Assembly: GCA_043817315.1 (NCBI GenBank)
Contig: JBDRGY010000004.1
Coordinates: 64,797-128,796, forward strand
Source of the DNA: Patescibacteria group bacterium
GTDB lineage: Bacteria; Patescibacteriota; Patescibacteriia; JBDRGY01
Direction of reading: 5' to 3'
Length of the DNA stretch: 64,000 nt
Shown in pieces: positions 1 to 64,000 of the stretch. Both the position numbers and the translations under genes were made by a program. The notes beneath the pieces were generated by a model that saw nothing but the letters and a program-made list of their open reading frames with translations, was not told where the DNA came from and searched no databases. Within the stretch, counting starts at the first letter, position 1, and every line of letters begins with the position of its first letter.

Positions 1-58
1 ATTATTAAGATACAGGACTAAATAAGAAGAGGTTCTTTGACAAAGAAGGAGGAGAACC

Positions 59-1324
59 ATGGATAGGCTTATCATTCAGGGGCAGTGCAGACTAGAAGGA
101 GAAGTAGAGGTTCTCGGAGTAAAGAATGGGATTCTTCCTATGATGGCGGCCGCCATACTTGGGTCAAAAGGCCAGACTGTTTTGCACAATGTTCCTGACT
201 TGCGAGACATCCACGTTATGTCGCGCGTGTTGGAGGGGATTGGAGCAAGTGTAGAGCATGACTTGCCCACCAGCACCTTGATGATTGATTGTCAACAGAT
301 CTGCAGTAGTCAGGCTCCATACCATTGGGTAAAGCAGATGAGAGCATCCTTTTTGGTCATGGGACCGTTGGTTGCTCGAACAGGATCGGCTAGCGTTTCC
401 TTGCCAGGTGGCTGCTCCATCGGAGCTCGTAAGGTCGATATGCACCTTGAGGCACTCAGGAAGTTTGGTGCGACAGTTGAACAGCGCAGCGGCATGGTTG
501 TTGCTGAGGCAAAAAAGCTTTCCGGCACAGTTTACTGTTTTGATTTTCCTACGCATACTGGTACCGAAAACATCATGATGGCAGCTTGTCTTGCTGACGG
601 CGACACCACTCTGATAAATGCAGCCTGTGAGCCCGAGGTTAGAGATTTGGGTTGTTTGTTGAACGCGATGGGGGCCAAGGTTAGTGGAGCAGGGACTCCA
701 ATTATCAGGATAGAAGGAGTAGATCAACTCCATGGGGTGGAATACTCGGCGCTACCGTCAAGAATCGAGACAGGTTTCTTCATGATCGCAGCGGCAATTA
801 CTGGTGGGGAGATTGTAATCGGCAATGCGATTACAGATAATCTCGGCATGGTAGTAGATAAGTTGAGACAGATCGGAGTCGAGATTAGAGAATTGGGGGG
901 TAACAGAGCATTGGTGAAGAGGACAGGACGTCTGACCCCAGCCAATATCGTTACCTGGCCATTTCCGGGCTTTCCCACCGATCTTCAGCCCCAAACGATG
1001 GCACTCCTAACGCTAGCCGAAGGTGTAAGTGTCGTGAAGGAAACGGTCTTTGAGAAACGGTTCATGCATGTGGATGAACTGAATCGTCTCGGGGCCAGAA
1101 TAACGACTCGTTTTGATGAAGCTGTGATTGAGGGAGTAAACAACCTGACTGGTGCCCCAGTGATGGCCAGCGATCTTCAAGCTGGCGCTTGTCTAGTATT
1201 GGCGGGTATGGCTGCAGGGGGAGAGACCAGCATTGACCGTGTTTACCACATCGATCGTGGGTATGCGAAGATTGAAGAGCGACTTACTAACATCGGAGCG
1301 GCGATAGAGAGAGTCAGCGTTTAA
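59..1324 (+). CDS. murA: UDP-N-acetylglucosamine 1-carboxyvinyltransferase
   Basis: 421 aa. The N-terminus MDRLIIQGQ..L.GEV.V.G.KN and the overall two-domain length are typical of MurA/EPSP-synthase fold enzymes. A GGAGGA ribosome-binding site lies 8 nt upstream of the ATG. Confidence 0.9.
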   Translation: MDRLIIQGQCRLEGEVEVLGVKNGILPMMAAAILGSKGQTVLHNVPDLRDIHVMSRVLEGIGASVEHDLPTSTLMIDCQQICSSQAPYHWVKQMRASFLVMGPLVARTGSASVSLPGGCSIGARKVDMHLEALRKFGATVEQRSGMVVAEAKKLSGTVYCFDFPTHTGTENIMMAACLADGDTTLINAACEPEVRDLGCLLNAMGAKVSGAGTPIIRIEGVDQLHGVEYSALPSRIETGFFMIAAAITGGEIVIGNAITDNLGMVVDKLRQIGVEIRELGGNRALVKRTGRLTPANIVTWPFPGFPTDLQPQTMALLTLAEGVSVVKETVFEKRFMHVDELNRLGARITTRFDEAVIEGVNNLTGAPVMASDLQAGACLVLAGMAAGGETSIDRVYHIDRGYAKIEERLTNIGAAIERVSV

Positions 1325-1353
1325 TTGTTGGTAGGATTGAAAGGGGGTAGAAG

Positions 1354-3006
1354 GTGTCTGAAGTCGATGTTTTGTTAGTCCTGCCCCCGATGTATCAATC
1401 GGGGAGGATCCCTGACTACAATCCCAAAGAGCCGATGGGATTGATGTATCTGGCTGGAGAATTGCGCCAGAATGGCTACAGTGTCGAGATACTCGATGCG
1501 GATCTACTTGCCTTAACAGTGGGCGAGACGCTTAGGCGGATTCTGGAGAAAAGGGCCAGAGTAATCGGTTTTTCAGTGATGCAGAGAGCTTTGCCTTCAG
1601 TAAAGATGTTGGTCGAAGGTTTAGATGATGTAAAACCTCGATCCCACATCAGCTGTGGTGGTTTTACTGCTACGCTAAGTGCCAGGTATATTCTGCAGAG
1701 CATTCCCCAAGTTGACTCAATAGTGTTAGGAGAGGGTGAGCTAACCTTTACTAACCTGGTTAGCCAGTTACTTGAGGGAAAAACCTGGCAGGAGACAACA
1801 GGAATTGCATATCGACATGACGGGGTTGTAATAGTGAACCCTCCTGGCCACAAGCCGGATCTCGATTCTCTAACACGCCCTACCCGTGAACTGCTACCTG
1901 TTTGTTTAGAGAAGACCAACTATGCAACAGTGTTGGCCAGTAGGGGCTGTTACGGAGTTTGCACTTTCTGTTGCAACTGCAGCTTCGAACGATGCTCGTT
2001 AGGTCCGAATTGGAGAGGAAGAAAACCAGGGGATGTAGTCGATGAACTTGAGGCAATACATCGAGATCATGGTGTGAGAGTTTTCAAGTTCAATGACCCC
2101 AATCTTTTCGGGCCTGGAAGTGAAGGGAGACAACATGTAGTCGAGATATGCCAAGATATCATTAGGCGGGGCCTTGGAGGTCTTCACTTGATGGCTTTTT
2201 GCCGCTCTAATGATATCGACGAAGAAATCGTCCGGCTGATGAAAAAAGCGGGATTTGAAAGGCTTCTCATCGGAATCGAAACGATTTCTGCGGACGCTTT
2301 GAGACTGTTCCGCAAGGGCGAGACACCGGAGACTGTTCGCCGAACAATTCAGATTCTACGTGAATCCGACATCGATCTAGTCCCTGGATTCATGATTTTT
2401 AATCCCTATACCACCATCGAAACGCTCAAGCAAGACCTGGCTTTTTTGCATGAGTATGGACACACTCCTACTTTAGCAAAGGCCTTAAGAGTGTTTGATG
2501 GAATTCCTCTACAGGGCATGTTGGAGTCAGAAGGCCGACTCGTATGGAGGAACCCAATTGAGGGATACCATGAGTACTTGGTAAGTCCTGATGTGGCAGC
2601 CATTTATATGGCACTTAAAACCGTTGCCGTGGAGTGGCTCGACACATTCAAGAAGGCTTACCAGGGAGAGCTTTGGGGGATTAAAAAAGCCCCGTCGTTT
2701 AAGGAGCGGCAGGGGTTTGACATCCTGAATCGATTAACCTTCAACTTGGAATCTAGGCTGCTTACGGCCTTTATCACTTGGATGGAGAGTGGCTTTACTC
2801 TCCAGGATATCGTTGGACTAATGACAGATACCCGACGCCGCTTACGATACCTTGAGGATTTTACCTTGATGGCCTCGGACGAAAATCAGCCCGTTCTTTC
2901 CAGTCAGATTCTGTCCTCAAGAGAACTGGCTGGTAAAATTCACACTATCCTAACCCACAAGGTATATCGTACATTTCCTGAACAATACAGATGGAAAGAT
3001 GATTAG
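1354..3006 (+). CDS. B12-binding-domain radical SAM protein
   Basis: 550 aa. The N-terminus resembles a cobalamin-binding domain (VLLVLPP...PMGLMYLAG...ILDADL). It is followed by a CxxxCxxC radical-SAM cluster motif (RGCYGVCTFC). The substrate is unknown. Confidence 0.7.
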   Translation: MSEVDVLLVLPPMYQSGRIPDYNPKEPMGLMYLAGELRQNGYSVEILDADLLALTVGETLRRILEKRARVIGFSVMQRALPSVKMLVEGLDDVKPRSHISCGGFTATLSARYILQSIPQVDSIVLGEGELTFTNLVSQLLEGKTWQETTGIAYRHDGVVIVNPPGHKPDLDSLTRPTRELLPVCLEKTNYATVLASRGCYGVCTFCCNCSFERCSLGPNWRGRKPGDVVDELEAIHRDHGVRVFKFNDPNLFGPGSEGRQHVVEICQDIIRRGLGGLHLMAFCRSNDIDEEIVRLMKKAGFERLLIGIETISADALRLFRKGETPETVRRTIQILRESDIDLVPGFMIFNPYTTIETLKQDLAFLHEYGHTPTLAKALRVFDGIPLQGMLESEGRLVWRNPIEGYHEYLVSPDVAAIYMALKTVAVEWLDTFKKAYQGELWGIKKAPSFKERQGFDILNRLTFNLESRLLTAFITWMESGFTLQDIVGLMTDTRRRLRYLEDFTLMASDENQPVLSSQILSSRELAGKIHTILTHKVYRTFPEQYRWKDD

Positions 3007-3045
3007 GGCTGTTCAAGTTAATCGCTTGAATAGCCCATTTTTTTT
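3006..3045 (+). terminator. Rho-independent terminator after the radical SAM gene
   Basis: The stem gggctgttcaag/cttgaatagccc is followed by a T8 run. A TATAAT box at 3048-3053 sits just upstream of the next ATG, which suggests a short or leaderless mRNA. Confidence 0.5.
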
Positions 3046-3059
3046 GCTATAATGTATAT

Positions 3060-3614
3060 ATGGAAGACAATATTAAAAAGATCACACAGTACATCTTCTT
3101 AGAATCTAAACCCTGCAAGGCAGACTTGGTATTTATTTTTGGTACTCGCCATAAAGAGGCCCTGAATAAATTTCTGGAACTATATAGTCAAGGTTTGGTC
3201 CAGAAGGTGATTGTTAGTGGAGGCATCAATAAGGTGACTGGTCAGAATGAGGCGGAGGCTATGGCCAGTTTTTTGATTGACAAGGGGGTCCCCAAAGAAG
3301 ATATCATGGTTGAAAATCAATCGAGTAATTCGCTGGAAAACGTTTTACTCTCTAGAAAAATAATTGAAAAAAAGACTAGCTATAGTAACCTTAAAAAAAT
3401 ATTAGTGATTGTTAAGCATTATCATTCCCGAAGAGCCTTGATGACTTTAAAAAAGCATTTTCCTAAAACTGTTAAGTTTATACCAGTTACCTACGAGGTA
3501 TACGGATTTAGCAGAGAAAACTGGTCGACCACAAAATTGGGCAAAGAGAAGGTGATGAGCGAATATCAGAAAGTAAAAGAATACCTCAAGCAAGGCGATT
3601 TGGAAGAATTATAA
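3060..3614 (+). CDS. DUF218 / YdcF(ElyC/SanA)-like protein
   Basis: 184 aa. The pattern VFIFGT.......SGG....G..EAEAMA.FL...GVP...I..E..S.NSLEN matches the DUF218 family. Confidence 0.55.
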   Translation: MEDNIKKITQYIFLESKPCKADLVFIFGTRHKEALNKFLELYSQGLVQKVIVSGGINKVTGQNEAEAMASFLIDKGVPKEDIMVENQSSNSLENVLLSRKIIEKKTSYSNLKKILVIVKHYHSRRALMTLKKHFPKTVKFIPVTYEVYGFSRENWSTTKLGKEKVMSEYQKVKEYLKQGDLEEL

Positions 3615-3641
3615 CTTCAATAACAATTAAGCGACAAAACT

Positions 3642-6600
3642 ATGAACAAAAAAATCTGGCTCAAAATTGTGCTGCCCATTGTGGTTGTGGTTATCGTAGC
3701 AGGAGGGGCAGTTTATTATTTTTATTATTACGAGAAACCGGTTGATGAGGAAGAGGAAAAACCGCCTATTGTGGTTGATGTGGTACACGCCGAAGAAAAT
3801 TTCGATTTGGTTCCTGTTGACAAGGACAGCCTGGGCATAGCCAAAGACACTTCTTTTACTCTTACCAGTGAGGCAGAAATTGATAAGTCAAAAGTTAAAG
3901 AAAGTTTAGCCGTGGAGCCAAAAGTAGAGTTTGCTGTCAAAGAGGTTAGCAGCAAAGAATTTGAGATTACTCCAGAAACAGATTTAACTGACAATGAAGT
4001 TTATCAATTTTCCATTACAACGGAGGCAGTAAATGGTGAGGAGGCCCCAACTCTTAGAGAGTACAACTGGGCTTATCAGACCAAAAACCCTATCAAAGTT
4101 TTAAGCACGTTGCCAAGAGACGAAGGCACCTATGTGCCTACCAATTCCGGTGTTGAAGTTACTTTCTCCAACGGAAATTTTAGTAATTTTGAGGATTATT
4201 TTGAAATAAGTCCCAAGACAAATGGCACTTTTGAGAAGCACAAAAGGACGGCTGTTTTTGCTCCCGAGGCCTTACAGCCAGAAACTCTATACACGGTAAC
4301 TGTGAAAGCTGATCTGCCTTTTTCGGGAACCAGCGACCGGTTGGCTGAAGATTACGTCTTCCAATTCGAAACCGAAGACAACGAACAAACTCCACAACAA
4401 GTTACCTATTTATATTTCAATGCCTATTTACATGATTTTAGCGCTTCTGATATTCCGTCCCTGGAAGTCTATTCCTATCCCGATGGCGTAGAGAGAGATT
4501 ATATTGTCTACCAATATGATACTTTTGATGATTTTGCTGATTCGGTAGATCAGTATGCCGAGCTACCCACCTGGGTCAACTACTCCAGACAAGGCTTCAA
4601 CGTTGCTACTGATGGTTTGACCGAGGCGTTGCGTTTTACCGCTGCCCCCCAAGAGGGCGAATACCGAAAATTTGTTGTCTTGCCAGAATCGCTGCGTAAC
4701 GGTTATTACCTGATTGAGACGGAAGTTAACAATAAGAAGGTACAGGCCTGGATTCAGATTAGTGATCAGGCTTCCTATTTGTCGGTCAGCAAAACCCAAA
4801 CTCTGGTTTGGGTTAACGATTTGGTAAATCAAGAACCTTTTGTTGATGTTACCTTGAACCTCTCCGGGGAAACCGAGACTTTCACTACTAATAGTTACGG
4901 CGTGGCTGCCTTTGATACGCCGGATCAACTTGTCGACCAGACCATGGATGCTTCTTATTATTACGTGGCTACTTCGCCGGACGGCTATAAGACAATCCTT
5001 CCGGCCTTTTCTACCACTAGACGCTATTATTCCGGCATCTGGAGTTGGGGAACTGATTCCGATCATTGGGCCTACCTATATGAAGACAAGCCGCTTTATT
5101 TACCGACCGATACCATCAAATTCTGGGGTTTAGCCAAAGCCAGAACCGGAATAGAACAAACGGAAACAGTCACTGTCAGTTTAGCCGGCTACAGTTACCG
5201 AGATTATAACTATAATGCGGTTAGTCTGGCCGAAACAGAAGTAGAGGTTAACGAATATGGCACCTACCTGGGAGAACTGGCCATCAATGACGTTACCCCA
5301 GGTTACTATACTCTCAGAGCTGAAATCGGGGATCGAACGATTTCTTCTACTAGTATATATGTAAAGACCTACACTAAACCGGCTTACTCCATTGATCTGA
5401 CCACTGATAAACAGGTTTATCTGGATGGAGAGACTGGGACTGCCACTATAGCTTCAGAGTTTTTTGAGGGAACTCCAGTTCCCAGCGTGGATATCTCCCA
5501 TAATGTCGGTGGTGAGGGAGAAATTACTACCAACGAATTAGGACAGGCCGCAGTTGATTTTACCGCCCAATACGATTCCAGTTATTGGGCAAGATATGAC
5601 AGCCAATGGCTAAATGCTTCCAGTAAAATGGCAGAAGAAGGAGACATTAGCTCCAGTCTCTATTATGCCGTTTATCCCTCTAATGTTTACATGGATGTGG
5701 AGACATCCCATGCTGATGAACAGGGGAATGTCAACGTGCAGCTTAATTATCTAGACCTGGAAGCGATGAACGATCCTGATTATTCTATCTGGTCCACTCC
5801 AGTTTTAGGGGCAGTGGTTCCCGATATCAATGTCAGCGGTACAATCGTAGAGAAATACTGGGAAAAAGTGGAAACCGGTTCCTATTATGATTTTATTAAT
5901 AAAGTAACCAGGAAAACTTATCGCTACGAAGAACGACAGAATGATGTCGGCAGTTTCTACGGCACCACTGATGCTGGTGGCAGTTATGATTACAATTTTG
6001 ATGTGGCTGATAAGAAATATTACGAGATTACAGTTAATTATACTGATGCTGCAGGCCGAGAGGTAGAAAGAAGAGCTTGGTTAAGCACCGGTTGGTACTT
6101 TAGTTCTTATAGCTCAGAATCACAGATTAACATAAGGATTGTTGGTGATCAGGTCAATTATCAGTTGGGTGATCAAGTTGACGTGGTTCTTTCCCAGGGT
6201 GACCAAACCTTGCCCAGTGGTACTGAACCCAATAACTATCTGTTTTATAAATCCAGCCTGGGTATTAAGGATTATTGGGTGCATGACAGTCCGGAATATT
6301 CCTTTACCTACGACGAGCAGTTGATGCCTAATGCTTATGTTTTCGGGGTAATGTTTGACGGAGCTCATTATGTCACGGCCCAAGAAAAATACGCTTCCAT
6401 AGAATATGATTCATCAGAGAAAAATCTCAATTTTGAGGTTACTACCGATAAAGAAAGATATCTTCCTGGTGACGAGGTGGATATAACAGTGACAGTAACC
6501 GATCAAAATGATGATCCAGTCCGGGCCAAGCTAAATATTAATCTGGTTGATGAAGCCCTGTTCAAATTACGAGAACAGTCGGTAGATACTCTGACTGGAG

Positions 6601-8957
6601 TTTATCAATCGGTCAAAACCGGAATTCTTAGTTCTTACGTTTCTCACGAAAAGCAGGCCCTAGACGCAGTGGGAGCGGAAGGGGGAGGTTGCTTTGTCAA
6701 AGGAACTCCAGTTTTGATGGAGGGCGGTCAATACAAAAACATCGAAGATATTAAGGTAGGAGATACGGTGCTGACCAAAGTAGCAACCTGGAGTGATCGT
6801 TTGGTCCCGTCTCGGGTGAGTAATACCTTTGAACATCTGGTTAACGAGTATCTTTTGATCAATGACCAACTGGAAATTACTCCCAATCATGTTATTTGGG
6901 TCAACGGTCAGTGGCTGCCAGCCTCGATGATTAGCATTGGCGACAGACTACTGAATAAAGACAGCCAAGAATTTGTGGTTAAATCGATAGAAAAAAAGAC
7001 AGGTAGTATTTATGTCTACAACCTTCACACCGAGAAGTATCATACCTTTATCGCTTCCGATATCTATGTGCACAACGATAAAGGGGGCAACATACGAGAA
7101 AATTTTCAGGATACAGCCCTGTTTCAAGAACTGGAGACTGACCGCAACGGAGAAGCCACCGTAGAATTCGATTTGCCGGATAATATCACTTCCTGGCGGG
7201 TAACCACTCAAGCTATTACCCAGGATCTGGAAGCTGGTCATACCAATAAATTAATTCCGGTCTCCTTGCCCTTTTTCGTGGAAACAACCCTGACAGATCA
7301 GTATCTGACCGGGGATCAGCCGATATTGAAGATCAGGTCATTCGGCACAGCTTTATCGTCATCAGATAGTGTCAGTTATCAGGTGGAATGTGATACTTTG
7401 GGTATAGATGAGACGGTATTAGGACAAGCCTTCACTTCATCTTTCTACTCGTTGCCCAGCCTGACAGCGGGCACGCATGAGATCATTGTTTCCGGTGAAT
7501 CGGGCGATAATGAAGATGCTATTAAAAAGACAATAACGGTTGTTGATTCCCATTGGCAGAAACAGGAAGATAGTTATTATTTGCTGGATGAGGGTTTGGA
7601 GATTACTGGTGCGGAGACGGGTCGGACTACACTAGTCTTTACTGACCAAAACCGTGGTTATTTCTACCGGGATCTGCTTAGAATGTCTTGGTACTGGGGT
7701 CATCGGGTAGACCAGAGATATGCCCAAAAAATGGGAATGGAATTATTGAACCAGTATTTTGAGGAGAACTACGAAATACCGGGTTTTGATGGTAATCAGT
7801 ACCAAACTCCAGACGGAGCCATTGGTATCCTGCCTTATGCTGACCATGACTTAGCCTTATCCGGTCATATGGCCCATCTGGCAGCGGCTGAATTTGACCA
7901 AGTAGCTTTGGCTAATTTCTTCTATGCTTATCTGGACGATGCCAACGCTACTTTAGAAGAAGTCAGCCTGGCCCTGTTCGGCCTGGCCAATCTGGATGAA
8001 CCGGTACTCAACCTGATTATTGACCTGCTTACCAATAATGATTTGGCAGACTCACAAAGAATCTATCTGGCTATCGGGTTGGAAAGATTGGGGGCAGGGG
8101 AGCTGGCCCGGGAGATTTATTATGAAATTTTCGATGAATATGGCGAGGAAATGGAACCGTATATTCGCATCATGTTGGGCGAAGACGAAGATGATTACCT
8201 GCAGTATTCTATTCTGATGGCCATCTTAGCCAATCGTCTCAATGCCAGCGAAGAAGAAATGCTGTTTGGCTACGTGCGTGATCACCATCCCACTGATATT
8301 CTGATCAACGTAGAAAAATTGACCTACCTCCAAGAAGCCATTCCCGAGCTATCCGCCGATCCGGTTAGCTTTGATTATCAATATGGTAGCACCAGCGACA
8401 CAGTTACCCTGGAAAAGGGACAGAAATTTTCCTTGCAGCTGACAGCTGATCAATTGTCCGACCTCGAATTTTCCAATATCTCTGGATCAGTAGGATTGGT
8501 TAGTCATTATGCGGTGGCTGTTTCGCCCTCTTCCATAACTCCTGATACCAACCTGACAGTGACTCGAAGCTACTCGTTGGTCGGTGGCGATACCATGAGT
8601 ACCTTTGCTGACGGCGATATCGTCAAGGTAACTATCAAGCCAACAATTGGTGCTAATGCCATTGATGATTACTATCAAGTGACCGATTATCTGCCGGCTG
8701 GCCTGTCGATCTTGACCAGGCCTTATTCCCGCTTAGGTCAGGGCGCCTACGATGCCAGTTATGCCTACAAGATAAACGGGCAAGTGATTAGTTTCAGAAC
8801 TTATAGAGATTCTACTCAAGATGATATTTATTACTATGCCCGTATCCGCACTCTGGGGACCTATAAAGCTGATTCGGTATTGATGCAATCTTATAACGCC
8901 AAAGACAGCCTCAATATCACGGACACGGACACAATCACCCTGCAACAACCTCTCTAA
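3642..8957 (+). CDS. Membrane-anchored alpha-2-macroglobulin-like giant protein with an inserted Hint domain
   Basis: 1771 aa. There is one N-terminal TM helix (IWLKIVLPIVVVVIVAGGAV). The A2M-family signature reads FQDTALFQELETDRNGEATVEFDLPDNITSWRV (compare the canonical F.ET.FW...TD.NG...V.F.LPDSITTWR). The rest is long and Ig/MG-like and beta-rich. I could not find a CGEQ thioester motif. Confidence 0.8.
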   Translation: MNKKIWLKIVLPIVVVVIVAGGAVYYFYYYEKPVDEEEEKPPIVVDVVHAEENFDLVPVDKDSLGIAKDTSFTLTSEAEIDKSKVKESLAVEPKVEFAVKEVSSKEFEITPETDLTDNEVYQFSITTEAVNGEEAPTLREYNWAYQTKNPIKVLSTLPRDEGTYVPTNSGVEVTFSNGNFSNFEDYFEISPKTNGTFEKHKRTAVFAPEALQPETLYTVTVKADLPFSGTSDRLAEDYVFQFETEDNEQTPQQVTYLYFNAYLHDFSASDIPSLEVYSYPDGVERDYIVYQYDTFDDFADSVDQYAELPTWVNYSRQGFNVATDGLTEALRFTAAPQEGEYRKFVVLPESLRNGYYLIETEVNNKKVQAWIQISDQASYLSVSKTQTLVWVNDLVNQEPFVDVTLNLSGETETFTTNSYGVAAFDTPDQLVDQTMDASYYYVATSPDGYKTILPAFSTTRRYYSGIWSWGTDSDHWAYLYEDKPLYLPTDTIKFWGLAKARTGIEQTETVTVSLAGYSYRDYNYNAVSLAETEVEVNEYGTYLGELAINDVTPGYYTLRAEIGDRTISSTSIYVKTYTKPAYSIDLTTDKQVYLDGETGTATIASEFFEGTPVPSVDISHNVGGEGEITTNELGQAAVDFTAQYDSSYWARYDSQWLNASSKMAEEGDISSSLYYAVYPSNVYMDVETSHADEQGNVNVQLNYLDLEAMNDPDYSIWSTPVLGAVVPDINVSGTIVEKYWEKVETGSYYDFINKVTRKTYRYEERQNDVGSFYGTTDAGGSYDYNFDVADKKYYEITVNYTDAAGREVERRAWLSTGWYFSSYSSESQINIRIVGDQVNYQLGDQVDVVLSQGDQTLPSGTEPNNYLFYKSSLGIKDYWVHDSPEYSFTYDEQLMPNAYVFGVMFDGAHYVTAQEKYASIEYDSSEKNLNFEVTTDKERYLPGDEVDITVTVTDQNDDPVRAKLNINLVDEALFKLREQSVDTLTGVYQSVKTGILSSYVSHEKQALDAVGAEGGGCFVKGTPVLMEGGQYKNIEDIKVGDTVLTKVATWSDRLVPSRVSNTFEHLVNEYLLINDQLEITPNHVIWVNGQWLPASMISIGDRLLNKDSQEFVVKSIEKKTGSIYVYNLHTEKYHTFIASDIYVHNDKGGNIRENFQDTALFQELETDRNGEATVEFDLPDNITSWRVTTQAITQDLEAGHTNKLIPVSLPFFVETTLTDQYLTGDQPILKIRSFGTALSSSDSVSYQVECDTLGIDETVLGQAFTSSFYSLPSLTAGTHEIIVSGESGDNEDAIKKTITVVDSHWQKQEDSYYLLDEGLEITGAETGRTTLVFTDQNRGYFYRDLLRMSWYWGHRVDQRYAQKMGMELLNQYFEENYEIPGFDGNQYQTPDGAIGILPYADHDLALSGHMAHLAAAEFDQVALANFFYAYLDDANATLEEVSLALFGLANLDEPVLNLIIDLLTNNDLADSQRIYLAIGLERLGAGELAREIYYEIFDEYGEEMEPYIRIMLGEDEDDYLQYSILMAILANRLNASEEEMLFGYVRDHHPTDILINVEKLTYLQEAIPELSADPVSFDYQYGSTSDTVTLEKGQKFSLQLTADQLSDLEFSNISGSVGLVSHYAVAVSPSSITPDTNLTVTRSYSLVGGDTMSTFADGDIVKVTIKPTIGANAIDDYYQVTDYLPAGLSILTRPYSRLGQGAYDASYAYKINGQVISFRTYRDSTQDDIYYYARIRTLGTYKADSVLMQSYNAKDSLNITDTDTITLQQPL
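6690..7076 (+). other. Hint (intein / bacterial-intein-like) domain embedded in the A2M-like protein
   Basis: 129 aa, in frame. It begins with Cys1 (CFVKGTPVLM), has a block-B TxxH (ITPNHVIW), and ends with block G (YNLHTEKYHTFIASDIYVHN). The +1 residue after the terminal Asn is Asp, which is not a C/S/T nucleophile. Confidence 0.75.
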
Positions 8958-8959
8958 TA

Positions 8960-9829
8960 ATGCCTAAAAGTAACATAATAATCGCTTGCAGTATTTTAGT
9001 TGTTCTGTTTGGAATTGTTTATATTTGGCAGTGGGCAGTAACAAACGAGACCGTAGTTATCAATAATAACCAGATTAACCCCAGCATTTATTCGGCAGTT
9101 GATTTTGCAGCCAGTACAGAGAAATTAACCTTACCGACTCAGTGCTTTCAAGAGTTTCAAGGAGGGATTGTCACTCATCACGATATAGCCAGTTCTCTGG
9201 TCGGAGAGTTTTTTCAATGTATTTCCAAGAGCAATGCTCCCCGGACGATTATCCTGATCGGCCCCAATCATAGCCAGCAAGGGCCCCCGGTTTTGTCAGC
9301 CAGTCGCGATTGGCATACGCCATTTGGGGACTTGGAGCTGGACCGAGACAAAATGGAAGAGCTTCAAGGTTTATATCAAGTGGACGATGAAGCCCTGATT
9401 GCAGATCACAGCATCAGCTTTATGATTCCCTATATAAAGTACTATTTCCCGGAAGCTAAGGTAATTCCGTTGTTGGTCAAATACAGCTACATCAGGTCGG
9501 AAGCCGATAAGGGGATAGCCTTATTGAAGAAAGTAATTGACGAACAGACATTCATTCTGGGCTCCTTGGATTTTTCGCACTACCTGACCAAGAATCAAGC
9601 TGACAAGAATGATAAAATCAGTAAAGAAATTGTAACCAACTTCGATCTGGATGATGTTTATAATCACGCTGATGGCTTCTACGACTGCGCTCCCGGTCTT
9701 TTTATAATTCTTTCTCTGATGCAGGACCTGGAACATAAAAATATAATTGAATTAAACCACGCCAACTCTTTCGATTTTACCGGGAACCCCTACAACACTA
9801 CCAGTTATTTTAGCTGGTTATTTAGCTAG
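8960..9829 (+). CDS. Memo-family (AmmeMemoRadiSam system protein B-like) protein with an N-terminal TM anchor
   Basis: 289 aa. Conserved Memo blocks are present: ILIGPNHS, TPFGDLELD, DHSISFMIPYI, LGSLDFSHY. The start overlaps the A2M stop (TAATAATG). Confidence 0.65.
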   Translation: MPKSNIIIACSILVVLFGIVYIWQWAVTNETVVINNNQINPSIYSAVDFAASTEKLTLPTQCFQEFQGGIVTHHDIASSLVGEFFQCISKSNAPRTIILIGPNHSQQGPPVLSASRDWHTPFGDLELDRDKMEELQGLYQVDDEALIADHSISFMIPYIKYYFPEAKVIPLLVKYSYIRSEADKGIALLKKVIDEQTFILGSLDFSHYLTKNQADKNDKISKEIVTNFDLDDVYNHADGFYDCAPGLFIILSLMQDLEHKNIIELNHANSFDFTGNPYNTTSYFSWLFS

Positions 9830-9834
9830 AACTT

Positions 9835-9870
9835 AAAAAATATTCTGCCCAAACCGGTAGAATATTTTTT
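9835..9870 (+). terminator. Rho-independent terminator
   Basis: The stem aaaaaatattct...agaatatttttt has the loop gcccaaaccggt. Confidence 0.5.
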
Positions 9871-10089
9871 GTTATCAACTTGACGCAAGGGGGGATTGAC
9901 GATAAACTTAAGTTAGTAATCAGCCGTCGCAGAGAAGTAGCGCCGTCGCATATCGAACCATAAAAAGCAAAAAGAAAATGATATCAGTGCCTCGACAGTA
10001 TGTCAGAAGAATAGCGCCGTCGCCTTGATCTGAGGATAAGTGAATAGAATTGTCTATATGCGGGGAAGAATAATTAATAAATCATAGAA

Positions 10090-10491
10090 ATGAATCTTAA
10101 CAAGGCTGAAGTAATCGGGAATCTGACGCGGGATCCCCAAATCAAAACTTTGCCCTCGGGTACGCCTATCGCCAATTTTTCGGTGGCTACCAATCGCTTT
10201 TGGACCGATTATAAAACAAAGAAAAAAAGAGAATCAACAGAGTATCATAATATTGTAGCCTGGGGTAAATTAGCAGAAATAATCGGCAAGTATCTTAAAA
10301 AGGGAGGAAAAGTCTATGTGGACGGTCGTCTACAAACAAGATCATGGGAAGATAAGAATAAGAATAAAAGAGAAAGAACAGAAATTGTTGCTGATAACTT
10401 GATTATGTTGGGACATTTAAATAAAAAACCGTCAGAAGATCTAGCCAAGGAAGAAATTGATATCGAAGAAGTAGATATTGAGCAAGCCTAA
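10090..10491 (+). CDS. ssb: single-stranded DNA-binding protein
   Basis: 133 aa. It has an OB-fold SSB N-terminus (MNLNKAEVIGNLTRDPQIKTLPSGTPIANFSVATNRFW...YHNIVAWGKLAEI...VYVDGRLQTRSWEDK) and an acidic C-terminal tail ending DIEEVDIEQA. Confidence 0.85.
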   Translation: MNLNKAEVIGNLTRDPQIKTLPSGTPIANFSVATNRFWTDYKTKKKRESTEYHNIVAWGKLAEIIGKYLKKGGKVYVDGRLQTRSWEDKNKNKRERTEIVADNLIMLGHLNKKPSEDLAKEEIDIEEVDIEQA

Positions 10492-10516
10492 AAAGTTAGT
10501 TACCTGAAGGGCTTCT

Positions 10517-10780
10517 TTGGCCAGGATCCCCACAAGAGGCCCTTCGGGTTTAGATAGTATGGAAAAAACGATTCAAATTGGCTCAAAAATCAGAGCAGAA
10601 ATTAACGGGTTAAACAAAGTAATTATCATTGTAGAACAGCAGAACGTTGATCCTGAGAACGGCAAGATTTCTGAATTTTCGCCAGTAGGGGCAGCTCTAA
10701 TTGGGCATGAACAGGGTGATCAGTTCGAAGCAAGATTACCCAGCGGTAAGTACCTTTTTAACATAAAAAGAGTTCTCTAG
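10517..10780 (+). CDS. GreA/GreB C-terminal (FKBP-like) domain protein, stand-alone
   Basis: The motif KISEFSPVGAALIGHEQGDQFE matches the GreA C-terminal consensus IS..SP.G.ALLG...GD.V. The start is either a TTG at 10517 or an ATG at 10559. Confidence 0.6.
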   Translation: MARIPTRGPSGLDSMEKTIQIGSKIRAEINGLNKVIIIVEQQNVDPENGKISEFSPVGAALIGHEQGDQFEARLPSGKYLFNIKRVL

Positions 10781-10975
10781 TTCTCCAACTGCCTATCTTT
10801 TCTTTGGTCGCCCCTTCTTATGGTAAACATCCCCGTCCTCTGTTTATCATCGGATGGGAATTTAAGTAGAGGTAGGCAGATGAAGGATTGGAAACGTTTA
10901 GGACTTTGATTTCGTTTTCGAAGTAAGTTACGTTGTCGTTGTTGGTATGGCTTTCGCTAATTTTTTAGACATATT

Positions 10976-11401
10976 ATGATAGGAGCAATAAAAAATTTCA
11001 AAGATTTAAACGTTTATCAAGATTCATACAAAGCCTCTTTGTTAATCCATAAAGAAATTGTTCCTAATTTACCAAAAGAGGAACAGTACGATTTAACTGA
11101 TCAATTACGCAGGTCAGCCAAGACCATACCCAGATTAATCGCCGAAGATTATGCCAAGAAAGAGCAGGTACATGGTTTTCAAAAATATTTACTGGATGCG
11201 TTTGGCGAAAGTAATGAGACTATAGTATCACTTTCTCATTGTGAAGATTTATATAATGAACATGTCGATACCAAATTGTGCCAACAATTAATTGATATCT
11301 ATGATAAATGTAGTCGTCAATTGTTTAGATTAAGCGAAAGTTGGCAAAGTTTTTCTTATCGACACCAAAAACCAAACCGAAAACGATACGAACTTCCATA
11401 A
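10976..11401 (+). CDS. four-helix-bundle protein (23S rRNA IVS protein / Avd-like family)
   Basis: 141 aa. The N-terminal F.DL.VYQ..Y......H.EIV..LPKEE.Y.L.DQLRRSA..I...IAE fits the TIGR02436 / PF05635 family. Confidence 0.7.
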   Translation: MIGAIKNFKDLNVYQDSYKASLLIHKEIVPNLPKEEQYDLTDQLRRSAKTIPRLIAEDYAKKEQVHGFQKYLLDAFGESNETIVSLSHCEDLYNEHVDTKLCQQLIDIYDKCSRQLFRLSESWQSFSYRHQKPNRKRYELP

Positions 11402-11427
11402 CGAAAACCAGAACATTTTACCATAAA

Positions 11428-11462
11428 AATGACGGGGCAAATCCATGACGGGGTTTGCTCAT
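11428..11462 (+). repeat. Short intergenic repeat, copy 1 (gacggggcaaatccatgacggggtttgctcatt)
   Basis: A near-identical copy lies at 12968-13002 (gacggggcaagcccaagacggggtttgctcatt). Each copy contains an internal direct repeat of gacgggg and can fold as a hairpin ending in gagcaaa. Confidence 0.5.
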
Positions 11463-11578
11463 TGAAACAACAAGATAGCGATTATTGAAAGGGGCTTTGC
11501 TTATGAGTAGTAATCCGGTTTTTGGTTAGCTAACCGAGAGTGTAAAACGAGGTAATTCTGAAAGGAAGGTGTGGAAAA

Positions 11579-12592
11579 ATGAAGCGGACGGCGTACTTAG
11601 GTTTGATGCTGACACTGGTTTGTCTAATCATCTGTTCGGGTTGTTCTGATAATAATCCGACTGGTGTCTCAATGGACGAACAGTCCGAAATAGTGACATT
11701 GGAGTTCGTTGCGTCGATTAGTCTTGATGATCTGATACTGATGAGTGAGAACCACAACCTGACAGTAGAAGAAATTAGATTGGTAATCGGTGACATTACT
11801 GTCGGTTATACAGTCGGCGGTAGATCAATTTCCGAGATCAAGGACGAATTCGTTCAAGAACATGACAAATTCTTGAACTTCTTGTCGGAGAACTGTCAGC
11901 AAGATGACGCTCTGGCGCCGTATCAGGGAATTTGTCATGATATGAAGAGTCAGTCCGATAAGGGCGAGATAGAAGTAAGTATTATCTCTGTCCAGGGTCC
12001 AGTAGATAGGGTTACGATCGAGTCTTTGGGGGCAAAAGTAGAGGAAGAAGTAATTGTATTGCCCACAGATCGGGAAGTAAGCATCAGCCAGATGAATACA
12101 GGAGAACCGGAAGAGTCCGACGAAGAGGTAAGATCCTATTGGCATGAAAGATGGGCTCCGTACGGTGGGCAATCGTTAATCATCCAAGCCTACACGTATC
12201 AAAAGTTCATCTTCAATAATACCAGTGATTTTACCAGCTTGAGGACCTACGAACATGAAACCCAAGTCTACGATCGCAACTTCGCAGATTACACGGGATA
12301 TTGGGCAACCAATATGCCCTACGGCTATAAAGATACCTCTTTCTGCGATAATATTGACAACTTCACGGTTGGCTGCTCAAGGGCAGAACTGTTAACTACC
12401 TATCGGTGGTATTGGACATATATGTCGTTGCGCAGACAGTCCTCGGGAAGCGCCCTTTGCAGAATCAAGGGTCAAATCGGACACCGGATCTTCGGTTGGT
12501 GCTATTCAACTTGGTGTATAGTGGCTGATGCCACTTCCGGCACAATGGCCTATCTTTTGTTGCCGAATTACGGATGTTGTTGGCAGTATTGA
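11579..12592 (+). CDS. putative lipoprotein, function unknown
   Basis: 337 aa. It has a signal peptide with a lipobox-like LIICSGCS, an acidic middle region, and a C-terminal half rich in Trp, Tyr and Cys. Confidence 0.5.
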   Translation: MKRTAYLGLMLTLVCLIICSGCSDNNPTGVSMDEQSEIVTLEFVASISLDDLILMSENHNLTVEEIRLVIGDITVGYTVGGRSISEIKDEFVQEHDKFLNFLSENCQQDDALAPYQGICHDMKSQSDKGEIEVSIISVQGPVDRVTIESLGAKVEEEVIVLPTDREVSISQMNTGEPEESDEEVRSYWHERWAPYGGQSLIIQAYTYQKFIFNNTSDFTSLRTYEHETQVYDRNFADYTGYWATNMPYGYKDTSFCDNIDNFTVGCSRAELLTTYRWYWTYMSLRRQSSGSALCRIKGQIGHRIFGWCYSTWCIVADATSGTMAYLLLPNYGCCWQY

Positions 12593-12639
12593 TCAAGGGG
12601 GGATGATATGTCCCCCCATATAACCTCTTAAATTAAATT

Positions 12640-12948
12640 ATGAAAAACAGAAAGTATCTAACGTTACTGTCAGTCGCAATGTTGTTAATCATCGGCATAA
12701 TTGTGCCGATTTGTTATCAATTTATTCAATTAAGAAACCAGAATATTGCATCAGATTGTCGATCTCAGATACATTTTCTTTTACCTAAATTTGTTAAACC
12801 ATTTATCTTTTATGTGGATATTCAATATGAAAATAATAGTGTGATTGGTATAGCCAGGACATTCTATAATATTCCAATTTATCAAGTGAATTTTCGAACT
12901 CCAGAAGATTGTTCAGCCGGTACAAGAGCAATAATAAAGTCTCTTTAG
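12640..12948 (+). CDS. small membrane protein, hypothetical
   Basis: 102 aa with one N-terminal TM helix. I recognised no domain. Confidence 0.35.
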   Translation: MKNRKYLTLLSVAMLLIIGIIVPICYQFIQLRNQNIASDCRSQIHFLLPKFVKPFIFYVDIQYENNSVIGIARTFYNIPIYQVNFRTPEDCSAGTRAIIKSL

Positions 12949-12967
12949 AAGTAATATATTGGAAGAC

Positions 12968-13002
12968 GGGGCAAGCCCAAGACGGGGTTTGCTCATTACA
13001 AT
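12968..13002 (+). repeat. Short intergenic repeat, copy 2
   Basis: See copy 1 at 11428-11462. The sequence is gacggggcaagcccaagacggggtttgctcatt. Confidence 0.5.
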
Positions 13003-13099
13003 AGGCCCATCTGTTTCTACTATTAAAAACGAGGAGGTGAAGATGGCAGGAATCTCTGGTCATTTTGTTGACCCATAATGTCTTTCAGGAAGGTGGAAA

Positions 13100-13789
13100 A
13101 TGAAAAGGACGATGCTGTTGCTGTTGTGCGTCGTGATTAGTATCACGATGTGTTCACTGGCTTCGGCCACTACGGTGGAAGAGAAAACCTGGGGTACGAT
13201 CAAGGCGTTGTATCGGACAGCTGAAGAAGTTGAGCAGGGTCCGATGTATCGTCCTAGTGCAGCAATTGGAATTGCCTGGCCATTCGGTCGTTGGGATAAT
13301 CCCAATGACTGGGTTGGTTGGCAGGGCGATAGCTACGGAGGAGTATCGGGAAGCTTCTGCGGAGGTCACAGAAATCATACCCATTCGGGAGCCGATCTGA
13401 AAGCCCGAGACCTAAGCAGGAGCGGTTGTAATGGAGTAAGAATCTATGCTGGTTTTACAGGTAAAGTCGTGCAGGTCTATAAGCGGTGTGAAAATAAGAA
13501 AAGTAGTTGCAACGGTGGATACGGCAACACAGTTGTGATCTACGATGTCAATCGCCATGTTGCCATACGTTACTCCCATCTCTCGTATGTAGCTGTTCGT
13601 AAAGGTCAGCGAGTGAGGCGCGGACAGTACCTTGGCAAGGTAGGAAAATCGGGAAATATTACAGGTCCTCATCTCCACCTTGCTGCCTACGAGAACATCG
13701 ACCACTTCGACTCACAGGGATATCCAGTGATTCCAACTCTCTGTGATTCCGAGTGGTACTGTTGTAGGGTATACTTTTACAGCTGGTAG
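13100..13789 (+). CDS. secreted M23 (LytM-type) metallopeptidase
   Basis: 229 aa. It has a signal peptide (MKRTMLLLLCVVISITMCSLASA) and the M23 motifs HTHSGADL and GNITGPHLHL. Confidence 0.75.
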   Translation: MKRTMLLLLCVVISITMCSLASATTVEEKTWGTIKALYRTAEEVEQGPMYRPSAAIGIAWPFGRWDNPNDWVGWQGDSYGGVSGSFCGGHRNHTHSGADLKARDLSRSGCNGVRIYAGFTGKVVQVYKRCENKKSSCNGGYGNTVVIYDVNRHVAIRYSHLSYVAVRKGQRVRRGQYLGKVGKSGNITGPHLHLAAYENIDHFDSQGYPVIPTLCDSEWYCCRVYFYSW

Positions 13790-13870
13790 GGCCTTAACGT
13801 TGGAGGGGATAGTTTCCCCTCCAACCGTTTTAATGATAGTATTGGAGTGGTTGATAATTAGAAAAAAAAT

Positions 13871-15004
13871 ATGAGAAAACCAATGGTCTACATCTCGGCT
13901 ACTGTCGTGGTAGTGGGAATAGGCGTGGGTGGGTGGTATCTTTTCCAGAACTCCCAATCGGAAACAAATACTAATACAAATCAACAAACACTGGCAGAAT
14001 ACCACGATAAATTAGTATATATTAAAGAAACGATCGATGATGTGACGGATAGCTATGATATTTACCTGGCTGATACAAATGGTAGTAGTGAATTAATTCA
14101 TTCCTTCACTAATCCGCCACACCTAGGCTCAACAATGTTTTTAATTTATGGGGATGATCAGATCTTTGCCTTCCGTTATCAAGACGATGAGACGCGTAAA
14201 ATAATCAACTATGATGGAACGGTAATGGATACTGACTTGCCGCTTGATTATGATTTTGCGCTTTCTAATGATCAGTACCGAGTATCCTACCCAGCTCCTG
14301 ATTTAATTGACAATGATTCCAAGTTGGTAATCTATGATGTCCAGAGTGGAACCGGTCGAGAATATGACGCTCACATGGAAGGTGGATTTGGAGTCCCAGG
14401 ACATCTCCGCCCCGTAGCCTGGAGCCCTGATGATTCCACAGTATATGCTGACGTAGTTCTGTATACAGAAGGCTGTCTGGATGGGCTTTACGAAGTGAAT
14501 CCTATCACCGGAGCTACTAAAGCGATACCGGTGTTTGACGAGTTAAATATCTGTGTGCCCACAGTCTATCCTAAAAGAGATTTAGCTTTTGGCTTTGATC
14601 GCAATCTATCGCCCATGGGAGATGAAGAGATTGATGTGGATATTACTTATTATAAAGTAAAACTATCTGATGGCACTTATTCGACGTTAAACCTGGCTAC
14701 ACCTACCTATTATGGTGAATTTTTGCTGGCACCAAGCCAAGACTTGATTGCCTATGCGGATAATGATTTTAACACCTGGATTACTGATTTGTCTGGCGAA
14801 AATGCCGTTTTAGCTACTGAAGGTACCCCCGTGGCCTGGTCTAACAATAACCTGCTAGCTATTGATGAAGACAGTATTACCGATGACCATGAAGAGGTTA
14901 TCAATATATATGACCCGGTTACCCAAACAGTACAAGAAATTGTCAAAACAGCAGGTTTTGATGACAGATTAGAGGTTATCGGCTGGATCCGAGTGCCCGA
15001 ATAA
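13871..15004 (+). CDS. membrane-anchored extracellular protein, hypothetical
   Basis: 377 aa. It has an N-terminal TM helix followed by an Asn/Thr-rich linker (SETNTNTNQQ). No domain was recognised. Confidence 0.5.
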   Translation: MRKPMVYISATVVVVGIGVGGWYLFQNSQSETNTNTNQQTLAEYHDKLVYIKETIDDVTDSYDIYLADTNGSSELIHSFTNPPHLGSTMFLIYGDDQIFAFRYQDDETRKIINYDGTVMDTDLPLDYDFALSNDQYRVSYPAPDLIDNDSKLVIYDVQSGTGREYDAHMEGGFGVPGHLRPVAWSPDDSTVYADVVLYTEGCLDGLYEVNPITGATKAIPVFDELNICVPTVYPKRDLAFGFDRNLSPMGDEEIDVDITYYKVKLSDGTYSTLNLATPTYYGEFLLAPSQDLIAYADNDFNTWITDLSGENAVLATEGTPVAWSNNNLLAIDEDSITDDHEEVINIYDPVTQTVQEIVKTAGFDDRLEVIGWIRVPE

Positions 15005-15023
15005 GTAGAAATATTTTTTAGAG

Positions 15024-15050
15024 GACGGGGCTTTGGCCCCGTCTTTTTAT
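15024..15050 (+). terminator. Rho-independent terminator
   Basis: The sequence gacggggctttggccccgtc is followed by TTTTT. Confidence 0.6.
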
Positions 15051-15115
15051 TGTCCTTTGTTTTCTTAAAGGGGGGTTGCTATATATTTAAGGTGTCATTA
15101 AACTTGAACAAAACT

Positions 15116-15553
15116 ATGGAGACTATCCAAAGAATCGTTGTGGCCGGAATCTTGATCGAGCAAGGGAAAATACTATTAGTCCATCGAGTTGGAAGCCAAA
15201 GCAGCTATCCTGGTAGCTGGGAACTGCCCTCTGGGGAAAAACAAGCAAACGAGGACTGTTTCAATTGCCTGGTCAGGAAGATTCGTAAGGAAGTGGGAAT
15301 AAGTGCCTACGTGGATCGGCCTGTCTCCGTCTTTGATTACCAGATGGAGAGAGGAGATACCAGGATCAAAACCACCCAGATTAATTTTTTGACCAAGAGA
15401 GTTGATAGCCGCCAGCACATCAGGCTAAGTAGTGTCTACCGGCAATATAAGTATTTTGACAGAGATGAATTAGATCGCTGCCAGATTAACCCGGCCATAA
15501 AAAATGTTTTGACTATCACTTTTGATAATCTAGCCAATCCAGCTCGGGTCTAA
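15116..15553 (+). CDS. NUDIX hydrolase
   Basis: The Nudix box reads SGEKQANEDCFNCLVRKIRKEVGI. The reading frame is open from 15050, but the first plausible ATG that gives a domain-sized protein is at 15116. Confidence 0.6.
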   Translation: METIQRIVVAGILIEQGKILLVHRVGSQSSYPGSWELPSGEKQANEDCFNCLVRKIRKEVGISAYVDRPVSVFDYQMERGDTRIKTTQINFLTKRVDSRQHIRLSSVYRQYKYFDRDELDRCQINPAIKNVLTITFDNLANPARV

Positions 15554-15555
15554 TT

Positions 15556-15590
15556 GAAAAAAGCCCAACGGAAGCCGCGGCTTTTTTTAT
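15556..15590 (+). terminator. Rho-independent terminator
   Basis: aaaaaagcccaacggaagccgcggcttttttt. Confidence 0.6.
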
Positions 15591-15653
15591 TGACAACAAA
15601 ACATGGTATATGATAAGTTAAGCAACTAGTCAATATGGTTCTTTAACAAGGAG

Positions 15654-16223
15654 GTGAAAGTGTTCCGTGATCGAAGAGATGTCTGGTACTTCATCAAGGA
15701 TCGGCCCACTATCTGGCTGCCGCCGCTCTTCGCCGTCTGGTCGGTTTTCCTGATGTGCGGTTTTATCGGTTTCTTCGTGCACCGGGAATTCGTCCAGACA
15801 GGTGGACAGGAGAACTTCCTGGGAATCCTCCTCCCCATTTTCGCAGTCATTCTGGGTCTACTCTTCATCTGTGGTTTGATTGGCATGATGCAAGGGGACC
15901 ACATCGCAGTTGGAGCTACGGGCGGCCTGGCCGTAACAATTGGTATGCTGGTTGCCGTGGTCAGTCCGTTCATCTCATGGTACATACTGCGTTTGCTGGC
16001 CCCGGGGCTGCTCAACTTGCCGATTTTGCAGGCCTTGAACTTCCAGTTCCACGAGGCCCCGTATCGCATCTTCGGTAATGTCGGCATTACCGGCTTGTAC
16101 GCAGCCATGATAGTCGGGCCCTACTTCGCCTTCAGCTTGGTCAGCATACCGGTTCATCTGTTGGTCGAACGTTTCCAGCAACGGCGTATTGCCAGTTCAT
16201 CCCTTCAGCCCGCCAAAGCTTAA
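15654..16223 (+). CDS. GC-rich integral membrane protein, hypothetical
   Basis: 189 aa with about 5 TM helices. It uses a GTG start with an AAGGAGGTG ribosome-binding site. The GC content is markedly higher than in neighbouring genes. It is flanked by terminators, including cccgccaa/ttggcggg plus a T-run at 16208-16241. Confidence 0.5.
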   Translation: MKVFRDRRDVWYFIKDRPTIWLPPLFAVWSVFLMCGFIGFFVHREFVQTGGQENFLGILLPIFAVILGLLFICGLIGMMQGDHIAVGATGGLAVTIGMLVAVVSPFISWYILRLLAPGLLNLPILQALNFQFHEAPYRIFGNVGITGLYAAMIVGPYFAFSLVSIPVHLLVERFQQRRIASSSLQPAKA

Positions 16224-16311
16224 ACCCTTGGCGGGTTTTTTAATCTCTTGATTTTTACTAATTATAGTGGTAAGTTGGGGGGAGACGGGAGAAAATAACA
16301 GCGCCAAAGTC

Positions 16312-16977
16312 ATGGATATTAAAAGTATAATATCACTGGTTATAGGTATTTTGATGGCAATAGTCGGCCTATATGTTTTTATCAGGAATCCGAAAGCTAG
16401 GATTAACAAGGCTTTCGGTTTTTTAGTTTTAATATTAGTTCTCTGGGTTGCTGGCAATATTGTGACATCAGAAGTTAATGATGTTAAGATGGCTTCGATA
16501 TGGGCAAAGTACATTTTTAGTGTAGCTCTATTTTTACCGATCACTATAATATATTTTTCTTGGGTTTTTCCTTATGAATCAAAACAAGTTAAGAAACGAG
16601 ATGCATTTCTTTTATTGATACCAGTCGTTTTAGTATTTATTACTTTAACTACTAATTTTGTGGTGAAGGGTTTAGATGGGATTGGTTGGCATGCAAACAC
16701 GATATTCGGATCAGGTTTATATCTATATATATTAATATTCTTAGGATATTGGGTTTGGGCAATTGTCAATCTAGTTAATAAGTTAAATAAGTCAGATGGG
16801 ATTCACCGCTGGCAACTCAAAAACATACTTTGGGGGATTATCCCGACATCAGTCATTGGGATAGTGTCAAGTTTAATACTGCCTTTGTATGGAAATCAAA
16901 ATTTCATTTGGCTGACTTTAGCTGCCTTGTTTATTTTTATCTTTTTCACCAGTTACATAATTTTTAAAAAGCCGTGA
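16312..16977 (+). CDS. stand-alone 7TM sensor domain protein (histidine-kinase N-terminal 7TM-like)
   Basis: About 7 TM helices. It shares the DGIHRWQLK motif and overall architecture with the N-termini of the genes at 18417 and 23448. The frame is open from a GTG at 16267. Confidence 0.55.
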   Translation: MDIKSIISLVIGILMAIVGLYVFIRNPKARINKAFGFLVLILVLWVAGNIVTSEVNDVKMASIWAKYIFSVALFLPITIIYFSWVFPYESKQVKKRDAFLLLIPVVLVFITLTTNFVVKGLDGIGWHANTIFGSGLYLYILIFLGYWVWAIVNLVNKLNKSDGIHRWQLKNILWGIIPTSVIGIVSSLILPLYGNQNFIWLTLAALFIFIFFTSYIIFKKP

Positions 16978-18413
16978 TGCAAATTCAAGGAACAATTTTA
17001 TTATTTTTATCGGTGTTAGTTGCCCTGGCTTTATTTTTATTGGCCATCTTTGTTTTATGGAGGAATCCAAAGAGTAAAACGAATTTATTTTTTTCAATCT
17101 TTTGTTTTACGGTTACCCTTTGGACTGTTGCTAATTATTTCTCATTAAGCGTTGTGAGCCCAAGTTTAATGCTATTTTGGATAAGGGTGGTGATGGCGCT
17201 GGCCGTAATTCTAAGTATCTTATTCTTATTATTCATTAATACCTTTCCGTCATCGAAAATTCAATTAAGCAACAAAAAGTTATTCTCCTTGATATTTCTA
17301 GGAATATTAACAATCATTATATGTTTTACTCCTTTATTATTTAAGTCATTAAAATTGGTAGATGGTCAGAGAACTCCGGTGCCGGGTCTGGGAATATCAG
17401 TTTTTATTATAGTGGCTATAGGCTCAATAATTTACGGTTTTATTCTGTTAGTAATAAAATTTAGGAAAAGCATCGGTTTAAGGAAAGCTCAATTAAGATA
17501 TCTATTAGTTGGGTTTTTACTGATGTTCTTGCTTGTGCTGATATTTAATTTCGCATTTGTTGTATTTTTTGATAATCCAAGTTTCATAAGTCTCGGTCCA
17601 ATTTTTTCCCTACCCTTTATCATTCTTACAACTTTCGCTATTATCAAACACCGTTTGATGGGGATTAGACTGATCATCAGAAAAGGTATTATTTACACGG
17701 TAACTTTAATTGTTTCCTTGATAGTATATGTGGCTTTGATTTTCTTTTTACAATATGTGATTGAATCAACCACTACTATAAATGCTATGGTCATCAATTT
17801 TATGGCGGTTTTGATTATTGCTATTGGCTTTGAACCTCTGCGAAAGTGGCTTAGAAAAATTGTTGATAATATATTTTTTCCCGAGAGAAAAACACTACAG
17901 CAAAGTTTAGTCAGGATCAAGGAAGAATTACCCAAGAAAGTCAGTATTGTTAAGCTGTTTGACATTACAAAGCAAGAGATTATGAAAATTGTGCCGGTCT
18001 CCAATATCCAGTTTCAAATCTTGGACGGAAGAAAAGGGACCTACCAGGATTTAGATGGAAATAAAAAAACGATAGATTTGAGAATAAATAGTCCAATGAT
18101 AAAAATAATGATGGCCCAGAAAGATGTTCTTGTAAGAGAGGAATTAGTGATTCAGGCCGAAGAAAAATCAGAAGTTGAAAAAAAGGAGTTGGAAAAAATT
18201 GGTAAGATTTTAGATAAGTATAAAGTTGCATTAATTATTCCACTTGGTTTAGAAAAACCATCGGGTTTGGTTTTATGTGGCTATAAAAAATCAAAAGAAG
18301 CATTCACTTCTGATGATATTATTTTTATTAATACTTTAAGGACGCAGGCATCAATTGCATTAGAAAATGCCTTGCTATATAAACAAGCGGTGGAGCGGAT
18401 TAGGATAAAATAA
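16977..18413 (+). CDS. 7TM sensor domain plus GAF-like domain protein, no kinase domain
   Basis: 479 aa. The N-terminus MQIQGTILL is identical to the paralog at 18417. It has 7 TM helices and a GAF-like C-terminus ending ALENALLYKQAVERIR. It is a paralog of the N-terminal half of the histidine kinase at 23448. Confidence 0.65.
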   Translation: MQIQGTILLFLSVLVALALFLLAIFVLWRNPKSKTNLFFSIFCFTVTLWTVANYFSLSVVSPSLMLFWIRVVMALAVILSILFLLFINTFPSSKIQLSNKKLFSLIFLGILTIIICFTPLLFKSLKLVDGQRTPVPGLGISVFIIVAIGSIIYGFILLVIKFRKSIGLRKAQLRYLLVGFLLMFLLVLIFNFAFVVFFDNPSFISLGPIFSLPFIILTTFAIIKHRLMGIRLIIRKGIIYTVTLIVSLIVYVALIFFLQYVIESTTTINAMVINFMAVLIIAIGFEPLRKWLRKIVDNIFFPERKTLQQSLVRIKEELPKKVSIVKLFDITKQEIMKIVPVSNIQFQILDGRKGTYQDLDGNKKTIDLRINSPMIKIMMAQKDVLVREELVIQAEEKSEVEKKELEKIGKILDKYKVALIIPLGLEKPSGLVLCGYKKSKEAFTSDDIIFINTLRTQASIALENALLYKQAVERIRIK

Positions 18414-18416
18414 TTT

Positions 18417-19094
18417 ATGCAAATTCAAGGAACAATTTTATTGGTCATTGCCGGAATTGAATTGATTCTAGGTCTTTATCTTTTCTTCCGACATCCCAAG
18501 AACCATATCACCATTTCCTATTTTCTGTTTATTCTCGGTGTTGTCATTTGGGTTATATCCAATGGACTAGCAATTTTCAGAGGAGGTAGTGACATTGTTT
18601 GGTGGAAAATGACTTATGTGGGCGGAGCCTTACTTGCTAGTTCCTTTGTATATTTTGCTATGGTTTTTCCATATTCTAAAAAACAAATTTCAAAATGTCT
18701 AATTAGCTGTTTATATCTGCCAGCCATTTACTTTACAATAGTTCTTTTTTCAACCAATATATTAGTCGAGAGATTAATCAAGAAAGAGAATCAAATCTCT
18801 AACGTTACCTTGGGTCCGTTATATCACCTGTATGTTCTCTTCGTCGTTATTTTTTGCCTTTGGGGATTGTATTATTTATTTACCAAGTTCAAAACATCTG
18901 ACGGTATTCATCGTTGGCAATTAAAATATTTATTGTGGGGGATAGTTATTTCCTCAGTTGTGGCCGTAACCAGTGATTTGGTTATGCCGTTTTTCTCTGA
19001 AAACTATTTGATCAATTATCCCTGGGTTGGTTCGGGTTTTTCTATTGTTTGGCTATTCTTCACTAGTTATGTTGTGTTCAAGAAAGTGAATTGA
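18417..19094 (+). CDS. stand-alone 7TM sensor domain protein
   Basis: 225 aa. The first 27 nt (atgcaaattcaaggaacaattttattg) are almost identical to those of the gene at 16977. It contains the DGIHRWQLKYLLWG motif. Confidence 0.6.
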   Translation: MQIQGTILLVIAGIELILGLYLFFRHPKNHITISYFLFILGVVIWVISNGLAIFRGGSDIVWWKMTYVGGALLASSFVYFAMVFPYSKKQISKCLISCLYLPAIYFTIVLFSTNILVERLIKKENQISNVTLGPLYHLYVLFVVIFCLWGLYYLFTKFKTSDGIHRWQLKYLLWGIVISSVVAVTSDLVMPFFSENYLINYPWVGSGFSIVWLFFTSYVVFKKVN

Positions 19095-19308
19095 TTATTA
19101 TCTATTTTTGTGCTATAATAAAAGTGTCTTAAAAATATAAACAAAAGGGGGATCTTGCACTACTTGATGCAGGATAAAAACACAAACAAATGCCTTTTGT
19201 TTTTGTAACAATTGATTTAGATTTAATAATTAATTACGCTTCTGTTTGAGGTGTTTTTTTAATGATATTAATTATGAGTATTAGATATTAGTAAAATGAA
19301 ACAAAAAC

Positions 19309-20703
19309 ATGACTAATATGCTTCATTACAAAAGAATACTAGTGCTTGGCGGTAGTGGATTGGTTGGACGAAATATCATTGAGACTTTACTAGAGCAAAA
19401 AGTTTATCATCTTGGGGTAGTGGGACTGAAAGGTGAGTCAAACTGGAAAAATTTAGAAAAAATCGAGAAAGATAAAAAAATCAAAATCAATAAATATAGT
19501 GATGATTTATTAATGCCATCACAATTTGGACGATATTCTTTTAAAAAAAGAGAAACTCCAAAAAATATTGGCAATTTAGTTCGTCTACTCAAACAAGGAA
19601 TCCAAAAGAATGAGATCAGAAAAGAACCTTTATATAAAATCGTTCTTGATTTTCGCCCCGATTATATTATTGATAGCGTGAATACCGCCACGCACTGTGC
19701 CTACAACGAAATATCATCAAACATTGTAGAGGGTGTAGGGATTGGTTCTCTTTTACTGTTACGTTACTATCAAATTTTATACCACCTTTTACGTGATGAT
19801 TTTTGGAGAGAAGAAAAAAAGAAGATACGTATTTTAAAGTATATCAAGATAGGGACAACCGGCATCGGTGGGATGGGTTTAGACATCCCTTTTACTCATG
19901 GCGAAGAAAAACCATCTCTACCTTTATTAAAAAAGGTGGCAATGGCCGGTGCCCAGACAAACATTCTGCTTGCTATGCGTAACAGTCATGGAATCGCCAA
20001 TGTTCAGGAAATAATTCCCGCCACCTCTATTTTTCAGCTCTCTGGTTTTAATAATGATCATGGGGAGATAGACGGTGGTGAAAGTCAGGGCTATGCGCTT
20101 GAAGAATTTCGTTTATTAACCCAGCAAAGTCAGATGGGTCTCATTGATGTTAAAGAACTAGCTAAAATAATTGTAGACGCGTTGCAAAAAGAATATAATC
20201 GTCATGATGTTTTAGAAGCATTTAGGCGATCAGCTGTAACTAAATCAACTCTATCAGTCATGGTGCGCAATCGCGCACTTGAGACTTGGACGCAAGATCA
20301 AACCAAGCATGGAGCGTTAAGCGTGGCGCATGGCAATCTCGGACCGTGGCGGACACGGAAATTACTGTTTGAGCTTTTTATTCTACTAAATTGTTACCAT
20401 ACTAATAAAACTAACTTTTGGCGACTGTCAGCTCAAAAAATTCAAAAACACATCAAAACGGATCTTTCAAAAAATATTCCGTTACAAAAAGAAATAAAAC
20501 GATCAGGGTTACGCGTGTCAACTTCAGCTATGCGAGACCAAGTCGTTTCTGATAAACACATTGATTTGTCAACAATAAATATAACAAGATGGCGAAAGGC
20601 CTTGCAATCACTAGGGCTTAAGAATAAGCTTATATCTTTATACGCAGGTGATATATTGGCACAATTAATTGAACAACAACATGACCTTAACGCTATACCA
20701 TAA
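19309..20703 (+). CDS. NAD(P)-binding Rossmann-fold oxidoreductase-like protein
   Basis: 464 aa. It has an N-terminal GxxGxxG (ILVLGGSGLVGRNI) and an AT-rich composition. No finer family assignment is possible by eye. Confidence 0.45.
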   Translation: MTNMLHYKRILVLGGSGLVGRNIIETLLEQKVYHLGVVGLKGESNWKNLEKIEKDKKIKINKYSDDLLMPSQFGRYSFKKRETPKNIGNLVRLLKQGIQKNEIRKEPLYKIVLDFRPDYIIDSVNTATHCAYNEISSNIVEGVGIGSLLLLRYYQILYHLLRDDFWREEKKKIRILKYIKIGTTGIGGMGLDIPFTHGEEKPSLPLLKKVAMAGAQTNILLAMRNSHGIANVQEIIPATSIFQLSGFNNDHGEIDGGESQGYALEEFRLLTQQSQMGLIDVKELAKIIVDALQKEYNRHDVLEAFRRSAVTKSTLSVMVRNRALETWTQDQTKHGALSVAHGNLGPWRTRKLLFELFILLNCYHTNKTNFWRLSAQKIQKHIKTDLSKNIPLQKEIKRSGLRVSTSAMRDQVVSDKHIDLSTINITRWRKALQSLGLKNKLISLYAGDILAQLIEQQHDLNAIP

Positions 20704-20717
20704 AGACTATTTTACCT

Positions 20718-22301
20718 TTGCGGGATATGTTAAGTTTTACATCTATGACTAGTGATAGGAATATATTAAATTTGATTTATAGAAACTCATATAAGGATTT
20801 TATAAATTATTATAGCCTATCTTCGGATAGTTTTTTTAATCTGTTTGCAAAAGAATCACCCGAAAGAATTGAAGATCAAGGACAAAAAATGGCATTGAAG
20901 CTATTTCGTAAAGCCTCAAAACAAATTCCCTCTTATGCCAAGTTTTTAAGAGAAAATGGTGTCAACCCAAAAAATATTAAATCAATAAGAGACTTTAAGT
21001 CTTTACCTATAATCACCAAAAAAAATTATCTCAAGAAATACAACCTTAAAGATCTCAGCTGGGACGGGCTTTTTCAAGATTTGCATTTAGTTTCGGTAAG
21101 CTCTGGTTCAACAGGCGAACCATTTTTTTGGCCAAGGGGCTTGGGTTTGGAATATGAAACCGAGTTGGAGTACGAAATCATTCTTAAAAACATATTTGAA
21201 GCTGATAAAAAAAAGACCCTATTTATAATTGGCTATGCTATGGGAATGTATGTAGCGGGCGTCTTTACACTGAATAGTGTAATGAATTTAGTTAAAAAAG
21301 GATATCCTTTAACTATTGCAACCCCTGGCTCTGATAAAGATTCCATTTTACGTATTATTAGAAATCTTGGAGGTCATTTTGACCAAACTGTCATTGCGGC
21401 CTACCCCCCTGTCCTTAAAGACGTAATTGATAAAGGAGTTAAAGAGAATATTGAATGGAGGAAATACCATTTAAAATTTATTTCTGGCGGAGAAGGGTTT
21501 AGTGAAGAATTCAGAAAATATATTTACGAAAGGATTAGCGCAAAAAATTACTATAGAAGTTTTGTCAATACATATGGCAGTGCTGATGCGGCAATCTTGG
21601 GTCATGAAACGCCTTTATCAATATACATCAGAAAACTCGCTTCGGAAAATGAAAGTTTACGTAGGACTTTATTTAAAGATAACAGACTCCCTTCACTACT
21701 TCAGTATTACCCCCCATTTAAATATTTTGAAGAAGTTGACGGGAGTTTAATTCTTACTACGTACGGAGGAATCCCACTAATCAGATATTCTATCGGAGAC
21801 ACTGGTGGAAAAATTCCTTTTATTAAAATGAGTAATATACTTAAAAGCGCCGGCGTTGATATTGAAAAAGAGATGACCAGGTATGGATGTATGAACACTA
21901 TTACAAAATTACCTTTTGTTTATTTGTTTGGCAGAGCGGACAATACAAAAATATTTTATGGGGCAAATATATATCCGGAACATATTAAGAATTGTCTCGA
22001 GCAAAAAGATATAATTCACCAAGTTACGGGTAAATATTTCACTGATATTCTGTTTGACAAAAATCACAATCAGACTTTTTATATAGCCATTGAATTAGCC
22101 CACGGCGTGAGTATAAGTAACCAGTTAAAAGAAAAAATAGTGAATGTCATACACTATAACCTATTGGCTATTAATGATGAGTATAAATATCTCGCCCAAA
22201 CTATCGGCAAACGTATTTACCCATCGGTTGAAATATTTTCCTATGGTGACCAAAAATATTTTTTACCGAAAATAAAGCCACGATATGTCAAAAAGAATTA
22301 G
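20718..22301 (+). CDS. PaaK / coenzyme F390 synthetase-like adenylate-forming enzyme
   Basis: 527 aa. The N-terminal region (GVNPKNIKSIRDFKSLPIITKKNYLKKY, then SSGSTGEPFFWPR) matches the phenylacetate-CoA ligase family pattern (..GV.P..I.S..DL..LP...K..L, then SSGTTGKP). Confidence 0.6.
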   Translation: MRDMLSFTSMTSDRNILNLIYRNSYKDFINYYSLSSDSFFNLFAKESPERIEDQGQKMALKLFRKASKQIPSYAKFLRENGVNPKNIKSIRDFKSLPIITKKNYLKKYNLKDLSWDGLFQDLHLVSVSSGSTGEPFFWPRGLGLEYETELEYEIILKNIFEADKKKTLFIIGYAMGMYVAGVFTLNSVMNLVKKGYPLTIATPGSDKDSILRIIRNLGGHFDQTVIAAYPPVLKDVIDKGVKENIEWRKYHLKFISGGEGFSEEFRKYIYERISAKNYYRSFVNTYGSADAAILGHETPLSIYIRKLASENESLRRTLFKDNRLPSLLQYYPPFKYFEEVDGSLILTTYGGIPLIRYSIGDTGGKIPFIKMSNILKSAGVDIEKEMTRYGCMNTITKLPFVYLFGRADNTKIFYGANIYPEHIKNCLEQKDIIHQVTGKYFTDILFDKNHNQTFYIAIELAHGVSISNQLKEKIVNVIHYNLLAINDEYKYLAQTIGKRIYPSVEIFSYGDQKYFLPKIKPRYVKKN

Positions 22302-23448
22302 TACATATAAACCACTGATACTTAACCCGAAAAGCAAAGGGGGTCTCAGAAAGTTAGATAAGTTGCTTAAAACTGCAAATTTTGTAGTTGACGAAATTGA
22401 GGGCCAAATGACAGAACTTTTTCAAGTCCGTCATCCAAAAATTTTATTAAGCAAAATAACCAGATCCCAATTATTAGATTTTAAAAACTCATTTTATAAA
22501 GAGAGAGATAAAAAATTCTTTGGTTTTTGGGTATATTATCCTTGGAATAAACATCTCGTACATTTTTTGCACGAGGAACTACACACAGAAATCCGAACTT
22601 CTCGTAACAGAAATTTGATAACCAAAAATGAGCAAGATAAATTCTACAACGCGTCGATTGCTATAGCCGGTTTGAGCGTAGGCAATAGCTCGGTTGCCAC
22701 TCTGTTATACACAGGAGGGCCCAAGAATATGCGTTTGGCGGATCACGATCGTCTTGCTGCCTCGAATATTAATAGAATCAGAACCACTTTTACCAAAGTT
22801 GGCCAAAAGAAAACAGATATAGTAGCACAAGAAATTTATGAAGTCAATCCATACGCTAATTTAAAATTATATAGAAATGGGCTAAACATAAAGAACATTA
22901 GAGATTTTCTATTACAACCAAAACCAGTAGATGTTTTAATAGAAGAAATGGATAATCTCTTTCTAAAAATACAGATCAGACTTTTAGCCCGCAAGTATGG
23001 GATTCCTGTTATTATGGCGGCAGACAACGGAGATAATAATATATTAGATATTGAGAGGTTTGATCTGGAGCCTAACCAGCCCCTTTTGCACGGTGATGTC
23101 CCGGAAGAAGAATTATTAAAAATCACCCCAAATACATCAAAAGTCGACGCGGCAAGAATAATCTCTCGCTGGGTCCATCCCGAAAATGTTATGCCTAGAA
23201 TGCAAAGTTCCTTGTTAGAAATTGGAAACACGTTATTCACCTGGCCGCAACTTGGGAGCGCCGCTTTTCTTGCAGGATGCACCTTAGCGTATACGGCGAG
23301 GAAAATAATTTTGGGCGAGCCAATAAAGCATGGTAAATATGTTATTTCTTTGGATGATATTATAAATCCAGAGTATAAATCGGACAGTTTCCTGCGCAAA
23401 AGAGAGAATCAAACGGAAAAGTTTAAAAAAGCATTAAATTTGAACTAA
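22285..23448 (+). CDS. ThiF/MoeB/E1-like adenylyltransferase family protein
   Basis: 387 aa. The nucleotide-binding pattern IAIAGLSVGNSSVATLLYTGG...L.D.D....SNINRI is typical of the ThiF/HesA family. The start overlaps the previous gene by 17 nt. Confidence 0.6.
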   Translation: MSKRISTYKPLILNPKSKGGLRKLDKLLKTANFVVDEIEGQMTELFQVRHPKILLSKITRSQLLDFKNSFYKERDKKFFGFWVYYPWNKHLVHFLHEELHTEIRTSRNRNLITKNEQDKFYNASIAIAGLSVGNSSVATLLYTGGPKNMRLADHDRLAASNINRIRTTFTKVGQKKTDIVAQEIYEVNPYANLKLYRNGLNIKNIRDFLLQPKPVDVLIEEMDNLFLKIQIRLLARKYGIPVIMAADNGDNNILDIERFDLEPNQPLLHGDVPEEELLKITPNTSKVDAARIISRWVHPENVMPRMQSSLLEIGNTLFTWPQLGSAAFLAGCTLAYTARKIILGEPIKHGKYVISLDDIINPEYKSDSFLRKRENQTEKFKKALNLN

Positions 23449-26255
23449 TGGATTTATATATTCTCATTATCATAGGCGTTGTAAATATCTTATTGGGGTT
23501 ACGTGTATTAATTAATAATTCCCGGTCGGCTACCAATAAACTCTTCTTTCTATTTATCTGTATTACCATTGCCTGGTCGACTGCAAATTATATCGCAACG
23601 TCTTATCTAAATGTACTAAACGTTGAGCAGTCAATTTTTTGGGTACGTTTGACCATGTTCTTTGCCGTACCACAAGCAGTGTCATTTTTCTTCTTAGTGC
23701 ATACTTTTCCCGAATCAAGGATGGTATTGAAGAAAAAATATTTCTTCGGCCTAATCTTTTTCGCCACCGTTACGATGATAGTTGCTCTTTCACCATTCTT
23801 ATTTGTATCTGTCGCTATCCAAGATGGCACTGCAACTCCAAATCCCGGTCCAGGCATGGCTCTTTTTCTTCCCGTCGCAGTGGGATCTGTTATCGCTGGG
23901 TTAATTAAACTAATCAAAAAATATATTAGAGCTTCGAGCTTAGAGAAAATTCAGTTACGGTATATTTTTCTTGGCCTATTTTTTATGTTCTTATTAATAC
24001 TCACATTCAATTTTGGCTTCGTTGTATTTTTAAAGGACATATCTTTTGTAACTTTCGCCCCTCTCTTTACTCTACCGTTTCTTGTCACAATTTTTTACGC
24101 CATCACGCGCCACCGCTTCCTAGACATCCGCGTCATCATTTCCCGTTCCATTATCTACTTCTTCCTAGTCCTAGCTGTCACCTTTGCTTTCTCCGGCACT
24201 ATCTTTGTTTTCGGCGCTTACTTTCAAGGAGTCCTGGGCGGAAATGCTATTCTGACCTCTCTGGCTGTCTCTCTCATCATTGTCCTAGGATTAGAACCAC
24301 TAAAAAGATTTCTGGGCAAAGTGACTGATAGAATTTTCTTTAAGAGTGCAGTGGATTACGGTGTAGTTCTAAAGAAATTGTCGGAAATTTCTTCGCGGGA
24401 AATCGATATCTACAAATTAGTCCGTTCGACTAACAAGAACCTTAATGAATTGCTGAAAATCAGCAGGTCATTGATTATTTTGGAAAACAAGAGTGGTCAT
24501 TTCGAAGCTAAGGAAAAAGTGTATCTGGATGAATATATTATTTTGAAGAAAAACGGGCCCTTGATTTCCTATATCAAGAAAGATAAATCCTTGATTATTC
24601 TGGAAGAATTGGATCGGGAAATATCGGACATGGCTGACGAGAGGAAAAGAGCAGTTCTGGAGAAAGTCAGAGAAGAGATGGAAAAATATCAAATTGACGC
24701 TTGCGTACCCATTACCGCCCAGGACAAGATGAACGCCATTTTGATCTTGGGCCGTAAGCTGTCCGGTGATACTTATTCCAGTGAAGACATTAAATTGCTC
24801 GATGTCTTATCACCGCAAGTCGGATCCGCTATTGAAAAAGCCAAATTGTACGACGAGGTCAAGAGCTTCGGCTTGCGGATGAGAGAAGAAGTGAAGAAAG
24901 CAACCGGGGATTTGCGCCAGGCCAATATCGCTTTGCAGGAGAGAAACCGGTTCTTGACCGCTTTGCAGAAAATCTCCAACATGGTTTCCCATACCTTGGA
25001 TTTTGATAAAGTAACCCAAAACATCGTTGATGCCATTGCCAAAGAAGTTGGTTTTATTGGCGGACTGCTGCTGATGATCGATAAAGAAAATGATCGGATC
25101 TACCCCCAAGCTCTGACCCAGTCTTCCTTGACCAAACAGGTCTTAAAGATTATACCAAAGCCTTTTAGAGAGTATTATTCCAAGTTTTCGACTGATAAAA
25201 CAATAGATGCCATGGCTGCCAAAACCGGCCGCATCAAAATCGGCAGTGGTTTTGAGCAGTTTATCTCACCACCCCTTCCCAAACCGGTTTGTTATGCAGT
25301 CAATAAGATGTTAAAAGTTAAAAGTATCGTGGCTGTGCCCATTTTCTCAGAGAATGAGGTGATTGGAATCATTGATTTCGTTTTAGCCAAGGAAGAGGGT
25401 GAAATTTCCCAACAAGAAATCGAAATGATGAAAGCGATTGCTGACCAAACAGGTATCGTAGCCAGTAACTTGCGTTTGTTTGAACAGATACAGAAAGCCA
25501 ATAACGAATTAGAGAAAGTCAATAAACACTTATTGCAGCTGGATAAAGCCAAGTCCGAGTTTATTTCCATTGCTTCCCATCAGTTAAGAACTCCCATGAC
25601 CGGGATTATGGGCTATCTGTCCATGTTAACTTCTGGCGATTTTGGCAAGATTGATCCCAAGATCAGTGGAATTCTGGCTGATTTATTAAAAGCCTCAAAG
25701 CGAATGATCCGTTTGATCAACCTTTTCTTGAATGTTTCCAGGATTGAGGCTGGTCGTTTTACCCTAGACCTGGCCAAAATCGATATGGTAAACTTGATTG
25801 ACACCGAGATTAAAGAAGTTATCAACATTGCCAAAGAAAAAGGATTGAAGCTGATTTTCAAAAAACCGGTTAAACAAATACCACCCGTAATGGCTGATGA
25901 ATCTAAGGTAGCTGATATAATCTTGAACTTAGTCGATAACGCAATCAAGTATACCCCCAAAGGTAACATCACAGTGACCATTGATCGTTATTATGATGAT
26001 AAAGTGATAGTCAGGGTCAAAGATACCGGCATGGGTATTGATACCGATGAGGCCCATAAGCTGTTTGGTAAGTTTGCCCGCGGGGAGGGGATGGCCAGAG
26101 TCAATCCTGACGGATCGGGCCTGGGCTTGTTTATTGCCAAGCGTGTAGTAGAAGCTCATGACGGAAATATCTGGGCCGAATCAGAGGGCCAGGATAAAGG
26201 ATCAACTTTTCAATTTATTTTACCAATCGATGGACCCAAAAATAAAAAGTTCTAA
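23448..26255 (+). CDS. sensor histidine kinase (7TM, GAF, HisKA, HATPase_c)
   Basis: 935 aa. It has a 7TM N-terminus, a coiled coil, an H-box (SIASHQLRTPMTGIMGY), an N-box (LVDNAIKYT), and G-boxes (DTGMGID, GSGLGLFIAKRVV). Confidence 0.85.
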   Translation: MDLYILIIIGVVNILLGLRVLINNSRSATNKLFFLFICITIAWSTANYIATSYLNVLNVEQSIFWVRLTMFFAVPQAVSFFFLVHTFPESRMVLKKKYFFGLIFFATVTMIVALSPFLFVSVAIQDGTATPNPGPGMALFLPVAVGSVIAGLIKLIKKYIRASSLEKIQLRYIFLGLFFMFLLILTFNFGFVVFLKDISFVTFAPLFTLPFLVTIFYAITRHRFLDIRVIISRSIIYFFLVLAVTFAFSGTIFVFGAYFQGVLGGNAILTSLAVSLIIVLGLEPLKRFLGKVTDRIFFKSAVDYGVVLKKLSEISSREIDIYKLVRSTNKNLNELLKISRSLIILENKSGHFEAKEKVYLDEYIILKKNGPLISYIKKDKSLIILEELDREISDMADERKRAVLEKVREEMEKYQIDACVPITAQDKMNAILILGRKLSGDTYSSEDIKLLDVLSPQVGSAIEKAKLYDEVKSFGLRMREEVKKATGDLRQANIALQERNRFLTALQKISNMVSHTLDFDKVTQNIVDAIAKEVGFIGGLLLMIDKENDRIYPQALTQSSLTKQVLKIIPKPFREYYSKFSTDKTIDAMAAKTGRIKIGSGFEQFISPPLPKPVCYAVNKMLKVKSIVAVPIFSENEVIGIIDFVLAKEEGEISQQEIEMMKAIADQTGIVASNLRLFEQIQKANNELEKVNKHLLQLDKAKSEFISIASHQLRTPMTGIMGYLSMLTSGDFGKIDPKISGILADLLKASKRMIRLINLFLNVSRIEAGRFTLDLAKIDMVNLIDTEIKEVINIAKEKGLKLIFKKPVKQIPPVMADESKVADIILNLVDNAIKYTPKGNITVTIDRYYDDKVIVRVKDTGMGIDTDEAHKLFGKFARGEGMARVNPDGSGLGLFIAKRVVEAHDGNIWAESEGQDKGSTFQFILPIDGPKNKKF

Positions 26256-26655
26256 AAAGAGATCAATTTTAATCGTGGAAGATGAACAGATTATTGCTGA
26301 CATGTATGTCAGGGTGTTTGAGATGAGGCCCTTCAAAGCTTTTGTGGCTAGAAATTATGAAGAAGGCTTGGCACTGTTTGAGAAGGTTTTTCCGTCGTTT
26401 GTCTTGTTGGATTTGTTATTACCACAGCAAGGTGCGATTGAAGCCGATTATGCAGGTGAACCAGTGGGACTTACTTTGCTTCGGAAGATCAGACAGCACC
26501 CCGAAGGGCAGGACACTACAGTTATTGTACTTACCAATTTGGCCCAAGATCTTCACAAAAAGCAGGCGATGAATCTGGGAGCAGATCTGTATTTGGTTAA
26601 AGCAGAAATTGAGCCTGTGCAGTTAGTAAAGAGAGTTGACTCTTTGGCCAGATAG
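26230..26655 (+). CDS. single-domain response regulator (receiver only)
   Basis: A receiver fold is present: ILIVEDEQ, the phospho-acceptor region FVLLDLLLP, and TVIVLTNL. There is no output domain. The start overlaps the histidine kinase stop by 26 nt. Confidence 0.65.
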   Translation: MDPKIKSSKKRSILIVEDEQIIADMYVRVFEMRPFKAFVARNYEEGLALFEKVFPSFVLLDLLLPQQGAIEADYAGEPVGLTLLRKIRQHPEGQDTTVIVLTNLAQDLHKKQAMNLGADLYLVKAEIEPVQLVKRVDSLAR

Positions 26656-26670
26656 TGCGATAATTAGTGC

Positions 26671-27657
26671 ATGACACGGGGGAAATTCTACGAATTTTTA
26701 AATAAACTTAGGAAGGATTTTTTGTTAATCGGCCCCAAAAAAGAAAGGGGCGATTTATTTTTTTCCAAGTTGAATACAGCAAAAGAATTTGCCTTAACCG
26801 ACGAATTTCCTTTTTATCCGCCCAAAAAGTATTTAGTACCTCAAGCTGAGGTGCTTTTTGAGTTCCAGGGACATAAGTTGAAAGAAGTGCTGCCGGTAGT
26901 TAAAAATCAGATCCTGCTGGGGATTAACCTGACTGATTTAAAGGCAGTGATGCTATACGACCAGGTATTTGAAAAAGACCCCTATTATCAAAAAAGGCAG
27001 CAGGAAACAGTTATTACCGGGCAAACAGTCTTACCGGTAGAAAAAGGAACAGCCAATATCTTTGGTGAAAAACTGGAGGAGGATGTCTTGGAACATCTAA
27101 AGTTTGATATCCTTTTCGGAAAGCATAAAGATAAAATTAAATTCTTCACCGGTTCAGAGCAAGGACAGAATATCCTGGATAAATACAAAGTAAAGGATTA
27201 CCAGCACGTAAATTTCCAGGGACCGATTCCGGAACAGGGAGTAGCCGCCAAGGCGATAGCTGATTATAAAAAAGTGAAAAATTCGGCTGCGGCCAATGTC
27301 TGGGAAGAGTTGGGTAAAAAATGTATTGCCTGCGGCAAGTGCACCACGGTCTGTCCTACTTGCTTTTGTTTCCAAATCCTTGATAAGCCTTGTACTCAAC
27401 CCAACACTGGATTACGCTGCCGGGAATGGGATTCCTGTTTTTACAATAATTTTTCCAGGATAGCAGATGATCAAAAATTCCTGAAGTCAGTCAATGAGAG
27501 AATCTATTTTTGGTACCAACATAAATTTGTACGTATTCCTGAAGACTATCAATTTACCGTGCCAGGTTGTATCGGTTGTGGTCGTTGTATTAAAGTCTGC
27601 CCAGTGGGCATTGATATAAAAAAAGTGTTAGACAGTCTGAAACGATATGAAAAATAA
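26671..27657 (+). CDS. hydrogenase/sulfhydrogenase beta-type Fe-S subunit (2x[4Fe-4S]; AsrA/HydB-like)
   Basis: It has two ferredoxin-type Cys clusters, CIACGKCTTVCPTCFC and CIGCGRCIKVCP. It is linked to the gamma, delta and alpha subunits downstream. Confidence 0.6.
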   Translation: MTRGKFYEFLNKLRKDFLLIGPKKERGDLFFSKLNTAKEFALTDEFPFYPPKKYLVPQAEVLFEFQGHKLKEVLPVVKNQILLGINLTDLKAVMLYDQVFEKDPYYQKRQQETVITGQTVLPVEKGTANIFGEKLEEDVLEHLKFDILFGKHKDKIKFFTGSEQGQNILDKYKVKDYQHVNFQGPIPEQGVAAKAIADYKKVKNSAAANVWEELGKKCIACGKCTTVCPTCFCFQILDKPCTQPNTGLRCREWDSCFYNNFSRIADDQKFLKSVNERIYFWYQHKFVRIPEDYQFTVPGCIGCGRCIKVCPVGIDIKKVLDSLKRYEK

Positions 27658-28474
27658 TTACCAAACTAAAGAAGCCAAAATAGTGGATATCAAACCAGAA
27701 GCACCTGGTCTTAACATGTACACTTTACAGTTAATATCGGCGGCCGAACGCAATTCATTCCGCTTTGACCACGGTCAGTTTATGGAATTCAGCTTGCCGG
27801 GTTATGGCGAATCACCGTTTGATGTTTGTTCTACCCAGGAAATTATTAAAAAGAAACTGATCCAAGTTTGCGTTCGTAAGGTAGGTAGAGTTACTGAAAG
27901 GATTCACCAGCTAAAAAAAGGCGATTTAGTGGGGATACGCGGACCATACGGTTACGGTTGGCCTACTATTTCCCAATTGAAAAAGAAAAATGTCTTGGTG
28001 ATTGGCGGTGGCATCGGTTTGATCCCCATGCGCTCAATTGTCGAAGAATTATGCGGACAGCCCGACTGGAAAAAGAAACTGACAGTTTTTTATGGGGCGC
28101 GTAACACCAAGGAATTTATTTTTAAGGACAGGTATAAGTATTGGAAACAGCACTCTGACTTAAGAATCACCATTGATTGCCAAGAAAAAGCCTGGGCCGG
28201 CTGTACCGGAGTAATCACAGTTTTGTTCGACCAATGCGAAGTTAATGAAGATACCTATGCCTTAGTTTGCGGACCGCCTATCATGTTTAAGTTCGTTTTA
28301 GCCAAATTGAAAAAGGCTCGCCTCCCCGAAAAAAACATTTTTCTTTCTCTGGAACGCCGCATGGATTGCGGAGTCGGTATTTGCCAGCACTGTGCTATTG
28401 GTCCCTATTATGTCTGTAAAGACGGACCGGTGTTTCGCTACGACAAAATTAAGAACATAGGAGGAGCTATTTAA
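27647..28474 (+). CDS. hydrogenase gamma-type FAD/NAD(P)-binding subunit with C-terminal [2Fe-2S] (PyrK/HydG-like)
   Basis: 275 aa. It has an FAD-binding beta barrel (RFDHGQFMEF), an NAD-binding motif (VLVIGGGIGLIPM), and a C-terminal CGVGICQHC...C cluster. Confidence 0.65.
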   Translation: MKNNYQTKEAKIVDIKPEAPGLNMYTLQLISAAERNSFRFDHGQFMEFSLPGYGESPFDVCSTQEIIKKKLIQVCVRKVGRVTERIHQLKKGDLVGIRGPYGYGWPTISQLKKKNVLVIGGGIGLIPMRSIVEELCGQPDWKKKLTVFYGARNTKEFIFKDRYKYWKQHSDLRITIDCQEKAWAGCTGVITVLFDQCEVNEDTYALVCGPPIMFKFVLAKLKKARLPEKNIFLSLERRMDCGVGICQHCAIGPYYVCKDGPVFRYDKIKNIGGAI

Positions 28475-28475
28475 A

Positions 28476-28676
28476 ATGTGTTTAGTCATACCCTCACAAG
28501 TAAAAAAAATAAATGAGAAACTAGCGGTTGTTGATCACCAGGGCCAGGAGAAAACGGTTCAGGCCGATTTGGTTAAAGTAAAAGTAGGGGATTGGGTATT
28601 TACCCAGGCCGGGTTTATCGTTAAAAAATTATCAAAATCAGAAGCATTAAAAACATTGGAGTATTATGAAAAATAA
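28476..28676 (+). CDS. hypC: hydrogenase maturation chaperone HypC/HupF family
   Basis: 66 aa. The MCLVIPSQV N-terminus is the hallmark MCL[AG]IP of HypC. Confidence 0.7.
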   Translation: MCLVIPSQVKKINEKLAVVDHQGQEKTVQADLVKVKVGDWVFTQAGFIVKKLSKSEALKTLEYYEK

Positions 28677-29562
28677 AGGTCTTATCTTAGTCTTAACCAC
28701 GGCGATCATCTCCGGCTTTTCTATTTACTTCAACAAGTTTGCCATCAAGATGAATTCACCGTATATTTTTGCCGGTTTGAAAAATCTAATAGTGGGCATA
28801 TTTTTTATCGCCTTGACCACAGGGGTCGGTCAATTAGTGGAATTCCGTAAATTGAAGAAGCAAGATTGGTTAAAGCTTGTACTGATCGGCTTGATCGGCG
28901 GTTCCATTCCCTTTCTGCTATTTTTTCAAGGCCTATCCATGACCACAGCTGCTTCAGCCTCATTTATTCACAAAACAATGTTTCTATGGGTGGGGTTGCT
29001 GGCCATTTGGTTTCTAAAAGAGAAATTAAACAAGAATCTGTGGATAGCCATCCTGTCCATCTTGGTCGGTAACGTCTTGCTGCTCAAGATGCAAAATATC
29101 AGTTTAAACTGGGGCGATGGTTTAATTTTGTTGGCCACTTTATTTTGGGCCGCGGAGATCACTTATTCTAAAAAAGTACTTACCAAGTTATCACCCAGAA
29201 TGGTCAGCTTTGGCCGCATGTTCTTCGGCAGTTTGTTTATTCTGGCCTTTTTGGCAGTCACTGGCCAACTAACTTTAATTGGCAGCTTAAGTACGGCTCA
29301 ATGGGGTTGGGTGATGTTTACCTCGGTGTTTTTAATCGGCTACGTGGGTACTTTTTATCACGGTTTGAAATGGGTCAAAGCTTCTACAGCTACTGCCATT
29401 TTAGCCTTGGGTGCGCCCATTACAGCAGTCTTACAGGCTATCTTCAGCCACCAAATATTGATAAACATGCAGTGGCTGGGCCTGGGTCTGATCGGTTTAG
29501 GTACAGCCTTTTTTATTGTTCAACAAATTAAGACAAACGGATGGAAGTTACCCAACAACTAA
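28666..29562 (+). CDS. EamA-family (DMT superfamily) transporter
   Basis: 298 aa with about 10 TM helices arranged as two EamA-like repeats. Confidence 0.65.
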   Translation: MKNKGLILVLTTAIISGFSIYFNKFAIKMNSPYIFAGLKNLIVGIFFIALTTGVGQLVEFRKLKKQDWLKLVLIGLIGGSIPFLLFFQGLSMTTAASASFIHKTMFLWVGLLAIWFLKEKLNKNLWIAILSILVGNVLLLKMQNISLNWGDGLILLATLFWAAEITYSKKVLTKLSPRMVSFGRMFFGSLFILAFLAVTGQLTLIGSLSTAQWGWVMFTSVFLIGYVGTFYHGLKWVKASTATAILALGAPITAVLQAIFSHQILINMQWLGLGLIGLGTAFFIVQQIKTNGWKLPNN

Positions 29563-30317
29563 TTAAAAATTTAGCCCGAGCGCGTCTATCCGCTTATCCG
29601 AATTTTGAAAAGATTGAACTGGATCCTGCGGCAATGGTTATTTTAACCCGTTTGTTTTTGAATCCCGACTGCATTTCCGACATTGATTTGGGGAAGCTAA
29701 CCACCCAAGCCACTGTTAAGTTGTGTGATTTAGCCAAGCATATTGTAACAGCCGCACCGGTGACCATTGCCCAATACTGCGAGCAACACAACAAGTTGCT
29801 GGTAACGGAAAAAGACATGATTCTCTGTTTCGGTTTGGATCATATTGATTCGGTTTTTAGGAACAAAGTGCATGAGTCGGACAATCCCCAAGTGGCTCTG
29901 GCCCACATCCTGACTGCCGGCAAAGTAAAATCAATTAAAAAAAATTTAGTAACCATGATTGTTCAGCTGGGTGAAGAAAAATCAGTCGAGCTGAAAAATG
30001 TCCTGATTCCCCGGGAGCTGACTATCAAAAAAGGCCAGACAGTTTGGCAGCATTACGGGGTGGTCATCGAAAAAGCGGAAGGCGATCTGGCGGAACAAGT
30101 CCGTTTTGGCCAGAAAGAAATCGGCTATTTCCAGAAAATACTGGGCCAAAACAACAAGAAAGTGATTGATTTCTCCGACCGTTCCATTTTCCAAAAAGAT
30201 CTTATTGGCGCTATTTTGTCCGAAGAAAGAGCCCTCAAGGCCAAAAAAAGTTTCAATGCCAAAAAGAAATTGGTTACCAATATTGATAAAGATATTAAGT
30301 TTGCCCAAGATGCCTAA
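29541..30317 (+). CDS. hypothetical protein
   Basis: 258 aa, soluble. It overlaps both neighbours. No motif was recognised. Confidence 0.4.
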   Translation: MEVTQQLIKNLARARLSAYPNFEKIELDPAAMVILTRLFLNPDCISDIDLGKLTTQATVKLCDLAKHIVTAAPVTIAQYCEQHNKLLVTEKDMILCFGLDHIDSVFRNKVHESDNPQVALAHILTAGKVKSIKKNLVTMIVQLGEEKSVELKNVLIPRELTIKKGQTVWQHYGVVIEKAEGDLAEQVRFGQKEIGYFQKILGQNNKKVIDFSDRSIFQKDLIGAILSEERALKAKKSFNAKKKLVTNIDKDIKFAQDA

Positions 30318-31098
30318 GAAGAAACCAGTTGTTGCCCTAGTCTCTCTATCCTGTTGCGAAGGATGTCTCTTTGCTATCTTCGATTTGCACGAGAGGTTTT
30401 TCAGTTTAGTCAAAGACTACGCCGAGATAGGGGAGTCGCAAATTACCCGCGAAACTTTCGGTAAAGGACCGTATGACATTGCTATCGTGGAAGGCACTCC
30501 CATTACCAAAGGCAACATCCAAGTTCTCAAAGAAGTCAGAAAACGTTCTAAAATATTAATTGCTTTGGGTGATTGTGCCACTCATGGTTGTGTTCAGTCT
30601 ATAAAAAACTACGTTGATAAAGAAAAAGCCATTAAGCACGTTTATAAAGACAGAAAGGGCATTGATAACCCGGATATCAAACCGATTAAAGACTTTGTTA
30701 AAGTAGATTATGAAATCCTGGGTTGCCCGGTTAACGCCGAAGAATTTATGGAAGCCTTCTTAGAATTAAGAGAAGGCCGGATGCCCAAGGCCCCAACCCC
30801 GCGTTCGGTTTGTTATGAATGCCAGGAAAGAGAAATTGAGTGTCTATTACAGCAAGGTGAAGCGTGTTTGGGTCCGGCTATCATTGGTGGCTGCGGTGCT
30901 ACTTGCCCCGAAGCCAAATATCGCTGCGAAGGCTGCCGCGGTGTGATCAAAGATAATCCAGGCTTACTAAATTTTGTTAAGCAACTGAAAAAAGTAGCTA
31001 CTCAAAAAGAGATAAATCATATATTAGAGAAGTTTGGGATTAGAAAAGAGTGGGAGGAAGAAATTAATAAAAGAAAGGAGAAAAAAAATGAAATATGA
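30310..31098 (+). CDS. [NiFe]-hydrogenase small (delta) subunit, group-3-like
   Basis: The NuoB-like N-terminus VALVSLSCCEGC is followed by distal Fe-S cysteines CYECQ...C....C and CGATCPEAKYRCEGC. The frame is open from 30166, but the ATG at 30310 gives the expected N-terminus. Confidence 0.7.
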   Translation: MPKKKPVVALVSLSCCEGCLFAIFDLHERFFSLVKDYAEIGESQITRETFGKGPYDIAIVEGTPITKGNIQVLKEVRKRSKILIALGDCATHGCVQSIKNYVDKEKAIKHVYKDRKGIDNPDIKPIKDFVKVDYEILGCPVNAEEFMEAFLELREGRMPKAPTPRSVCYECQEREIECLLQQGEACLGPAIIGGCGATCPEAKYRCEGCRGVIKDNPGLLNFVKQLKKVATQKEINHILEKFGIRKEWEEEINKRKEKKNEI

Positions 31099-31303
31099 CT
31101 GGAAAAATTGTTATAATTTATTTAAACCGATAAACACCCCGATATATTTGGGATTGGGTGTTATTTTTTTTCTGATCAGTCAAATACTGTTTATTCCTAT
31201 TTTTTTCTTCTTATCATTTTTTTTGGTATTTTTTGGATTTATTTCCCTTATATTAAATTTATTAGTTTTTCTATTTAGGGAGCGCAAGGTTAAAAAGAAG
31301 TAA
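31088..31303 (+). CDS. small hydrophobic protein, doubtful
   Basis: 71 aa, low complexity and Phe/Leu-rich. An AAAGGAG ribosome-binding site lies upstream. It may not be a real gene. Confidence 0.25.
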   Translation: MKYDWKNCYNLFKPINTPIYLGLGVIFFLISQILFIPIFFFLSFFLVFFGFISLILNLLVFLFRERKVKKK

Positions 31304-31318
31304 TTAATTTCTTATTTT

Positions 31319-32632
31319 ATGACCAACCAACCAAAAGGGAAAAGTCTGGTCGCTACGATCATAATTGTGGTTGCTTTGATTGCTATCGGCGTCGGTATTT
31401 ATCTCATTGACCAAAGCCGAACCAATGAAAACAGCAACAGCAACACTAACAACAACACTAACACTGCTGTAGTTACTAAGATTGACGATTCCCAAGCCAC
31501 TCCGGCCATGGTGGAAGAAGTAGTTGCAGGCATCAACGATTTTACTTTTGATCTTTATGCAAAACTTCAGGAGGAAGAGGGCAATCTTTTTTTCTCCCCC
31601 TACAGTATCTCTACCTGTTTAGCTATGACTTATGAAGGGGCTGAAGGCCAGACTGCCACTGAAATGCAAAAAGTCTTTAATTTCCCGACCGATGATACCA
31701 CCCGACAAGCCGGCTATGCTAGTATCTATAATGAAATAAACAAAGAAGACAAGGAATACACTCTAAGCACAGCCAACGCCCTCTGGGCTCAATTAGATTT
31801 CACTTTTCTAGATAAATATTTTGATCTGGTTGGAAAATACTATGGTGGCCGGGTTACCAATCTTGATTTTATTGACGACACCGAAAATTCCCGTGTCACT
31901 ATTAACGACTGGGTGGAAGATCAGACTAACGGTAAAATCACCGATCTGATTGCTCGCGGCGCAGTGGGTCCAGCCACCAGACTGGTTTTGACTAATGCTA
32001 TCTATTTTTACGGGGAATGGCTTAAGGAATTCCAGGAAGAAGATACCGAAGATGACGATTTTAGATTGACTCCAGAAAATACGATTCAGATTCCCATGAT
32101 GAAGAAAACCGGTACCAGTTTTAACTACGCTGAAAATGACCAATTGGAGCTACTAGAATTACCTTACAAAGGCGAAGAGCTGTCTATGATTTTCCTTCTT
32201 CCTCAAAATGATGACCTGTCCGGACTGCAGGAAACCTTAAGCGATGAACAGTTAATCGCTTGGAAAGATGACTTATTCAAGCAAAAAGTAAATATTTATA
32301 TACCCAAGTTTAAATTTGAAAAAAGTATTTCTCTAACTAATACATTGAAAGAAATGGGTATGCCCACCGCTTTCAATCGGGTCTTTGCCGATTTTTCCCA
32401 GATGAGTGAAGAAGAGCCATTGATGATAACAGACGTTGTTCATAAGGCCTTTGTAGAGGTCAATGAGAAGGGAACGGAAGCAGCGGCAGCAACCGGGACT
32501 ACGATAGGTATAGCAACCTCTGTTGAGCCACCTACTCCAGTTTTCCGGGCTGATCATCCTTTCCTCTTCCTGATTCAGCAGACTGACACTGGCAACATTC
32601 TGTTCCTGGGCCGGGTGTCAGATCCTCGTTAA
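31319..32632 (+). CDS. serpin-family serine protease inhibitor, membrane-anchored
   Basis: 437 aa. It has a TM helix, an Asn-rich linker (NENSNSNTNNNTNT), and a serpin body with the hinge and reactive-centre loop EKGTEAAAATGTTIGIATSV and the C-terminal FRADHPFLFLI. Confidence 0.85.
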   Translation: MTNQPKGKSLVATIIIVVALIAIGVGIYLIDQSRTNENSNSNTNNNTNTAVVTKIDDSQATPAMVEEVVAGINDFTFDLYAKLQEEEGNLFFSPYSISTCLAMTYEGAEGQTATEMQKVFNFPTDDTTRQAGYASIYNEINKEDKEYTLSTANALWAQLDFTFLDKYFDLVGKYYGGRVTNLDFIDDTENSRVTINDWVEDQTNGKITDLIARGAVGPATRLVLTNAIYFYGEWLKEFQEEDTEDDDFRLTPENTIQIPMMKKTGTSFNYAENDQLELLELPYKGEELSMIFLLPQNDDLSGLQETLSDEQLIAWKDDLFKQKVNIYIPKFKFEKSISLTNTLKEMGMPTAFNRVFADFSQMSEEEPLMITDVVHKAFVEVNEKGTEAAAATGTTIGIATSVEPPTPVFRADHPFLFLIQQTDTGNILFLGRVSDPR

Positions 32633-32647
32633 TTATTTCATAAAAAT

Positions 32648-34390
32648 ATGACTAGTAAACTCAAAAAAAACAGCAAGGTAATAATTATTGTCACTGTGGT
32701 TATTGTTGTTTTGGTCGGAGGGGCAATTTATTTGTTAAGTCGAAAAACGGAAACTGCTGAAGAAATTGTTAATTCCGTAGCCATTGTCAACGAAACTATA
32801 AATACTAATGATAATCTTAACAATCAATCTGTAAATCTGAACACCAACCAAGCGTTGAATCAAAATACCAATCAAGCGGTAAGTGCTTCCAGTCAATATC
32901 CGGCCAATGATTGGGCGGTCTATAATGATGTAAATTATGATTATTCATTGATGTATCCGGCAGACTGGACGGATGAAAGAGCAGCCGTTGCTTCGGCAGT
33001 AGAGATTAATTCAAATGTTCTTAATACAAATTCTGATGTGTATTTTGAGCAATATTTTATGGATCAAGGTGAAAAATATGGAGAATTTATTATTGTCGAG
33101 GGATCAAATTGGACCCCATCCCTAAAAGGCAATTGGAGTTCCCAAGAATCAGAAATGGAAGTGGGGGGAATAGCAGCAACCAAAACAATTTACACCCCTA
33201 CCGACTTAGAAGAATGGGATACTAATCCTGGCACCAAGACCAAAATAGTTTTTACTGAACCGTTGCCGATCGATAAGACTATTGAAATCGGCCTGGAGAA
33301 TAAAAATAACAGCCAGATTACAGCCGATGTGCTAGCCGGCATATTATCCTCTTTTCAGTTTGATTATCGATTCCCAGCCGTTAGTTCCTTTTGGATCAGG
33401 ACTCTCGGGGATGTTGAAACAGGTTCAAGTTTAGGCACCTTTGATTTAACTACTGGTGAAATTATAGAGTCAAGAGTCTATCCAACTCAAACTATGTTTT
33501 CTTTCAATATTATTCCCAATCCTGAAGCGGGCAAAGTTGCATACTACCAATACAACAGTGAAGAAGAGTCGTACGATATTATTTTGTCAGATACCAAAGG
33601 ATTGGAAGATAAAATTATTGCTAATGGAGTTGTCTGTGTAGATGGTCCTTGTGATTTTGAGAATGCAGTGGCTCTAGGAGAATTATCTAAGGATGGAAAC
33701 TACTTTTCTTATTTTGATCACAATGAAGTTAAAGTGCAGAATTTGATAACCGATGAGGTTACTGTATTGCCTGATTCTTATTCAACAAGCACCAGTTTTT
33801 CACCTATGGGTAATTATATTTTTTCTAGATGGCAAAGAGAATATGACTCTGCTATTCAATACAGCAAAATTTCAGATATAAGTACGACCAAAATTGAAGG
33901 AACAGAATGGAATACAGCTTTTTCTTTTAATGAAAAATATTTAGCTTCGTCTAAGCAACAATATGATTCAGAAACAGAGGGTCATTCTGTAGATATTTAT
34001 CTTTACAACGTACTCACGGGTGATCTGGTTGATCAAATGACCATAGCTGATTATTCACAAACAGGAACAACTAATCTGGCCTGGTTGACCAATGACCGGT
34101 TCGTAGTACTTGCCGAAAAGGATAATTCGACTAAAGAAGCTTTTTTGATAGAAATTATTAATAATAAAATGGTAAGAAGAAGTTTGTCTACTAGTACGGG
34201 AGAGAAGGTAAAGGGGGAGAGAATTTTCCGTATAGACTCAGATAGCGTGTTGCTAGACTACATGGTCGATAATAAATATTCCATATATTCTTACGATATA
34301 AACGGTGATAAGGAAATAATATTTGAAGACGTTACTGATGGTGAAAAATGGTATTCTTATAAATACTATCTTCTGGGTCCAAACGATTAA
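32648..34390 (+). CDS. membrane-anchored extracellular protein, hypothetical
   Basis: 580 aa. It has a TM helix, an Asn/Gln-rich linker, and a large beta-rich domain. Confidence 0.5.
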   Translation: MTSKLKKNSKVIIIVTVVIVVLVGGAIYLLSRKTETAEEIVNSVAIVNETINTNDNLNNQSVNLNTNQALNQNTNQAVSASSQYPANDWAVYNDVNYDYSLMYPADWTDERAAVASAVEINSNVLNTNSDVYFEQYFMDQGEKYGEFIIVEGSNWTPSLKGNWSSQESEMEVGGIAATKTIYTPTDLEEWDTNPGTKTKIVFTEPLPIDKTIEIGLENKNNSQITADVLAGILSSFQFDYRFPAVSSFWIRTLGDVETGSSLGTFDLTTGEIIESRVYPTQTMFSFNIIPNPEAGKVAYYQYNSEEESYDIILSDTKGLEDKIIANGVVCVDGPCDFENAVALGELSKDGNYFSYFDHNEVKVQNLITDEVTVLPDSYSTSTSFSPMGNYIFSRWQREYDSAIQYSKISDISTTKIEGTEWNTAFSFNEKYLASSKQQYDSETEGHSVDIYLYNVLTGDLVDQMTIADYSQTGTTNLAWLTNDRFVVLAEKDNSTKEAFLIEIINNKMVRRSLSTSTGEKVKGERIFRIDSDSVLLDYMVDNKYSIYSYDINGDKEIIFEDVTDGEKWYSYKYYLLGPND

Positions 34391-34408
34391 GAATTTATAA
34401 AAAATATT

Positions 34409-35506
34409 ATGAATGAACAACAACCAGCCAGCAAAAACAACAAATCAATAATTATCATTGTCATTGTGGTAGTGGTGCTGGCTTTGGGATTCGGGGTGTA
34501 CTTTTATTTTTTCCGGGCAGATGAAACTAACGAGAATGCTAATACCAACACCAATACAGTAGCCAACCAAAATCAAAATATAAATCAGAATGTTAACGCC
34601 AGCTTGCCAGCTTTTACCAAAACTTGTGATTACGACACGGACTGTGAATTAAGACTAGGCTGTACAGAAGCTGATTGTTATAACGTAGCTGCAGCAGAAG
34701 TTCTTTATGATTGTGACAAGACGTTAAACCCCATAGTAACTGACAATCTGTCATGCGTTTGTGCTGAAAAAGAATGTACGGTTTCAGAAGAAGAGGAGAC
34801 AACCAATACCAATCAAAACGCCAACACTAATCAGTCAGTCAATGCTAATACCAATCAAGATGTGGAAGCCACTGGCTCGACAACAACACCAATAGATTCT
34901 ACCTGGAATCTATACACCAATAATGATCTGGGGTTTTCTATCAATATTCCGGTTGAAGCTTATTTCTATTACGCTTCCTGTGACTGGCGAGATGATTCTT
35001 ACCGGCCAGGGAGTGGTATGGTACCGGTCAGTACTTTTGCCACAGATGACTCAGTATATATCAATCAAGAATATTTATATGAACTAGGCGGAGCAACCGA
35101 GGTTGGTGGTATAACTAATTATTCTGAATGCAACCGGGTGGAAAATTCGGTTTCCCGTTTATCGTCAGAAATTCGCACCTGGAACATTAAAGTAGCCACA
35201 GTGGAAGATGAAGTTGTCTTGGAAGATTTTATCAATGATACTTTCGGCGAAGGTGGTTGTAGTCTAGGCGATCAAACTGCCTGGGAGCATCAAGATGGAG
35301 TTTATGAGGTTCGGATTGAAACTGATGGTTTAGACCCAGAAGAATCGCGTTGTTTTATTAATTACGCGGTAAATATTTTCTACTATCCGGCCGGCAATAA
35401 AGTAATGACTTGGGATTTAGGACAGGATATTTCTTTCCCAGCTGACAGTGCTGTCTCTGCCTTCTACGATACTGATATGACGAATAGTTTTCGATTTTTG
35501 GAATAA
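34409..35506 (+). CDS. membrane-anchored Cys-rich extracellular protein (paralog A)
   Basis: It has a TM helix, an NTNTN linker, and the module KTCDYDTDCELRLGCTEADCY...YDCDKTL...LSCVCAEKECTVSEEEE. Confidence 0.5.
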   Translation: MNEQQPASKNNKSIIIIVIVVVVLALGFGVYFYFFRADETNENANTNTNTVANQNQNINQNVNASLPAFTKTCDYDTDCELRLGCTEADCYNVAAAEVLYDCDKTLNPIVTDNLSCVCAEKECTVSEEEETTNTNQNANTNQSVNANTNQDVEATGSTTTPIDSTWNLYTNNDLGFSINIPVEAYFYYASCDWRDDSYRPGSGMVPVSTFATDDSVYINQEYLYELGGATEVGGITNYSECNRVENSVSRLSSEIRTWNIKVATVEDEVVLEDFINDTFGEGGCSLGDQTAWEHQDGVYEVRIETDGLDPEESRCFINYAVNIFYYPAGNKVMTWDLGQDISFPADSAVSAFYDTDMTNSFRFLE

Positions 35507-35522
35507 TTAACCAAAAATATAT

Positions 35523-36341
35523 ATGAGTATGACCACCAAAGGATTCAACGCAGTTATCGGGGTGATTGTGGTCTTGGTTCTGGGTATCGGTGTAGCGGTT
35601 AGTTACTACGTCTATTACCAGAGTACTGAGGTTGAAGTAAATACCGTCGACACCAATACAACGGTAAATCAGAATACCAATACCAGTTTGCCAGCCGGAA
35701 CCAAAACTTGTAAGCACAACTTTGACTGTGAAGTAAAATATGATTGTGAACAATATGATTGTTATCATAAAGATGCACCACCCGAGTTTAAATGTGATCC
35801 TACCCTAGTGGATGTTCCCAGCTCATCAAATTATTACTGCGTTTGTGCCGAGAAGGAGTGTGCTTTAGTAGAAGAAGATGATGTCACAGCTGATTGGCAG
35901 ACGTATGCTAGCGAGGATTATGGCTATTCAATCAAATACCCAAACGATTGGCTAACGAACATGGAATACATCAATCAGAGCAATCTGTATTTATTAACTC
36001 AAGAAAGAAAACAAGACCTAGATGACGGAAGAATTGTTAGAGTTTTTGACGTAATGGTTAAAGTATATGGAACTGCTGTCGAACTTCCCCATAATTCTGA
36101 TGATCAATTGAATTTTGAAAATTGGATTGATCAGAAGGCTGATACCTGGGGTTTTATTAACCGAGAATCCGTACTGATTGATGGTATAACTGGTTATCAA
36201 GGAATTGGTTCTGGTGATGGAACTAGCTATATTAGTTATATTGAAAAGGATGGCTATATTTATGAAATTCAAACAGGTGATACTGATGTTCCAACAGAAA
36301 CAGAACAGTTAGTTATTGACTCTTTCCAATTCACTGACTAA
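35523..36341 (+). CDS. membrane-anchored Cys-rich extracellular protein (paralog B)
   Basis: It has the same module as paralog A: KTCKHNFDCEVKYDCEQYDCY...FKCDPTL...YYCVCAEKECALVEEDD. Confidence 0.5.
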   Translation: MSMTTKGFNAVIGVIVVLVLGIGVAVSYYVYYQSTEVEVNTVDTNTTVNQNTNTSLPAGTKTCKHNFDCEVKYDCEQYDCYHKDAPPEFKCDPTLVDVPSSSNYYCVCAEKECALVEEDDVTADWQTYASEDYGYSIKYPNDWLTNMEYINQSNLYLLTQERKQDLDDGRIVRVFDVMVKVYGTAVELPHNSDDQLNFENWIDQKADTWGFINRESVLIDGITGYQGIGSGDGTSYISYIEKDGYIYEIQTGDTDVPTETEQLVIDSFQFTD

Positions 36342-36349
36342 AAAAACCA

Positions 36350-37606
36350 ATGAAAATAAAAATTGACCACATCTGTAAAATAGAAGGACACGCTGATTTT
36401 ATCGCTGACATTGAACGTGGTGATGTTAAAACAGCGCGGTTTCGGACCCTGGAAGGCGCCCGCCTGATTGAGGGTATTCTGATTGGCCGCAAATACATCG
36501 AACCGACCATAATTACCCCCAGAATCTGCGGTATTTGCCCGGTAGTGCACAATTTAACCTCGACTAAGGCGATTGAGGCTTGTTTCGATATCGAGCCCAC
36601 AGAACAGGTTATTTTACTGCGAAAAATCTTAGAATTGGCCCAGTTTATCCATTCTCACGGCATTCATCTATTCTTCCTGACCTTGCCTGATTTCTTCAAG
36701 ATAAAAACAGAATTAAAGATGTTAGAAAAATTTCCTAAAGAAGCCCAGATGGCTATCCGGGTTCGTAATTTCGGAGTGGATCTGGTCAAAGTAATCGGCG
36801 GTCGGACCGTTCATCCAATTACCACAGAAATCGGCGGCATTAAGCGCCTGCCCGACCGCAAGGCCCTACACGAGATATTAAGCCGTTATGATTCAGTAAT
36901 GGAAGATGCCTTAGCTTTGGCTAAAGTGTTTGCCGGATTAGAATATCCAGAACTGTTCCGCAAACAGGACTACATGTCTTTACACAATTCTTCGGAATAC
37001 GCCATCTACGACGGCGATGTGATGTCATTGCACGGAACCAAAATTCCGGCCAGTAAATTCATGCACAGTATTGAAGAAGTGAAGCGACCTTATGAATTAA
37101 TCAAGCACGCCAAGTATCGTGGCGATTCCTATTTTGTAGGTGCCATTGCCCGAATAAATAACAACCAAAGTCAACTGAACCCAGTAGCTACAAAAGTGTT
37201 GCGCAGTAGCGGCCTCAAATTCCCTTCATATAACAATTTTCACAACATCATGTGCCAGGCCATTGAGTTAGTACACTGTCTCGAGGAATCTAAAAAGTTA
37301 CTAAACCAGTATTTTAAACAACGCAGTCAGAAGCTAAACGTACCGGTTAAGGTCAAAGCCGGCAGGGGAGTGGGAGCGGTTGAAGCACCGCGCGGTACTT
37401 TGTATCATTATTACGAAACGGACAAGAACGGTTTCATCACCGATTGTAATATTATTACCCCGACTGCCCAGCAAGTTCCCAACCTGGAACAGGATCTAAA
37501 AACCTGGATTCCCAATGTGATGCAGTTGGACGAGAAGACTAGAGTCCAGGAAATCCGCAAGTTGATTCGGGCTTATGACCCCTGCATGACTTGTGCTACT
37601 CATTAA
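36350..37606 (+). CDS. [NiFe]-hydrogenase large (alpha) subunit, group-3-like
   Basis: 418 aa. It has the L1 motif RICGICPVVH and the C-terminal L2 motif DPCMTCATH. Confidence 0.85.
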   Translation: MKIKIDHICKIEGHADFIADIERGDVKTARFRTLEGARLIEGILIGRKYIEPTIITPRICGICPVVHNLTSTKAIEACFDIEPTEQVILLRKILELAQFIHSHGIHLFFLTLPDFFKIKTELKMLEKFPKEAQMAIRVRNFGVDLVKVIGGRTVHPITTEIGGIKRLPDRKALHEILSRYDSVMEDALALAKVFAGLEYPELFRKQDYMSLHNSSEYAIYDGDVMSLHGTKIPASKFMHSIEEVKRPYELIKHAKYRGDSYFVGAIARINNNQSQLNPVATKVLRSSGLKFPSYNNFHNIMCQAIELVHCLEESKKLLNQYFKQRSQKLNVPVKVKAGRGVGAVEAPRGTLYHYYETDKNGFITDCNIITPTAQQVPNLEQDLKTWIPNVMQLDEKTRVQEIRKLIRAYDPCMTCATH

Positions 37607-37616
37607 TAATCATACC

Positions 37617-37695
37617 ATTGCGATCCCGCGCCAGCGGGAGAAGCAATCCCGTTACTACACCGGGATCGCCACGCCCCTATGGGGCTCGCGATGGT
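37617..37695 (+). promoter_or_regulatory. GC-rich structured intergenic element with nested inverted repeats
   Basis: gcgatcccg pairs with cgggatcgc. There are inner stems cccgc/gcggg and gcccc-tat-ggggc. The element lies between hydA and the hypA-like gene in an otherwise AT-rich context. Confidence 0.3.
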
Positions 37696-37709
37696 AGGAA
37701 GAAAACAAT

Positions 37710-37964
37710 ATGCACGATTTAATGGCAGCTCAAGAGTTACTAAAAACAGCATTAGAAGTAGCTCGCGACAAAAAATTAAAGAAGATTACCAAGATTATTG
37801 TTGAGCTTGGCACTGTTATCGATCACGACGAAGAAATTACCGAGGAGAACATCAGTTTTAATCTAAAGAACCTCAGCGTCGGAACAGAGGCTGAGGGGGC
37901 TTCTGTTATTGTCCACAAAGTTGCCGGTAATCATTACATTCTCAAAGAGATCGAGGGTGACTAA
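37710..37964 (+). CDS. HypA-like protein lacking the zinc-finger
   Basis: 84 aa. The N-terminus MHDLMAAQELLKTALEVARDKKLKKITKIIVELGTV resembles HypA (MHE.S.A..I........A......V..V.L.IG). There is no CxxC...CxxC motif. Confidence 0.4.
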   Translation: MHDLMAAQELLKTALEVARDKKLKKITKIIVELGTVIDHDEEITEENISFNLKNLSVGTEAEGASVIVHKVAGNHYILKEIEGD

Positions 37965-37979
37965 TTACAATAGAATTAT

Positions 37980-38834
37980 ATGGCCTTTATACTAGTCGGA
38001 TTTTTTATCTTGGTATCGGGGGTCATTTATATAGCTATCTACCACTTCCTTCATCCACGGCGTCAGCCCAAACAAGCCATTCCGGAGGACTATGGGGTTA
38101 AGTATGAGGATGTCACTTTCCAGGCTGAAGACGCTTTTGAGTTGCGGGGTTGGTTTATTCCGGCAGCAAATCCTACAGATAAAGTGATTATTATTTGTCA
38201 CGGTTATCGTGGTAATAAGACACATACTTTGGAATGGGGGCTTTTTTTAAGGGATAAATATAATTTATTTTACTTTGATTTTCGGACTCACGGTAAAAGC
38301 CAGGGGAAAGTAACCACCTTTGGTTACCACGAAAGGAAGGATGTTGAGGCGGCTATTTGCTACCTGAGAACCCGGTCCGGTATTGATCATAACCAAATCG
38401 GAGTGATGGGGCTTTCTATGGGAGCCAGGACTGCACTATTGAGCTCCATAAAGAATCAGGAAATCAAAGCCATAGTAGCTGATAGTACCCCTCTAGACTT
38501 TGAAGGAATAATCAAAGTTTTTCGCAACTACTATTTTATAAAGTGGCCCCTGATAAAACTGGCCCGTTTTTATTCTAATAAATTTCTACACTTCAGCCTT
38601 GATGAAATGTCCCTGAAGAGAAAAGCTAAAAAGATCAAAATTCCGGTCTTGATGATTCATGCCAAGAATGATCCGGTGGTTCATGCTTACAATTCCCAAA
38701 TGGTTTATCAGAATTTAGGCGGGCCCAAAGAACTTTGGATGACTGATTGTTTTGAACACGGCCGTTCCTATTTTTCGTTTAAGCGAGATTACCAGGAAAA
38801 AGTGCTGCAGTTTTTCGGTCGATACATCAGATAG
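37980..38834 (+). CDS. alpha/beta-hydrolase fold protein with N-terminal TM helix
   Basis: It has the nucleophile elbow GLSMGA and the motifs HGYRGN and MIHAKNDPVV. Confidence 0.6.
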   Translation: MAFILVGFFILVSGVIYIAIYHFLHPRRQPKQAIPEDYGVKYEDVTFQAEDAFELRGWFIPAANPTDKVIIICHGYRGNKTHTLEWGLFLRDKYNLFYFDFRTHGKSQGKVTTFGYHERKDVEAAICYLRTRSGIDHNQIGVMGLSMGARTALLSSIKNQEIKAIVADSTPLDFEGIIKVFRNYYFIKWPLIKLARFYSNKFLHFSLDEMSLKRKAKKIKIPVLMIHAKNDPVVHAYNSQMVYQNLGGPKELWMTDCFEHGRSYFSFKRDYQEKVLQFFGRYIR

Positions 38835-38908
38835 CCTTTTTGGCCCTATTTCGCAGGATATGGGGCCTTTTTAATTCGCCCAAAAAGTGTTATAATAAAA
38901 AGGAATTT

Positions 38909-40084
38909 ATGAAGCTGAAATCATATATATCAGCGCAGCTCGGCGGGAAAACAGTTATCCTGCGGGTAGCTTATGAAACACCGGTAAAAATGGCAGGGAA
39001 TAGTTTTATGGTGGAAGATGATAACAGACTAAAAGCCTCGTTGCCCACCATTAATTACTTAGTAAAGAAAGAATGCAAGATAGTTCTGGTTTCTTACAAC
39101 GGTAGACCCAAGGGCGAAGAAGAGAAATTGAAAATGGATCCCCAGGCCAAGCGATTGAGTGTGATGTTGGGCAGGAAAATTGATAAATTAGATGATTGTG
39201 TCGGTCCTAAAGTGGAAGAATTTGTGGCTAAGATGCAACCGAAAGAGATTGTTCTTTTAGAAAATACCAGGTTTCATCCGGAAGAAAAGAAAAATAATTC
39301 TGCCTTTGCCAAGAAGCTGGCCAAATTGGGGCAGGTTTTTATTAATGACGCTTTTGCCCAGAGCTATGAACCACACGCTTCAACGACTGCCATTACCAAA
39401 TTCTTGCCGTCTTATGCCGGACCACTATTAATCCAAGAAGTTGAGAATCTTTCTAAAGTGGTACAAAATCCCAAACGGCCCTTTGTGGCCATTATCGGGG
39501 GAGCTAAAATATCCAACAAGATAAAAGTAATTAATAAATTATTAGAGAAGGCGGATTATGTTTTATTGGGTGGCGCCCTGGCCAATACTATTTTGATCGC
39601 CCAAGGCATTCAAGTGGGAACATCTTTGATTGAAGAAGAATATGTAACTATCGCTAAGAAGCTGCCCATTACCAGTTTAAAGCTAAAAATCCCGGTAGAC
39701 GTTCTGGTTGCTTCAACCGCCTTAAGCTCCCAAAGTCTTCCCCGTCCGGTGGGGTCGGTCAAGCCCCAAGAAAAAATCTTGGATATCGGACCGGACACCA
39801 TCGATCTTTACGAAAGAATTATTGCCACAGCCAAGACCATAGTATGGAATGGACCGATGGGGATGTACGAGAAATCCCAGTTCTCCTATGGAACTACCAA
39901 GATTGCCCAGGCAGTAGCCAAGGCCCGGGCCAAAAGCTACGTTGGAGGAGGGGAGACAGTTGATTTTATCAGGGACAATAAATTGGAAAAGCAGATAGAT
40001 TTTATTTCCACCGGCGGCGGCGCCATGTTGCAGTTTATTAAAGACGGAACCTTGCCAGCTTTAAAACCATTAACCATAAAATAA
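38909..40084 (+). CDS. pgk: phosphoglycerate kinase
   Basis: The N-terminus reads LGGKTVILRVAYETP. The C-terminus reads ISTGGGAMLQFIKDG. The frame is open from 38840. Confidence 0.85.
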   Translation: MKLKSYISAQLGGKTVILRVAYETPVKMAGNSFMVEDDNRLKASLPTINYLVKKECKIVLVSYNGRPKGEEEKLKMDPQAKRLSVMLGRKIDKLDDCVGPKVEEFVAKMQPKEIVLLENTRFHPEEKKNNSAFAKKLAKLGQVFINDAFAQSYEPHASTTAITKFLPSYAGPLLIQEVENLSKVVQNPKRPFVAIIGGAKISNKIKVINKLLEKADYVLLGGALANTILIAQGIQVGTSLIEEEYVTIAKKLPITSLKLKIPVDVLVASTALSSQSLPRPVGSVKPQEKILDIGPDTIDLYERIIATAKTIVWNGPMGMYEKSQFSYGTTKIAQAVAKARAKSYVGGGETVDFIRDNKLEKQIDFISTGGGAMLQFIKDGTLPALKPLTIK

Positions 40085-41352
40085 TGAGCAAAATTGCTAA
40101 AATCCACTCTTTGGAAATTTTAGATAGCCGGGGCTATCCCACTATCAAAGCCAAAGTCTATTTGGAAAACGGCGTTTGGGGCGGTGCCTCGGTACCGGCC
40201 GGTGCTTCCAAGGGAAAAAGTGAATCGACTGAACTTCGAGACGGTGACACAAGACGTTATCAGGGTAAGGGGGTGAAAAAGGCCATTTCTATAATAAATA
40301 CCCGCATTCAGCGCTTATTAAAGGGCGTGGACATCAATCTGATGCGGGAGATTGATAATAAAATGATCGAAAGTGACGGCACCAAGACCAAATCGGATAT
40401 GGGGGCCAACACCATCTTGGCCGTTTCTCTGGCCTGTGCCCGGGCCGGTGCTCTGCAAAATCAGAAACCGCTGCACCAGCACATCCGGGAAGTCTATGGC
40501 CTTGGTTTCAAAGACTATCAGTTACCCCTGCCCATGATTAATATTATTAACGGGGGCAAACACGCTGACAGCCGGACTAATATCCAGGAATATATGATAA
40601 TACCCAAGGCTGATAAATATTCGGAAATCATCCGCTACGGGGCTGAGGTTTTTCATCAGCTCAAAGAGATTCTAAGAGCCAAAGGGTTGTCAACCGGAGT
40701 GGGAGACGAAGGAGGATACGCTCCCCATTTTGAAAGCAATGAAATGCCTTTTCAGTTAATCCTGGAAGCGGTTTCTCAAGCCAACATGACAGCCGGAGAA
40801 CAGATTACTCTTGGCATCGATGCCGCGGCCGATAATTTTTATAACCAAGAGCAGAAAAAATATTTTCTGGAATTAGAAAATTCTTCACTGACTTCAGAGC
40901 AGCTGGCCGCCCTCTATTCGGAATGGGCCAACAAGTATCCGATTATTTCTGTGGAAGACGGTTTAGCTGAAGAAGACTTGGATGGCTGGGCCCTGCTCAA
41001 TAGTAAGCTGGGCAATAATATTTTGGTGGTAGGAGATGATCTCTTTGTTACTGATCAAGAAAGATTGAAAATAGGAGTAGCCAAGTCATTAGCCAACGCC
41101 ATCATTATCAAGCCCAATCAAGTGGGCACCCTGACGGAGACAATCGATTGTGTCCAGTTGGCTCAAGCCAACAAGTTTAAAGTAATTGTCTCAAACCGGT
41201 CTGGAGAGACCTGTGACAACTTTATTGCCGATCTGGCCATTGCGGTCAAAGCTGATTTTATCAAAACCGGTTCAATGTGCAGAGGGGAAAGAATAAGTAA
41301 ATATAATCGACTATTGGAAATCGAGGAGGAACTAACTCAAAATGAAGGCTAA
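40084..41352 (+). CDS. eno: enolase
   Basis: 422 aa. It has ILDSRGYPT, SVPAGASKGKSESTELRDGD, and the enolase metal- and substrate-binding layout. Confidence 0.9.
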   Translation: MSKIAKIHSLEILDSRGYPTIKAKVYLENGVWGGASVPAGASKGKSESTELRDGDTRRYQGKGVKKAISIINTRIQRLLKGVDINLMREIDNKMIESDGTKTKSDMGANTILAVSLACARAGALQNQKPLHQHIREVYGLGFKDYQLPLPMINIINGGKHADSRTNIQEYMIIPKADKYSEIIRYGAEVFHQLKEILRAKGLSTGVGDEGGYAPHFESNEMPFQLILEAVSQANMTAGEQITLGIDAAADNFYNQEQKKYFLELENSSLTSEQLAALYSEWANKYPIISVEDGLAEEDLDGWALLNSKLGNNILVVGDDLFVTDQERLKIGVAKSLANAIIIKPNQVGTLTETIDCVQLAQANKFKVIVSNRSGETCDNFIADLAIAVKADFIKTGSMCRGERISKYNRLLEIEEELTQNEG

Positions 41353-42904
41353 TAGACCTTTTTTACTTCTGATCTTAGACGGCTGGGGGATTGCTCCGGC
41401 CAGCAAGGGTAATGCTATTAATCTGGCTAAAACTCCTGTCATCGACCGGCTAAGTAAGAAATACCCCCATACTACCCTGTGTGCCTCAGGTCCTTGTGCT
41501 GGTCTACCCAAAAACCAGGTGGGTAATTCTGAAGCCGGGCATATGAATATCGGGAGCGGAAGGGTAGTGGATCAGGAAGAGATGATCATTACCGAAAGCG
41601 TTGACGACGGTACTTTTTTCAGAAACCCGGCTTTTATAGAGGCGGTTAATCATGTCAAAAGGAACAAAACCAGTCTCCATATCATGGGACTATTGACCTA
41701 TGACCAGAGTCCCCATGCCGACCCAGAACATTTAATGGCTATTATCAAGTTGGCCCGCCAGCACCATTTACCCAAAGTAGTGCTACATTTATTTACTGAT
41801 GGCCGTGATTCACCCCAATTCGCTGCTATCAAGATTGTAAAGGATCTGGAAAAAAAGCTTTATAGTAATGAGATGATCGCTACTATAATGGGCCGTTTTT
41901 ATGCCATGGACCGTAATAAAGCCTGGAAGCGTACCGAAAAAGCGTATAACGCTATGGTTTTAGGCAAGGGGATCAAGGCTGGCTCAGCCGAAGAAGCTAT
42001 TTTGCATGCCTATAACCGTAAAGAGACAGATGAATACATCCAGCCCACAATCTTGATGCAGGACCACAAACCACCTCAAACCATACAAAACGGTGACTCC
42101 ATAATATTCTTCAATTTTCGGTCTGATAGAGCCAGGCAGATTACCAAAGCTTTCGTTCAAAAGAAATTCAACAAGATGAACCCAGGTTCATTCATCCGCA
42201 AAAAAGCCTTACGGGATTTACGGTTTATTGCTATGACTGATTTTGGTCCTGATCTGGACAATGTCTTGACTGCCTTTCCTTCTGAAGACCTGGAAGAAAC
42301 TCTGCCCATGCAATTAGCTGATTTAAAACAACTCTATACTTCGGAAAGCGAGAAGTTCGCGCATGTTACTTACTTTTTTAACGGAGGGTATGCTGATCCG
42401 GTAGGTGGTGAATCCAGGATTATGATACCCTCACCTTCTGTTGAATCATATGCTGAGGTTCCAGAGATGAATATTGAAAAATTGACCAAGGCAGTCCTCA
42501 AACATATCAAAAATGATGAATTCGATTTTATCACCTGCAATTTCCCCAATCCCGATATGGTGGGACATACGGGTAATCTTAAGGCCGGCATCCAAGCCGC
42601 TGAGGCAGTTGATAAGCATACGGGACTTTTGGTAAGGGAGGTACAGGCAAAAAATGGGAAGGCAATTATTACTGCTGATCATGGCAACTTGGAAAACATG
42701 ATAAATCTAAAAACGCAGGAAGTCCATACGGAACACACTACCAACCCAGTACCTTTTATAGTGGTAAGCCAGGACAGTAAGGGGTTCTCTTTAGGCAAAA
42801 AGGGTATCTTGGCCAATATTGCCCCGACAATTTTAGACTTGATGGAGAGAGATATCCCCAAACAGATGAAGAGTAAGAGTTTGATCAGAAAGAAAGCAAG
42901 ATAA
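41342..42904 (+). CDS. gpmI: 2,3-bisphosphoglycerate-independent phosphoglycerate mutase, copy 1
   Basis: 520 aa. It has LLILDGWGIAP, NSEAGHMNIGSGRVV, and a C-terminal MVGHTGN. Confidence 0.85.
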   Translation: MKANRPFLLLILDGWGIAPASKGNAINLAKTPVIDRLSKKYPHTTLCASGPCAGLPKNQVGNSEAGHMNIGSGRVVDQEEMIITESVDDGTFFRNPAFIEAVNHVKRNKTSLHIMGLLTYDQSPHADPEHLMAIIKLARQHHLPKVVLHLFTDGRDSPQFAAIKIVKDLEKKLYSNEMIATIMGRFYAMDRNKAWKRTEKAYNAMVLGKGIKAGSAEEAILHAYNRKETDEYIQPTILMQDHKPPQTIQNGDSIIFFNFRSDRARQITKAFVQKKFNKMNPGSFIRKKALRDLRFIAMTDFGPDLDNVLTAFPSEDLEETLPMQLADLKQLYTSESEKFAHVTYFFNGGYADPVGGESRIMIPSPSVESYAEVPEMNIEKLTKAVLKHIKNDEFDFITCNFPNPDMVGHTGNLKAGIQAAEAVDKHTGLLVREVQAKNGKAIITADHGNLENMINLKTQEVHTEHTTNPVPFIVVSQDSKGFSLGKKGILANIAPTILDLMERDIPKQMKSKSLIRKKAR

Positions 42905-44485
42905 ATGAATAAAAAACCTTTTCTCTTAATTATCCTAGACGGTTGGGGAGTGGCCTCTCCTTCCAGGGGCAATGGCATCAGTTTGTCTAATACCCCCAAC
43001 TTTACCAATTTGGTACAGACTTTTCCCACTTTGACTTTGCAAGCCTCGGGAGAAGCCGTAGGTTTGTCCTGGGGAGAAATGGGAAATTCCGAAGTGGGCC
43101 ACATGAACCTGGGCGGAGGCAAAGTGATTTTTCAGGAATTACCCAGAATTACACGTGCCATTTCTGACGGCAGCTTCCAAGAAAATCAGGGGCTCAATAG
43201 TGCCATAGAGCATGTCAAAAAAAATAATTCTAAATTGCATCTTTTAGGTTTGGTCAGCAACGGTGGAATTCATAGTTTTAATGAACACCTGTATGCCCTG
43301 GTGGAATTAGCCAAACAAAAGGAAATTAATCAGGTTTTTATCCATGTCTTTTTAGACGGGCGAGACACTCCCCACAACAGCGGTTTGACCTTTATTCAGA
43401 AATTACAGAATCATCTCAATGAAGTCGGGGTGGGCAAAATTGCCACAATATCAGGGCGTTTTTACGCTATGGATCGGGATAATCGTTGGGAGCGTACCCA
43501 GAAGGCCTACCTGGCCCTAGCCGAGGGGCAGGCCGATAATAAAGCGGATAATCCGGTTACCGCAGTTGAGCAATCATATAATCAAAAAATATATGATGAA
43601 GAATTTATCCCAACTATGATTATGGAAAACGGCCAGACAGTGGCCAAGATTGATGATAACGACGCCTTAATTTACTTTAATTTCAGGGCGGATAGGGCCC
43701 GGCAACTTACCAAAGCACTGATTTTGCCAGGATTTGAAAAATTTCAACGCCCCAGATCCTTAAAAAATCTGCACCTGGTTACTATGACCAAATATGAGAA
43801 AGATTTACCGGTGACCGTAGCCTTTCCCAAAGAAACAATTGAAAACCCGCTTGGCAAAGTGCTAGCTGCTAATAAAATGACTCAGTTTCATATTGCCGAG
43901 ACAGAAAAATATGCCCACGTTACTTTCTTCTTCAATTGCGGTAAGGAAGATCCTTTCAAGGGAGAGACCCGAGCTCTGGTTCCTTCTCCATCTGTGGCTT
44001 CATACGATCAAAAGCCAGGAATGAGTGCCAACGAAGTCAAAGACCGCTTGATCCAGGAAATTAATTCCGGTAAGCAAGATTTTCTGGTGGTTAATTTTGC
44101 TAACGCCGATATGGTCGGCCATACCGGTAATCTAGAGGCGGTGATCGAGGCTGTCGGTAAAATTGACGTTTATCTGGGAGAAGTGATCAAGGCTGTTTTA
44201 AAAACTGGAGGGTCCGCTATCGTTACAGCCGATCACGGTAATGCGGAAGAATTGGTCAACTTGCAAACAGGCGAAATTCACAAAGAGCACACCACCAATC
44301 CAGTTCCCTGTATCATTGTAGGAGAAGGCTGGAGGAAAACTTCTCCGAACGTAAAATCCGATGATCTAAGCAAGGTTGTCCCTATCGGAGTTTTGTCAGA
44401 CGTGGCTCCCACTATCTTGAGTATTATGGGTAAAGAGAAGCATCCGGAGATGACAGGGAGAGATTTATTGAACTATATTAAATAA
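42905..44485 (+). CDS. gpmI: 2,3-bisphosphoglycerate-independent phosphoglycerate mutase, copy 2
   Basis: 526 aa. It has LLIILDGWGVASP, NSEVGHMNLGGGKVI, and MVGHTGN. It is a tandem paralog of copy 1. Confidence 0.85.
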   Translation: MNKKPFLLIILDGWGVASPSRGNGISLSNTPNFTNLVQTFPTLTLQASGEAVGLSWGEMGNSEVGHMNLGGGKVIFQELPRITRAISDGSFQENQGLNSAIEHVKKNNSKLHLLGLVSNGGIHSFNEHLYALVELAKQKEINQVFIHVFLDGRDTPHNSGLTFIQKLQNHLNEVGVGKIATISGRFYAMDRDNRWERTQKAYLALAEGQADNKADNPVTAVEQSYNQKIYDEEFIPTMIMENGQTVAKIDDNDALIYFNFRADRARQLTKALILPGFEKFQRPRSLKNLHLVTMTKYEKDLPVTVAFPKETIENPLGKVLAANKMTQFHIAETEKYAHVTFFFNCGKEDPFKGETRALVPSPSVASYDQKPGMSANEVKDRLIQEINSGKQDFLVVNFANADMVGHTGNLEAVIEAVGKIDVYLGEVIKAVLKTGGSAIVTADHGNAEELVNLQTGEIHKEHTTNPVPCIIVGEGWRKTSPNVKSDDLSKVVPIGVLSDVAPTILSIMGKEKHPEMTGRDLLNYIK

Positions 44486-44499
44486 TTAATATTAGATAT

Positions 44500-45528
44500 A
44501 TGACCAAGAGAAAATTTCAAGTGGTAACTATCGGTGGGGCTACCAGGGATATCACTTTCCGAACTGATGACGGTGAATTGATTGATACACCTCATCTTTT
44601 GACCAAACAAAAATTGCTGGCTTTCGAGTACGGGGCTAAAATAATCAGCCGGCAGTGTCATTATACCTTGGGGGGTGGAGGAACTAATGCCGCCGTGGGC
44701 TTAACCCGTTTGGGTCTCAAGGTGGCCAGCTTTGTCAACGTGGGCAGTGACAATCTGGGTGGTCAAGTTATTAAAAATCTCCAAGAGCATAAGATCAACA
44801 CCAGTTTAGTCAAAAGGGATAAAAAGGCCATGACCGGATTTTCTCTTCTGGTAATTTCTGGCCAAGCCAAAGACCACGTGGCCTTTTTGTATCGGGGAGC
44901 CAATGACAACATCAGTATTGAGCCTAAAGACATAAAAAAATTCAGTACCGATTGGTTTTATATCACCTCTTTATCGGGTTTACATTGGCCCAAATTGATG
45001 AAGGAAATAATTGAAGCCAAAAAGAAGAAAATAATTAAAATTGGCTGGAATCCCGGTGAGACTCAATTAAAAGCAGGTAAAAAGGGGTTAATTGCTTTAA
45101 TTAAGGAAACTGATGTTTTTATTCTTAATAAAGATGAGACTATCGAACTGATACTCTCAGACCCCAAATTGCCTTCAAAAATCAAGAAAGACACCAGGAA
45201 AATCAATAACGTCAATTTTCTGATAAAGCGGTTGCACAGCTGGGGACCCAAGATAGTGGTACTAACTGACGGTAAAAAGGGTGCTTACGCTTATGACGGA
45301 GAAAAGATATATTTTTCAGAAATTTTGGACACTCCGGTCAAAGATACCACTGGAGCTGGTGATTGTTTCGGTTCCAGCTTTTTAGCCGGGCTGATTCTAT
45401 TCCACGATGATATTGATAAAGCGATCAAGCTGGGCATTGTCAACACTTCCTATTTAGTACAGAAAGTAGGAGCCCAAGAAGGATTGATGAACAAGCAACA
45501 AATTAAAAAACATTTTAAGAAAAAATAA
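44500..45528 (+). CDS. PfkB-family (ribokinase-like) carbohydrate kinase
   Basis: It has GGGGTNAAVGLTRLG and a C-terminal DTTGAGDCFGSSFLAG. Confidence 0.7.
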   Translation: MTKRKFQVVTIGGATRDITFRTDDGELIDTPHLLTKQKLLAFEYGAKIISRQCHYTLGGGGTNAAVGLTRLGLKVASFVNVGSDNLGGQVIKNLQEHKINTSLVKRDKKAMTGFSLLVISGQAKDHVAFLYRGANDNISIEPKDIKKFSTDWFYITSLSGLHWPKLMKEIIEAKKKKIIKIGWNPGETQLKAGKKGLIALIKETDVFILNKDETIELILSDPKLPSKIKKDTRKINNVNFLIKRLHSWGPKIVVLTDGKKGAYAYDGEKIYFSEILDTPVKDTTGAGDCFGSSFLAGLILFHDDIDKAIKLGIVNTSYLVQKVGAQEGLMNKQQIKKHFKKK

Positions 45529-45529
45529 T

Positions 45530-46105
45530 ATGAAGACTCCCATAGCCATATCGGCTCGTCATATACACCTTTGTCAGAAAGATTTAGAACAACTTTTCGG
45601 AAAAGGTTATCAATTGACTAAAGCCAAAGACCTCAAACAAAAAGGGGAATTCGCCTCCAAGGAAACAGTAACTCTAAAAGGACCGAAAGGGGATCTGGAT
45701 GGAGTAAGAATTTTGGGGCCAGTCAGGGAGCAGAGTCAGGTAGAGATCAGCAAAACTGACGCCAGACGGTTGGGAATAGTGGCGCCAGTTCGTCTGTCAG
45801 GAAATCTATCAGGTTCTGGCTCAATTAATATGGTTGGTCCGAAGTCCTCACTTGATTTAAAAGAAGGGGTAATTGTGGCCAAAAGACATATTCACCTTTC
45901 AGAGAAAGAGGCCAAGAAAAACAATATCGCTAATGACCAGATTGTTTCCGTCAAGGTAGAAGGTGATAGGGAATTAATTTTTAATCAGGTAGTGGTTCGA
46001 GTTTCCGATCGGTACCAGCTGGAGATGCACCTGGATACTGATGAGGCTAACGCGGCAGATCTGGGTAATAAGGGAGAAGGGGAGATCTTGATTAATGTTG
46101 CTTAG
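45530..46105 (+). CDS. pduL: PduL-type phosphate acyltransferase (phosphotransacetylase)
   Basis: 191 aa. It has two internal repeats, each with an RHIHL motif (ISARHIHLCQKDLEQLFG and VAKRHIHLSEKEAKK). Confidence 0.7.
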   Translation: MKTPIAISARHIHLCQKDLEQLFGKGYQLTKAKDLKQKGEFASKETVTLKGPKGDLDGVRILGPVREQSQVEISKTDARRLGIVAPVRLSGNLSGSGSINMVGPKSSLDLKEGVIVAKRHIHLSEKEAKKNNIANDQIVSVKVEGDRELIFNQVVVRVSDRYQLEMHLDTDEANAADLGNKGEGEILINVA

Positions 46106-46391
46106 ATTTCCAGACAAGTTAAAGCAAAACCCGATAGTGGTAATGAGGAAATTTGGATATTACCCCCTACCGGACCCCAAAGCAAAACAGCTCAGTTTCG
46201 TCCGGCGCTTGGGCGCCAACTATTATCCCCGTTGGCATGCCTATCTAAACAAAGAAATGACCGGGATAAAACTGCATCTTGATATGAAAAAACCAAGTTA
46301 CGCAGGACACCACGCCCATTCCGGGGAATATGACAGTGATTTGGTCAAAGAAGAGGGGGAGAGAATCAGGCAATTAATGAGGAATATATGA
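46095..46391 (+). CDS. hypothetical small protein
   Basis: 98 aa. It bridges pduL and ackA with overlapping start and stop. No domain was recognised. Confidence 0.3.
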   Translation: MLLRFPDKLKQNPIVVMRKFGYYPLPDPKAKQLSFVRRLGANYYPRWHAYLNKEMTGIKLHLDMKKPSYAGHHAHSGEYDSDLVKEEGERIRQLMRNI

Positions 46392-47551
46392 ACAATAATA
46401 TACTGGTGATCAATTCTGGCAGCACCACCTTGAAATTTTCGGTATACAACTCTCGACTACAAAAATTGCTAGCCGGCAATTTGGAAGGAATTGGTTTACC
46501 GGGTTCTTTCCTAAGCTACAAGATCGGCAGCCGAACCAAAGTAGTTAAATTTAACGGCCAAATCAAAAATCACCAGCAGGCCCTATCTTTTATTTTTAAG
46601 AATGTAGATTTTTCCTTTGCTGAAATTAAATTAGTAGGACACCGAGTGGCTATCGGAGGGCATCGTTATAAGCAGACCATGCAAGTTTCCAAGAATATTT
46701 TTAAAGAGCTAAAAAAGAATAACGAACTTGCTCCTCTGCACAATCCAGCCAATATGATGGGTCTGGCTGCCTGTTTCCAGTTACTAAAAAAAGCTAAGAA
46801 CTTCGCCATTTTTGATACTTCCTTTTATAAAAACCTGCCGGATTACGCCTATACCTATGCTTTACCTTATGCCCTTGCCAAGAAGTGGCACATCCGCCGC
46901 AACGGTTTTCATGGAACTTCCCACCACTACGTGGCTCAACAAGCAGCTGTCCAATTAAAAAAGTCTTTGAAGAAATTAAACCTGATTACTTGCCATCTGG
47001 GTGGAGGGTGTTCTATTACAGCAATCCGCTCCGGAAAGGCAGTTGACACTTCATTGGGATTTTCCCCCTTGGAAGGATTAGTAATGGGAACCAGACCAGG
47101 AGATCTAGATCCGGCCACCATTCCCTACCTGATGGACAAGATGAAATTATCAACCAAACAGATTTCTCATCTGCTCAATTTTCAATCAGGCTTAATCGGA
47201 ATTTTCGGCAAGAGCAGCGACTTGCGTGAAGTACTTGTTGCCGCCGGTCATCGTGTCCCCGGTTTTAGGAGTAGCTATAAATATAATAAGATTTCCAGAC
47301 AGAAAGCCAAGCTGGCTTTAGCTGTCTACATTTACCGGATCCAAAAATATATTTCTGCCTACGCAGGAATACTGGGCAAGGTAGACGCAATAATTTTTAC
47401 CGCGGGAACCGGAGAAAGAAATCCCGATGTGCGTCGCTTGATAATGAAAGATCTGAAGATGTTAAGGGGCGTTAAAGTTTTGCCCATCCATACTGATGAG
47501 CAATTGATGATAGCCCGGGAGGTAAAGAAGCATGCGCACCCAAAAAGATAA
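46388..47551 (+). CDS. ackA: acetate kinase
   Basis: 387 aa. It has ILVINSGSTTLKF, GHRVAIGG, GFHGTSH, and ITCHLGGGCSITAI. Confidence 0.9.
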   Translation: MNNNILVINSGSTTLKFSVYNSRLQKLLAGNLEGIGLPGSFLSYKIGSRTKVVKFNGQIKNHQQALSFIFKNVDFSFAEIKLVGHRVAIGGHRYKQTMQVSKNIFKELKKNNELAPLHNPANMMGLAACFQLLKKAKNFAIFDTSFYKNLPDYAYTYALPYALAKKWHIRRNGFHGTSHHYVAQQAAVQLKKSLKKLNLITCHLGGGCSITAIRSGKAVDTSLGFSPLEGLVMGTRPGDLDPATIPYLMDKMKLSTKQISHLLNFQSGLIGIFGKSSDLREVLVAAGHRVPGFRSSYKYNKISRQKAKLALAVYIYRIQKYISAYAGILGKVDAIIFTAGTGERNPDVRRLIMKDLKMLRGVKVLPIHTDEQLMIAREVKKHAHPKR

Positions 47552-47951
47552 AAGTGCCGGAGCCATCGTGGTTAATAAACAAAATCAGTTCTTGCTGTTA
47601 TTTCAAAACCAAAATGAATTCTGGGAATTTCCCAAGGGGGAACAGGAAAAGGGAGAAACCGAAAAACAGGCCCTGTGCCGGGAATTATTTGAGGAAACCG
47701 GCATCAAAAAATTCCAGTACCTTCCTGGATTTAAGCAAAAGAGCCATTACCGGTTTCAGCTAAAAGGAGTGCTCCACCAAAAAGAAGTTATCTTTTACTT
47801 AATTCGGACCGAAGATAAGGTGCATTTGTCTGACGAGCATATCAGTTACCGTTGGATACCGTACTCCGGAGCCATCAAGCTGTTAAAACATAAAAATTTG
47901 AGAGATTTATTGAAATCAGCCCAGCAATTTCTTAAATTGTCAGCTAAATAA
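47532..47951 (+). CDS. NUDIX hydrolase
   Basis: The Nudix box reads PKGEQEKGETEKQALCRELFEETGI. Confidence 0.65.
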   Translation: MRTQKDKSAGAIVVNKQNQFLLLFQNQNEFWEFPKGEQEKGETEKQALCRELFEETGIKKFQYLPGFKQKSHYRFQLKGVLHQKEVIFYLIRTEDKVHLSDEHISYRWIPYSGAIKLLKHKNLRDLLKSAQQFLKLSAK

Positions 47952-47972
47952 AACTATATTATAATAAAGACA

Positions 47973-49046
47973 ATGAAAAAGACTAAAAATTCCGGAAAAA
48001 GAGTACTAGCTATAGGCAATGAAGCAGTAGTCAGGGCCGCTTTAGCAGCGGGGGCCACTGCTTTTTTCGGTTATCCTATTACACCGGCCACGGAAATTAT
48101 TGCTTTGTGGCCCAAGTACCAGCCTAAATTTAAAACCAAGTTTTTACAAACCGAAGACGAACCTTCAGCCGGTTTCACCTTGATCGGGGCGGTATTGGCC
48201 GGGGCCAAAGCCTTTACGGCCACAGCCGGACCAGGCACAGTCTTGATGCAAGATGCCTTTTCCATGGCTGAAGCCATGAGGATTCCGACTGTTGCTGTCA
48301 TCGTACAGCGAGGCGGTCCCTCAACCGGTACAGTGATCTACAGTCAACAGGAAGTGCTGCTGACCTGCTTCGGAGGGAATGGTGAGGGCTTTCGGGTAGT
48401 TTATTCTCCTTCCAATTTACAGGAGCTCTACGATTTGACCATTCAAGCCTTTAATACAGCTTGGCAATACCGTTTTCCCACTTTTGTACTCACTGACGGT
48501 TATCTGGGCAAAATGAGAGGCTTAGTGGAATTTTACGATCCCAAAAAGAAAAGAATGAAATTAGTGCCACCGGAACCGATCCTGCTCAACCCCAAGAAGA
48601 AAAAGGGTACCTATGTTAACATGGCTAATTGTGTCAATCTGGAAGAAGATATTTTTCAGATTAATGAAAAGATCAGAAAAGATTTTCAGAAATACCGCCC
48701 CCAAATCGAGCAGTACCAAGAATACAAAACTAAAGATGCTGAGATATTAATAATTGCTCACAGTATTGTGGGAGCGGCCGCTCAGTCAGCCATCGACACC
48801 TTGAGACAGCAGGGGATTAAAGTTGGTTTATTCCGACCGATTACTCTGCAGCCTTTCCCGGCCAAGGCGGCCCTGCAATTGGCCAAGTCAGTTAAAAAGA
48901 TTGTGATACCGGAATCCTCAGTTGGCCAGTTTATCAAAATTGTAAAAGAAGCTCTATACGGACTGAAAGTACCTATACAACATTACGCACGTCCTGCTCT
49001 GGGGATCACTGCCGAAGAGATTGTGGCTTTGATCAAGAAAAAATGA
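47973..49046 (+). CDS. 2-oxoacid:ferredoxin oxidoreductase alpha subunit
   Basis: 357 aa. The N-terminus reads GNEAVVRAALAAGATAFFGYPITPATEII. Confidence 0.8.
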   Translation: MKKTKNSGKRVLAIGNEAVVRAALAAGATAFFGYPITPATEIIALWPKYQPKFKTKFLQTEDEPSAGFTLIGAVLAGAKAFTATAGPGTVLMQDAFSMAEAMRIPTVAVIVQRGGPSTGTVIYSQQEVLLTCFGGNGEGFRVVYSPSNLQELYDLTIQAFNTAWQYRFPTFVLTDGYLGKMRGLVEFYDPKKKRMKLVPPEPILLNPKKKKGTYVNMANCVNLEEDIFQINEKIRKDFQKYRPQIEQYQEYKTKDAEILIIAHSIVGAAAQSAIDTLRQQGIKVGLFRPITLQPFPAKAALQLAKSVKKIVIPESSVGQFIKIVKEALYGLKVPIQHYARPALGITAEEIVALIKKK

Positions 49047-49609
49047 GCAGAAGAGGATTCACTCTAGTGGAGCTGTTGGTAGTAATTGCTATTATCGGTT
49101 TGCTGGCAACTCTGGCCTTCGTAAGTTTGAACCGGGCCCGGTCTCAGGCTCGGGATACAGTCCGAATGCAAGACCTTAGTGGTATCACTAAGGCCCTGGA
49201 GCTCTATTATTCAGAAAATGAAAGATATCCCAGCAGCGCTGATTGCTTTTGTGATGCAACATGTACCGATATTTGTGTATCCCTTTCAGATGACTGGATT
49301 CCTGATATGCAAAAACATATGCCCCAACTTCCCCTGGATCCTTTATATGGTCAACAGTCAGGAGGCGAATCCCTTCATTATGAATATAGGAGTTTTTATC
49401 CTGAAGCGAACCATTATTGTGAAGTATATGCCAGTGCCAGAGATTGTTTTGAAGATTCTGCTGATCTCGTAGATACTGATGGTATTCATTTGCCATTTTC
49501 CCCCTATCTTTTATGCCTGGTACTGGAAACCGATGTTGAACCAGATAATTATTATCGAATGGTTGGTACCAACTCATATAAATATTGCACCGGGCAATTC
49601 GAGCCCTAA
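49043..49609 (+). CDS. type IV pilin / pseudopilin-like protein 1
   Basis: It has the prepilin motif MSRRG|FTLVELLVVIAIIGLLA with a Glu at +5. The ATG overlaps the korA stop (ATGA). The C-terminus carries Cys pairs and LPLDPL. Confidence 0.75.
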   Translation: MSRRGFTLVELLVVIAIIGLLATLAFVSLNRARSQARDTVRMQDLSGITKALELYYSENERYPSSADCFCDATCTDICVSLSDDWIPDMQKHMPQLPLDPLYGQQSGGESLHYEYRSFYPEANHYCEVYASARDCFEDSADLVDTDGIHLPFSPYLLCLVLETDVEPDNYYRMVGTNSYKYCTGQFEP

Positions 49610-49641
49610 TAATTAAATTACGGTTTCGGTGGTAAGAAATA

Positions 49642-50217
49642 ATGGAACAAAAAAACAAAAAAGGATTTACCCTGATGGAACTGCTGATTATTGTGGGCAT
49701 AATCGGGATTTTGGCCTCGTTGGTTTTTTTTCGTCTCAATGTTGCCAGGGCTAAAGCACGAGATGCCATGCGGCTGACAGATATCGATGCCATTAAGAAA
49801 GCTTTGAGCCTGTACGACGCCGAATATTTCAAGTACCCCAGCAGCGCTAATTGCGACGGTTCCAATATGCATATATGTGAGTCTTCAGTAGAAAATTCTA
49901 CCTGGTTGGCTGATTTGGATCAGTATATGCCCAAACAGCCCCATGACCCCTTGCAGGCCCAAAATCCCCAGGCCTATCGTTACCGCTACCAGAGTTTTTA
50001 CGAGCACCTGCCCATTTATTGTGTAGATTTGCCAGATGATCTTTGTTGGTATCAGGAAACCCCGTATCCTTATTTCAAAAGATTAGACGGTGGTAAAGAG
50101 GAATTGGAACCCAGCCCTTTTATCTTGTGTTTCAAGCTAGAAACCAACATGAGGCCCACCCCCAATGTTTATCAGATTTGGGACAATCATGACCTTTACT
50201 GCACCGGTGAATGGTAA
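49642..50217 (+). CDS. type IV pilin / pseudopilin-like protein 2
   Basis: It has KKG|FTLMELLIIVGIIGILAS and the motifs LPxDPL (as PHDPL) and FILCFKLETN. Confidence 0.75.
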   Translation: MEQKNKKGFTLMELLIIVGIIGILASLVFFRLNVARAKARDAMRLTDIDAIKKALSLYDAEYFKYPSSANCDGSNMHICESSVENSTWLADLDQYMPKQPHDPLQAQNPQAYRYRYQSFYEHLPIYCVDLPDDLCWYQETPYPYFKRLDGGKEELEPSPFILCFKLETNMRPTPNVYQIWDNHDLYCTGEW

Positions 50218-50241
50218 AAAAATGTTACTTTGATATTTAAT

Positions 50242-50736
50242 ATGATAAAAAAACAAAAAGGGTTTACCCTCGTTGAATTACTAGTAGTTATCGGTATTAT
50301 CGGTATCTTGGCTACCCTCGTTTTTGTTAACTTGTCCTCCTCTAGGGCCCAAGCCAGAAATTCCGTCAGGTTAGCTGCTGTTGATGCTATGGTCAAAGCC
50401 CTTGAAGCCTATTATCAGGACTATGAATACTATCCTAGCAGCATGACAGCTGCTTGCCCTGTGACCTTCATATGCAATAGCACTGATGCAAATGTCTGGA
50501 TACCTGGATTGGCCGACTATATCAATAGCCTACCCCACGACCCTCTAGAAGAACGGTTTCTGGGATTTCTCTATATGTACACTACTAATCCCATATATAA
50601 TTTCATAGTTGGTGGGGATTTCCATTACATCTTGTTCTATTATCTGGAAGGTGAGGATCATCGGCAATTCCGGGGGAACTTATTGCAAGTTACAGCAGGT
50701 AATTCGTTTTACTATTATCATGTGCCCCTGGAGTAA
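50242..50736 (+). CDS. type IV pilin / pseudopilin-like protein 3
   Basis: It has MIKKQKG|FTLVELLVVIGIIGILAT and LPHDPLEE. The frame is open from a TTG at 50230. Confidence 0.7.
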   Translation: MIKKQKGFTLVELLVVIGIIGILATLVFVNLSSSRAQARNSVRLAAVDAMVKALEAYYQDYEYYPSSMTAACPVTFICNSTDANVWIPGLADYINSLPHDPLEERFLGFLYMYTTNPIYNFIVGGDFHYILFYYLEGEDHRQFRGNLLQVTAGNSFYYYHVPLE

Positions 50737-50759
50737 AAAAAATTGATTAACGATATTTA

Positions 50760-51248
50760 ATGAGGAAAAAACAAAAAGGATTCACTTTAGTCGAATTATT
50801 AGTAGTAATAGCCATTATCGGGCTTTTGGCCACGCTGGCTTTTGTTAGTCTGAATAGGGCGCGAGCCCAGGCCAGAAATGCCGTCCGGTTAGCTGATATT
50901 GATGTCCTGGTCAAATCCATGGAGGCCTACTATCATGAAAATGAAAAATATCCGCATGAGGATATTGGTGATGATTGCTATAACAGTACTTGTGCCAGTA
51001 CCTCAGGCGACAATTGGCTTCCTGGCTTAGATGAATTTATTAATCGCCTTCCCCATGATCCGCTTGAAGAAACAGGTGGAATGTTTTATATGTATGGGAC
51101 TAACCCTGGTTGGAACTTTTTAACAGGTGAAGACTTCCATTATCTCATATTATATTTTCTGGAGGGAGAAAACCACTCAGAATTTCGAGGAAATTTCTGG
51201 CAAGTTTCAGGAAGCAATTCGGTATATTACTACTATGTGCCACGGTGA
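50760..51248 (+). CDS. type IV pilin / pseudopilin-like protein 4
   Basis: It has MRKKQKG|FTLVELLVVIAIIGLLAT and LPHDPLEE. Confidence 0.75.
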   Translation: MRKKQKGFTLVELLVVIAIIGLLATLAFVSLNRARAQARNAVRLADIDVLVKSMEAYYHENEKYPHEDIGDDCYNSTCASTSGDNWLPGLDEFINRLPHDPLEETGGMFYMYGTNPGWNFLTGEDFHYLILYFLEGENHSEFRGNFWQVSGSNSVYYYYVPR

Positions 51249-51277
51249 TAATCAAAACCCTTTGATATTTATTTTAG

Positions 51278-51799
51278 ATGAAAAGCAAACCTAAAGGTTA
51301 CGTCTTGGTTGAGCTATTGGTAGTAATCACCATTATTGGTATAATATCAACAGTCGCTTTTGTTTCTTTAAACTCAGCCAGAATTCAGGCCAGGGATGCT
51401 ACCCGTCTGCACGATATCGATAATCTGATGAAATCTTTTGAAGTCTACTACGCCGGGGAAGAGGGATATCCCAGTAGTGTGGGGTGTAATTTTAGCGGGA
51501 CCTGTCCGCCAGACTGGAATTGCGCCGATATCTGCGGGTCTAATGGTCAAGACGATTGGTTACCAGACATGAATATCTATCTGGAAAAATTGCCATCTGA
51601 TCTGTTGAATGAAAGAGGATTTCCTTACCACTACTTCTACCTTAATCCTACCCAGGGTTGGCTAGATACCTCCGGTAATCCTATTCCCGATAGTCCCTAT
51701 CTTCTCTGCTTTGTCCTAGAAAAAGAAATGGAACTGGATAATGCCCACCGCCATCAACAATTAGGTAATAATTTATACTGTAAAGGATTATTTCAATAA
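51278..51799 (+). CDS. type IV pilin / pseudopilin-like protein 5
   Basis: It has MKSKPKG|YVLVELLVVITIIGIIST with a Glu at +5, LPSDLLNE, and YLLCFVLEKE. Confidence 0.7.
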   Translation: MKSKPKGYVLVELLVVITIIGIISTVAFVSLNSARIQARDATRLHDIDNLMKSFEVYYAGEEGYPSSVGCNFSGTCPPDWNCADICGSNGQDDWLPDMNIYLEKLPSDLLNERGFPYHYFYLNPTQGWLDTSGNPIPDSPYLLCFVLEKEMELDNAHRHQQLGNNLYCKGLFQ

Positions 51800-51800
51800 A

Positions 51801-52526
51801 ATGATAGAACCCAAGTTTCCTAAATCAGTCAAAGCCGCTTCCAAGCCTCACAATTTTTGTCCGGGCTGCGGCCACCCCATCGTCTTACAGGCGATCGGGG
51901 AGATTATTGATGAATTAGGTCTGCAGGACAAAACAGTAGTCGGTCTGGATATCGGCTGTTCACTGCTAGCCTGGGACTTTTTTGACATTGATTCTACCCA
52001 AACGCATCATGGCCGGACCGGTCCGGTTATCTCAGGGTTCAAGAAAGTGAAACCGGAGAGTATTGGCATTATTTACATGGGAGATGGTGGTGCTTATGCT
52101 ATCGGGGCACAGCATCTGGTCAACGAAGCCATGCGCAATGAACCGGTAACTGTCATCGTGGTCAATAATTCCCTGTATGGAATGACCGGCGGACAGGAAG
52201 CACCCACCTCCATGCCTGATCAGGTAACCACTACAACCCCCTTTGGCGCTGACCAGAATTTTCTCAAAGGTCCGGAGATGGTGGCTGGTTTGACCAACAG
52301 CGAAGCTTATGTGGCCAGGGGCACTATCGATAACCCTATTCAGCTGAAATCTTTCATCAAAAAAGCGATTAAAAATCAGATGAAGGGAAAAGGCTTTTCT
52401 TTTGTGGAAGCGCTTTCGGTTTGTCCCACCAACTGGAAAACCGATGCCAAAGAGACATTTCAGTTTCTCAAAAAGATGAAAGCCACTTTTCCGGTCCAAG
52501 AGTTTAAAATTCCCAAAGGTTTATGA
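51801..52526 (+). CDS. 2-oxoacid:ferredoxin oxidoreductase beta (TPP-binding) subunit
   Basis: It has CPGCGHPIV and a TPP-binding motif (GDGG-type). Confidence 0.8.
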   Translation: MIEPKFPKSVKAASKPHNFCPGCGHPIVLQAIGEIIDELGLQDKTVVGLDIGCSLLAWDFFDIDSTQTHHGRTGPVISGFKKVKPESIGIIYMGDGGAYAIGAQHLVNEAMRNEPVTVIVVNNSLYGMTGGQEAPTSMPDQVTTTTPFGADQNFLKGPEMVAGLTNSEAYVARGTIDNPIQLKSFIKKAIKNQMKGKGFSFVEALSVCPTNWKTDAKETFQFLKKMKATFPVQEFKIPKGL

Positions 52527-53098
52527 ACCAAGATAAATATAAAATCGTAATAGCCGGTGAGGGCGGCCAAGGCGGTCAGACTATAGCCAAGATATTACTG
52601 GAAGCCGCCTACCGCAAGAAAATGGAAGTTTCTTACATTCCTAATTTTGGTGTAGAACAAAGAGGTGGAGTTTCTGTCGCCTTTGTCCTCTTAAGCAAAG
52701 AAGAGCCGATTGTCTATCCCAAATTTGATAAAGGAGATATCGTTGTTATCCTATCGGAACGATCGGTTAAGAGGACGCTGCGCTACGTAGACAAGAAAAC
52801 GACAGTTATCTACAACAGTACCTTTATTAAAAACTCCAAACCGATCAAGAAAGCAGCTAAAACGGTTATCGGCATTGATGCCACTACTATCGCCAAAGAA
52901 CAGCTGTCACCTAGAGTGTTTAATACAATAATATTGGGCAGTATAGCTGCCCAGCTGCAAGTAATCACCTTAAAGCAGATTCAGTCGGCGGTAAAAACCA
53001 CCTTAGGTCATAAATTCAAACAGAAACCCAAGTTGGAACAGCTAAATTTGCAGGCCGTAGAACTGGGATATGATTTAGTTACCAAGAATAAAAAATGA
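52523..53098 (+). CDS. 2-oxoacid:ferredoxin oxidoreductase gamma subunit
   Basis: 191 aa. The N-terminus VIAGEGGQGGQTIAKIL is typical of the POR/KOR gamma subunit. Confidence 0.7.
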   Translation: MNQDKYKIVIAGEGGQGGQTIAKILLEAAYRKKMEVSYIPNFGVEQRGGVSVAFVLLSKEEPIVYPKFDKGDIVVILSERSVKRTLRYVDKKTTVIYNSTFIKNSKPIKKAAKTVIGIDATTIAKEQLSPRVFNTIILGSIAAQLQVITLKQIQSAVKTTLGHKFKQKPKLEQLNLQAVELGYDLVTKNKK

Positions 53099-53361
53099 AA
53101 AACTTTAAGCCAACTTCAGAGGAAAACGACAAAGTCAAACACATAAGATTTTTAGGATTATGTAAGAGCTGCGGTATTTGCATAGAAAAGTGCCCCGCTA
53201 AATGTTTACGTTTCTCCGATGATAAAGTTGGCTATTACGGCTTACCCGCTATTGATGTCGATATTGAAAAATGTACTATTTGCATGACTTGCCAAAGAAG
53301 CTGTCCCGAGCAGGCAATAACGGTAGAACGTAAAGAGGCAAAACAGGTAAAGAAAAAATAA
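53095..53361 (+). CDS. 2-oxoacid:ferredoxin oxidoreductase delta subunit (2x[4Fe-4S] ferredoxin)
   Basis: 88 aa with the clusters CKSCGICIEKCP and CTICMTCQRSCP. Confidence 0.75.
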   Translation: MKNFKPTSEENDKVKHIRFLGLCKSCGICIEKCPAKCLRFSDDKVGYYGLPAIDVDIEKCTICMTCQRSCPEQAITVERKEAKQVKKK

Positions 53362-53379
53362 GCTAATTTAGTTAATGGA

Positions 53380-53404
53380 GACGGGGCCCAACCCGTTTTT
53401 TGAT
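53380..53404 (+). terminator. Rho-independent terminator
   Basis: gacggggcccaacccgtttttt. Confidence 0.55.
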
Positions 53405-53418
53405 TAACCGCAGGAAAG

Positions 53419-55149
53419 ATGATAAAATTTAAAGGTATGAGTAAAATTTGGAAGATAAAACCAAAAATTTCCAAAGAGTCTCAAAATAATTTCCCGGAAA
53501 TTAATCCGGTTGTTTTACAATTGCTTTATAACCGTGGCTTATCAAATCAAGAAGCCATTGACGAATTCTTAAATCCCGACTACAGCCAAGATGTTCATGA
53601 TCCCTTTTTGTTTCAAGATATGCAAAAGGCTGTAGATCGTATTGTCAAAGCCGTCAGCTCGGAAAAGAAAATAGTTGTCCACGGAGACTATGATGCTGAT
53701 GGGGTTTCTGCTTCGGCAGTATTGGTCGAGGTCTTGCGAAAACTGGGCATCAAGCAGGAGAACTTATACATTTATATTCCTCACCGTAACACCGAAGGAT
53801 ATGGATTGTCAGAAGAAACCGTAAATAACTTAGTCAAATCAAAAACAGATTTAATAATTACAGCTGATTGCGGGATCAGCAATGTCAATGAAGTAAATCT
53901 GGCTCAGCAGAAAGGGATTGACGTGATTATTACCGATCATCATACAGTACCGTCCGAGCTGCCGAAATCTTTTGCCATTATCAACCCTAAAGTAAAATCG
54001 GATAAATATCCCTTTGCAGAACTGAGTGGAGTAGGAGTGGCCTTCAAATTGGTTCAAGCTCTACGGCGTCATCAAAAAATCGAAGGAGGATTTGAAAAAT
54101 GGCTGCTGGATTTGGTGGCCCTGGGCACAGTAGCTGATTCAGTTCCTCTTTTGGGGGAGAATCGGACTTTAGTTAAATACGGCTTAATAGTCTTGAACAA
54201 GACCAGGCGGCTAGGATTGCGTCGCCTCTATAGTGTAGCCAGAATTGAACTAGGCGAGATAAATGCCCGTTCCATCAGTTTCCAGATTGCCCCCCGTCTA
54301 AATGCTGCCGGTCGGCTCGAACATGCCAATACTGCTTATCAGCTTCTGATCTCCGAAGAAAAACAAGCCACCGAAGATCTGGCCAATCAGCTGAACAATA
54401 CCAATTTTCAAAGACAGCAGATAACAGATAGTTTAAAGAAAGAAGCCTTTAATCAGATAGGGGACAAGGTGGAAGATCTGGTCATATTTGTTCACGGCCA
54501 GGATCAGAGGTGGCAACCGGGTATTATCGGCTTAATCGCCGGTAGAGTCTCTGACCAGTATTTTCGTCCCGCTTTTGTAATCTGTCAGCAGGACAATCTA
54601 TTTATTGGATCGGGGCGTTCCATTGAGCAGTTGGATATCATGGAAGTATTGGCAGATTGCAGGCAGTATCTTCAAAAGTTTGGCGGGCATGCTCAGGCTT
54701 GTGGTTTTACCCTGGAAGGAGAAGCTAACCTGGAGGGGTTTAAAAAAATGGCTACTGAAATTATCAATCAGAAGCTGCAGGGACAGGATCTGCGTCCCCA
54801 GATAGAAATTGAATCGGCCATCCGTTTATCCGATATTGACTGGGACCTTTTCGAGGAATTAGATAATTTTTCCCCCTTTGGTGAAGGTAATCGTCAACCG
54901 ATATTTCTAACCAAACAAGTTAAGCTAGACCAGATGGAAAAAGTGGGGGCCGACAAGCGACATTTGAGATTGGCCCTGTCTCAGGGTAGCAAAAAGTTCC
55001 ACAAGACTATCGGTTTTGGGATGGGGGACTGGGCTGACAAATTGAAACTGGGTGATACCGTTGACGTTGTTTATACGGTTGATGTAAATGAATGGAACGG
55101 CAATCGAGAGCTTCAACTCAAATTAATAGACATAAAACCGAATGGCTAA
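53419..55149 (+). CDS. recJ: single-stranded-DNA-specific exonuclease RecJ
   Basis: 576 aa. It has the DHH motifs VVHGDYDADGVSASAV and ITDHH, followed by a DHHA1-like C-terminus. Confidence 0.8.
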   Translation: MIKFKGMSKIWKIKPKISKESQNNFPEINPVVLQLLYNRGLSNQEAIDEFLNPDYSQDVHDPFLFQDMQKAVDRIVKAVSSEKKIVVHGDYDADGVSASAVLVEVLRKLGIKQENLYIYIPHRNTEGYGLSEETVNNLVKSKTDLIITADCGISNVNEVNLAQQKGIDVIITDHHTVPSELPKSFAIINPKVKSDKYPFAELSGVGVAFKLVQALRRHQKIEGGFEKWLLDLVALGTVADSVPLLGENRTLVKYGLIVLNKTRRLGLRRLYSVARIELGEINARSISFQIAPRLNAAGRLEHANTAYQLLISEEKQATEDLANQLNNTNFQRQQITDSLKKEAFNQIGDKVEDLVIFVHGQDQRWQPGIIGLIAGRVSDQYFRPAFVICQQDNLFIGSGRSIEQLDIMEVLADCRQYLQKFGGHAQACGFTLEGEANLEGFKKMATEIINQKLQGQDLRPQIEIESAIRLSDIDWDLFEELDNFSPFGEGNRQPIFLTKQVKLDQMEKVGADKRHLRLALSQGSKKFHKTIGFGMGDWADKLKLGDTVDVVYTVDVNEWNGNRELQLKLIDIKPNG

Positions 55150-56632
55150 AAAAATCAGACCCAGTCTAATGTATCTATTTGTTTTTTTGACTGGGGCAGT
55201 CATTATGGCGATTGAGTTAGCTGCTTCGCGGATTTTGGCGCCCTATTTTGGAAGTTCGATTTTTGTGTGGGGCAATATTATCGGAGTTGTTATGATTGCT
55301 CTGTCACTGGGTTACTATATCGGTGGTAAACTGGTCGACCGGCAACCCAGTTTGGCCCTATTAATGTACGGAGTACTGCTGGCTGGGATATTGATTGCCT
55401 TCGTTCCTTATTTGACCAAACCTCTTTCGGAAAACATCTTACCGCAACAGGCTTTTAGTTTCCAAATTTTCCTGATATTAGGTTCCTTTCTGGCCATGTT
55501 CATTCTGTTTGCTATTCCCATTTTTATCCTGGGCATGGTTTCTCCTTTTGTTATTCGCTTATTAATTGACGATGTTAATAAATCAGGACAAGTAGCTGGG
55601 TCGGTTTATGCTTCCTCTACCGTCGGCAGTATTTTGGGCACTTTTCTAGCGGCCTATTGGATAATTCCTTTTGTGGGCAGTCGGGAGACTTTACTGATTT
55701 GTTCTTTTTTGTTGATCATAATTAGCGGTTTCGGCTTGATTAAAAAACCTTGGTTTTTTACCCTACTACTGATTCCTGTATTGATATATTTTCTCAGCTC
55801 ACAAGTGGCACTTTCCCGCGAAGAATACTTAATCTATGAAGAAGAATCCGCCTACAATCTTATCCAGGTAGTCAGAGATGGCCAAAGAATAAATCTGAAA
55901 TTCAATGAAGGATTTGGAATACAAACGATTTATATCCCGGGCCAACCGTTGGTGTCTTCTTATTACGACTATTATTCGATATTACCTTATCTGGTTGAAC
56001 AAAAACAAAAGGAAGTACTGATGATCGGAGTGGGCGGAGGAGCTATTCCTAATATGTATCTGAAACTGCTGGCAGAAGAATTTGATTTCAACATTGATGC
56101 CGTAGAGATTGACCAGGAGGTAATCAGTACCGCCCAAACCTATTTTGAATATCCTACTGACCAGATTAACACTATTATCAGCGACGGTCGGTTTTTCCTC
56201 CGTCAAACTGAAAAGAAATATGATATAATAATTGTTGATGCTTACGCTCAGAGTCTATATATTCCCTGGCATCTTACCACAGCAGAATTTTTCCAGAATA
56301 CCGCTTCCCACCTTAATCCTTCGGGACTACTAGCCATAAATGTCAATTCTGTAGATTACTCTGACAAAATCCTGCAATCAATCAGTCAAACTATCAGAAC
56401 GGTTTTTGAGAAGGTCTATATAGTGCCCATAAAGTTTTCGGCCAACTACATGATCGTGGCCGGCAACCAAACCCTAGATTTTAATAGTGATGGCATCGGC
56501 AACCCTGACATAAAGATGTACATGGAGGATGCCTGGCGCTATAATGAGTTGGTAGAGCAGCAGGGGAGTGGGCTTATCCTTACCGACAATAAAGCTCCAA
56601 TCGAATTTTATACCGAGGCTAGCTTTTTATAA
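55142..56632 (+). CDS. membrane-domain-fused spermidine-synthase-like aminopropyl/methyl-transferase
   Basis: 496 aa. It has about 7 N-terminal TM helices and a C-terminal domain with the SAM/dcSAM-binding layout VLMIGVGGGAIP...DAVEIDQEV...IIVDAY. Confidence 0.6.
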   Translation: MAKKIRPSLMYLFVFLTGAVIMAIELAASRILAPYFGSSIFVWGNIIGVVMIALSLGYYIGGKLVDRQPSLALLMYGVLLAGILIAFVPYLTKPLSENILPQQAFSFQIFLILGSFLAMFILFAIPIFILGMVSPFVIRLLIDDVNKSGQVAGSVYASSTVGSILGTFLAAYWIIPFVGSRETLLICSFLLIIISGFGLIKKPWFFTLLLIPVLIYFLSSQVALSREEYLIYEEESAYNLIQVVRDGQRINLKFNEGFGIQTIYIPGQPLVSSYYDYYSILPYLVEQKQKEVLMIGVGGGAIPNMYLKLLAEEFDFNIDAVEIDQEVISTAQTYFEYPTDQINTIISDGRFFLRQTEKKYDIIIVDAYAQSLYIPWHLTTAEFFQNTASHLNPSGLLAINVNSVDYSDKILQSISQTIRTVFEKVYIVPIKFSANYMIVAGNQTLDFNSDGIGNPDIKMYMEDAWRYNELVEQQGSGLILTDNKAPIEFYTEASFL

Positions 56633-56648
56633 ACTAAATTAAGTAATT

Positions 56649-57083
56649 ATGAAAAACAGCAAAATCAAAATTTTCACTGACGGTGGATCCAGAGGCAACC
56701 CAGGACCTGCAGCTGTTGGAGTGGTATTTAAAGATCTGCAAGATAAAACTATAAATGAATTTTCCGACTTTATCGGGGAGACTACCAATGGTCAGGCAGA
56801 ATATCAGGCCATCATCTTGGGATTAAAGAAAGCTAAAAGCCTAAAGTATAAGATAGTAGAGTTATTTGCGGACAGTCAGTTTATAATAGAGCAACTAAAT
56901 GGTAATTATAAGATAAAAGAGGCGGGAATTGTTCCACTTTTCATTCAAGCCTGGAATTTGCACCTGGATTTTGATGAAATTAAGTTTATTTTCATTCCAC
57001 GGGAACAAAACCAGGAAGCGGATAAACTGGTGAATATTGTACTTAATAGCCGCCAGCGAGTAAAAAAGATACCCGGACTCTAA
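56649..57083 (+). CDS. RNase H (type 1) family protein
   Basis: It has IFTDGGSRGNPGPAAVGVV and TNGQAEYQAIILGL. The catalytic DEDD arrangement looks plausible. Confidence 0.7.
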   Translation: MKNSKIKIFTDGGSRGNPGPAAVGVVFKDLQDKTINEFSDFIGETTNGQAEYQAIILGLKKAKSLKYKIVELFADSQFIIEQLNGNYKIKEAGIVPLFIQAWNLHLDFDEIKFIFIPREQNQEADKLVNIVLNSRQRVKKIPGL

Positions 57084-57116
57084 ACTTTTTCGGAAAATTG
57101 TCCCCATTAAATTTGG

Positions 57117-57148
57117 CTAAAATTAGCGAAAATATCGCTAATTTTAAG
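57117..57148 (+). promoter_or_regulatory. Near-perfect 32-nt palindrome (ctaaaattagcgaaaatatcgctaattttaag)
   Basis: It is an inverted repeat, ttagcga-N6-tcgctaa, with extended arms. It is followed by a T-rich stretch. It could be the rnhA terminator or an operator for the downstream aldolase-like gene. Confidence 0.35.
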
Positions 57149-57245
57149 TTTGTCGTAAATTAGTCCCTATTTGTGAGCAGCATATTAGGGAAAAATGATA
57201 GCCATAGTTAGTTTTAGCAGCAGTTCTTTTACAAAGGGGTCTTCC

Positions 57246-57896
57246 ATGAGTGAGAAGTTTAGGGGAACCAGTTTCTCCGAGTGGACCTACGTGCCGGGAG
57301 AAATCAGCAACGGCTATTACAGTCAACTGGCCGAGCTAGCAGTTTTGGGCCGTTTCTTGATCGGAATATTGCCCATTCCGCCAGGGGATATTGCCAATGC
57401 CGGTAATCTCAGCTTTCGCACTGAAAAGGGCTGTGTGATTACCCGGTCAGGCTGTAGTATCAAGCATCTGGATCCTGAAGATCTGGTAGAGGTGATAGGC
57501 TGGGATGAGCCGGCCTGGAAACCGACTTGCCGCAGCCCAGCACCCAACGAACCGTCTTCTGAGACCGGTGCTCATCTGGCCATCTACAAAGCCAGACCAG
57601 AGGCAAACGTAATCGTCCATCTGCACAGTCAAGAGATGGTAGCTTGGGCTGTGACTATCGGGGCAGCGATGACCCAGCAAGAATTTCCCTATGGCACGCT
57701 GGAGTTTGTCCGCGAGATAATCAGAGTGCTGAAGCAGCACGATATTGTCTGCCTCTGCGGACCAGAACACATCGGTTTCTTTGCCCTAGGGAGAGACTTC
57801 AAGCAGGTCAAACAAGCCATCGAGCAAGCGCTGGCCAAGATAGCGGAGTCTCGTTCTCACCTCGGATCGGTTGCGACACCCCCATGTCGTTCCTAA
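57246..57896 (+). CDS. class II aldolase/adducin-family protein
   Basis: It aligns by eye to FucA/MtnB-type proteins: ANAGNLSFR, PSSETGAHLAIYKARPEANVIVHLHS (compare PSSEW..H...Y..RPDANAVVHNHA), and GPEHIGFFALG. The frame is open from 57195. Nearly all third-codon positions in this gene are G or C, so it is GC-rich. Confidence 0.7.
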   Translation: MSEKFRGTSFSEWTYVPGEISNGYYSQLAELAVLGRFLIGILPIPPGDIANAGNLSFRTEKGCVITRSGCSIKHLDPEDLVEVIGWDEPAWKPTCRSPAPNEPSSETGAHLAIYKARPEANVIVHLHSQEMVAWAVTIGAAMTQQEFPYGTLEFVREIIRVLKQHDIVCLCGPEHIGFFALGRDFKQVKQAIEQALAKIAESRSHLGSVATPPCRS

Positions 57897-57973
57897 ACCG
57901 CAAAAGACGGAAGACCCCACCTTCCGTCACTAATTGACAAATTTCAATATTTTTGTAAAATTAGGTTAAACCT

Positions 57974-59839
57974 ATGATCGAAAGAATGGTAATGAATAGT
58001 GAGAGCCTCCAGGAGAAACTGCCGGATGTTTACAGAGAGTTTTTTTCTAAGTCAGAAGTTGTCTGTTCTACGTCTGGAAATTTTTACTGGGTAGGTGATC
58101 ACGCTGTAACTTATGGAGGGCTTAGTATCGTCCAAAAACTACCGCTTAGGGCCCGGGTAGGACTGGAGCCAACATCCGATAACAAAATAGTTTTCGGTGA
58201 TTGGCTTTTTTTAGTTCCTTCCAAGGGTATTTTTGAAAAAAAGGATATTGGCAGAACCATAGAAAGTAAAATATCCAAATTACTAAAACAGGAGATCGCC
58301 AGTAAAATTGGACAGGATAATTATACAGGTTTTAAAATCCATTGTTTGGTAGAGATACCAACTGAATGCGGCCTTCACTCATCAGGGGCTATTGCCTCCT
58401 CCATTGCTTTGGCAATATTTATAAAATTTGGCTTGGCCCGGGAAGAAGAAATTGCTCAATGGAAAAACATCAATTCCCGCCAACTGGCTTCCGATAAAAA
58501 GAATAAATTTGACGCGATTTTCCGTCTGGCCTGGAAGATAGAATCAGTTTTCCACGCTGATGCCTCTTCAGGACACGGCCCTTTTTCTTCACTATTGGAT
58601 TCTACTTATCCGGTAGTCTATTTTACTGAACCCAGATCGGGTGATTATGATGAGCATCCCTGGACTAGAATGCCCTCTAATCTAAAGGGAAATTATGACC
58701 TATTAGACGATATGCAGTACTGGGGTTATCGCATGAATGACATATTTGATCTAAAAAAGCTGGATTCCTGGCCCATTGAATTTGGCCTGATTTACAGCGG
58801 TGTCAGAAATAACACTTCAGCCATCATCCGATCCATGAGTGATCTTAAGGGTCGTCTGGAGGACATTTCTTCTAACATGAAGAATTTATTGGAAGAAAAT
58901 GCGGATCTTTCCAAAGTAAAGCCGATTCTTTATGACATGGTAGTTAAACAGGGGGGTTACGGCTATTGGAAAAGATGGGTGGAATCGCTGTCAATAATTT
59001 CTTCCAAAACCCTGATTTCTTTTATGGAACTTTTCAAGCAGGGTTCCACTGACCGTGTCTTAAAGAGCTTATTTGATTCTTTAAACCAGTATCATGAAAT
59101 GCTGCATTTATTTGAAGCCTCCAAGCCGTTTCTAGATAATTTATGCAATTCCCTGAGAAATTTCGGCCAGGAATATCTCGGTGAAACTATTGCCGCTAAA
59201 CTGACGGGTGCTGGTCGCGGCGGTGACGTACTATTTGCGGCTCCCTATGGCACCTTTTACGATTCTATCAGCAAATTGATGGTCAATTTAAAGAAAGACT
59301 GCGGTGAGGATATTTGGTTGGATTATGCTTCTTGGCGCGATGGAATAGGCGGTGAAGGCGGAACCGTCGATCAAGACCTGTCTCATAAGATTTATTCTGA
59401 CTTTGTTTCCGAAGGATCAGTTTTTATCAGAATCTGGGAAAACAATCATACCCCCAAGACAGAGGTAATAACCCTTGAAGAATTTGATAACCTAAAAGAA
59501 GAAATTGATTTGTTGGTGGATAAATCTGCCAATAAAGTCTATGTCAAAGGGGAGCTCCTGACCTCCAAAGAAATCCATTCATCCAAAGTAACAGTAGAAG
59601 TATTGGATATATTGTTAAAAAATATTTCTAAACAAGTACCGGCTTCTCAATTTCCCCCATCATCATACATTGATCGTAACGAGATGCAGTCCAAAATCGT
59701 GTCGCCATTAATCAACGTTATTAAGAAAAAAATGAATAAAACTCTGCCCCTGGTTATTCGCGGCGGCTTGCGCAAGAATTTCTATATGAAGATTGACCCC
59801 GATGATCTGACTATTGCTTTAATCGATAAAAAGTTCTAA
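57974..59839 (+). CDS. large GHMP-kinase-family protein
   Basis: 621 aa. It has GHMP motif II (PTECGLHSSGAIASSIALA) and motif III (AKLTGAGRGGDVLFAAP). An insert of roughly 250 aa sits between the two motifs, and the C-terminus is long. Confidence 0.55.
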   Translation: MIERMVMNSESLQEKLPDVYREFFSKSEVVCSTSGNFYWVGDHAVTYGGLSIVQKLPLRARVGLEPTSDNKIVFGDWLFLVPSKGIFEKKDIGRTIESKISKLLKQEIASKIGQDNYTGFKIHCLVEIPTECGLHSSGAIASSIALAIFIKFGLAREEEIAQWKNINSRQLASDKKNKFDAIFRLAWKIESVFHADASSGHGPFSSLLDSTYPVVYFTEPRSGDYDEHPWTRMPSNLKGNYDLLDDMQYWGYRMNDIFDLKKLDSWPIEFGLIYSGVRNNTSAIIRSMSDLKGRLEDISSNMKNLLEENADLSKVKPILYDMVVKQGGYGYWKRWVESLSIISSKTLISFMELFKQGSTDRVLKSLFDSLNQYHEMLHLFEASKPFLDNLCNSLRNFGQEYLGETIAAKLTGAGRGGDVLFAAPYGTFYDSISKLMVNLKKDCGEDIWLDYASWRDGIGGEGGTVDQDLSHKIYSDFVSEGSVFIRIWENNHTPKTEVITLEEFDNLKEEIDLLVDKSANKVYVKGELLTSKEIHSSKVTVEVLDILLKNISKQVPASQFPPSSYIDRNEMQSKIVSPLINVIKKKMNKTLPLVIRGGLRKNFYMKIDPDDLTIALIDKKF

Positions 59840-59862
59840 TTTAATTAAACTTTTCCCATAGA

Positions 59863-59888
59863 AACGGGCCTTTAGGTCCGTTTTTTGA
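59863..59888 (+). terminator. Rho-independent terminator
   Basis: acgggcctttaggtccgttttttg. Confidence 0.55.
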
Positions 59889-59971
59889 TTTGTCTTTTCT
59901 TTTTTCCACTTCCGTCTCTATTTGTCCTTATGAGGTAAAGGGAGAATGAAACTGGTAATAATTTTTCTATT

Positions 59972-60199
59972 ATGATCAAACCAAAAGTCAATTTAGGTTC
60001 CAGGGTGTTGGTGGAGACAGTGGGGCGCCATTACCGTTTCCACATTGTTGATAGCCAGAAAGCTGATCCCACTAACGGTAAGATTTCCGGAGAATCGCCA
60101 ATAGGCCGTGCCCTGCTGGGCCACGGACGCCGGGAAAAGGTTAAAGTCAACCTGTTCAACGGGGAAACAGTTGATTATAAGATCGTCCGAGTCTATTAA
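59972..60199 (+). CDS. GreA/GreB C-terminal domain protein, stand-alone (second copy)
   Basis: 75 aa. KISGESPIGRALLGHGRREKVKV matches the GreA C-terminal consensus. Confidence 0.6.
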   Translation: MIKPKVNLGSRVLVETVGRHYRFHIVDSQKADPTNGKISGESPIGRALLGHGRREKVKVNLFNGETVDYKIVRVY

Positions 60200-60244
60200 A
60201 AACACCGGTTTTCAATATGTAGCTCTTTGAAAAAGGAGGTGAAA

Positions 60245-60367
60245 ATGCTGAATGGTTGTTTGCCGCAGTACTGCCAAAGGTGCGATTCCAGGCTATTGGG
60301 CATGGCTCCCTGTGTGGAGATCTGTCGCCATTGCCTAAAGAGGCTTAAAGATGCGGGGAGGTATTAA
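60245..60367 (+). CDS. small Cys-rich protein, 40 aa (sORF1)
   Basis: MLNGCLPQYCQRCDSRLLGMAPCVEICRHCLKRLKDAGRY has 8 Cys arranged as CxxxxCxxC...CxxxCxxC. A strong AAAGGAGGTG ribosome-binding site lies 5 nt upstream. Confidence 0.5.
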   Translation: MLNGCLPQYCQRCDSRLLGMAPCVEICRHCLKRLKDAGRY

Positions 60368-60368
60368 A

Positions 60369-60467
60369 ATGGCAGACCCAGGATTGGAAGAAATCGTGGA
60401 AGCGCTCTGGGAGACAGTGACCTTGCCGATCAAGATCATCTCCGAGATTCTTGGTGGCGATGAATAG
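60369..60467 (+). CDS. small acidic peptide, 32 aa (sORF2)
   Basis: MADPGLEEIVEALWETVTLPIKIISEILGGDE. It starts 1 nt after the sORF1 stop, which suggests translational coupling. Confidence 0.35.
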   Translation: MADPGLEEIVEALWETVTLPIKIISEILGGDE

Positions 60468-60540
60468 TGTTCGCCTAGTGACGTAGATTGGGGACATGGG
60501 CCCTACCCATGTTGGGATAGCCACTGGAAAGGAGTTGGAA

Positions 60541-60717
60541 ATGGATTTTACCTTTACTCCCCCGGAGAACTGTAAACAATGCATCAGATTTTCCAGGGCT
60601 GATGGTAATGTTTGCCCCGACCAGTACAGTTGTCCCCACGAAGGTACAGACCCTGGTCGCATCGTTAAGCGGCCCAAACCGCCACCCGATCATATGGGAA
60701 TCTTTCGGGATTATTAA
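60541..60717 (+). CDS. small Cys-containing protein, 58 aa (sORF3)
   Basis: A GGAAAGGAG ribosome-binding site lies upstream. The sequence is MDFTFTPPENCKQCIRFSRADGNVCPDQYSCPHEG.... It is followed by a terminator hairpin. Confidence 0.45.
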   Translation: MDFTFTPPENCKQCIRFSRADGNVCPDQYSCPHEGTDPGRIVKRPKPPPDHMGIFRDY

Positions 60718-60736
60718 ACTCTGTAACCTGTGGATG

Positions 60737-60780
60737 GAGCTGTTCATCTCAACCAGAACTGAACAGCTGGCTTCTTTTTG
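60737..60780 (+). terminator. terminator hairpin (copy 1 of a repeated element)
   Basis: ggagctgttca...tgaacagctggcttcttttt. Confidence 0.5.
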
Positions 60781-60821
60781 GGCCAAGTTACCGCTAAATC
60801 ACAATCCGAAAGGAGACGGAA

Positions 60822-61109
60822 ATGGAGAGCTACTCCGTAGAAGTCAGTCATGAATGGGGCATGTCTCACCCCTGGCACGGCGAGCCTGATCCTTGTCAGA
60901 TGTGCAGCAGGGGAGCCATGTTCGGTTGTGTCGGCTGCTACTACTATCATGAGAGGCGCGAGCCCAATCCCTACGAGCCCTGGCCCTATCCCAAGCCATA
61001 CGAACCTTATCCCAGGCCGTATGGCCCGGGTCCTTTTCCCGATTGGCGGGTGCCGCATTATGCCCAGCCGTTCGGGATGACGGTTTCCGCTGGAATGACC
61101 TGTTATTGA
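60822..61109 (+). CDS. small Cys- and Pro/Tyr-rich protein, 95 aa (sORF4)
   Basis: An AAAGGAGACGG ribosome-binding site lies upstream. It has CQMCSRGAMFGCVGC followed by the proline/tyrosine repeat PYEPWPYPKPYEPYPRPYGPGPFP. Confidence 0.45.
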   Translation: MESYSVEVSHEWGMSHPWHGEPDPCQMCSRGAMFGCVGCYYYHERREPNPYEPWPYPKPYEPYPRPYGPGPFPDWRVPHYAQPFGMTVSAGMTCY

Positions 61110-61119
61110 TCGATTTATA

Positions 61120-61165
61120 GAGCTGTTTACCTCAAGCAGAGCCAAACAGCTGGCTTGTAACTTGA
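61120..61165 (+). terminator. hairpin (copy 2 of the repeated element), a weaker terminator
   Basis: agagctgttta...ccaaacagctggcttgtaa. It is homologous to copy 1 with compensatory changes in the stem. Confidence 0.4.
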
Positions 61166-61207
61166 GCCAAGTCACTGACTAGCGGTAGTACTCTAAGGGA
61201 GGATAGA

Positions 61208-61507
61208 ATGGCTCCGACGGCTGCGGGCTTTGGTGGCCCGCTGGTTCCGGGAGGTCCGAGTGGTCCGATGAATCCTTATGATTCCGGACCGGTTTTCCAC
61301 CAGGCTGATCAGTTCGATTGTCACGTTGACGTTTTTGGAAACGTCGGTGTGATGGGACGCGATACGGCCTATATGGAGACTCCCAACTTCATCGTCGAGG
61401 ACACCTTCGTTGGCAGCTTCATGCAGGGTTCTCAGGCCTTCGATGACACCAGAGACCTGGAGATCATGGGTCCGGGTGCCAGACTTACCTCGATCACTCC
61501 GCTCTAG
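61208..61507 (+). CDS. small Gly/Pro-rich protein, 99 aa (sORF5)
   Basis: A TAAGGGAGG ribosome-binding site lies upstream. The N-terminus is MAPTAAGFGGPLVPGGPSGP and the C-terminal half is acidic. Confidence 0.45.
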   Translation: MAPTAAGFGGPLVPGGPSGPMNPYDSGPVFHQADQFDCHVDVFGNVGVMGRDTAYMETPNFIVEDTFVGSFMQGSQAFDDTRDLEIMGPGARLTSITPL

Positions 61508-61519
61508 GGGTTTTCCGGG

Positions 61520-61552
61520 GTTCGGGGCAGCATCAATATGCTGCCCCTATTT
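61520..61552 (+). terminator. Rho-independent terminator
   Basis: ggggcagcatcaatatgctgcccc followed by tatttttatt. Confidence 0.65.
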
Positions 61553-61555
61553 TTA

Positions 61556-61583
61556 TTGACAAAATCGGGTTTTCTGGTATGAT
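61556..61583 (+). promoter_or_regulatory. sigma70-like promoter for rnpB
   Basis: TTGACA, a 16-nt spacer, then TATGAT. The predicted transcription start is about 7 nt upstream of the RNase P P1 stem. Confidence 0.6.
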
Positions 61584-61590
61584 ACATTGT

Positions 61591-62071
61591 GCCCAAGTAG
61601 GCTGGATGATCGCCCCGCCCAATTCTTGAATCTTAACCTTTTAACGCTAGGATGCAGGAATTGGGCGGGGAGGAAAGTCCGAACACCCCCTGTATCGTAA
61701 GATGCGGGGAAGTAGACAGTCTGGAAATCAGACCGGGAGTAGATAAAGTTAGAAGTCCTATAGCCTTCTAGTTTTTTCAAAGCCCAGGGAAAGTGTCACA
61801 GAGACTACACTGCCGATGATCCCGTTCGGCTCTGCCGAGAGGGAAACAGGTGATGGTGAAAAGAGTGGGGTAAGAGCCCACAATCTGACCTGGTAACAGA
61901 TCAGAGCTGATAAACCCTGTCTGGTGCAAGACCGAATAGGCCCCTTGACCCAAAAGGGTCTACGGGGCGGGTAGGTCGCTTGACCCTTAAGTCCAGCTTG
62001 CTGGACCGGGGCTAGATAGATGATCGTCACCCCTTCGGGGTACAGAATTCGGCTTATAGGCCTGCTTGGGC
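61591..62071 (+). ncRNA. rnpB: RNase P RNA (bacterial type A)
   Basis: The P1 stem pairs gcccaagtaggc with gcctgcttgggc. The P4 5' strand is GGAGGAAAGTCCGAAC and the P4 3' strand is ACAGAATTCGGCTTATAG. The conserved GGTGAAAAGAGTGGGGTAAGAGCCCAC...GGTAACAGA block is present. Confidence 0.8.
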
Positions 62072-62085
62072 TAATTTGAGATTTT

Positions 62086-63477
62086 ATGAAAAAATCAGAA
62101 TTATTTTTCAGCGCCTTATTGGTGCCAGTTGATTACCTGATGATCGTACTGGCGGCTTTAGCTGCTTACGGTTTGCGGTTCGGATCTGCTTTTACCGACA
62201 TCATACCGGTAATCTACGAAATTCCCTTTCGGGAGTTTTTTAATATTGTGTTAATAGTAGCTGTTGGTTGGATAGCTATCTTCGCTCTGTCAGGCCTTTA
62301 CAACATGAGAGGCCAAAGAAAGAACTTCCAAGAGATTTCCAAGATATTTTTTGCTTGCTCGACAGCCATCATGGCGGTTATCATTTTTATATTTTTTCGA
62401 CGTGAGTTTTTTTCCTCTCGTTTTATAATTTTGTCTACCTGGTTTTTTAGCATCTTCTTTGTCAGCTTGGCTCACTTGATCATCAGGGCGATCCAGTCCG
62501 GATTTTATCGACGGGGGATCGGAATTCATCGACTTGTTGTGATCGGGCAAGATACTGTAGCTGAGGATTTTATCAAACAGATTTACCGCAAGCCCAATCT
62601 GGGACTAAAAATTGTGGAGCGCTATCCCCAGTTTGACGATAAGGTTAAGAATAGAATGAGGGAAATGGCCGAGGACGATAAAATCGATGAGGTTATTCTA
62701 GCTGATGCTAATATGGTCAAAGAAACAACTTTGGATTTGATCGACTTTTGTGATGAATACCATCTGGTCTTTAAATACGCCGCTGATCTTTTCGAAGCCC
62801 AAGCCACTAATCTGGAAGTGCAAACCATCGCCGGCATTCCCATAATTGAAATTAAGAAGACTTCTTTGGAGGGTTGGGGTAAGGTCAGCAAGAGAATGTT
62901 CGATATCTTCTTTTCGGTGATTATCGGATTGATCCTGTCACCAATTTTTCTTTTAATTGGAATAATCATCAAGATTGATTCCAAGGGTCCTATACTGGTA
63001 CAGCTACAGCGGGTCGGGAAGGGAGGTAAAGTGTTTACCCTTTATAAATTTCGCTCCATGATCAAAGATGCCCACTCTTTAAAAAAAGATTTATTGAGAT
63101 TTAACGAAAGAAGAGACGGGCCTTTATTTAAAATGAAACATGATCCTCGAATAACCAGGGTGGGGCGCTTTCTTCGCAAATCCAGTTTGGATGAATTTCC
63201 GCAACTGATCAATGTGATCAAGGGTCAGATGAGTATGGTGGGGCCACGTCCCCATGAGCCAGAAGAGGTGGCAAGATACGATAAGCATCATAAGAAGCTA
63301 CTGGCTATTAAACCGGGCTTGACCGGATTGGCCCAAGTATCAGGCCGTTCTGATTTAGGTTTCGAGCAAGAGGTAAAATTGGACACCTATTATATTGAAA
63401 ATTGGTCGGTCAGACTAGATCTGCAAATCATATTTAGAACTCCTTTTATATTAGTAATACCCAGGAAGGCTCCCTAA
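62086..63477 (+). CDS. polyprenyl-phosphate sugar phosphotransferase (bacterial sugar transferase, WbaP/CpsE-like)
   Basis: 463 aa. It has N-terminal TM helices and the C-terminal family block KRMFDI...KIDSKGPILVQLQRVGKGGKVFTLYKFRSM...DGPLFKMKHDPRITRVGRFLRKSSLDEFPQLINVIKGQMSMVGPRP. Confidence 0.85.
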   Translation: MKKSELFFSALLVPVDYLMIVLAALAAYGLRFGSAFTDIIPVIYEIPFREFFNIVLIVAVGWIAIFALSGLYNMRGQRKNFQEISKIFFACSTAIMAVIIFIFFRREFFSSRFIILSTWFFSIFFVSLAHLIIRAIQSGFYRRGIGIHRLVVIGQDTVAEDFIKQIYRKPNLGLKIVERYPQFDDKVKNRMREMAEDDKIDEVILADANMVKETTLDLIDFCDEYHLVFKYAADLFEAQATNLEVQTIAGIPIIEIKKTSLEGWGKVSKRMFDIFFSVIIGLILSPIFLLIGIIIKIDSKGPILVQLQRVGKGGKVFTLYKFRSMIKDAHSLKKDLLRFNERRDGPLFKMKHDPRITRVGRFLRKSSLDEFPQLINVIKGQMSMVGPRPHEPEEVARYDKHHKKLLAIKPGLTGLAQVSGRSDLGFEQEVKLDTYYIENWSVRLDLQIIFRTPFILVIPRKAP

Positions 63478-64000
63478 TGAAAGTCGCTTTACTTCATGAT
63501 CACCTCAATCAGATAGGGGGAGCGGAAAAAGTGTTGATGGCTTTCCATGAGCTTTTTCCTTCAGCCCCGGTTTTTACTCTGGTTTATGATGCCAAAAAAA
63601 CGGAAGGTTTTTTTTCTGATCTGGATATCAAGACTTCATTTATCCAAAGACTGCCTTTTGGCCAGTCACGCTTTAAGTGGTATCTGCCCTGGATGCCGGT
63701 GGCGGTTGAAAATTTCGATTTGTCAGAATATGATCTGGTTTTGTCCGACTGCTCGGCATTGATCAAAGGAGTAGTAACCAAATCAAACGCCCTGCACATC
63801 TGTTATTGTCATACTCCAACTCGCTACTTATGGAGTGATACCCATCAGTATACTGAAGAGTTAAACCAACCAATCCTGGTCAAGAAGATATTACCTTTCT
63901 ACTTAAAGAAATTAAGAATGTGGGATCGCCTGGCTGCCGAGCGTGTCGACAAGTACATTGCCAATTCACAGTTTGTTAAAGACAGAATAAAAAAATATTA
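63477..64000 (+). CDS. GT4-family glycosyltransferase (N-terminal part; runs off the window)
   Basis: MKVALLHDHLNQIGGAEKVL... is the typical start of a glycosyl transferase group 1 protein. The ATG overlaps the previous stop (TAATG). It is partial at the 3' end. Confidence 0.6.
   Translation, partial: MKVALLHDHLNQIGGAEKVLMAFHELFPSAPVFTLVYDAKKTEGFFSDLDIKTSFIQRLPFGQSRFKWYLPWMPVAVENFDLSEYDLVLSDCSALIKGVVTKSNALHICYCHTPTRYLWSDTHQYTEELNQPILVKKILPFYLKKLRMWDRLAAERVDKYIANSQFVKDRIKKY

What the first reader, a model, noticed from the sequence alone, without database searches (positions are those of the whole stretch)
31319..36341. Cassette of membrane-anchored extracellular proteins with Asn-rich linkers: a serpin plus two paralogs sharing an 8-Cys module
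Four consecutive genes begin with a signal-anchor helix followed by low-complexity N/T/Q-rich linkers (NTNNNTNT, NQNTNQ, NANTNTNT, NTVDTNTTVNQNTNT). The first is a complete serpin with a reactive-centre loop. Genes 3 and 4 share a conserved cysteine module, KTC.[YH].[FD]DCE....C...DCY....[YF].CD.TL......C.CAEKEC..VEE. Together with the A2M-like protein and a secreted M23 peptidase in this window, the organism invests heavily in surface protease inhibitors and surface enzymes. That fits an episymbiotic or host-associated lifestyle.
Basis: partly seen in the sequence, partly recalled or inferred. Interest (0 to 1): 0.6.

Follow-up and report, generated by a model that had tools for sequence, protein, structure and literature searches.

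The report
Surface serpin cassette with orphan Cys module
An uncultured Patescibacteria bacterium carries four adjacent genes for membrane-tethered surface proteins (a protease-inhibiting serpin plus three binding-type proteins, two mounted on a previously undescribed 8-cysteine mini-domain), and close relatives keep the serpin and the mini-domain but swap the outer domains.

Summary
Four tightly packed + strand genes (31319-36341) each start with one hydrophobic anchor followed by an Asn/Thr/Gln-rich spacer. Only these 4 of 53 ORFs in the window have such spacers, and Asn is 4.8% of the window's proteins, so the spacers are not a composition artefact.

- **Gene 1** is a full-length serpin with a canonical inhibitory hinge. 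Predicted P1 is Ala399.
- **Genes 3 and 4** share a 55-65-residue module with 8 invariant Cys. It has no Pfam, PDB-sequence or Foldseek match. It occurs in only 5 true clusters among 1.84 billion representative proteins. It is under strong purifying selection (dN/dS about 0.02).
- **Module architecture:** it is fused to at least six different outer domains and once stands alone.

The source is a Patescibacteria MAG. In four related lineages (five contigs) the cassette lies directly upstream of the [NiFe]-hydrogenase large-subunit gene wherever that side of the contig is visible. In the window it splits the hydrogenase small- and large-subunit genes. Serpin and module persist while the outer domains are replaced.

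Best reading: a lineage-specific, modular surface-display locus with a protease shield. The serpin and the linkers are ordinary. The Cys module and the locus behaviour are new but of narrow distribution.

The parts
30310..31098 (+). Left flank: group-3b-type [NiFe]-hydrogenase small (delta) subunit. The likely start is the ATG at 30310 inside the longer TTG ORF 30166-31098.
   Evidence: Pfam Oxidored_q6 1.4e-22. NCBIfam ShyD 3.9e-46, below the equivalog cut-off. The start is inferred from where the family matches begin and from the 'MPKKKPVVALVSLSCCEGC' sequence.
31088..31303 (+). Possible small (71 aa) membrane protein with two hydrophobic segments, just upstream of the serpin gene. Not verified as a gene.
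   Evidence: ORF listed. An AAAGGAG motif lies 8 nt upstream of the ATG at 31088. Hydrophobic windows at residues 33-83 of the longer ORF. No family match.
31319..32632 (+). Gene 1: membrane-anchored serpin, 437 aa. Anchor about residues 9-31 (nt 31343-31411). Asn-rich linker residues 33-52 (nt 31415-31474). Serpin domain residues 72-436.
   Evidence: Pfam Serpin 5.5e-122, full length. Best solved relatives are 8gxv (1.7e-86) and the clade-B serpins SERPINB1, B3 and B4. Anchor. Linker has 8 Asn of 20 residues.
32465..32560 (+). Serpin hinge and reactive-centre loop, residues 383-414: EKGTEAAAATGTTIGI[A]TSVEPPTPVFRADHP. Predicted P1 is Ala399 (nt 32513-32515) and P1' is Thr400.
   Evidence: P17 Glu at residue 383. 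The hinge is conserved and the loop is variable in 6 homologues.
32648..34390 (+). Gene 2: anchor (about residues 11-30), Asn/Gln/Thr linker (residues 44-82, nt 32777-32893), then a domain of about 160 aa that opens with the DW..Y....YS..YP.DW motif, then about 340 aa matching no family.
   Evidence: hhalign against the PsbP_2-type outer domains gives 95.5% probability, but over only the 23-residue entry motif. No Pfam hit and no PDB sequence hit. The only homologue apart from the identical NCBI entry is P0011 at 47% identity.
34409..35506 (+). Gene 3: anchor (about residues 13-35), linker 1 (residues 37-64, nt 34517-34600), Cys module, linker 2 (residues 126-160, nt 34784-34888), then an outer domain of about 205 aa with 4 further Cys.
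   Evidence: The outer domain is shared with P0009, which has no Cys module. No Pfam hit.
34601..34795 (+). 8-Cys module of gene 3 (residues 65-129).
   Evidence: BLASTP against gene 4 gives 6e-16. AlphaFold2 mean pLDDT 83.4, two beta-hairpins. All 8 Cys are invariant in 8 sequences. dN/dS 0.02 against the L001 orthologue.
35523..36341 (+). Gene 4: anchor (about residues 8-31), linker (residues 33-54, nt 35619-35684), Cys module, then a PsbP_2-type outer domain (residues 116-268, nt 35868-36326).
   Evidence: Pfam PsbP_2 6e-07, 30.1 bits against a cut-off of 27. AlphaFold2 mean pLDDT 85.4. Foldseek finds PsbP/CyanoP at 4e-06 and also Apa, DcrB and Tsi3. NCBI names the identical protein 'PsbP-related protein'.
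35685..35879 (+). 8-Cys module of gene 4 (residues 55-119).
36350..37606 (+). Right flank: [NiFe]-hydrogenase large (alpha) subunit, starting 8 nt after gene 4. This is the conserved anchor point of the cassette in relatives.
   Evidence: Pfam NiFeSe_Hases 1.3e-34. NCBIfam ShyA 3.2e-77. It is 90% identical to the gene that follows the cassette in L026 and L032. L002 ends with 80 nt of it at 95% nt identity.

Best explanation
This is a lineage-specific, modular cell-surface display locus of a Patescibacteria (CPR) bacterium.

Each of the four proteins is inserted N-in/C-out by an uncleaved signal-anchor helix. A disordered Asn/Thr/Gln-rich spacer then holds a folded ectodomain away from the membrane, presumably across the wall or S-layer.

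Gene 1 displays an inhibitory serpin. Its small aliphatic P1 (Ala399; Val, Ser or Thr in relatives) would irreversibly trap elastase- or subtilisin-like serine proteases arriving from outside. That would shield the cell's own surface proteins.

Genes 2-4 display binding-type outer domains. Gene 4's is a PsbP/Mog1 fold. The domains of genes 2 and 3 share only that family's entry motif.

In genes 3 and 4 the outer domain sits on an autonomous module of about 55-65 residues with 8 Cys, made of two beta-hairpins. It is most likely locked by four disulfides.

The serpin and at least one Cys-module protein form the conserved core of the locus. The outer domains are exchanged between relatives by recombination behind a conserved anchor, as expected for determinants of partner or host contact.

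The cassette is read together with the hydrogenase genes that flank it.

Shown here: gene structure, serpin membership, hinge type, module conservation and rarity, PsbP fold of gene 4, mosaic divergence, conserved position.

Inferred: topology, disulfides, protease target, adhesion or host-contact role, co-transcription.
For: **Architecture**
- Each protein has one N-terminal hydrophobic span, with Lys-rich residues before it and acidic residues after it.
- Asn-rich spacers occur only in these 4 of 53 ORFs.
- Homologues elsewhere have spacers of similar composition but different sequence. A Gracilibacteria serpin has a Pro/Glu-rich spacer instead.

**Serpin**
- Full-length Pfam match.
- Hinge is EKGTEAAAAT, with P1 Ala by the 17-residue rule.
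- The hinge is invariant and the loop variable across 7 homologues.
- CPR homologues carry a transmembrane anchor, and two DPANN homologues carry lipobox-like signals.
- Membrane-anchored prokaryotic serpins are a recognised class (PMC8233489).

**Cys module**
- All 8 Cys are invariant in 8 sequences, with 64% mean column identity.
- dN/dS is 0.02 against 0.15 for the gene 3 outer domain and 0.03 for hydA.
- AlphaFold2 gives the same two-hairpin fold in two independent models, at pLDDT 83-85.
- It is fused to six different C-terminal regions.
- It occurs alone in the complete 120-aa protein P0014.
- Extra conserved Cys in the gene 3 outer domain and Cys-containing pilin-like proteins in the window fit extracellular disulfides.

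**Outer domain of gene 4:** PsbP fold.

**Locus behaviour**
- L002 reads serpin, Cys-module protein, PsbP-like protein, hydA.
- L032 reads serpin, Cys-module-only protein, hydA, hypA-like, hydrolase, PGK, enolase.
- L026/L027 read Cys-module protein, Cys-module protein, hydA.

**Mosaic divergence against L001**
- The first 75 codons of gene 2 are 99% identical (dS 0.42). The remainder is 42% identical with dS saturated.
- The gene 4 anchor is 100% identical, followed by an unrelated outer domain.
Against: - No signal-peptide or topology predictor was available, so cleavage of the N-terminal segment cannot be excluded.
- Disulfide bonding is not shown.
- No candidate target protease is encoded in the window.
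- dN/dS values are all well below 1, so there is no direct sign of positive selection. The evidence for exchange of outer domains rests on four related lineages (five short contigs).
- All genes of 120 aa or more in the 64 kb lie on one strand, and promoter and terminator scans were at chance level. Adjacency to the hydrogenase genes may therefore carry no functional meaning.
- The existence of a module-only protein (P0014) means the module is not merely a pedestal for an outer domain.
Confidence: 0.55

Rival explanations
1. The 8-Cys module is itself a small disulfide-rich canonical protease inhibitor, or a cofactor of the serpin. The conserved core would then be a two-inhibitor protease shield, and the variable outer domains would be secondary additions.
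For: - The serpin and a Cys-module gene are adjacent in every contig where both positions are visible: the window, L001, L002 and L032.
- In L032 the module is the only ectodomain of its protein.
- Its size, 8 Cys, two conserved beta-hairpins and two variable, lower-confidence loops are typical of small inhibitor scaffolds (my own knowledge).
- Purifying selection is strong.
Against: - No match to any Pfam inhibitor family even at E up to 10.
- No PDB sequence hit at E up to 10.
- No Foldseek match in PDB or BFVD better than E 1.6.
- The Cys spacing (x5, x5, x4, x10-11, x13-14, x1, x4) does not fit the WAP, Kazal or pacifastin patterns as I recall them.
- No reactive-site loop can be identified.
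Confidence: 0.17
2. The Cys module is a metal-binding (Zn or Fe-S) domain that works with the neighbouring hydrogenase. For example, it could tether or mature the enzyme at the membrane, which would explain why it always lies just upstream of the large-subunit gene.
For: - A Cys-module gene lies 8-10 nt upstream of hydA in the window, L026/L027 and L032. In L002 the Cys-module gene lies one gene further upstream.
- The module has eight invariant Cys and several invariant acidic residues.
- The hypA-like gene downstream lacks its Zn-binding half.
Against: - Charge distribution around the anchor predicts that the module is outside the cell.
- The serpin and PsbP-type domains have the same anchor-plus-linker layout, and both are extracytoplasmic families.
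- There is no CxxC or CxxCxxC motif.
- In L002 a PsbP-like protein without the module lies next to hydA.
- The whole window is co-directional and tightly packed, so adjacency is weak evidence.
Confidence: 0.06
3. These are ordinary, unrelated exported proteins that happen to be neighbours. The linkers are compositional noise and the shared Cys stretch is a recent local duplication with no function of its own.
For: - The region's GC content is a little lower than its flanks (0.36-0.43 against 0.41-0.45).
- Part of the serpin linker is encoded by a short AAC-rich tandem repeat, which could arise by slippage.
- The family is tiny.
Against: - Asn is 4.8% of the window's proteins, and only these four ORFs have Asn-rich segments, always directly after the anchor.
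- The module is retained with all 8 Cys in relatives whose PGK is only 68% identical, at dN/dS 0.02.
- The serpin-module linkage and the position next to hydA recur in four other lineages (five contigs).
Confidence: 0.05

Closest known systems
Membrane-anchored prokaryotic serpins (Pfam PF00079, MEROPS I4; 'hub' serpins resembling animal clade B, e.g. SERPINB1)
   Same: Full-length serpin domain. Canonical inhibitory hinge (P17 Glu, P15 Gly, P14 Thr, P12-P9 Ala). Best solved matches are 8gxv and the clade-B serpins. Membrane-anchored forms are reported for prokaryotes only (PMC8233489).
   Different: - It is tethered by a transmembrane helix plus an Asn-rich spacer rather than a lipobox or a cleaved signal peptide.
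- It is fixed in a cassette with an orphan Cys-module protein.
- Its nearest relatives are split between CPR bacteria (56-58% identity) and DPANN archaea (51-54%).
- No activity data exist.
PsbP_2 / PsbP-Mog1-fold extracytoplasmic proteins (PF18933; PsbP, CyanoP, M. tuberculosis Apa, DcrB, Tsi3)
   Same: Gene 4 residues 116-268 pass the Pfam cut-off and fold as PsbP. Homologues P0002-P0004 have the same anchor, linker and outer-domain layout.
   Different: - Here an 8-Cys module is inserted between the linker and the PsbP domain. It is absent from P0002-P0004.
- The outer domains of genes 2 and 3 share only the 20-residue entry motif and are not demonstrable members.
Small disulfide-rich extracellular modules (WAP four-disulfide core, Kazal, pacifastin, LDL-receptor class A)
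   Same: About 55 residues, 8 invariant Cys, mostly beta structure, extracellular, used as a building block in several architectures.
   Different: No sequence or fold match to any of them. The Cys spacing differs and there is no adjacent CC pair. Distribution is limited to one small Patescibacteria clade.
Low-complexity wall-spanning spacers of Gram-positive surface proteins (Pro/Thr-, Ser/Asp- or Asn-rich regions)
   Same: The position directly after the membrane anchor and before the folded domain. Composition is conserved but sequence is not.
   Different: These proteins are anchored at the N-terminus by a helix rather than at the C-terminus by sortase. The LPAxT motif that opens the Cys module is not part of a C-terminal sorting signal.

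Membership tests
Serpin (PF00079 / MEROPS I4), inhibitory type | Full-length serpin domain above the family threshold | tested here: met
   408 bits against a cut-off of 27, covering profile positions 3-370 of 370. 193 PDB serpin sequences match at E<1e-20.
Serpin (PF00079 / MEROPS I4), inhibitory type | Hinge consensus allowing loop insertion (P17 E, P15 G, P14 T/S, P12-P9 small residues) | tested here: met
   E383-K-G-T-E-A-A-A-A-T. The consensus itself is from my own knowledge of serpins.
Serpin (PF00079 / MEROPS I4), inhibitory type | Formation of a covalent, SDS-stable complex with a target protease, and identity of P1 | not testable with these tools
   P1 Ala399 is predicted only by residue counting. 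The HMMER alignment to SERPINB1 would instead place P1 two residues later, at Ser401.
PsbP_2 (PF18933), gene 4 | Pfam score above the gathering cut-off, and a PsbP/Mog1 fold | tested here: met
   30.1 bits against 27. The AlphaFold2 model (pLDDT 85.4) matches PsbP/CyanoP at E 4e-06 to 1e-04 with probability 1.00.
PsbP_2 (PF18933), genes 2 and 3 | Pfam score above the gathering cut-off, or a profile match over the whole domain | tested here: not met
   No PsbP_2 hit even at E up to 10. hhalign matches only 19-23 residues of the entry motif. The gene 2 orthologue P0011 scores 21.4 bits, below the cut-off.
Known Cys-rich inhibitor or adhesion modules (WAP, Kazal, pacifastin, LDLa, EGF) | Match to a family profile or to a solved fold | tested here: not met
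   - Pfam: none at E up to 10 apart from noise.
- PDB profile search: none at E up to 10.
- Foldseek: best E 3.6 in PDB and 1.6 in BFVD.
Metal-binding Cys clusters (zinc ribbon, ferredoxin-type Fe-S) | CxxC or CxxCxxCxxxC spacing | tested here: not met
   The spacings are x5, x5, x4, x10-11, x13-14, x1 and x4. Metal content itself cannot be tested here.
Sortase (LPXTG) substrates | C-terminal LPXTG followed by a hydrophobic segment and a basic tail | tested here: not met
   An LPAxT-like string lies at the N-terminal edge of the module. The proteins end in acidic residues, and no C-terminal hydrophobic segment was found.
Type II signal-anchor membrane proteins (N-in, C-out) | Single uncleaved N-terminal helix with a positive-inside charge bias | tested here: inconclusive
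   There is one hydrophobic span of about 20-24 residues, Lys before it, acidic residues after it and no obvious AxA site. No dedicated predictor was available, so cleavage was not tested.

The most novel reading that the evidence does not exclude
The 8-Cys module founds a new family of membrane-tethered small disulfide-rich proteins that works together with the serpin, as a second inhibitor or as a docking or cofactor partner. The fixed serpin-plus-module core with exchangeable outer domains would then be a host-contact and protease-shield organ of this CPR clade. Its expression would be hard-wired to fermentative energy metabolism, because it is nested in the hydrogenase operon. The pilin-like array nested in the pyruvate:ferredoxin oxidoreductase operon would be a second case of the same arrangement.
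Probability: 0.15. Interest if true: 0.65.

Novelty: new variant of a known kind. Interest (0 to 1): 0.42.

Why it matters
CPR/Patescibacteria bacteria are thought to live attached to other cells, but the molecules that make and protect that contact are mostly unknown.

This locus offers a compact, testable candidate with three parts: a tethered serpin conserved across relatives, an orphan cysteine module under strong constraint, and outer domains that differ between close relatives. That pattern is what one expects of specificity determinants.

The locus also shows surface-protein arrays nested inside operons for cytoplasmic redox enzymes. If that is general, it would say something about how these tiny genomes organise expression.

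The limits are clear. The serpin and linkers are ordinary, the module is confined to a handful of metagenomic contigs, and no function has been measured.

Tried and rejected
1. **Composition artefact for the linkers.** Rejected: Asn is 4.8% of the window's proteins, GC is about 0.42, and only these four ORFs carry such segments.
2. **Wider family for the Cys module.**
   - A profile search of 1.84 billion representatives gave 8 hits. Three of them (P0012, P0013, P0015) are spurious matches to short repeats in long repetitive proteins.
   - The JGI metagenome scan returned only the already known contig.
4. **Pacifastin-like idea, prompted by PMC13388995.** The Cys pattern does not fit and no fold hit supports it.
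5. **Gene 2's C-terminal 340 aa as a relative of the L026 Cys-module protein's C-terminal region.** No similarity was found.
6. **Locating the window's own contig.** Exact-protein look-up found nothing on record.
7. **Promoter and terminator scan.** It gave counts at chance level and so says nothing about operon structure.
8. **Literature searches.** Searches for serpins in CPR or DPANN and for PsbP-like proteins in Patescibacteria found nothing specific.
9. **Positive selection.** Pairwise dN/dS is below 0.25 everywhere it could be estimated. The divergence of the outer domains is better described as replacement than as fast point evolution.

Full report
**1. The observation**

The four ORFs are present as described, all on the + strand:

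| Gene | Coordinates | Length |
|---|---|---|
| Gene 1 (serpin) | 31319-32632 | 437 aa |
| Gene 2 | 32648-34390 | 580 aa |
| Gene 3 | 34409-35506 | 365 aa |
| Gene 4 | 35523-36341 | 272 aa |

- The genes are separated by 15-18 nt.
- Each protein has one strongly hydrophobic N-terminal span (Kyte-Doolittle mean 2.75-3.19 over 19 residues). Lys residues precede it and acidic residues follow it.
- The quoted linker strings are all found.
- Asn is 23-40% of each linker but 4.8% of the 19,176 residues encoded by the window's 53 long ORFs. No other ORF has an Asn-rich segment, although about 20 others have hydrophobic N-termini.
- Window GC is about 0.42.
- Only part of the serpin linker is encoded by a detectable short tandem repeat.

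**2. The serpin**

- Gene 1 matches Pfam Serpin over the whole profile at E 5.5e-122.
- Its closest solved relatives are 8gxv and the clade-B serpins SERPINB1, B3 and B4.
- The hinge, E383-KGTEAAAAT, is the inhibitory consensus.
- Counting 17 residues from P17 puts P1 at Ala399 and P1' at Thr400, with Ile at P2 and P4.
- HMMER's alignment to SERPINB1 would shift P1 to Ser401. Either way the residue is small and uncharged, which suggests elastase- or subtilisin-like targets. This is an inference.
- Homologues keep the hinge but vary the loop. The residue at the counted P1 position is Val, Ser, Thr, Lys, Thr and Thr.
- No S1 or S8 protease is encoded in the window.

**3. The Cys module**

*Conservation.* Genes 3 and 4 align over about 118 alignment columns that include the module, at E 6e-16. 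Eight sequences from five lineages keep all 8 Cys plus D14, Y27, P44, V53, A55, E56, E58 and E63.

*Rarity.*
- A profile search of 1.84 billion representative proteins returned only five genuine clusters.
- A scan of JGI metagenomes added nothing.

*No known relative.*
- Pfam, the PDB sequence profile search, and Foldseek against PDB and BFVD gave no match.

*Predicted fold.* AlphaFold2 predicts the same two beta-hairpins in the isolated gene 3 module (pLDDT 83.4, though 3 of 5 models were poor) and in the gene 4 model.

*Selection.* Against the L001 orthologue the module has dN/dS 0.02. That is comparable to hydA (0.03) and lower than the gene 3 outer domain (0.15).

*Architectures.* The module is fused to at least six different C-terminal regions:
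- gene 3,
- gene 4,
- P0005,
- P0008,
- L001:3010-3717,
- L026:3-782.

In P0014 it is the only ectodomain of a complete 120-aa protein. It is therefore an autonomous domain and not only a pedestal.

**4. The outer domains**

- Gene 4 residues 116-268 are a PsbP_2 domain by Pfam (30.1 bits against a cut-off of 27) and by fold.
- P0002-P0004 have the same outer domain, anchor and linker but no Cys module.
- Genes 2 and 3 share only the DW..Y....YS..YP entry motif with this family and have no Pfam or PDB match. Their folds remain unknown.

**5. Source and relatives**

Source databases hold identical proteins from a Patescibacteria group MAG: contig of 136,977 bp, locus tags ABIB97_03250 and ABIB97_03255.

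Gene order in the window and the related contigs:

| Contig | Gene order |
|---|---|
| Window | hydD, small ORF, serpin, gene 2, gene 3 (Cys), gene 4 (Cys), hydA |
| L001 | serpin tail, gene 2, gene 3, gene-4-like with another outer domain |
| L002 | serpin, P0005 (Cys module + PsbP_2), 221-aa PsbP-like protein, hydA start |
| L026/L027 | Cys-module protein, P0008, hydA |
| L032 | serpin, P0014, hydA, hypA-like, hydrolase, PGK, enolase |

Identities to the window:

| Protein | Identity |
|---|---|
| hydA | 90% |
| PGK | 68% |
| Serpin | 64-71% |

Against L001 the divergence is mosaic:
- The first 75 codons of gene 2 are 99% identical (dS 0.42). The remaining 487 codons are 42% identical with dS saturated.
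- The gene 4 anchor is 100% identical and is followed by an unrelated outer domain.

This pattern indicates replacement of ectodomains behind conserved anchors.

**6. Genomic setting**

The cassette lies between the small (30310-31098) and large (36350-37606) subunit genes of a group-3b-type [NiFe] hydrogenase. The beta and gamma subunit genes lie at 26671-28474. They are separated from the delta subunit gene by a transporter gene and an unknown gene.

All genes of 120 aa or more in the 64 kb are on one strand. Promoter and terminator scans are at chance level. Co-transcription is therefore plausible but unproven, and adjacency alone is weak evidence for a functional link.

**7. Interpretation**

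The best-supported model is a modular surface-display locus with these elements:
- a signal-anchor,
- a disordered Asn/Thr/Gln spacer,
- an optional Cys module,
- an outer domain,
- a tethered inhibitory serpin acting as a protease shield.

The conserved core is the serpin plus the module.

Rival readings:
- **Module as a second inhibitor or serpin partner.** Not excluded. Co-occurrence and the module-only variant favour it, and the absence of any family or fold match counts against it.
- **Module as a metal site serving the hydrogenase.** Unlikely on topology and Cys spacing.
- **Chance neighbours.** Largely refuted.

**8. Comparison with what is known, and novelty**

- Membrane-anchored prokaryotic serpins are a recognised category (PMC8233489).
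- Anchored PsbP_2 proteins and low-complexity spacers are also known kinds.
- New here are the orphan 8-Cys module, its shuffling among outer domains, its fixed pairing with a serpin, and the nesting of the cassette in a hydrogenase operon.
- The distribution is very narrow and no function has been measured, so I rate this a new variant of a known kind, of moderate interest.

Noticed in passing
window 26671-37964: The group-3b-type [NiFe]-hydrogenase gene set is interrupted twice. An EamA-type transporter gene and an unknown 258-aa ORF lie between the gamma and delta subunit genes. The serpin cassette lies between delta and alpha. The second interruption is conserved in relatives, on the hydA side at least.
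   Followed up: partly
window 47973-53098: The pyruvate:ferredoxin oxidoreductase genes are split in the same way. A porA-like gene (47973-49046) is followed by five tandem type IV pilin-like genes (49043-51799; N_methyl motif shown for the first, GFTLVELLVV-type N-termini in all five). Then come porB-like (51801-52526) and porG-like (52523-53098) genes. This is a second surface-protein array nested in an operon for a cytoplasmic redox enzyme.
   Followed up: no
window 3642-8957 (protein residues 1017-1145): The anchored A2M-like protein (1771 aa) carries a Hint/intein-like insertion between its bait-region and A2M domains. The insertion starts with Cys1017 and ends ...VHN1145, followed by Asp rather than Cys, Ser or Thr. 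That resembles a bacterial intein-like (BIL) domain rather than a splicing intein. The protein has only two Cys and no CxEQ thioester motif.
   Followed up: partly
L005, L006, L007 (match 10001-11200 in each): After two Patescibacteria/Gracilibacteria sequences (56-58% identity), the serpin's next closest genome-database relatives are DPANN archaea: an unclassified archaeon MAG with a DPANN-like serpin (L005, 52%), Woesearchaeota 54% and Undinarchaeota 51%. Typical bacterial serpins come after them at 34-45%. L005 and L006 carry lipobox-like signals; L007 was not inspected. This may reflect exchange between the two groups of ultra-small symbionts.
   Followed up: partly
L032 592-954: P0014 is a complete 120-aa gene encoding only an anchor, a linker and the Cys module. 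It sits between the serpin gene and hydA, with 7-8 nt to the hydA start. It is a natural variant with no outer domain.
   Followed up: yes
window 37710-37964: The hypA-like ORF is only 84 aa. It starts MHD and contains no Cys, so it lacks the zinc-binding half of HypA. An 83-aa orthologue (87% identity) occupies the same position in L032.
   Followed up: partly
window 16267-19094 and 23448-26255: Three consecutive ORFs match only the 7TM sensor region of histidine kinases (HisKA_7TM), with no kinase-domain hit. A full 935-aa 7TM-GAF-HisKA-HATPase kinase and a response regulator lie further downstream.
   Followed up: no
window 41342-44485: Two tandem paralogous genes encode cofactor-independent phosphoglycerate mutase (iPGM). 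They lie within a glycolysis and acetate-formation gene run: PGK, enolase, iPGM x2, PfkB kinase, PTAC, acetate kinase.
   Followed up: no
window 1-64000: Every ORF judged a likely gene (the 53 taken from the 66 ORFs of 120 aa or more) lies on the + strand. No tRNA genes were found. One RNase P RNA lies at 61594-62072.
   Followed up: no

Follow-up and report, generated by a model that had tools for sequence, protein, structure and literature searches.

Prepilin-type genes separate korA from korBCD in a narrow clade of Patescibacteria

Results

The window analysed here is a 64-kb stretch of a Patescibacteria metagenome-assembled genome (MAG), and its open reading frames (ORFs) include five tandem prepilin-type genes at 49043–51799 that separate korA from korBCD. 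This layout, first described in a sequence-only reading of the same DNA, was confirmed by the ORFs and by Pfam and NCBIfam matches. The korA gene (47973–49046, forward strand, as are all features described below) encodes the alpha subunit of a four-subunit 2-oxoacid:ferredoxin oxidoreductase (POR_N, 4.5e-47; PFOR_II, 2.7e-17), and its product is 100% identical to a Patescibacteria MAG protein. Beyond the pilin genes lie korB (51801–52526), encoding the TPP-binding beta subunit (TPP_enzyme_C, 2.6e-20), korC (52523–53098), encoding the gamma subunit (POR, 6e-36; TIGR02175, 97.3 bits, cutoff 81.1), and korD (53095–53361), encoding a delta subunit that resembles a 2x[4Fe-4S] ferredoxin (Fer4_7, 6.4e-10, together with related Fe-S families). 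All four subunit domain types are intact in the Pfam and NCBIfam searches. KorA and KorB score below the cutoffs of the NCBIfam alpha and beta equivalog models, and the substrate is pyruvate or another 2-oxoacid.

The ATG of pilin1 overlaps the korA stop codon by 4 nt (ATGA), the stop codon of pilin5 is followed after a single nucleotide by the ATG of korB (taaAatg), and the korB/korC and korC/korD overlaps are 4 nt each. In order from korA to korD, the junction spacings are −4, 32, 24, 23, 29, 1, −4 and −4 nt. Both the ATGA overlap and the close start of korB had been pointed out in the sequence-only reading and are present as described. The distance between korA and korB is 2.75 kb, filled by genes for unrelated secreted proteins, and base composition is uniform across the region (GC 0.39–0.44 in the pilin block, 0.418 in the window). 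Upstream of the kor genes is a string encoding PGK, enolase, two iPGMs, a PfkB kinase, a PduL-type PTAC, acetate kinase and a NUDIX protein. The kor genes are best read as the end of a gene string that leads from glycolysis to acetate and yields ATP, and as part of the organism's main fermentation operon for ATP. A NiFe hydrogenase subunit gene is found near the locus. Inspection of N-terminal sequences by eye, with Pfam searches for part of them, revealed no gene for a prepilin peptidase, a PilB/PilT ATPase or PilC in the window.

All five pilins score above the curated cutoffs of PF07963 (N_methyl, 21.2 bits) and TIGR02532 (16.3 bits), with ranges of 21.5–41.8 and 19.4–35.3 bits, respectively. 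Pilin1 (49043–49609; 188 aa, 8 Cys; 33.3 and 34.5 bits) occupies the first, “A-like” slot, and pilin2 (49642–50217; 191 aa, 6 Cys, C-terminus YCTGEW; 28.8 and 19.4 bits) the second, “B-like” slot. Pilin3 (50242–50736; 37.7 and 32.4 bits) is a 164-aa protein with 2 Cys and a short, aromatic-rich head; the ATG at 50242, which gives a leader (MIKKQKG) like those of its paralogs, is the more likely start over the TTG at 50230 where the ORF opens. Pilin4 (50760–51248; 162 aa, 2 Cys; 41.8 and 35.3 bits) is a paralog of pilin3, while pilin5 (51278–51799; 173 aa, 6 Cys; 21.5 and 24.3 bits) barely exceeds the N_methyl cutoff.

The leaders (MSRRG|F, MEQKNKKG|F, MIKKQKG|F, MRKKQKG|F and MKSKPKG|Y for pilin1 to pilin5), with a glutamate at position 5 in 5/5, are those of class III signal peptides. 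When both strands of the window were searched with a regular expression for the prepilin motif, it matched only five times, once at the N-terminus of each pilin ORF, so the motif is not a chance occurrence. The G|F(Y)TLVE form that the sequence-only reading assigned to all five holds for pilin1, pilin3 and pilin4 (GFTLVE), whereas pilin2 has GFTLME and pilin5 GYVLVE.

Similar reservations apply to the sequence blocks that the five had been thought to share towards their C-termini. The Y/F-[IL]LC..LE block and a terminal YC.G are found only in pilin1, pilin2 and pilin5; the counterparts in pilin3 (YILFYYLEGE) and pilin4 (YLILYFLEGE) are without cysteine. The W[IL]P[DG][LM]…LP[HLS]D[PL]L blocks do not extend to pilin2, which has WLAD and QPHDPL instead. 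Cysteine counts are even in all five. In the alignment, pilin5 carries a CPPDWNC insert that resembles the one in the slot-1 pilins of two related loci, L002 and L003.

An AlphaFold2 model of pilin1, the one pilin modelled, has a mean pLDDT of 87.1 and a pTM of 0.80, and predicts a helix at residues 8–59 followed by a beta head, the “lollipop” shape of type IV pilins. The nearest PDB folds are pilins, namely C. difficile PilA1/PilW, an ETEC type IVb pilin, Neisseria PilE and Vibrio EpsG, all with Foldseek E-values of at least 0.03 and TM-scores of at most 0.40. No PDB neighbour was found by Foldseek at E<1e-3, which indicates that the pilin1 head is divergent. The tight sequence family to which the head belongs is limited to the clade of the window, with about a dozen representatives (at 50% identity) out of 1.84 billion.

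The sequence-only reading had proposed a check of kor contiguity in related genomes. Among 124 related loci, korA abuts korB (a gap of no more than 150 nt) in 103, and pilins occupy the gap only where KorA is at least 83% identical to that of the window. The comparison supports an insertion. The arrangement is unusual and limited to one narrow clade of these ultrasmall (CPR/Patescibacteria) bacteria; it is not universal in Patescibacteria, and within the immediate clade it is conserved with variable copy number. The window and strain L133 carry five pilins, and L002, L003 and L132 carry two. L001 and L006 retain a relic followed by one pilin, and L134 one pilin followed by a relic, a pattern of reciprocal slot loss. 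The earlier description of the embedding as unusual needs tempering all the same, since in at least four other CPR lineages genes unrelated to the pilins have been inserted between korA and korB, a junction that thus tolerates insertions.

The pilins evolve fast, to judge from their sequences: identity across the clade is 35–50%, against 83–88% for KorA and 81–85% for KorB. Between the window and L133, korA differs by 25 synonymous and 3 nonsynonymous codon changes and pilin1, which is 98% identical, by 2 and 3. Within the array, pilin3 and pilin4 are 59% identical and pair with a bootstrap of 100. A tandem unit with a period of ~518 nt is common to pilin3, pilin4 and pilin5, each of which is preceded by the AT-rich intergenic motif CTTTGATATTTA; duplication of the unit accounts for the sharing of the motif. 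At the DNA level the duplicates are 56–70% identical, so the tandem duplications appear to be old. No long identical repeats were found among the pilin genes, identity over the best 114 nt being 61–78%. Cysteine pattern, C-terminal motif and neighbour-joining topology (bootstrap <50) place pilin2 with the slot-2 pilins found in relatives, and slot-1/slot-2 orthology has no bootstrap support in that tree.

A promoter-like site, TTGTCA-17-TATAAT (47937–47965), ends 7 nt upstream of the korA ATG and is the best in a 12-kb scan (11/12 matches). Its spacing would fit the geometry of a leaderless or near-leaderless transcript. The arrangement TTGTTA/TTGTCA/TTGTTT-16/17-TATAAT, 7 nt and ATG is kept in six clade loci (the window, L002, L003, L132, L001 and L006), with spacers that differ in sequence. 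At the other end, between korD and recJ, a hairpin resembling an intrinsic terminator (53378–53402; GC stem, 6-nt loop) is followed by TTTTTT. The fold energy of 53362–53412 is −16.3 kcal/mol, compared with −1.7 to −6.8 kcal/mol at the pilin junctions. The hairpin and T-run are kept in all three loci with sequence past korD (the window, L006 and L001): CCCGTTTTTTGATTAACCGCA recurs at the corresponding place in L006 and L001, preceded there by a stem of different sequence. A simple terminator scanner missed the hairpin at this position.

Signals that would have spoken against co-transcription of the pilins with kor, a terminator-like hairpin or a conserved promoter, are absent from both outer junctions (korA|pilin1 and pilin5|korB). 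Hairpin scanning and folding found no terminator-like structure at any pilin junction, and relatives have no conserved −10/−35 elements before korB, only A-rich spacers of 8–24 nt. The Shine–Dalgarno (SD) core is present in 13/52 genes; in a genome so poor in SD sequences, its absence before the pilins is normal. With putative signals flanking the unit and none conserved between its genes, korA, the pilins and korBCD most likely form one transcription unit, as the sequence-only reading had supposed.

Discussion

The locus may be explained by an ancestral insertion of pilin genes, co-transcription with the kor operon, later changes in copy number and hitch-hiking on its expression, a reading that we consider, taken as a whole, to be probable. 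The ancestor of a narrow Patescibacteria clade would have gained type IV pilin genes, most likely two, between korA and korB. Old tandem duplications would then have produced five in the lineage of the window, while one or the other copy decayed elsewhere. A single mRNA would run from the near-consensus promoter 7 nt before korA to the terminator after korD, with pilin1 translation coupled to that of korA through the ATGA overlap. The products would be ordinary prepilins: behind a short leader of basic character come G|F and Glu5, then a hydrophobic helix and a head held by disulfides. They would be cleaved and assembled by type IV pilus machinery encoded elsewhere; we infer their co-transcription, assembly and function from sequence. 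By the example of cultivated Patescibacteria, they might serve to attach to a host, to move or to take up DNA. Kor and the pilins would be linked by expression and not by chemistry: where promoters are few in the genome, the pilins would hitch-hike on an operon that is strongly and constitutively expressed, and such hitch-hiking is most likely, rather than a new mechanism. Operons generally keep the genes of interacting subunits adjacent. Since the alpha and beta genes are split by 2.75 kb against that tendency, purely neutral hitch-hiking must accept some cost.

The kor genes themselves resemble korABCD/por/vor operons of anaerobes and other Patescibacteria in their alpha-beta-gamma-delta order, overlapping korB/korC/korD and synteny with acetate kinase; the difference lies in the separation of alpha and beta, which are contiguous in most other loci. 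Tandem arrays of pilin paralogs are known as multiple pilA copies in cyanobacteria and clostridia, and as pilE/pilS variation in Neisseria. The array described here shares with them head-to-tail diverged paralogs, fast-evolving heads and gain and loss of copies. It differs from them in being placed inside a metabolic operon, in lacking long identical repeats that could support cassette recombination, and in that each of the five genes is complete and has its own leader, unlike a silent cassette. The heads are larger than those of GspG or C. difficile PilA1, with 1–4 predicted disulfides. Type IV pili are near-universal and strongly expressed in cultivated Saccharibacteria, where they bring about host binding and twitching (PMC11623550). 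The PilA1/PilA2 proteins of Nanosynbacter lyticus TM7x share with the pilins of the window a prepilin leader, G|F...E5, a hydrophobic N-terminal helix and a globular “lollipop” head, as well as multiple paralogs per genome and limited homology outside the phylum, and by analogy a role in host binding or motility may be expected. The TM7x pilin genes lie in dedicated type IV pilus loci beside the machinery (PMC11623550), whereas here they lie in a catabolic operon with no such genes seen within 64 kb.

Alternatively, the pilins and korBCD could be separate transcription units with internal promoters, those for the pilins giving them regulation of their own and that of korBCD lying in pilin5, and their adjacency merely physical. 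Candidate sites do exist: a sigma-70-like sequence lies inside pilin3 (50273–50300; 9/12 matches) and another, TTGGTA-17-TATAAT with an extended TG, inside pilin5 (51317–51345; 10/12). The CTTTGATATTTA motif recurs before three pilins, and in L001 and L006 a 170-nt non-coding stretch before the remaining pilin leaves room for a promoter. However, promoter-like sites are as numerous in the region as in shuffled sequence (27 versus 24.2 ± 4.7), and hexamers inside the pilin block may be functional or noise; the internal sites are not conserved at the equivalent place in relatives, the recurrence of the motif is accounted for by duplication of the 518-nt unit, gene pairs lack terminator-like hairpins between them, and the 4-nt overlap and 1-nt gap leave the outer junctions without room for signals. 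We regard separate transcription as unlikely.

In the same operon layout, the five proteins could instead be pseudopilins and not subunits of an adhesive or motility pilus. They would then build a short pseudopilus, T2SS-like or of the ComG-like competence type, that takes up DNA or secretes, an assignment that seems slightly less likely still. CPR bacteria rely on nucleotides from outside, and pili are often proposed to take up DNA. The best NCBIfam model for all five pilins is that of GspG, with weak ComGC/ComGE matches in addition, and Pfam T2SSG matches 3/5 weakly, below its cutoff. Yet the GspG scores of 51.3, 52.4, 50.5, 51.4 and 27.8 bits for pilin1 to pilin5 fall well short of the TIGR01710 cutoff of 88.85, and those for ComGC (NF040999) reach 32.6 bits at most against a cutoff of 75, with no match for pilin5. 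The structural neighbours include T4a and T4b pilins as well as pseudopilins, and no match reaches significance. With five interchangeable paralogs whose disulfide-rich heads evolve fast, the array looks closer to surface-exposed variants of a major pilin than to a conserved G/H/I/J/K-type set.

A functional coupling, in which the pilins would form a filament that cooperates with the ferredoxin-reducing enzyme and would be kept in the kor operon for that reason, is very improbable; such a filament might, for example, be an e-pilus-like outlet through which reduced ferredoxin passes its electrons on to a mineral or a host cell. A fermenter must dispose of reduced ferredoxin, a NiFe hydrogenase subunit is encoded nearby and the arrangement persists across the clade. 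The mature pilins are also rich in aromatic residues (12.0–16.6% F+Y+W, compared with 8.0% in neighbouring proteins), with aromatics at F/Y1, Y50 (also Y51 in 4/5) and Y57. They do resemble Geobacter-type e-pilins in their type IV pilin N-terminus and in their high aromatic content, which exceeds the 9.8% minimum of a published e-pilin screen (10.1101/668343). But the same screen calls for aromatics at positions 1, 24, 27, 50/51 and 32/57, of which those at 24 and 27 are absent in 5/5 (L24, A27/S27), and for aromatic-free gaps of no more than 22 residues, which are exceeded in 4/5 (27–28 residues in pilin1 to pilin4) (10.1101/668343). Moreover, the mature proteins are 155–183 aa long with large globular heads, as opposed to the short Geobacter type, either pilin slot can decay, copy number ranges from 1 to 5, the junction is filled by unrelated genes in other CPR lineages, and all other surveyed Patescibacteria run the same enzyme from an operon without pilins. 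Whether pilin filaments conduct is itself a matter of dispute.

Finally, although the window derives from a MAG, a chimeric contig or mis-assembly that brought the pilin array together with a divided kor operon has a negligible probability and is refuted by independent assemblies: L133, an independent ENA assembly, is 99% identical across nudix-korA-pilin1-pilin2 and has the same junction, base composition is uniform, and seven further independent contigs (JGI, ENA, NCBI and Logan) carry pilins between korA and korB.

A pilin cassette between korA and korB

In the window (co-directional, 42% GC, from a Patescibacteria (CPR) metagenome-assembled genome, MAG), the genes of a four-subunit 2-oxoacid:ferredoxin oxidoreductase are separated into two parts by five tandem prepilin-type genes. 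The KorA of the window has 100% identity to an annotated protein from a MAG of this kind. The alpha subunit gene korA (47973–49046, + strand; POR_N and PFOR_II domains) is followed by pilin1 to pilin5 (49043–51799) and then by korB (51801–52526, +; TPP_enzyme_C), korC (52523–53098, +; POR gamma domain), and korD (53095–53361, +; a two-[4Fe-4S] protein), the kor assignments being based on Pfam and NCBIfam models. ORF calling reproduced exactly the positions that the sequence-only reading had assigned to korA, the five pilins, and korBCD. The ATGA overlap that it described between korA and pilin1 is visible in the sequence, and pilin5 and korB nearly abut as claimed, with a single base separating the pilin5 stop codon from the korB ATG. 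The start codon of pilin3 is probably the ATG at 50242.

The inserted ORFs encode 162–191 amino acids each, and all five score above the curated cutoffs of PF07963 and TIGR02532, the models for the prepilin N-terminal methylation site. The full-length model scoring best for them is GspG, at 28–52 bits versus a cutoff of 88.85. Because these scores lie under the cutoff, membership of GspG was rejected and the ORFs are regarded as pilin-superfamily proteins rather than GspG orthologs; ComGC membership was rejected with scores that were also below cutoff. Outside these five ORFs, a prepilin regular expression found no match in the 64 kb, whichever strand was read. The C-terminal blocks that had been described as common to all five proteins are shared by some of them: LLC..LE is present in pilin1, pilin2, and pilin5 and absent from pilin3 and pilin4, and a YC.G block is likewise restricted to the former three.

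An assembly artefact is refuted by the agreement of independent assemblies. The independently assembled strain L133 (an ENA contig) is 99% identical to the window across nudix-korA-pilin1-pilin2, and pilins were found between korA and korB in seven more contigs from NCBI, JGI, ENA, and Logan. Recent horizontal transfer of the pilin block was rejected, as it leaves no compositional signal (GC 0.39–0.44 in the block versus 0.418 in the window); AT skew alone flips, which is expected of genes encoding Tyr/Phe/Leu-rich proteins. The arrangement is real and lineage-restricted, a known enzyme operon that has a dynamic set of pilin genes within it. We regard it as a variation on known kinds and not as a system of a new kind, and by itself it implies no new mechanism. 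Judging by titles and abstracts, a search of a full-text library combining pilins, ferredoxin oxidoreductase, CPR, and operons apparently returned no paper on kor-embedded pilins.

Distribution, copy number, and decay in relatives

KorA-related loci were taken from species-representative genomes and from metagenomes, with some contigs present in both collections, and their kor genes and gap contents were mapped. We found korA and korB at most 150 nt apart in 103 of the 124 loci holding both. The arrangement is not universal, since pilins occupy the korA-korB gap only at loci whose KorA shares 83% or more identity with that of the window. Berkelbacteria and other Patescibacteria come next in relatedness, with KorA identity of at most 58–61%, and have contiguous korA and korB.

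Within the clade, the gap holds five pilins in the window (L133 covers the first two only) and two in L002, L003-5, and L132/L053. In L001 and L006, one intact pilin in the second slot is accompanied by a ~170-nt relic of the first-slot gene, which blastn traced to an internal deletion. The L001 relic (1837–2010) retains its start at the ATGA overlap with korA and encodes MKRKKFKGFTLV before a nonsense codon at Glu5, while that of L006 (1726–1896) is frameshifted. In L134, the first-slot pilin is intact and the second-slot pilin (680–1000) has lost its 5′ half and contains an in-frame stop. Pilin decay is thus reciprocal among sister genomes. From these gap contents it follows that the insertion is older than the clade, that two genes are most likely the ancestral state, that either gene can be lost, and that the lineage of the window expanded the cassette.

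The L006 contig (JAIWBS010000007.1) was deposited in a MAG labelled Pirellulales, yet it has the ackA-korA-pilin-korBCD-recJ synteny of the CPR clade and a KorA that is 88% identical; it is probably mis-binned Patescibacteria. Several more loci labelled “uncultured Gammaproteobacteria” are also CPR in appearance.

Duplication and divergence of the pilins

The pilin expansion in the window is old. DNA identity among the paralogs is merely 56–70% and long identical repeats are absent, so recent duplication or cassette recombination was rejected. A period of ~518 nt is still present across pilin3, pilin4, and pilin5, and takes in an intergenic motif that the three share, CTTTGATATTTA(A/T)T, located directly before their start codons (50228–50257, 50748–50777, and 51260–51289). 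This motif may be left over from the duplicated unit, or it may serve in translation initiation.

In a neighbour-joining tree, the slot-1-like pilins (pilin1 and pilin5) and the slot-2-like pilin2 group with their positional counterparts. Bootstrap values are below 50 except for pilin3 + pilin4 (100), L001 + L006 (100), and L001/L006 + L003 slot 2 (73). Clean orthology was therefore rejected even though the topology tracks slot position, and the labels A (slot-1-like) and B (slot-2-like) are descriptive only. Pilin3 and pilin4 form a shorter, aromatic-rich pair. Cysteine counts are 8, 6, 2, 2, and 6 from pilin1 to pilin5; that all five are even fits with disulfide-bonded extracellular heads.

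Across the clade, the pilins share 35–50% identity, compared with 83–88% for KorA and 81–85% for KorB. Between the window and L133, korA has 25 synonymous and three nonsynonymous codon changes and pilin1 has two and three, small numbers that run in the same direction as the identities; both point to an enzyme under constraint and to surface proteins that evolve fast. A 35-nt stretch of korA (48773–48807) holds 13 of the 30 korA differences between the two strains, mostly synonymous, and resembles a mosaic segment or a short tract of recombination.

Transcription and translation signals

The strongest sigma-70-like site in the 12 kb scanned is TTGTCA-17-TATAAT (11/12 matches; 47937–47965), whose end lies 7 nt ahead of the korA start codon. 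All five other clade loci covering this region (L001, L002, L003, L006, and L132) have TTGTTA or TTGTTT, a 16- or 17-nt spacer of different sequence, and TATAAT, again 7 nt from the korA ATG. This geometry suggests that the korA mRNA is leaderless or nearly so. Downstream of korD, a GC hairpin is followed by TTTTTT (−16.3 kcal/mol), and the motif CCCGTTTTTTGATTAACCGCA is found again at the corresponding position in L006 and L001, where the preceding stems differ in sequence. The pilin junctions have no stable fold (−1.7 to −6.8 kcal/mol), and no promoter was found before korB in relatives, whose spacers are 8–24 nt long, A-rich, and without shared hexamers. As judged from these signals, the most economical reading is that korA, the pilins, and korBCD would be transcribed as one mRNA. 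Independent internal promoters driving the pilins are an unlikely alternative: promoter-like hexamers do lie inside pilin3 and pilin5, but the count in the region equals shuffle expectation and the sites are not conserved. A Shine-Dalgarno core is found for 13 of the 52 genes of the window, and pilins without one are normal for an organism whose genome is generally poor in such sites.

Fold, family, and functional analogy

In a confident AlphaFold2 model of pilin1 (pLDDT 87, pTM 0.80), an N-terminal helix of 52 residues leads into a head rich in beta structure. Its nearest PDB structures in Foldseek are pilins and pseudopilins throughout, none of them significant (best E = 0.03, TM ≤0.40). Exhaustive HMMER searches with the five head domains returned 4,479 representatives at E ≤1e-3, about a dozen of them below 1e-20, and each of the latter that was retrieved belongs to the clade. 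The nearest outsider examined has an unrelated gene context. A word-indexed profile search with the same domains gave 18 matches, the wider superfamily being visible by exhaustive HMMER only. These sequence and fold matches are compatible both with an adhesive pilus and with a pseudopilus or competence role, although we consider the latter improbable. The best functional analogy is with cultivated Saccharibacteria, in which type IV pili are near-universal, highly expressed, and mediate host binding and twitching (PMC11623550).

The korA-korB junction in other CPR lineages

We also observed unrelated genes at this junction in other CPR lineages. They include a 237-aa ORF in WWE3 with an ATGA overlap with korA (L014, 8125–8838), a 407-aa ORF in a Komeilibacteria genome (L023, 8051–9274), a 174-aa membrane protein (L108, 8002–8526), and a conserved 69–74-aa membrane protein in genomes labelled Saccharibacteria (L041, L044, L046, L117, L126, and L130; e.g., L044, 8163–8387). 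All of these inserts lack Pfam matches and prepilin motifs. The junction thus looks like a permissive, recurrent landing site, which favours an insertion-tolerant position with inserts expressed by read-through over a specific pilin-Kor partnership. It is very doubtful that the pilins are kept in the operon because their filament cooperates with the ferredoxin-reducing enzyme, whether as an outlet for electrons to the cell exterior or as a redox link formed on contact with the host cell: they are aromatic-rich (12–16.6% versus 8.0% in neighbouring proteins), but all five fail the positional criterion for e-pilins and four of the five the gap criterion (bioRxiv 10.1101/668343), so that e-pilin membership was rejected, and moreover decay can affect either slot, the enzyme is run without pilins in other CPR bacteria, and elsewhere this junction is taken up by unrelated genes. 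Were it true, a respiration-less CPR fermenter would gain a pilus-based disposal of reducing equivalents.

Metabolic context and significance

Upstream of kor lie genes for phosphoglycerate kinase, enolase, two iPGM paralogs, a PfkB kinase, a PduL-type phosphotransacylase, a small ORF, acetate kinase, and a NUDIX protein, and the ackA-(nudix)-korA synteny is common to relatives. From this context, the oxidoreductase feeds the acetyl-phosphate/acetate ATP-yielding branch, the core of this fermenter's energy metabolism, which is what makes the pilin insertion notable. Among the known means that ultrasmall CPR bacteria have for locating and holding their hosts, type IV pili are the chief one. Pilin production in this clade appears firmly tied to the operon feeding the cell's principal ATP-yielding pathway and to receive no regulatory input of its own. 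The locus offers a natural case for surface-structure expression in genome-reduced bacteria with very few promoters, for the tolerance of operons to insertions between genes of interacting subunits, and for the speed at which a pilin repertoire turns over (one to five copies, with reciprocal decay) beside a constant flanking enzyme.

The iPGM paralogs (iPGM_N + Metalloenzyme; 41342–42904 and 42905–44485) stand in tandem directly after enolase. The small ORF (82–98 aa, without a Pfam match) overlaps both the phosphotransacylase and the acetate kinase genes and is conserved between the window (46095–46391), L002 (1282–1530), and L133 (195–491), being another embedded gene in the acetate-forming module.

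Other features of the window

ARAGORN detected no tRNA genes in the whole 64 kb. A bacterial class A RNase P RNA is located at 61594–62072 (+; 184 bits), and as its match spans 479 nt on a 367-position model, it carries insertions. Just upstream, at ~60100–61590 (+), is a GC-rich islet of ~1.5 kb (GC 0.48–0.57 versus 0.42). A structured RNA was rejected for the islet, given no Rfam match and fold z-scores of −0.98 and −0.36. It contains short ORFs starting at about 60245, 60369, 60541, and 60822, all with a strong GGAGG-type ribosome-binding site in front; two are Cys-rich and one is Pro/Tyr-rich, and the islet may be a foreign small-peptide cluster.

Follow-up and report, generated by a model that had tools for sequence, protein, structure and literature searches.

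A Patescibacteria protein family joining a catalytically degenerate GHMP-kinase fold to a winged-helix-like C-terminal domain: a candidate one-component regulator

The 621-aa protein encoded in a window of 64,000 nucleotides (the whole stretch of DNA that was analysed) from a Patescibacteria MAG belongs to a large, Patescibacteria-restricted family of fixed four-part architecture, whose GHMP fold is derived from mevalonate kinase or galactokinase, and whose most strongly conserved part is a basic C-terminal domain of winged-helix-like topology. A kinase-like fold without the usual catalytic residues, combined with an apparent DNA-binding domain, points to a probable metabolite-sensing regulator, and the assignment of the protein as a one-component transcription regulator with a GHMP-fold sensor is given an even chance of being correct. 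The Patescibacteria (CPR) account for a large part of bacterial diversity; their tiny genomes contain few regulators that can be recognised, and many of their conserved protein families lack an assigned function. The class II aldolase-like gene situated upstream of the 621-aa gene is an independent neighbour brought there by chance.

Genes and composition of the window

Both ORFs of the original prediction are present and agree with the lengths called by NCBI, 216 aa and 621 aa (Table 1). They had been described as a GC-rich two-gene segment, which holds for the aldolase gene, with a GC of 0.538 and a GC3 of 0.581, but not for the 621-aa gene, whose GC of 0.404 is ordinary against the mean of 0.416 ± 0.039 for the remaining 34 genes. 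Both proteins score below every NCBIfam equivalog cutoff, so that membership of a known annotated pathway, which would have spoken against the original prediction, is not indicated; no PADLOC defence model matched either of them at E ≤ 0.1. Separately, the GC-rich stretch 60200-61590 was considered as a large non-coding RNA and rejected, Rfam being empty at E ≤ 1 and small ORFs with strong ribosome-binding sites being located there.

Table 1. Features of the aldolase and 621-aa genes and their surroundings (window coordinates)
Feature	Position	Strand	Basis and remarks
Inverted repeat, perfect: 12-bp stem, 5-nt loop, 29 nt	57118..57146	+	Repeat search
Class II aldolase/adducin-family gene, divergent, 216 aa	57246..57896	+	ORF finding (57195/57246-57896, mechanical ORF start 57195); agrees with NCBI call; Pfam PF00596
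GC-rich hairpin GACGGAAG-ACCCCAC-CTTCCGTC	57906..57928	+	Directly past the aldolase stop; conserved in L005
Promoter-like TTGACA-16 nt-TAAAAT	57934..57961	+	12 nt ahead of the 621-aa ATG; very short leader
GHMP-fold ORF, 621 aa	57974-59839	+	ORF finding; agrees with NCBI call
N-terminal extension, two predicted helices, aa 1-27	57974..58054	+	Family-specific; N8, Y20, F24 conserved (alignments)
GHMP-kinase-fold domain, aa 28-450	58055..59323	+	Foldseek, hhalign, NCBIfam
Acidic linker sub-domain, aa 451-510	59324..59503	+	Motifs SW-DG, EQ; beta-hairpin plus helix (AF2)
Putative OmpR/PhoB-like winged-helix domain, aa 511-621 and stop codon	59504..59839	+	Foldseek, PDB profile, hhalign
Predicted intrinsic terminator of the 621-aa gene, 11-bp stem then T-run	59860..59885	+	Terminator scan; -15 kcal/mol

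Architecture of the 621-aa family

The family, of fixed architecture and ~600 aa in length, counts at least 500 clusters at 50% identity; a profile of the C-terminal domain retrieves 546 clusters at E ≤ 1e-3, and in all full-length proteins (~600 aa) this domain occupies the C-terminus. The AF2 model of the full-length protein (pLDDT 87.8, pTM 0.86) supports a division into a two-helix N-terminal extension (helices 9-15 and 17-26 in the model), a GHMP fold, an acidic linker, and, at the C-terminus, a basic domain whose predicted topology is that of an OmpR/PhoB-type winged helix; the true start of the protein may be Met7. The long C-terminus ascribed at the outset to an oversized kinase is there, but is a separate, confidently folded domain of approximately residues 459-621. 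Highly conserved positions number 3.1 per 100 aa in the GHMP part and 12.6-13.3 in the C-terminal part, the upper value being that of the linker (aa 451-510), with a mean net charge of -2.1; purifying selection in the family is concentrated on the C-terminal domain.

GHMP fold and catalytic residues

The GHMP-kinase-like identity proposed from the motifs was confirmed by the profile searches and the AF2 model. Pfam reported GHMP_kinases_N at 9.4e-5 and GHMP_kinases_C at 1.4e-3, the family profile recovered the M. jannaschii mevalonate kinase at 7e-16, hhalign against the same protein gave a probability of 97.9%, and Foldseek aligned the AF2 model with galactokinases and mevalonate kinases (E from 1.6e-16 to 1e-13, target-normalised TM of 0.6-0.76), so that the two-domain GHMP fold is found both by AF2/Foldseek and by hhalign. 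An insert of ~250 aa had been proposed between motifs II and III; the spacing is indeed enlarged (282 aa vs 170 in the M. jannaschii mevalonate kinase), but by ~110 extra residues distributed over at least three insertions. The scores against the equivalogs of mevalonate kinase (TIGR00549, 61.1 bits, cutoff 163) and galactokinase (TIGR00131, 16, cutoff 227) are both far below cutoff, and none of the 25 loci searched contains mevalonate-pathway neighbours; the mevalonate genes of CPR are normally clustered (PMC6107057).

The catalytic positions were defined as Lys8 and Asp155 of the M. jannaschii mevalonate kinase, corresponding to Lys13 and Asp204 of the rat enzyme, and motif II by the phosphate-binding loop P-x-G-S-G-L-G-S-S-A. 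In the aligned sequences of the family, the catalytic Lys/Arg and Asp are almost entirely missing and motif II appears degenerate: the GHMP catalytic residues (motif I Lys/Arg and the Asp base) were found neither in the window protein nor, as a rule, in the 124-member family, where the Lys8/Lys13 position is K in 2/124 and R in 2/124 (N36 in the window protein) and the Asp155/Asp204 position is D in 1/124 (H201 in the window protein), while the Glu144/Glu193 position is acidic in 67 of the 124 members.

An active, atypical small-molecule kinase, perhaps a 'trigger enzyme' that combines catalysis with DNA binding, much as Gal1p of K. lactis combines phosphorylation with signalling, is a rival to the regulator that we consider rather unlikely. 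It would work by transition-state stabilisation as in homoserine kinase, or with E127 as the base, and it draws on the near-canonical motif II (PTECGLHSSGA vs PISCGLGSSAS in the M. jannaschii mevalonate kinase) and motif III (KLTGAGRGGD) of the window protein, on the invariance of E127 beside motif II (124/124) and the frequency of G417 (107/124), and on the position of some relatives, one (L025) lying immediately upstream of a genuine galactokinase, and a further four near a sugar-1-phosphate nucleotidyltransferase, both of which would fit sugar activation. Against it, just 10/124 members have a canonical motif II and about 14% show a deletion within its loop, neither the catalytic Lys nor the catalytic Asp position is conserved, constraint along the protein is lowest in the GHMP part, and no pathway partner is conserved among the loci.

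With regard to the catalytic residues as such, homoserine kinase, a member of the GHMP superfamily, is not known to have a catalytic base. The missing catalytic Asp is not proof of lost activity, and the invariant E127 could act as a new catalytic residue; both observations, and with them the nearly canonical motifs II and III of the window protein, count against the regulator model.

The C-terminal domain

The C-terminal domain, the most conserved and most basic region of the protein, is assigned with moderate confidence to an OmpR/PhoB-like winged helix from the structural model and profile comparisons, and it is proposed to bind DNA. Its four top Foldseek matches were BaeR, BaeR, AdeR-DNA and ToxR-DNA (probability 0.96-0.51, E 0.015-0.17), with TM scores of 0.3-0.5; the only matches of a 13-sequence profile against the PDB were three OmpR-family regulators (E 0.038-0.62); and hhalign against eight OmpR-family domains gave a probability of 83.3% (P 8.6e-6) vs 0.1-0.4% for the controls, and the register was the expected one, Y565 coinciding with the conserved Trp of the family and K574 opening the recognition helix. 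Y565 and K574 are invariant in 53 diverse members and occur in 123/124 and 124/124 of the larger set, and 89% of members have a net positive domain, 98% a net positive helix-3 region. In a search of a DrrD fragment against ~390 kb in six frames (the window and 26 loci), the only match was the closest relative, P0002 (L005/L006; E 0.0074), the window protein itself being not matched.

The similarity lies below the Pfam threshold. The window protein is unmatched by Trans_reg_C (PF00486), which matches 3 of the 13 members with a best E of 0.026, and a Pfam scan of 53 diverse members gave no recurring family, Trans_reg_C included; the broader 53-sequence profile vs the PDB was weaker (1kgs at E 0.38, with a spurious Centaurin match at 0.046). 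The domain also carries a 7-residue insertion ahead of helix 1 and one more strand at its C-terminus, and helix 3, the putative recognition helix, contains the invariant Pro P578; a by-eye comparison upstream of 23 loci for a DNA target motif or operator gave only promoter elements. These three observations, namely the sub-threshold similarity, the extra elements and the empty operator search, speak for a domain that would not be that of a transcription factor and would serve in RNA binding, protein-protein contacts or oligomerisation, in a Patescibacteria-specific, non-transcriptional housekeeping role; we hold this to be improbable, since all the structural and profile matches above noise are OmpR-type DNA-binding domains, two of them solved on DNA, and the domain is consistently basic.

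The neighbouring aldolase gene and the transcription units

The class II aldolase-like identity and the FucA-type motifs of the upstream gene were borne out by the match with Pfam Aldolase_II (PF00596, 7.4e-21; 75.3 bits, cutoff 22.2) and by the alignment with E. coli FucA, where N29, T43/G44, S71-S72-E73, H92, H94 and H155, i.e., the Zn ligands (three His), the catalytic Glu and the phosphate-binding residues, are all kept. According to this alignment, the enzyme appears to retain the full catalytic residue set, though divergent: all 25 NCBIfam matches to the named class II aldolase subfamilies (FucA, MtnB, AraD, and others) are far under the equivalog cutoffs, the best being PRK08660 with 50 bits vs 203 and MtnB with 46 vs 137. 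Only two homologues were found among 5.8 billion proteins, the gene being known from two related genomes, and it is a GC outlier in both of them, which indicates horizontal transfer and gives the gene the look of a later insertion. The aldolase gene was, therefore, probably acquired horizontally; the GC-rich segment would have entered between rnhA and the downstream gene in an ancestor of the two closely related Patescibacteria.

The original prediction combined the two genes into a sugar-phosphate or deoxy/thio-pentose salvage module, in which an unusual sugar would receive a phosphate from the large GHMP kinase and then be cleaved or dehydrated by the aldolase. Both folds are confirmed, the two genes and those flanking them are conserved in one close relative (L005), and both known aldolase copies adjoin the 621-aa gene. 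The genomic context in the relatives, which had been suggested as a check, speaks otherwise: the aldolase adjoins a relative of the 621-aa gene in only 1 of 24 distinct loci, that of the closest relative (L005, 74% identity, local synteny shared), and is missing from the 23 others. The two genomes with the pair have one local synteny in common, and the pairing therefore represents a single evolutionary event. No conserved neighbour of the family was found by all-against-all ORF clustering over the relatives' loci, the best neighbour cluster being a sugar-1-phosphate nucleotidyltransferase in 4 loci at variable distance. By this neighbourhood analysis the module is already largely refuted.

The composition, transcription signals and residues lead to the same result. 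A GC-outlier aldolase has been inserted beside a gene of native composition, the aldolase being a compositional outlier in both genomes, and the two genes are predicted to be separate transcription units. The hairpin directly downstream of the aldolase (-12.7 kcal/mol, z = -6.4; the same stem in L005 with z = -4.2) marks the 3' boundary of the aldolase unit, and it is followed by a sigma-70-type promoter-like site which agrees with the consensus at 11/12 positions and is the best within 56900-60300; in the upstream regions of 23 loci, most relatives of the 621-aa gene have a -10 box 7-12 nt ahead of the ATG. For the 621-aa gene, a promoter and a terminator of its own are predicted, and the gene forms a monocistronic unit. 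Because the catalytic Lys/Asp are in addition absent family-wide, and because the extra length belongs largely to the winged-helix-like domain and not to a larger substrate pocket, the salvage module is unsupported and is regarded as very improbable.

The palindrome upstream of the aldolase gene had been reported as a near-perfect repeat of 32 nt (57117-57148); it exists, but its real extent is shorter and its stem perfect (Table 1). It begins 35 nt past the stop codon of the rnhA-like gene, folds as RNA at -12.7 to -14 kcal/mol (z = -3.9), and is also picked up by the terminator scan, and the relative L005 has at the equivalent place a hairpin of other sequence followed by UUUUU. The palindrome is probably the intrinsic terminator of rnhA and lies outside any module. 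The element TAAAATTAG has three exact copies in the 64 kb, one in each arm of the palindrome and the third across the -10 box that precedes the 621-aa gene, and was considered as an operator; this reading was dropped, since the count is not above chance (1.6 copies expected, 19/100 shuffles reaching 3, and the number of copies with one mismatch equal to expectation), and since the rnhA terminator explains the palindrome better.

Proposed function and its significance

In the regulator, the GHMP fold would have taken on the sensing of a small molecule, and perhaps the binding of a nucleotide as well, and its ligand-dependent conformation would control the binding of DNA by the C-terminal winged helix. 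The logic would be shared with Gal3p and XOL-1, regulators of GHMP fold, except that the DNA-binding domain is directly fused. More broadly, and with a somewhat less than even chance, the family is put forward as Patescibacteria-wide, undescribed one-component transcription factors, each with a catalytically dead mevalonate-kinase/galactokinase-like sensor and an OmpR-type winged helix; no description of the GHMP-winged-helix fusion was found in the literature searched on GHMP regulators, pseudokinases, CPR mevalonate kinases, and Gal3p/Gal80p.

If this is true, the family would represent a new construction of the bacterial one-component regulator, a bacterial equivalent, in one polypeptide, of the Gal3p switch of yeast, and a testable route to metabolite sensing in the Patescibacteria episymbionts. 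It could have a major part in regulating host-dependent metabolism, e.g., the supply of sugars or isoprenoid precursors for the cell envelope, a suggestion made because at least 500 clusters at 50% identity occur in organisms with very few regulators. One family member carries the JGI name 'mevalonate kinase', and such auto-annotation of some members could inflate the inferences of isoprenoid biosynthesis in CPR genomes. The aldolase, as a divergent, horizontally acquired enzyme, is of minor interest.

Comparison with known systems

The window aldolase has its fold family in common with FucA, MtnB and AraD (PF00596), whereas in comparison with FucA it has a shorter stretch from the HxH motif to the third His, lacks the FucA C-terminal tail, and has ~25 additional N-terminal residues.

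With mevalonate kinase and galactokinase (PF00288 and PF08544), the 621-aa protein shares the two-lobed GHMP fold over residues ~28-450, with motifs I, II and III recognisable and mevalonate kinases as the best sequence matches. It differs from them by the family-wide lack of conserved catalytic Lys/Arg and Asp, by the ~110 insertion residues, the 27-aa N-terminal extension and the 160-aa C-terminal module, and from the genuine CPR mevalonate kinases also by the location of its gene outside any mevalonate gene cluster (PMC6107057).

The predicted topology of the C-terminal domain, compared over the N-terminal beta-sheet, helix 1, short helix 2, long helix 3 and C-terminal beta-hairpin, appears to match that of the OmpR/PhoB family (PF00486; BaeR, AdeR, ToxR, DrrD); the Trp position of the family would be taken by Y565, helix 3 is basic, and the C-terminal placement is shared with the response regulators. 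Unlike these regulators, the 621-aa protein has no receiver domain, the input being the GHMP fold; its similarity is under the Pfam threshold, and the 7-residue insertion before helix 1, the invariant helix-3 Pro and the extra terminal strand are its own.

XOL-1 of C. elegans is a GHMP-fold protein that is a regulator and not an enzyme. In S. cerevisiae Gal3p and in XOL-1, a GHMP fold without canonical catalytic features serves as a ligand-dependent transcription switch, and the same is proposed for the 621-aa protein, while its family is bacterial and a specific relationship to them is undetectable beyond the superfamily. Gal3p and Gal1p are GHMP-fold proteins acting in transcription control (PMC7556753, PMC11774755). 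Gal3p, which contains no DNA-binding domain, takes effect indirectly by binding Gal80p, a repressor, whereas in the 621-aa protein a winged-helix-like domain is fused to the GHMP fold.

Genomic setting and the aldolase gene

The main point of interest in this region is an uncharacterised protein family combining a GHMP fold with a predicted winged helix, and not the kinase and aldolase module for sugar-phosphate salvage that the original prediction had proposed. Both open reading frames behind that proposal exist and agree with the NCBI calls of 216 and 621 aa, the longer product being a 100% match to 'MAG: hypothetical protein ABIB97_03390 [Patescibacteria group bacterium]', whose contig is 137 kb long. 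The window belongs to a Patescibacteria (CPR) genome assembled from a metagenome. All ORFs of at least 190 aa in the window (1-64000) lie on the + strand, and such a strong strand bias is typical of small CPR genomes.

Features of the window and of loci encoding relatives of the 621-aa protein
Locus	Feature	Coordinates	Strand	Remark
Window	recJ-like gene	53419-55149	+	
Window	membrane spermidine-synthase-like gene	55142-56632	+	
Window	RNase H / RVT_3 gene (rnhA)	56649-57083	+	
Window	palindrome	57118-57146		perfect 12-bp stem, 5-nt loop
Window	upstream short repeat	57149-57163		TTTGTCGTAAATTAG
Window	class II aldolase-like gene	57246-57896	+	
Window	hairpin	57906-57928		z = -6.4
Window	promoter-like site	57934-57961		TTGACA-16-TAAAAT, 11/12 matches
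Window	near-leaderless candidate	57934-57973		
Window	downstream short repeat	57950-57964		TTTTTGTAAAATTAG
Window	621-aa gene	57974-59839	+	
Window	terminator, clean	59860-59885		3' of 621-aa gene
Window	GreA C-terminal-domain-only gene, 75 aa	59972-60199		PF01272, 5.4e-16
Window	GC-rich stretch	60200-61590		GC 0.52
Window	40-nt hairpin, two copies	60734-60773; 61117-61156		83% identical
Window	RNase P RNA	61594-62072		Rfam RF00010, 184 bits, E 5.5e-58
Window	sugar transferase gene	62086-63477	+	
L005	GreA-C gene	3420-3647		
L025	galactokinase gene	7739-9022		
L014	nucleotidyltransferase-like gene	7722-8462		
L016	nucleotidyltransferase-like gene	5641-6378		
L017	nucleotidyltransferase-like gene	4540-5265		
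L022	nucleotidyltransferase-like gene	9461-10300		

The class II aldolase-like identity of the upstream gene was borne out by Pfam (Aldolase_II, 7.4e-21), and in the alignment with E. coli FucA all the phosphate-binding, catalytic and zinc-binding residues are kept (N29, T43/G44, S71-S72-E73, H92, H94, H155). The protein stays below every named-subfamily NCBIfam cutoff (best 50 bits vs 203 and 46 vs 137), and among 5.8 billion proteins its one homologue, at 61% identity, is the copy of L005, a locus of the closest relative of the 621-aa protein. The high GC ascribed to both genes holds for the aldolase gene (GC 0.538, GC3 0.581) and not for the 621-aa gene (0.404, vs 0.416 ± 0.039 in 34 other genes); L005, the sole relative with an aldolase, has the same contrast (0.508 vs about 0.40). 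The gene appears to be a functional-looking orphan class II aldolase gained by horizontal transfer. Similar short sequences lie on both sides of the GC-rich segment, and all three exact copies of TAAAATTAG within the 64 kb fall in these two intergenic regions, its total count in the 64 kb being not statistically above chance. The repeats could be an insertion footprint, with part of the downstream gene's promoter duplicated.

Downstream of the 621-aa gene, the 75-aa product is the GreA/GreB C-terminal domain alone, without the N-terminal coiled coil, and it also follows the GHMP-like gene in L005. The GC-rich stretch after it appeared ORF-free at first; it contains five small + strand ORFs (40, 32, 58, 95 and 99 aa), each preceded by a strong Shine-Dalgarno sequence, several of them Cys-rich and one with a Pro/Tyr-rich repeat (PYEPWPYPKPYEPYPRPYGPGPFP), together with three occurrences of the ribosome-binding block GAAAGGAG-N5-AAATGGA and a duplicated hairpin. 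No match to it was found in Pfam or Rfam, and the stretch may be a cassette of small proteins or peptides gained by horizontal transfer. The adjoining RNase P RNA, of bacterial class A, carries insertions (479 nt vs the 367-position model), and a TTGACA...TATGAT-like promoter stands immediately upstream.

Neighbours and transcription units

The neighbourhood sample comprised 24 distinct loci encoding relatives of the 621-aa protein, from Berkelbacteria, Kerfeldbacteria, Curtissbacteria, Parcubacteria, WS2 and MAGs labelled Saccharibacteria. By tblastn, the aldolase was found only in L005/L006, whose 74% identical relative has the RNase H, aldolase, GHMP-like and GreA-C genes all in the same order as the window, and all-against-all clustering of the neighbouring ORFs in the 24 loci gave no conserved partner. 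The two genes of the window are separated by a hairpin, which is also conserved in L005, and by a promoter-like site, the best in the region. The -10 box stands 7-12 nt before the start codon in most relatives, so close that the family genes would be stand-alone units with very short leaders. The neighbours and transcription units thus speak against the salvage module, of which the folds were rightly recognised and the pathway was not.

In most lineages the family gene lacks a Shine-Dalgarno sequence and the transcripts would be near-leaderless, the candidates outside the window being L003, L007, L009, L013-L019 and L025. The near-perfect 32-nt palindrome described at 57117-57148 is less extensive than claimed; it lies downstream of the rnhA stop codon at a distance of 35 nt, and L005 has a hairpin there too, with another sequence and a U-run after it. 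The simplest reading is therefore the rnhA terminator.

The neighbour genes give weak and inconsistent hints of sugar or envelope metabolism. A genuine galactokinase (TIGR00131, 236 bits vs cutoff 226.65) lies directly downstream of the family gene in L025, a distant relative. In four loci, a gene with a LAAGKGTR motif that resembles sugar-1-phosphate nucleotidyltransferases follows the family gene at a distance of two to four genes, and polysaccharide genes occur in L001. The L025 galactokinase has a canonical motif II, and the pairing, in 1 of 24 loci only, recalls the Gal3/Gal1 pair; the nucleotidyltransferase-like gene is the only neighbour present in more than three loci, all of which encode short-subfamily members.

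The GHMP fold and its conservation

The GHMP assignment stands, since weak Pfam matches (GHMP_kinases_N 9.4e-5, GHMP_kinases_C 1.4e-3), the family profile (M. jannaschii mevalonate kinase at 7e-16), hhalign (97.9% probability) and a confident AF2 model (pLDDT 87.8, pTM 0.86), whose structural matches are galactokinases and mevalonate kinases (E 1.6e-16 to 1e-13), all agree. The supposed single insert of about 250 aa between motifs II and III proved instead to be about 110 extra residues in several insertions (spacing 282 aa vs 170 in the M. jannaschii enzyme). At 61 bits (cutoff 163), the protein fails to qualify as a mevalonate kinase equivalog, and, whereas genuine CPR mevalonate kinases sit in a mevalonate gene cluster (PMC6107057), its gene lies outside any such cluster.

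When 1.84 billion cluster representatives were searched with a profile built from the last 163 residues, 546 proteins matched at E<=1e-3 (500 of these at E<=1e-10); in practically all matches of full length the domain ends a protein of about 600 aa, and the shorter ones resemble fragments. One Berkelbacteria MAG (LacPavin_0920_SED5_MAG_37_11) encodes two paralogues, L008 and L016, a long form of ~620 aa (41% identity) and a short one of ~515 aa (30% identity), so at least two subfamilies exist and can coexist in one genome.

When 124 full-length members were aligned and mapped onto the M. jannaschii mevalonate kinase, Lys was found at the Lys8 position (Lys13 in rat) in 2 and Asp at the catalytic Asp155 position (Asp204 in rat) in 1; the Glu144 position is acidic in 67, motif II is canonical in 10, and about 14% have a loop deletion there. 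Per 100 aa, the GHMP part has 3.1 highly conserved positions, as against 13.3 for the linker and 12.6 for the C-terminal domain, densities which point to selection mainly on the C-terminal module, the classical kinase machinery apparently not being maintained. An atypical or bifunctional kinase is nevertheless a serious rival, because homoserine kinase functions without a catalytic base, E127, two residues before motif II, is invariant in the 124 members, and motifs II and III of the window protein itself depart little from the canonical form.

The C-terminal domain

After a linker of a beta-hairpin and a helix, the AF2 model (pLDDT 85) predicts first a small beta-sheet, then three helices, of which the second is short and the third long, and finally a beta-hairpin, which is the element order of the OmpR/PhoB winged helix. 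Of the top four Foldseek matches in the PDB, two were to BaeR and two to structures on DNA, those of the AdeR DNA-binding domain and of ToxR (probability 0.96-0.51, E 0.015-0.17), all others having probability <=0.2. At E<=10, a 13-sequence profile retrieved just three sequences from the PDB, all OmpR-family response regulators aligned via their DNA-binding domains. The DrrD fragment, searched against about 390 kb in six frames (the window and 26 loci), matched only P0002, the L005/L006 protein (E 0.0074), and not the window protein itself. Against a reference alignment of E. coli CreB, ArcA, OmpR, PhoB, PhoP and CpxR with two PDB fragments, hhalign gave 83.3% probability (P = 8.6e-6, 71 columns, expected register), and 0.1-0.4% for the controls (receiver domains, reversed alignment, GHMP part). 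In 89% of members the C-terminal domain has a positive net charge, and 98% have one in the helix-3 region; the linker is acidic, and the GHMP part averages out as neutral.

Proposed function and known systems

We propose that the 621-aa protein would act as a one-component regulator. Its GHMP-fold domain, which probably descends from a paralogue of a CPR mevalonate kinase or galactokinase, would have a small molecule, and perhaps also a nucleotide, as ligand, and ligand binding would be signalled to the winged helix by way of the conserved acidic linker. No match to defence-system models was obtained, and no account of a GHMP fold joined to a winged helix turned up in the literature searched. 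One-component regulators and GHMP-fold pseudoenzymes are kinds already known, and the family is rated as a variant of both. C. elegans XOL-1 is a GHMP fold that acts as a switch. So are yeast Gal3p and Gal1p (PMC7556753, PMC11774755); these proteins, however, like XOL-1, have no fused DNA-binding domain, whereas the present family carries a predicted winged helix.
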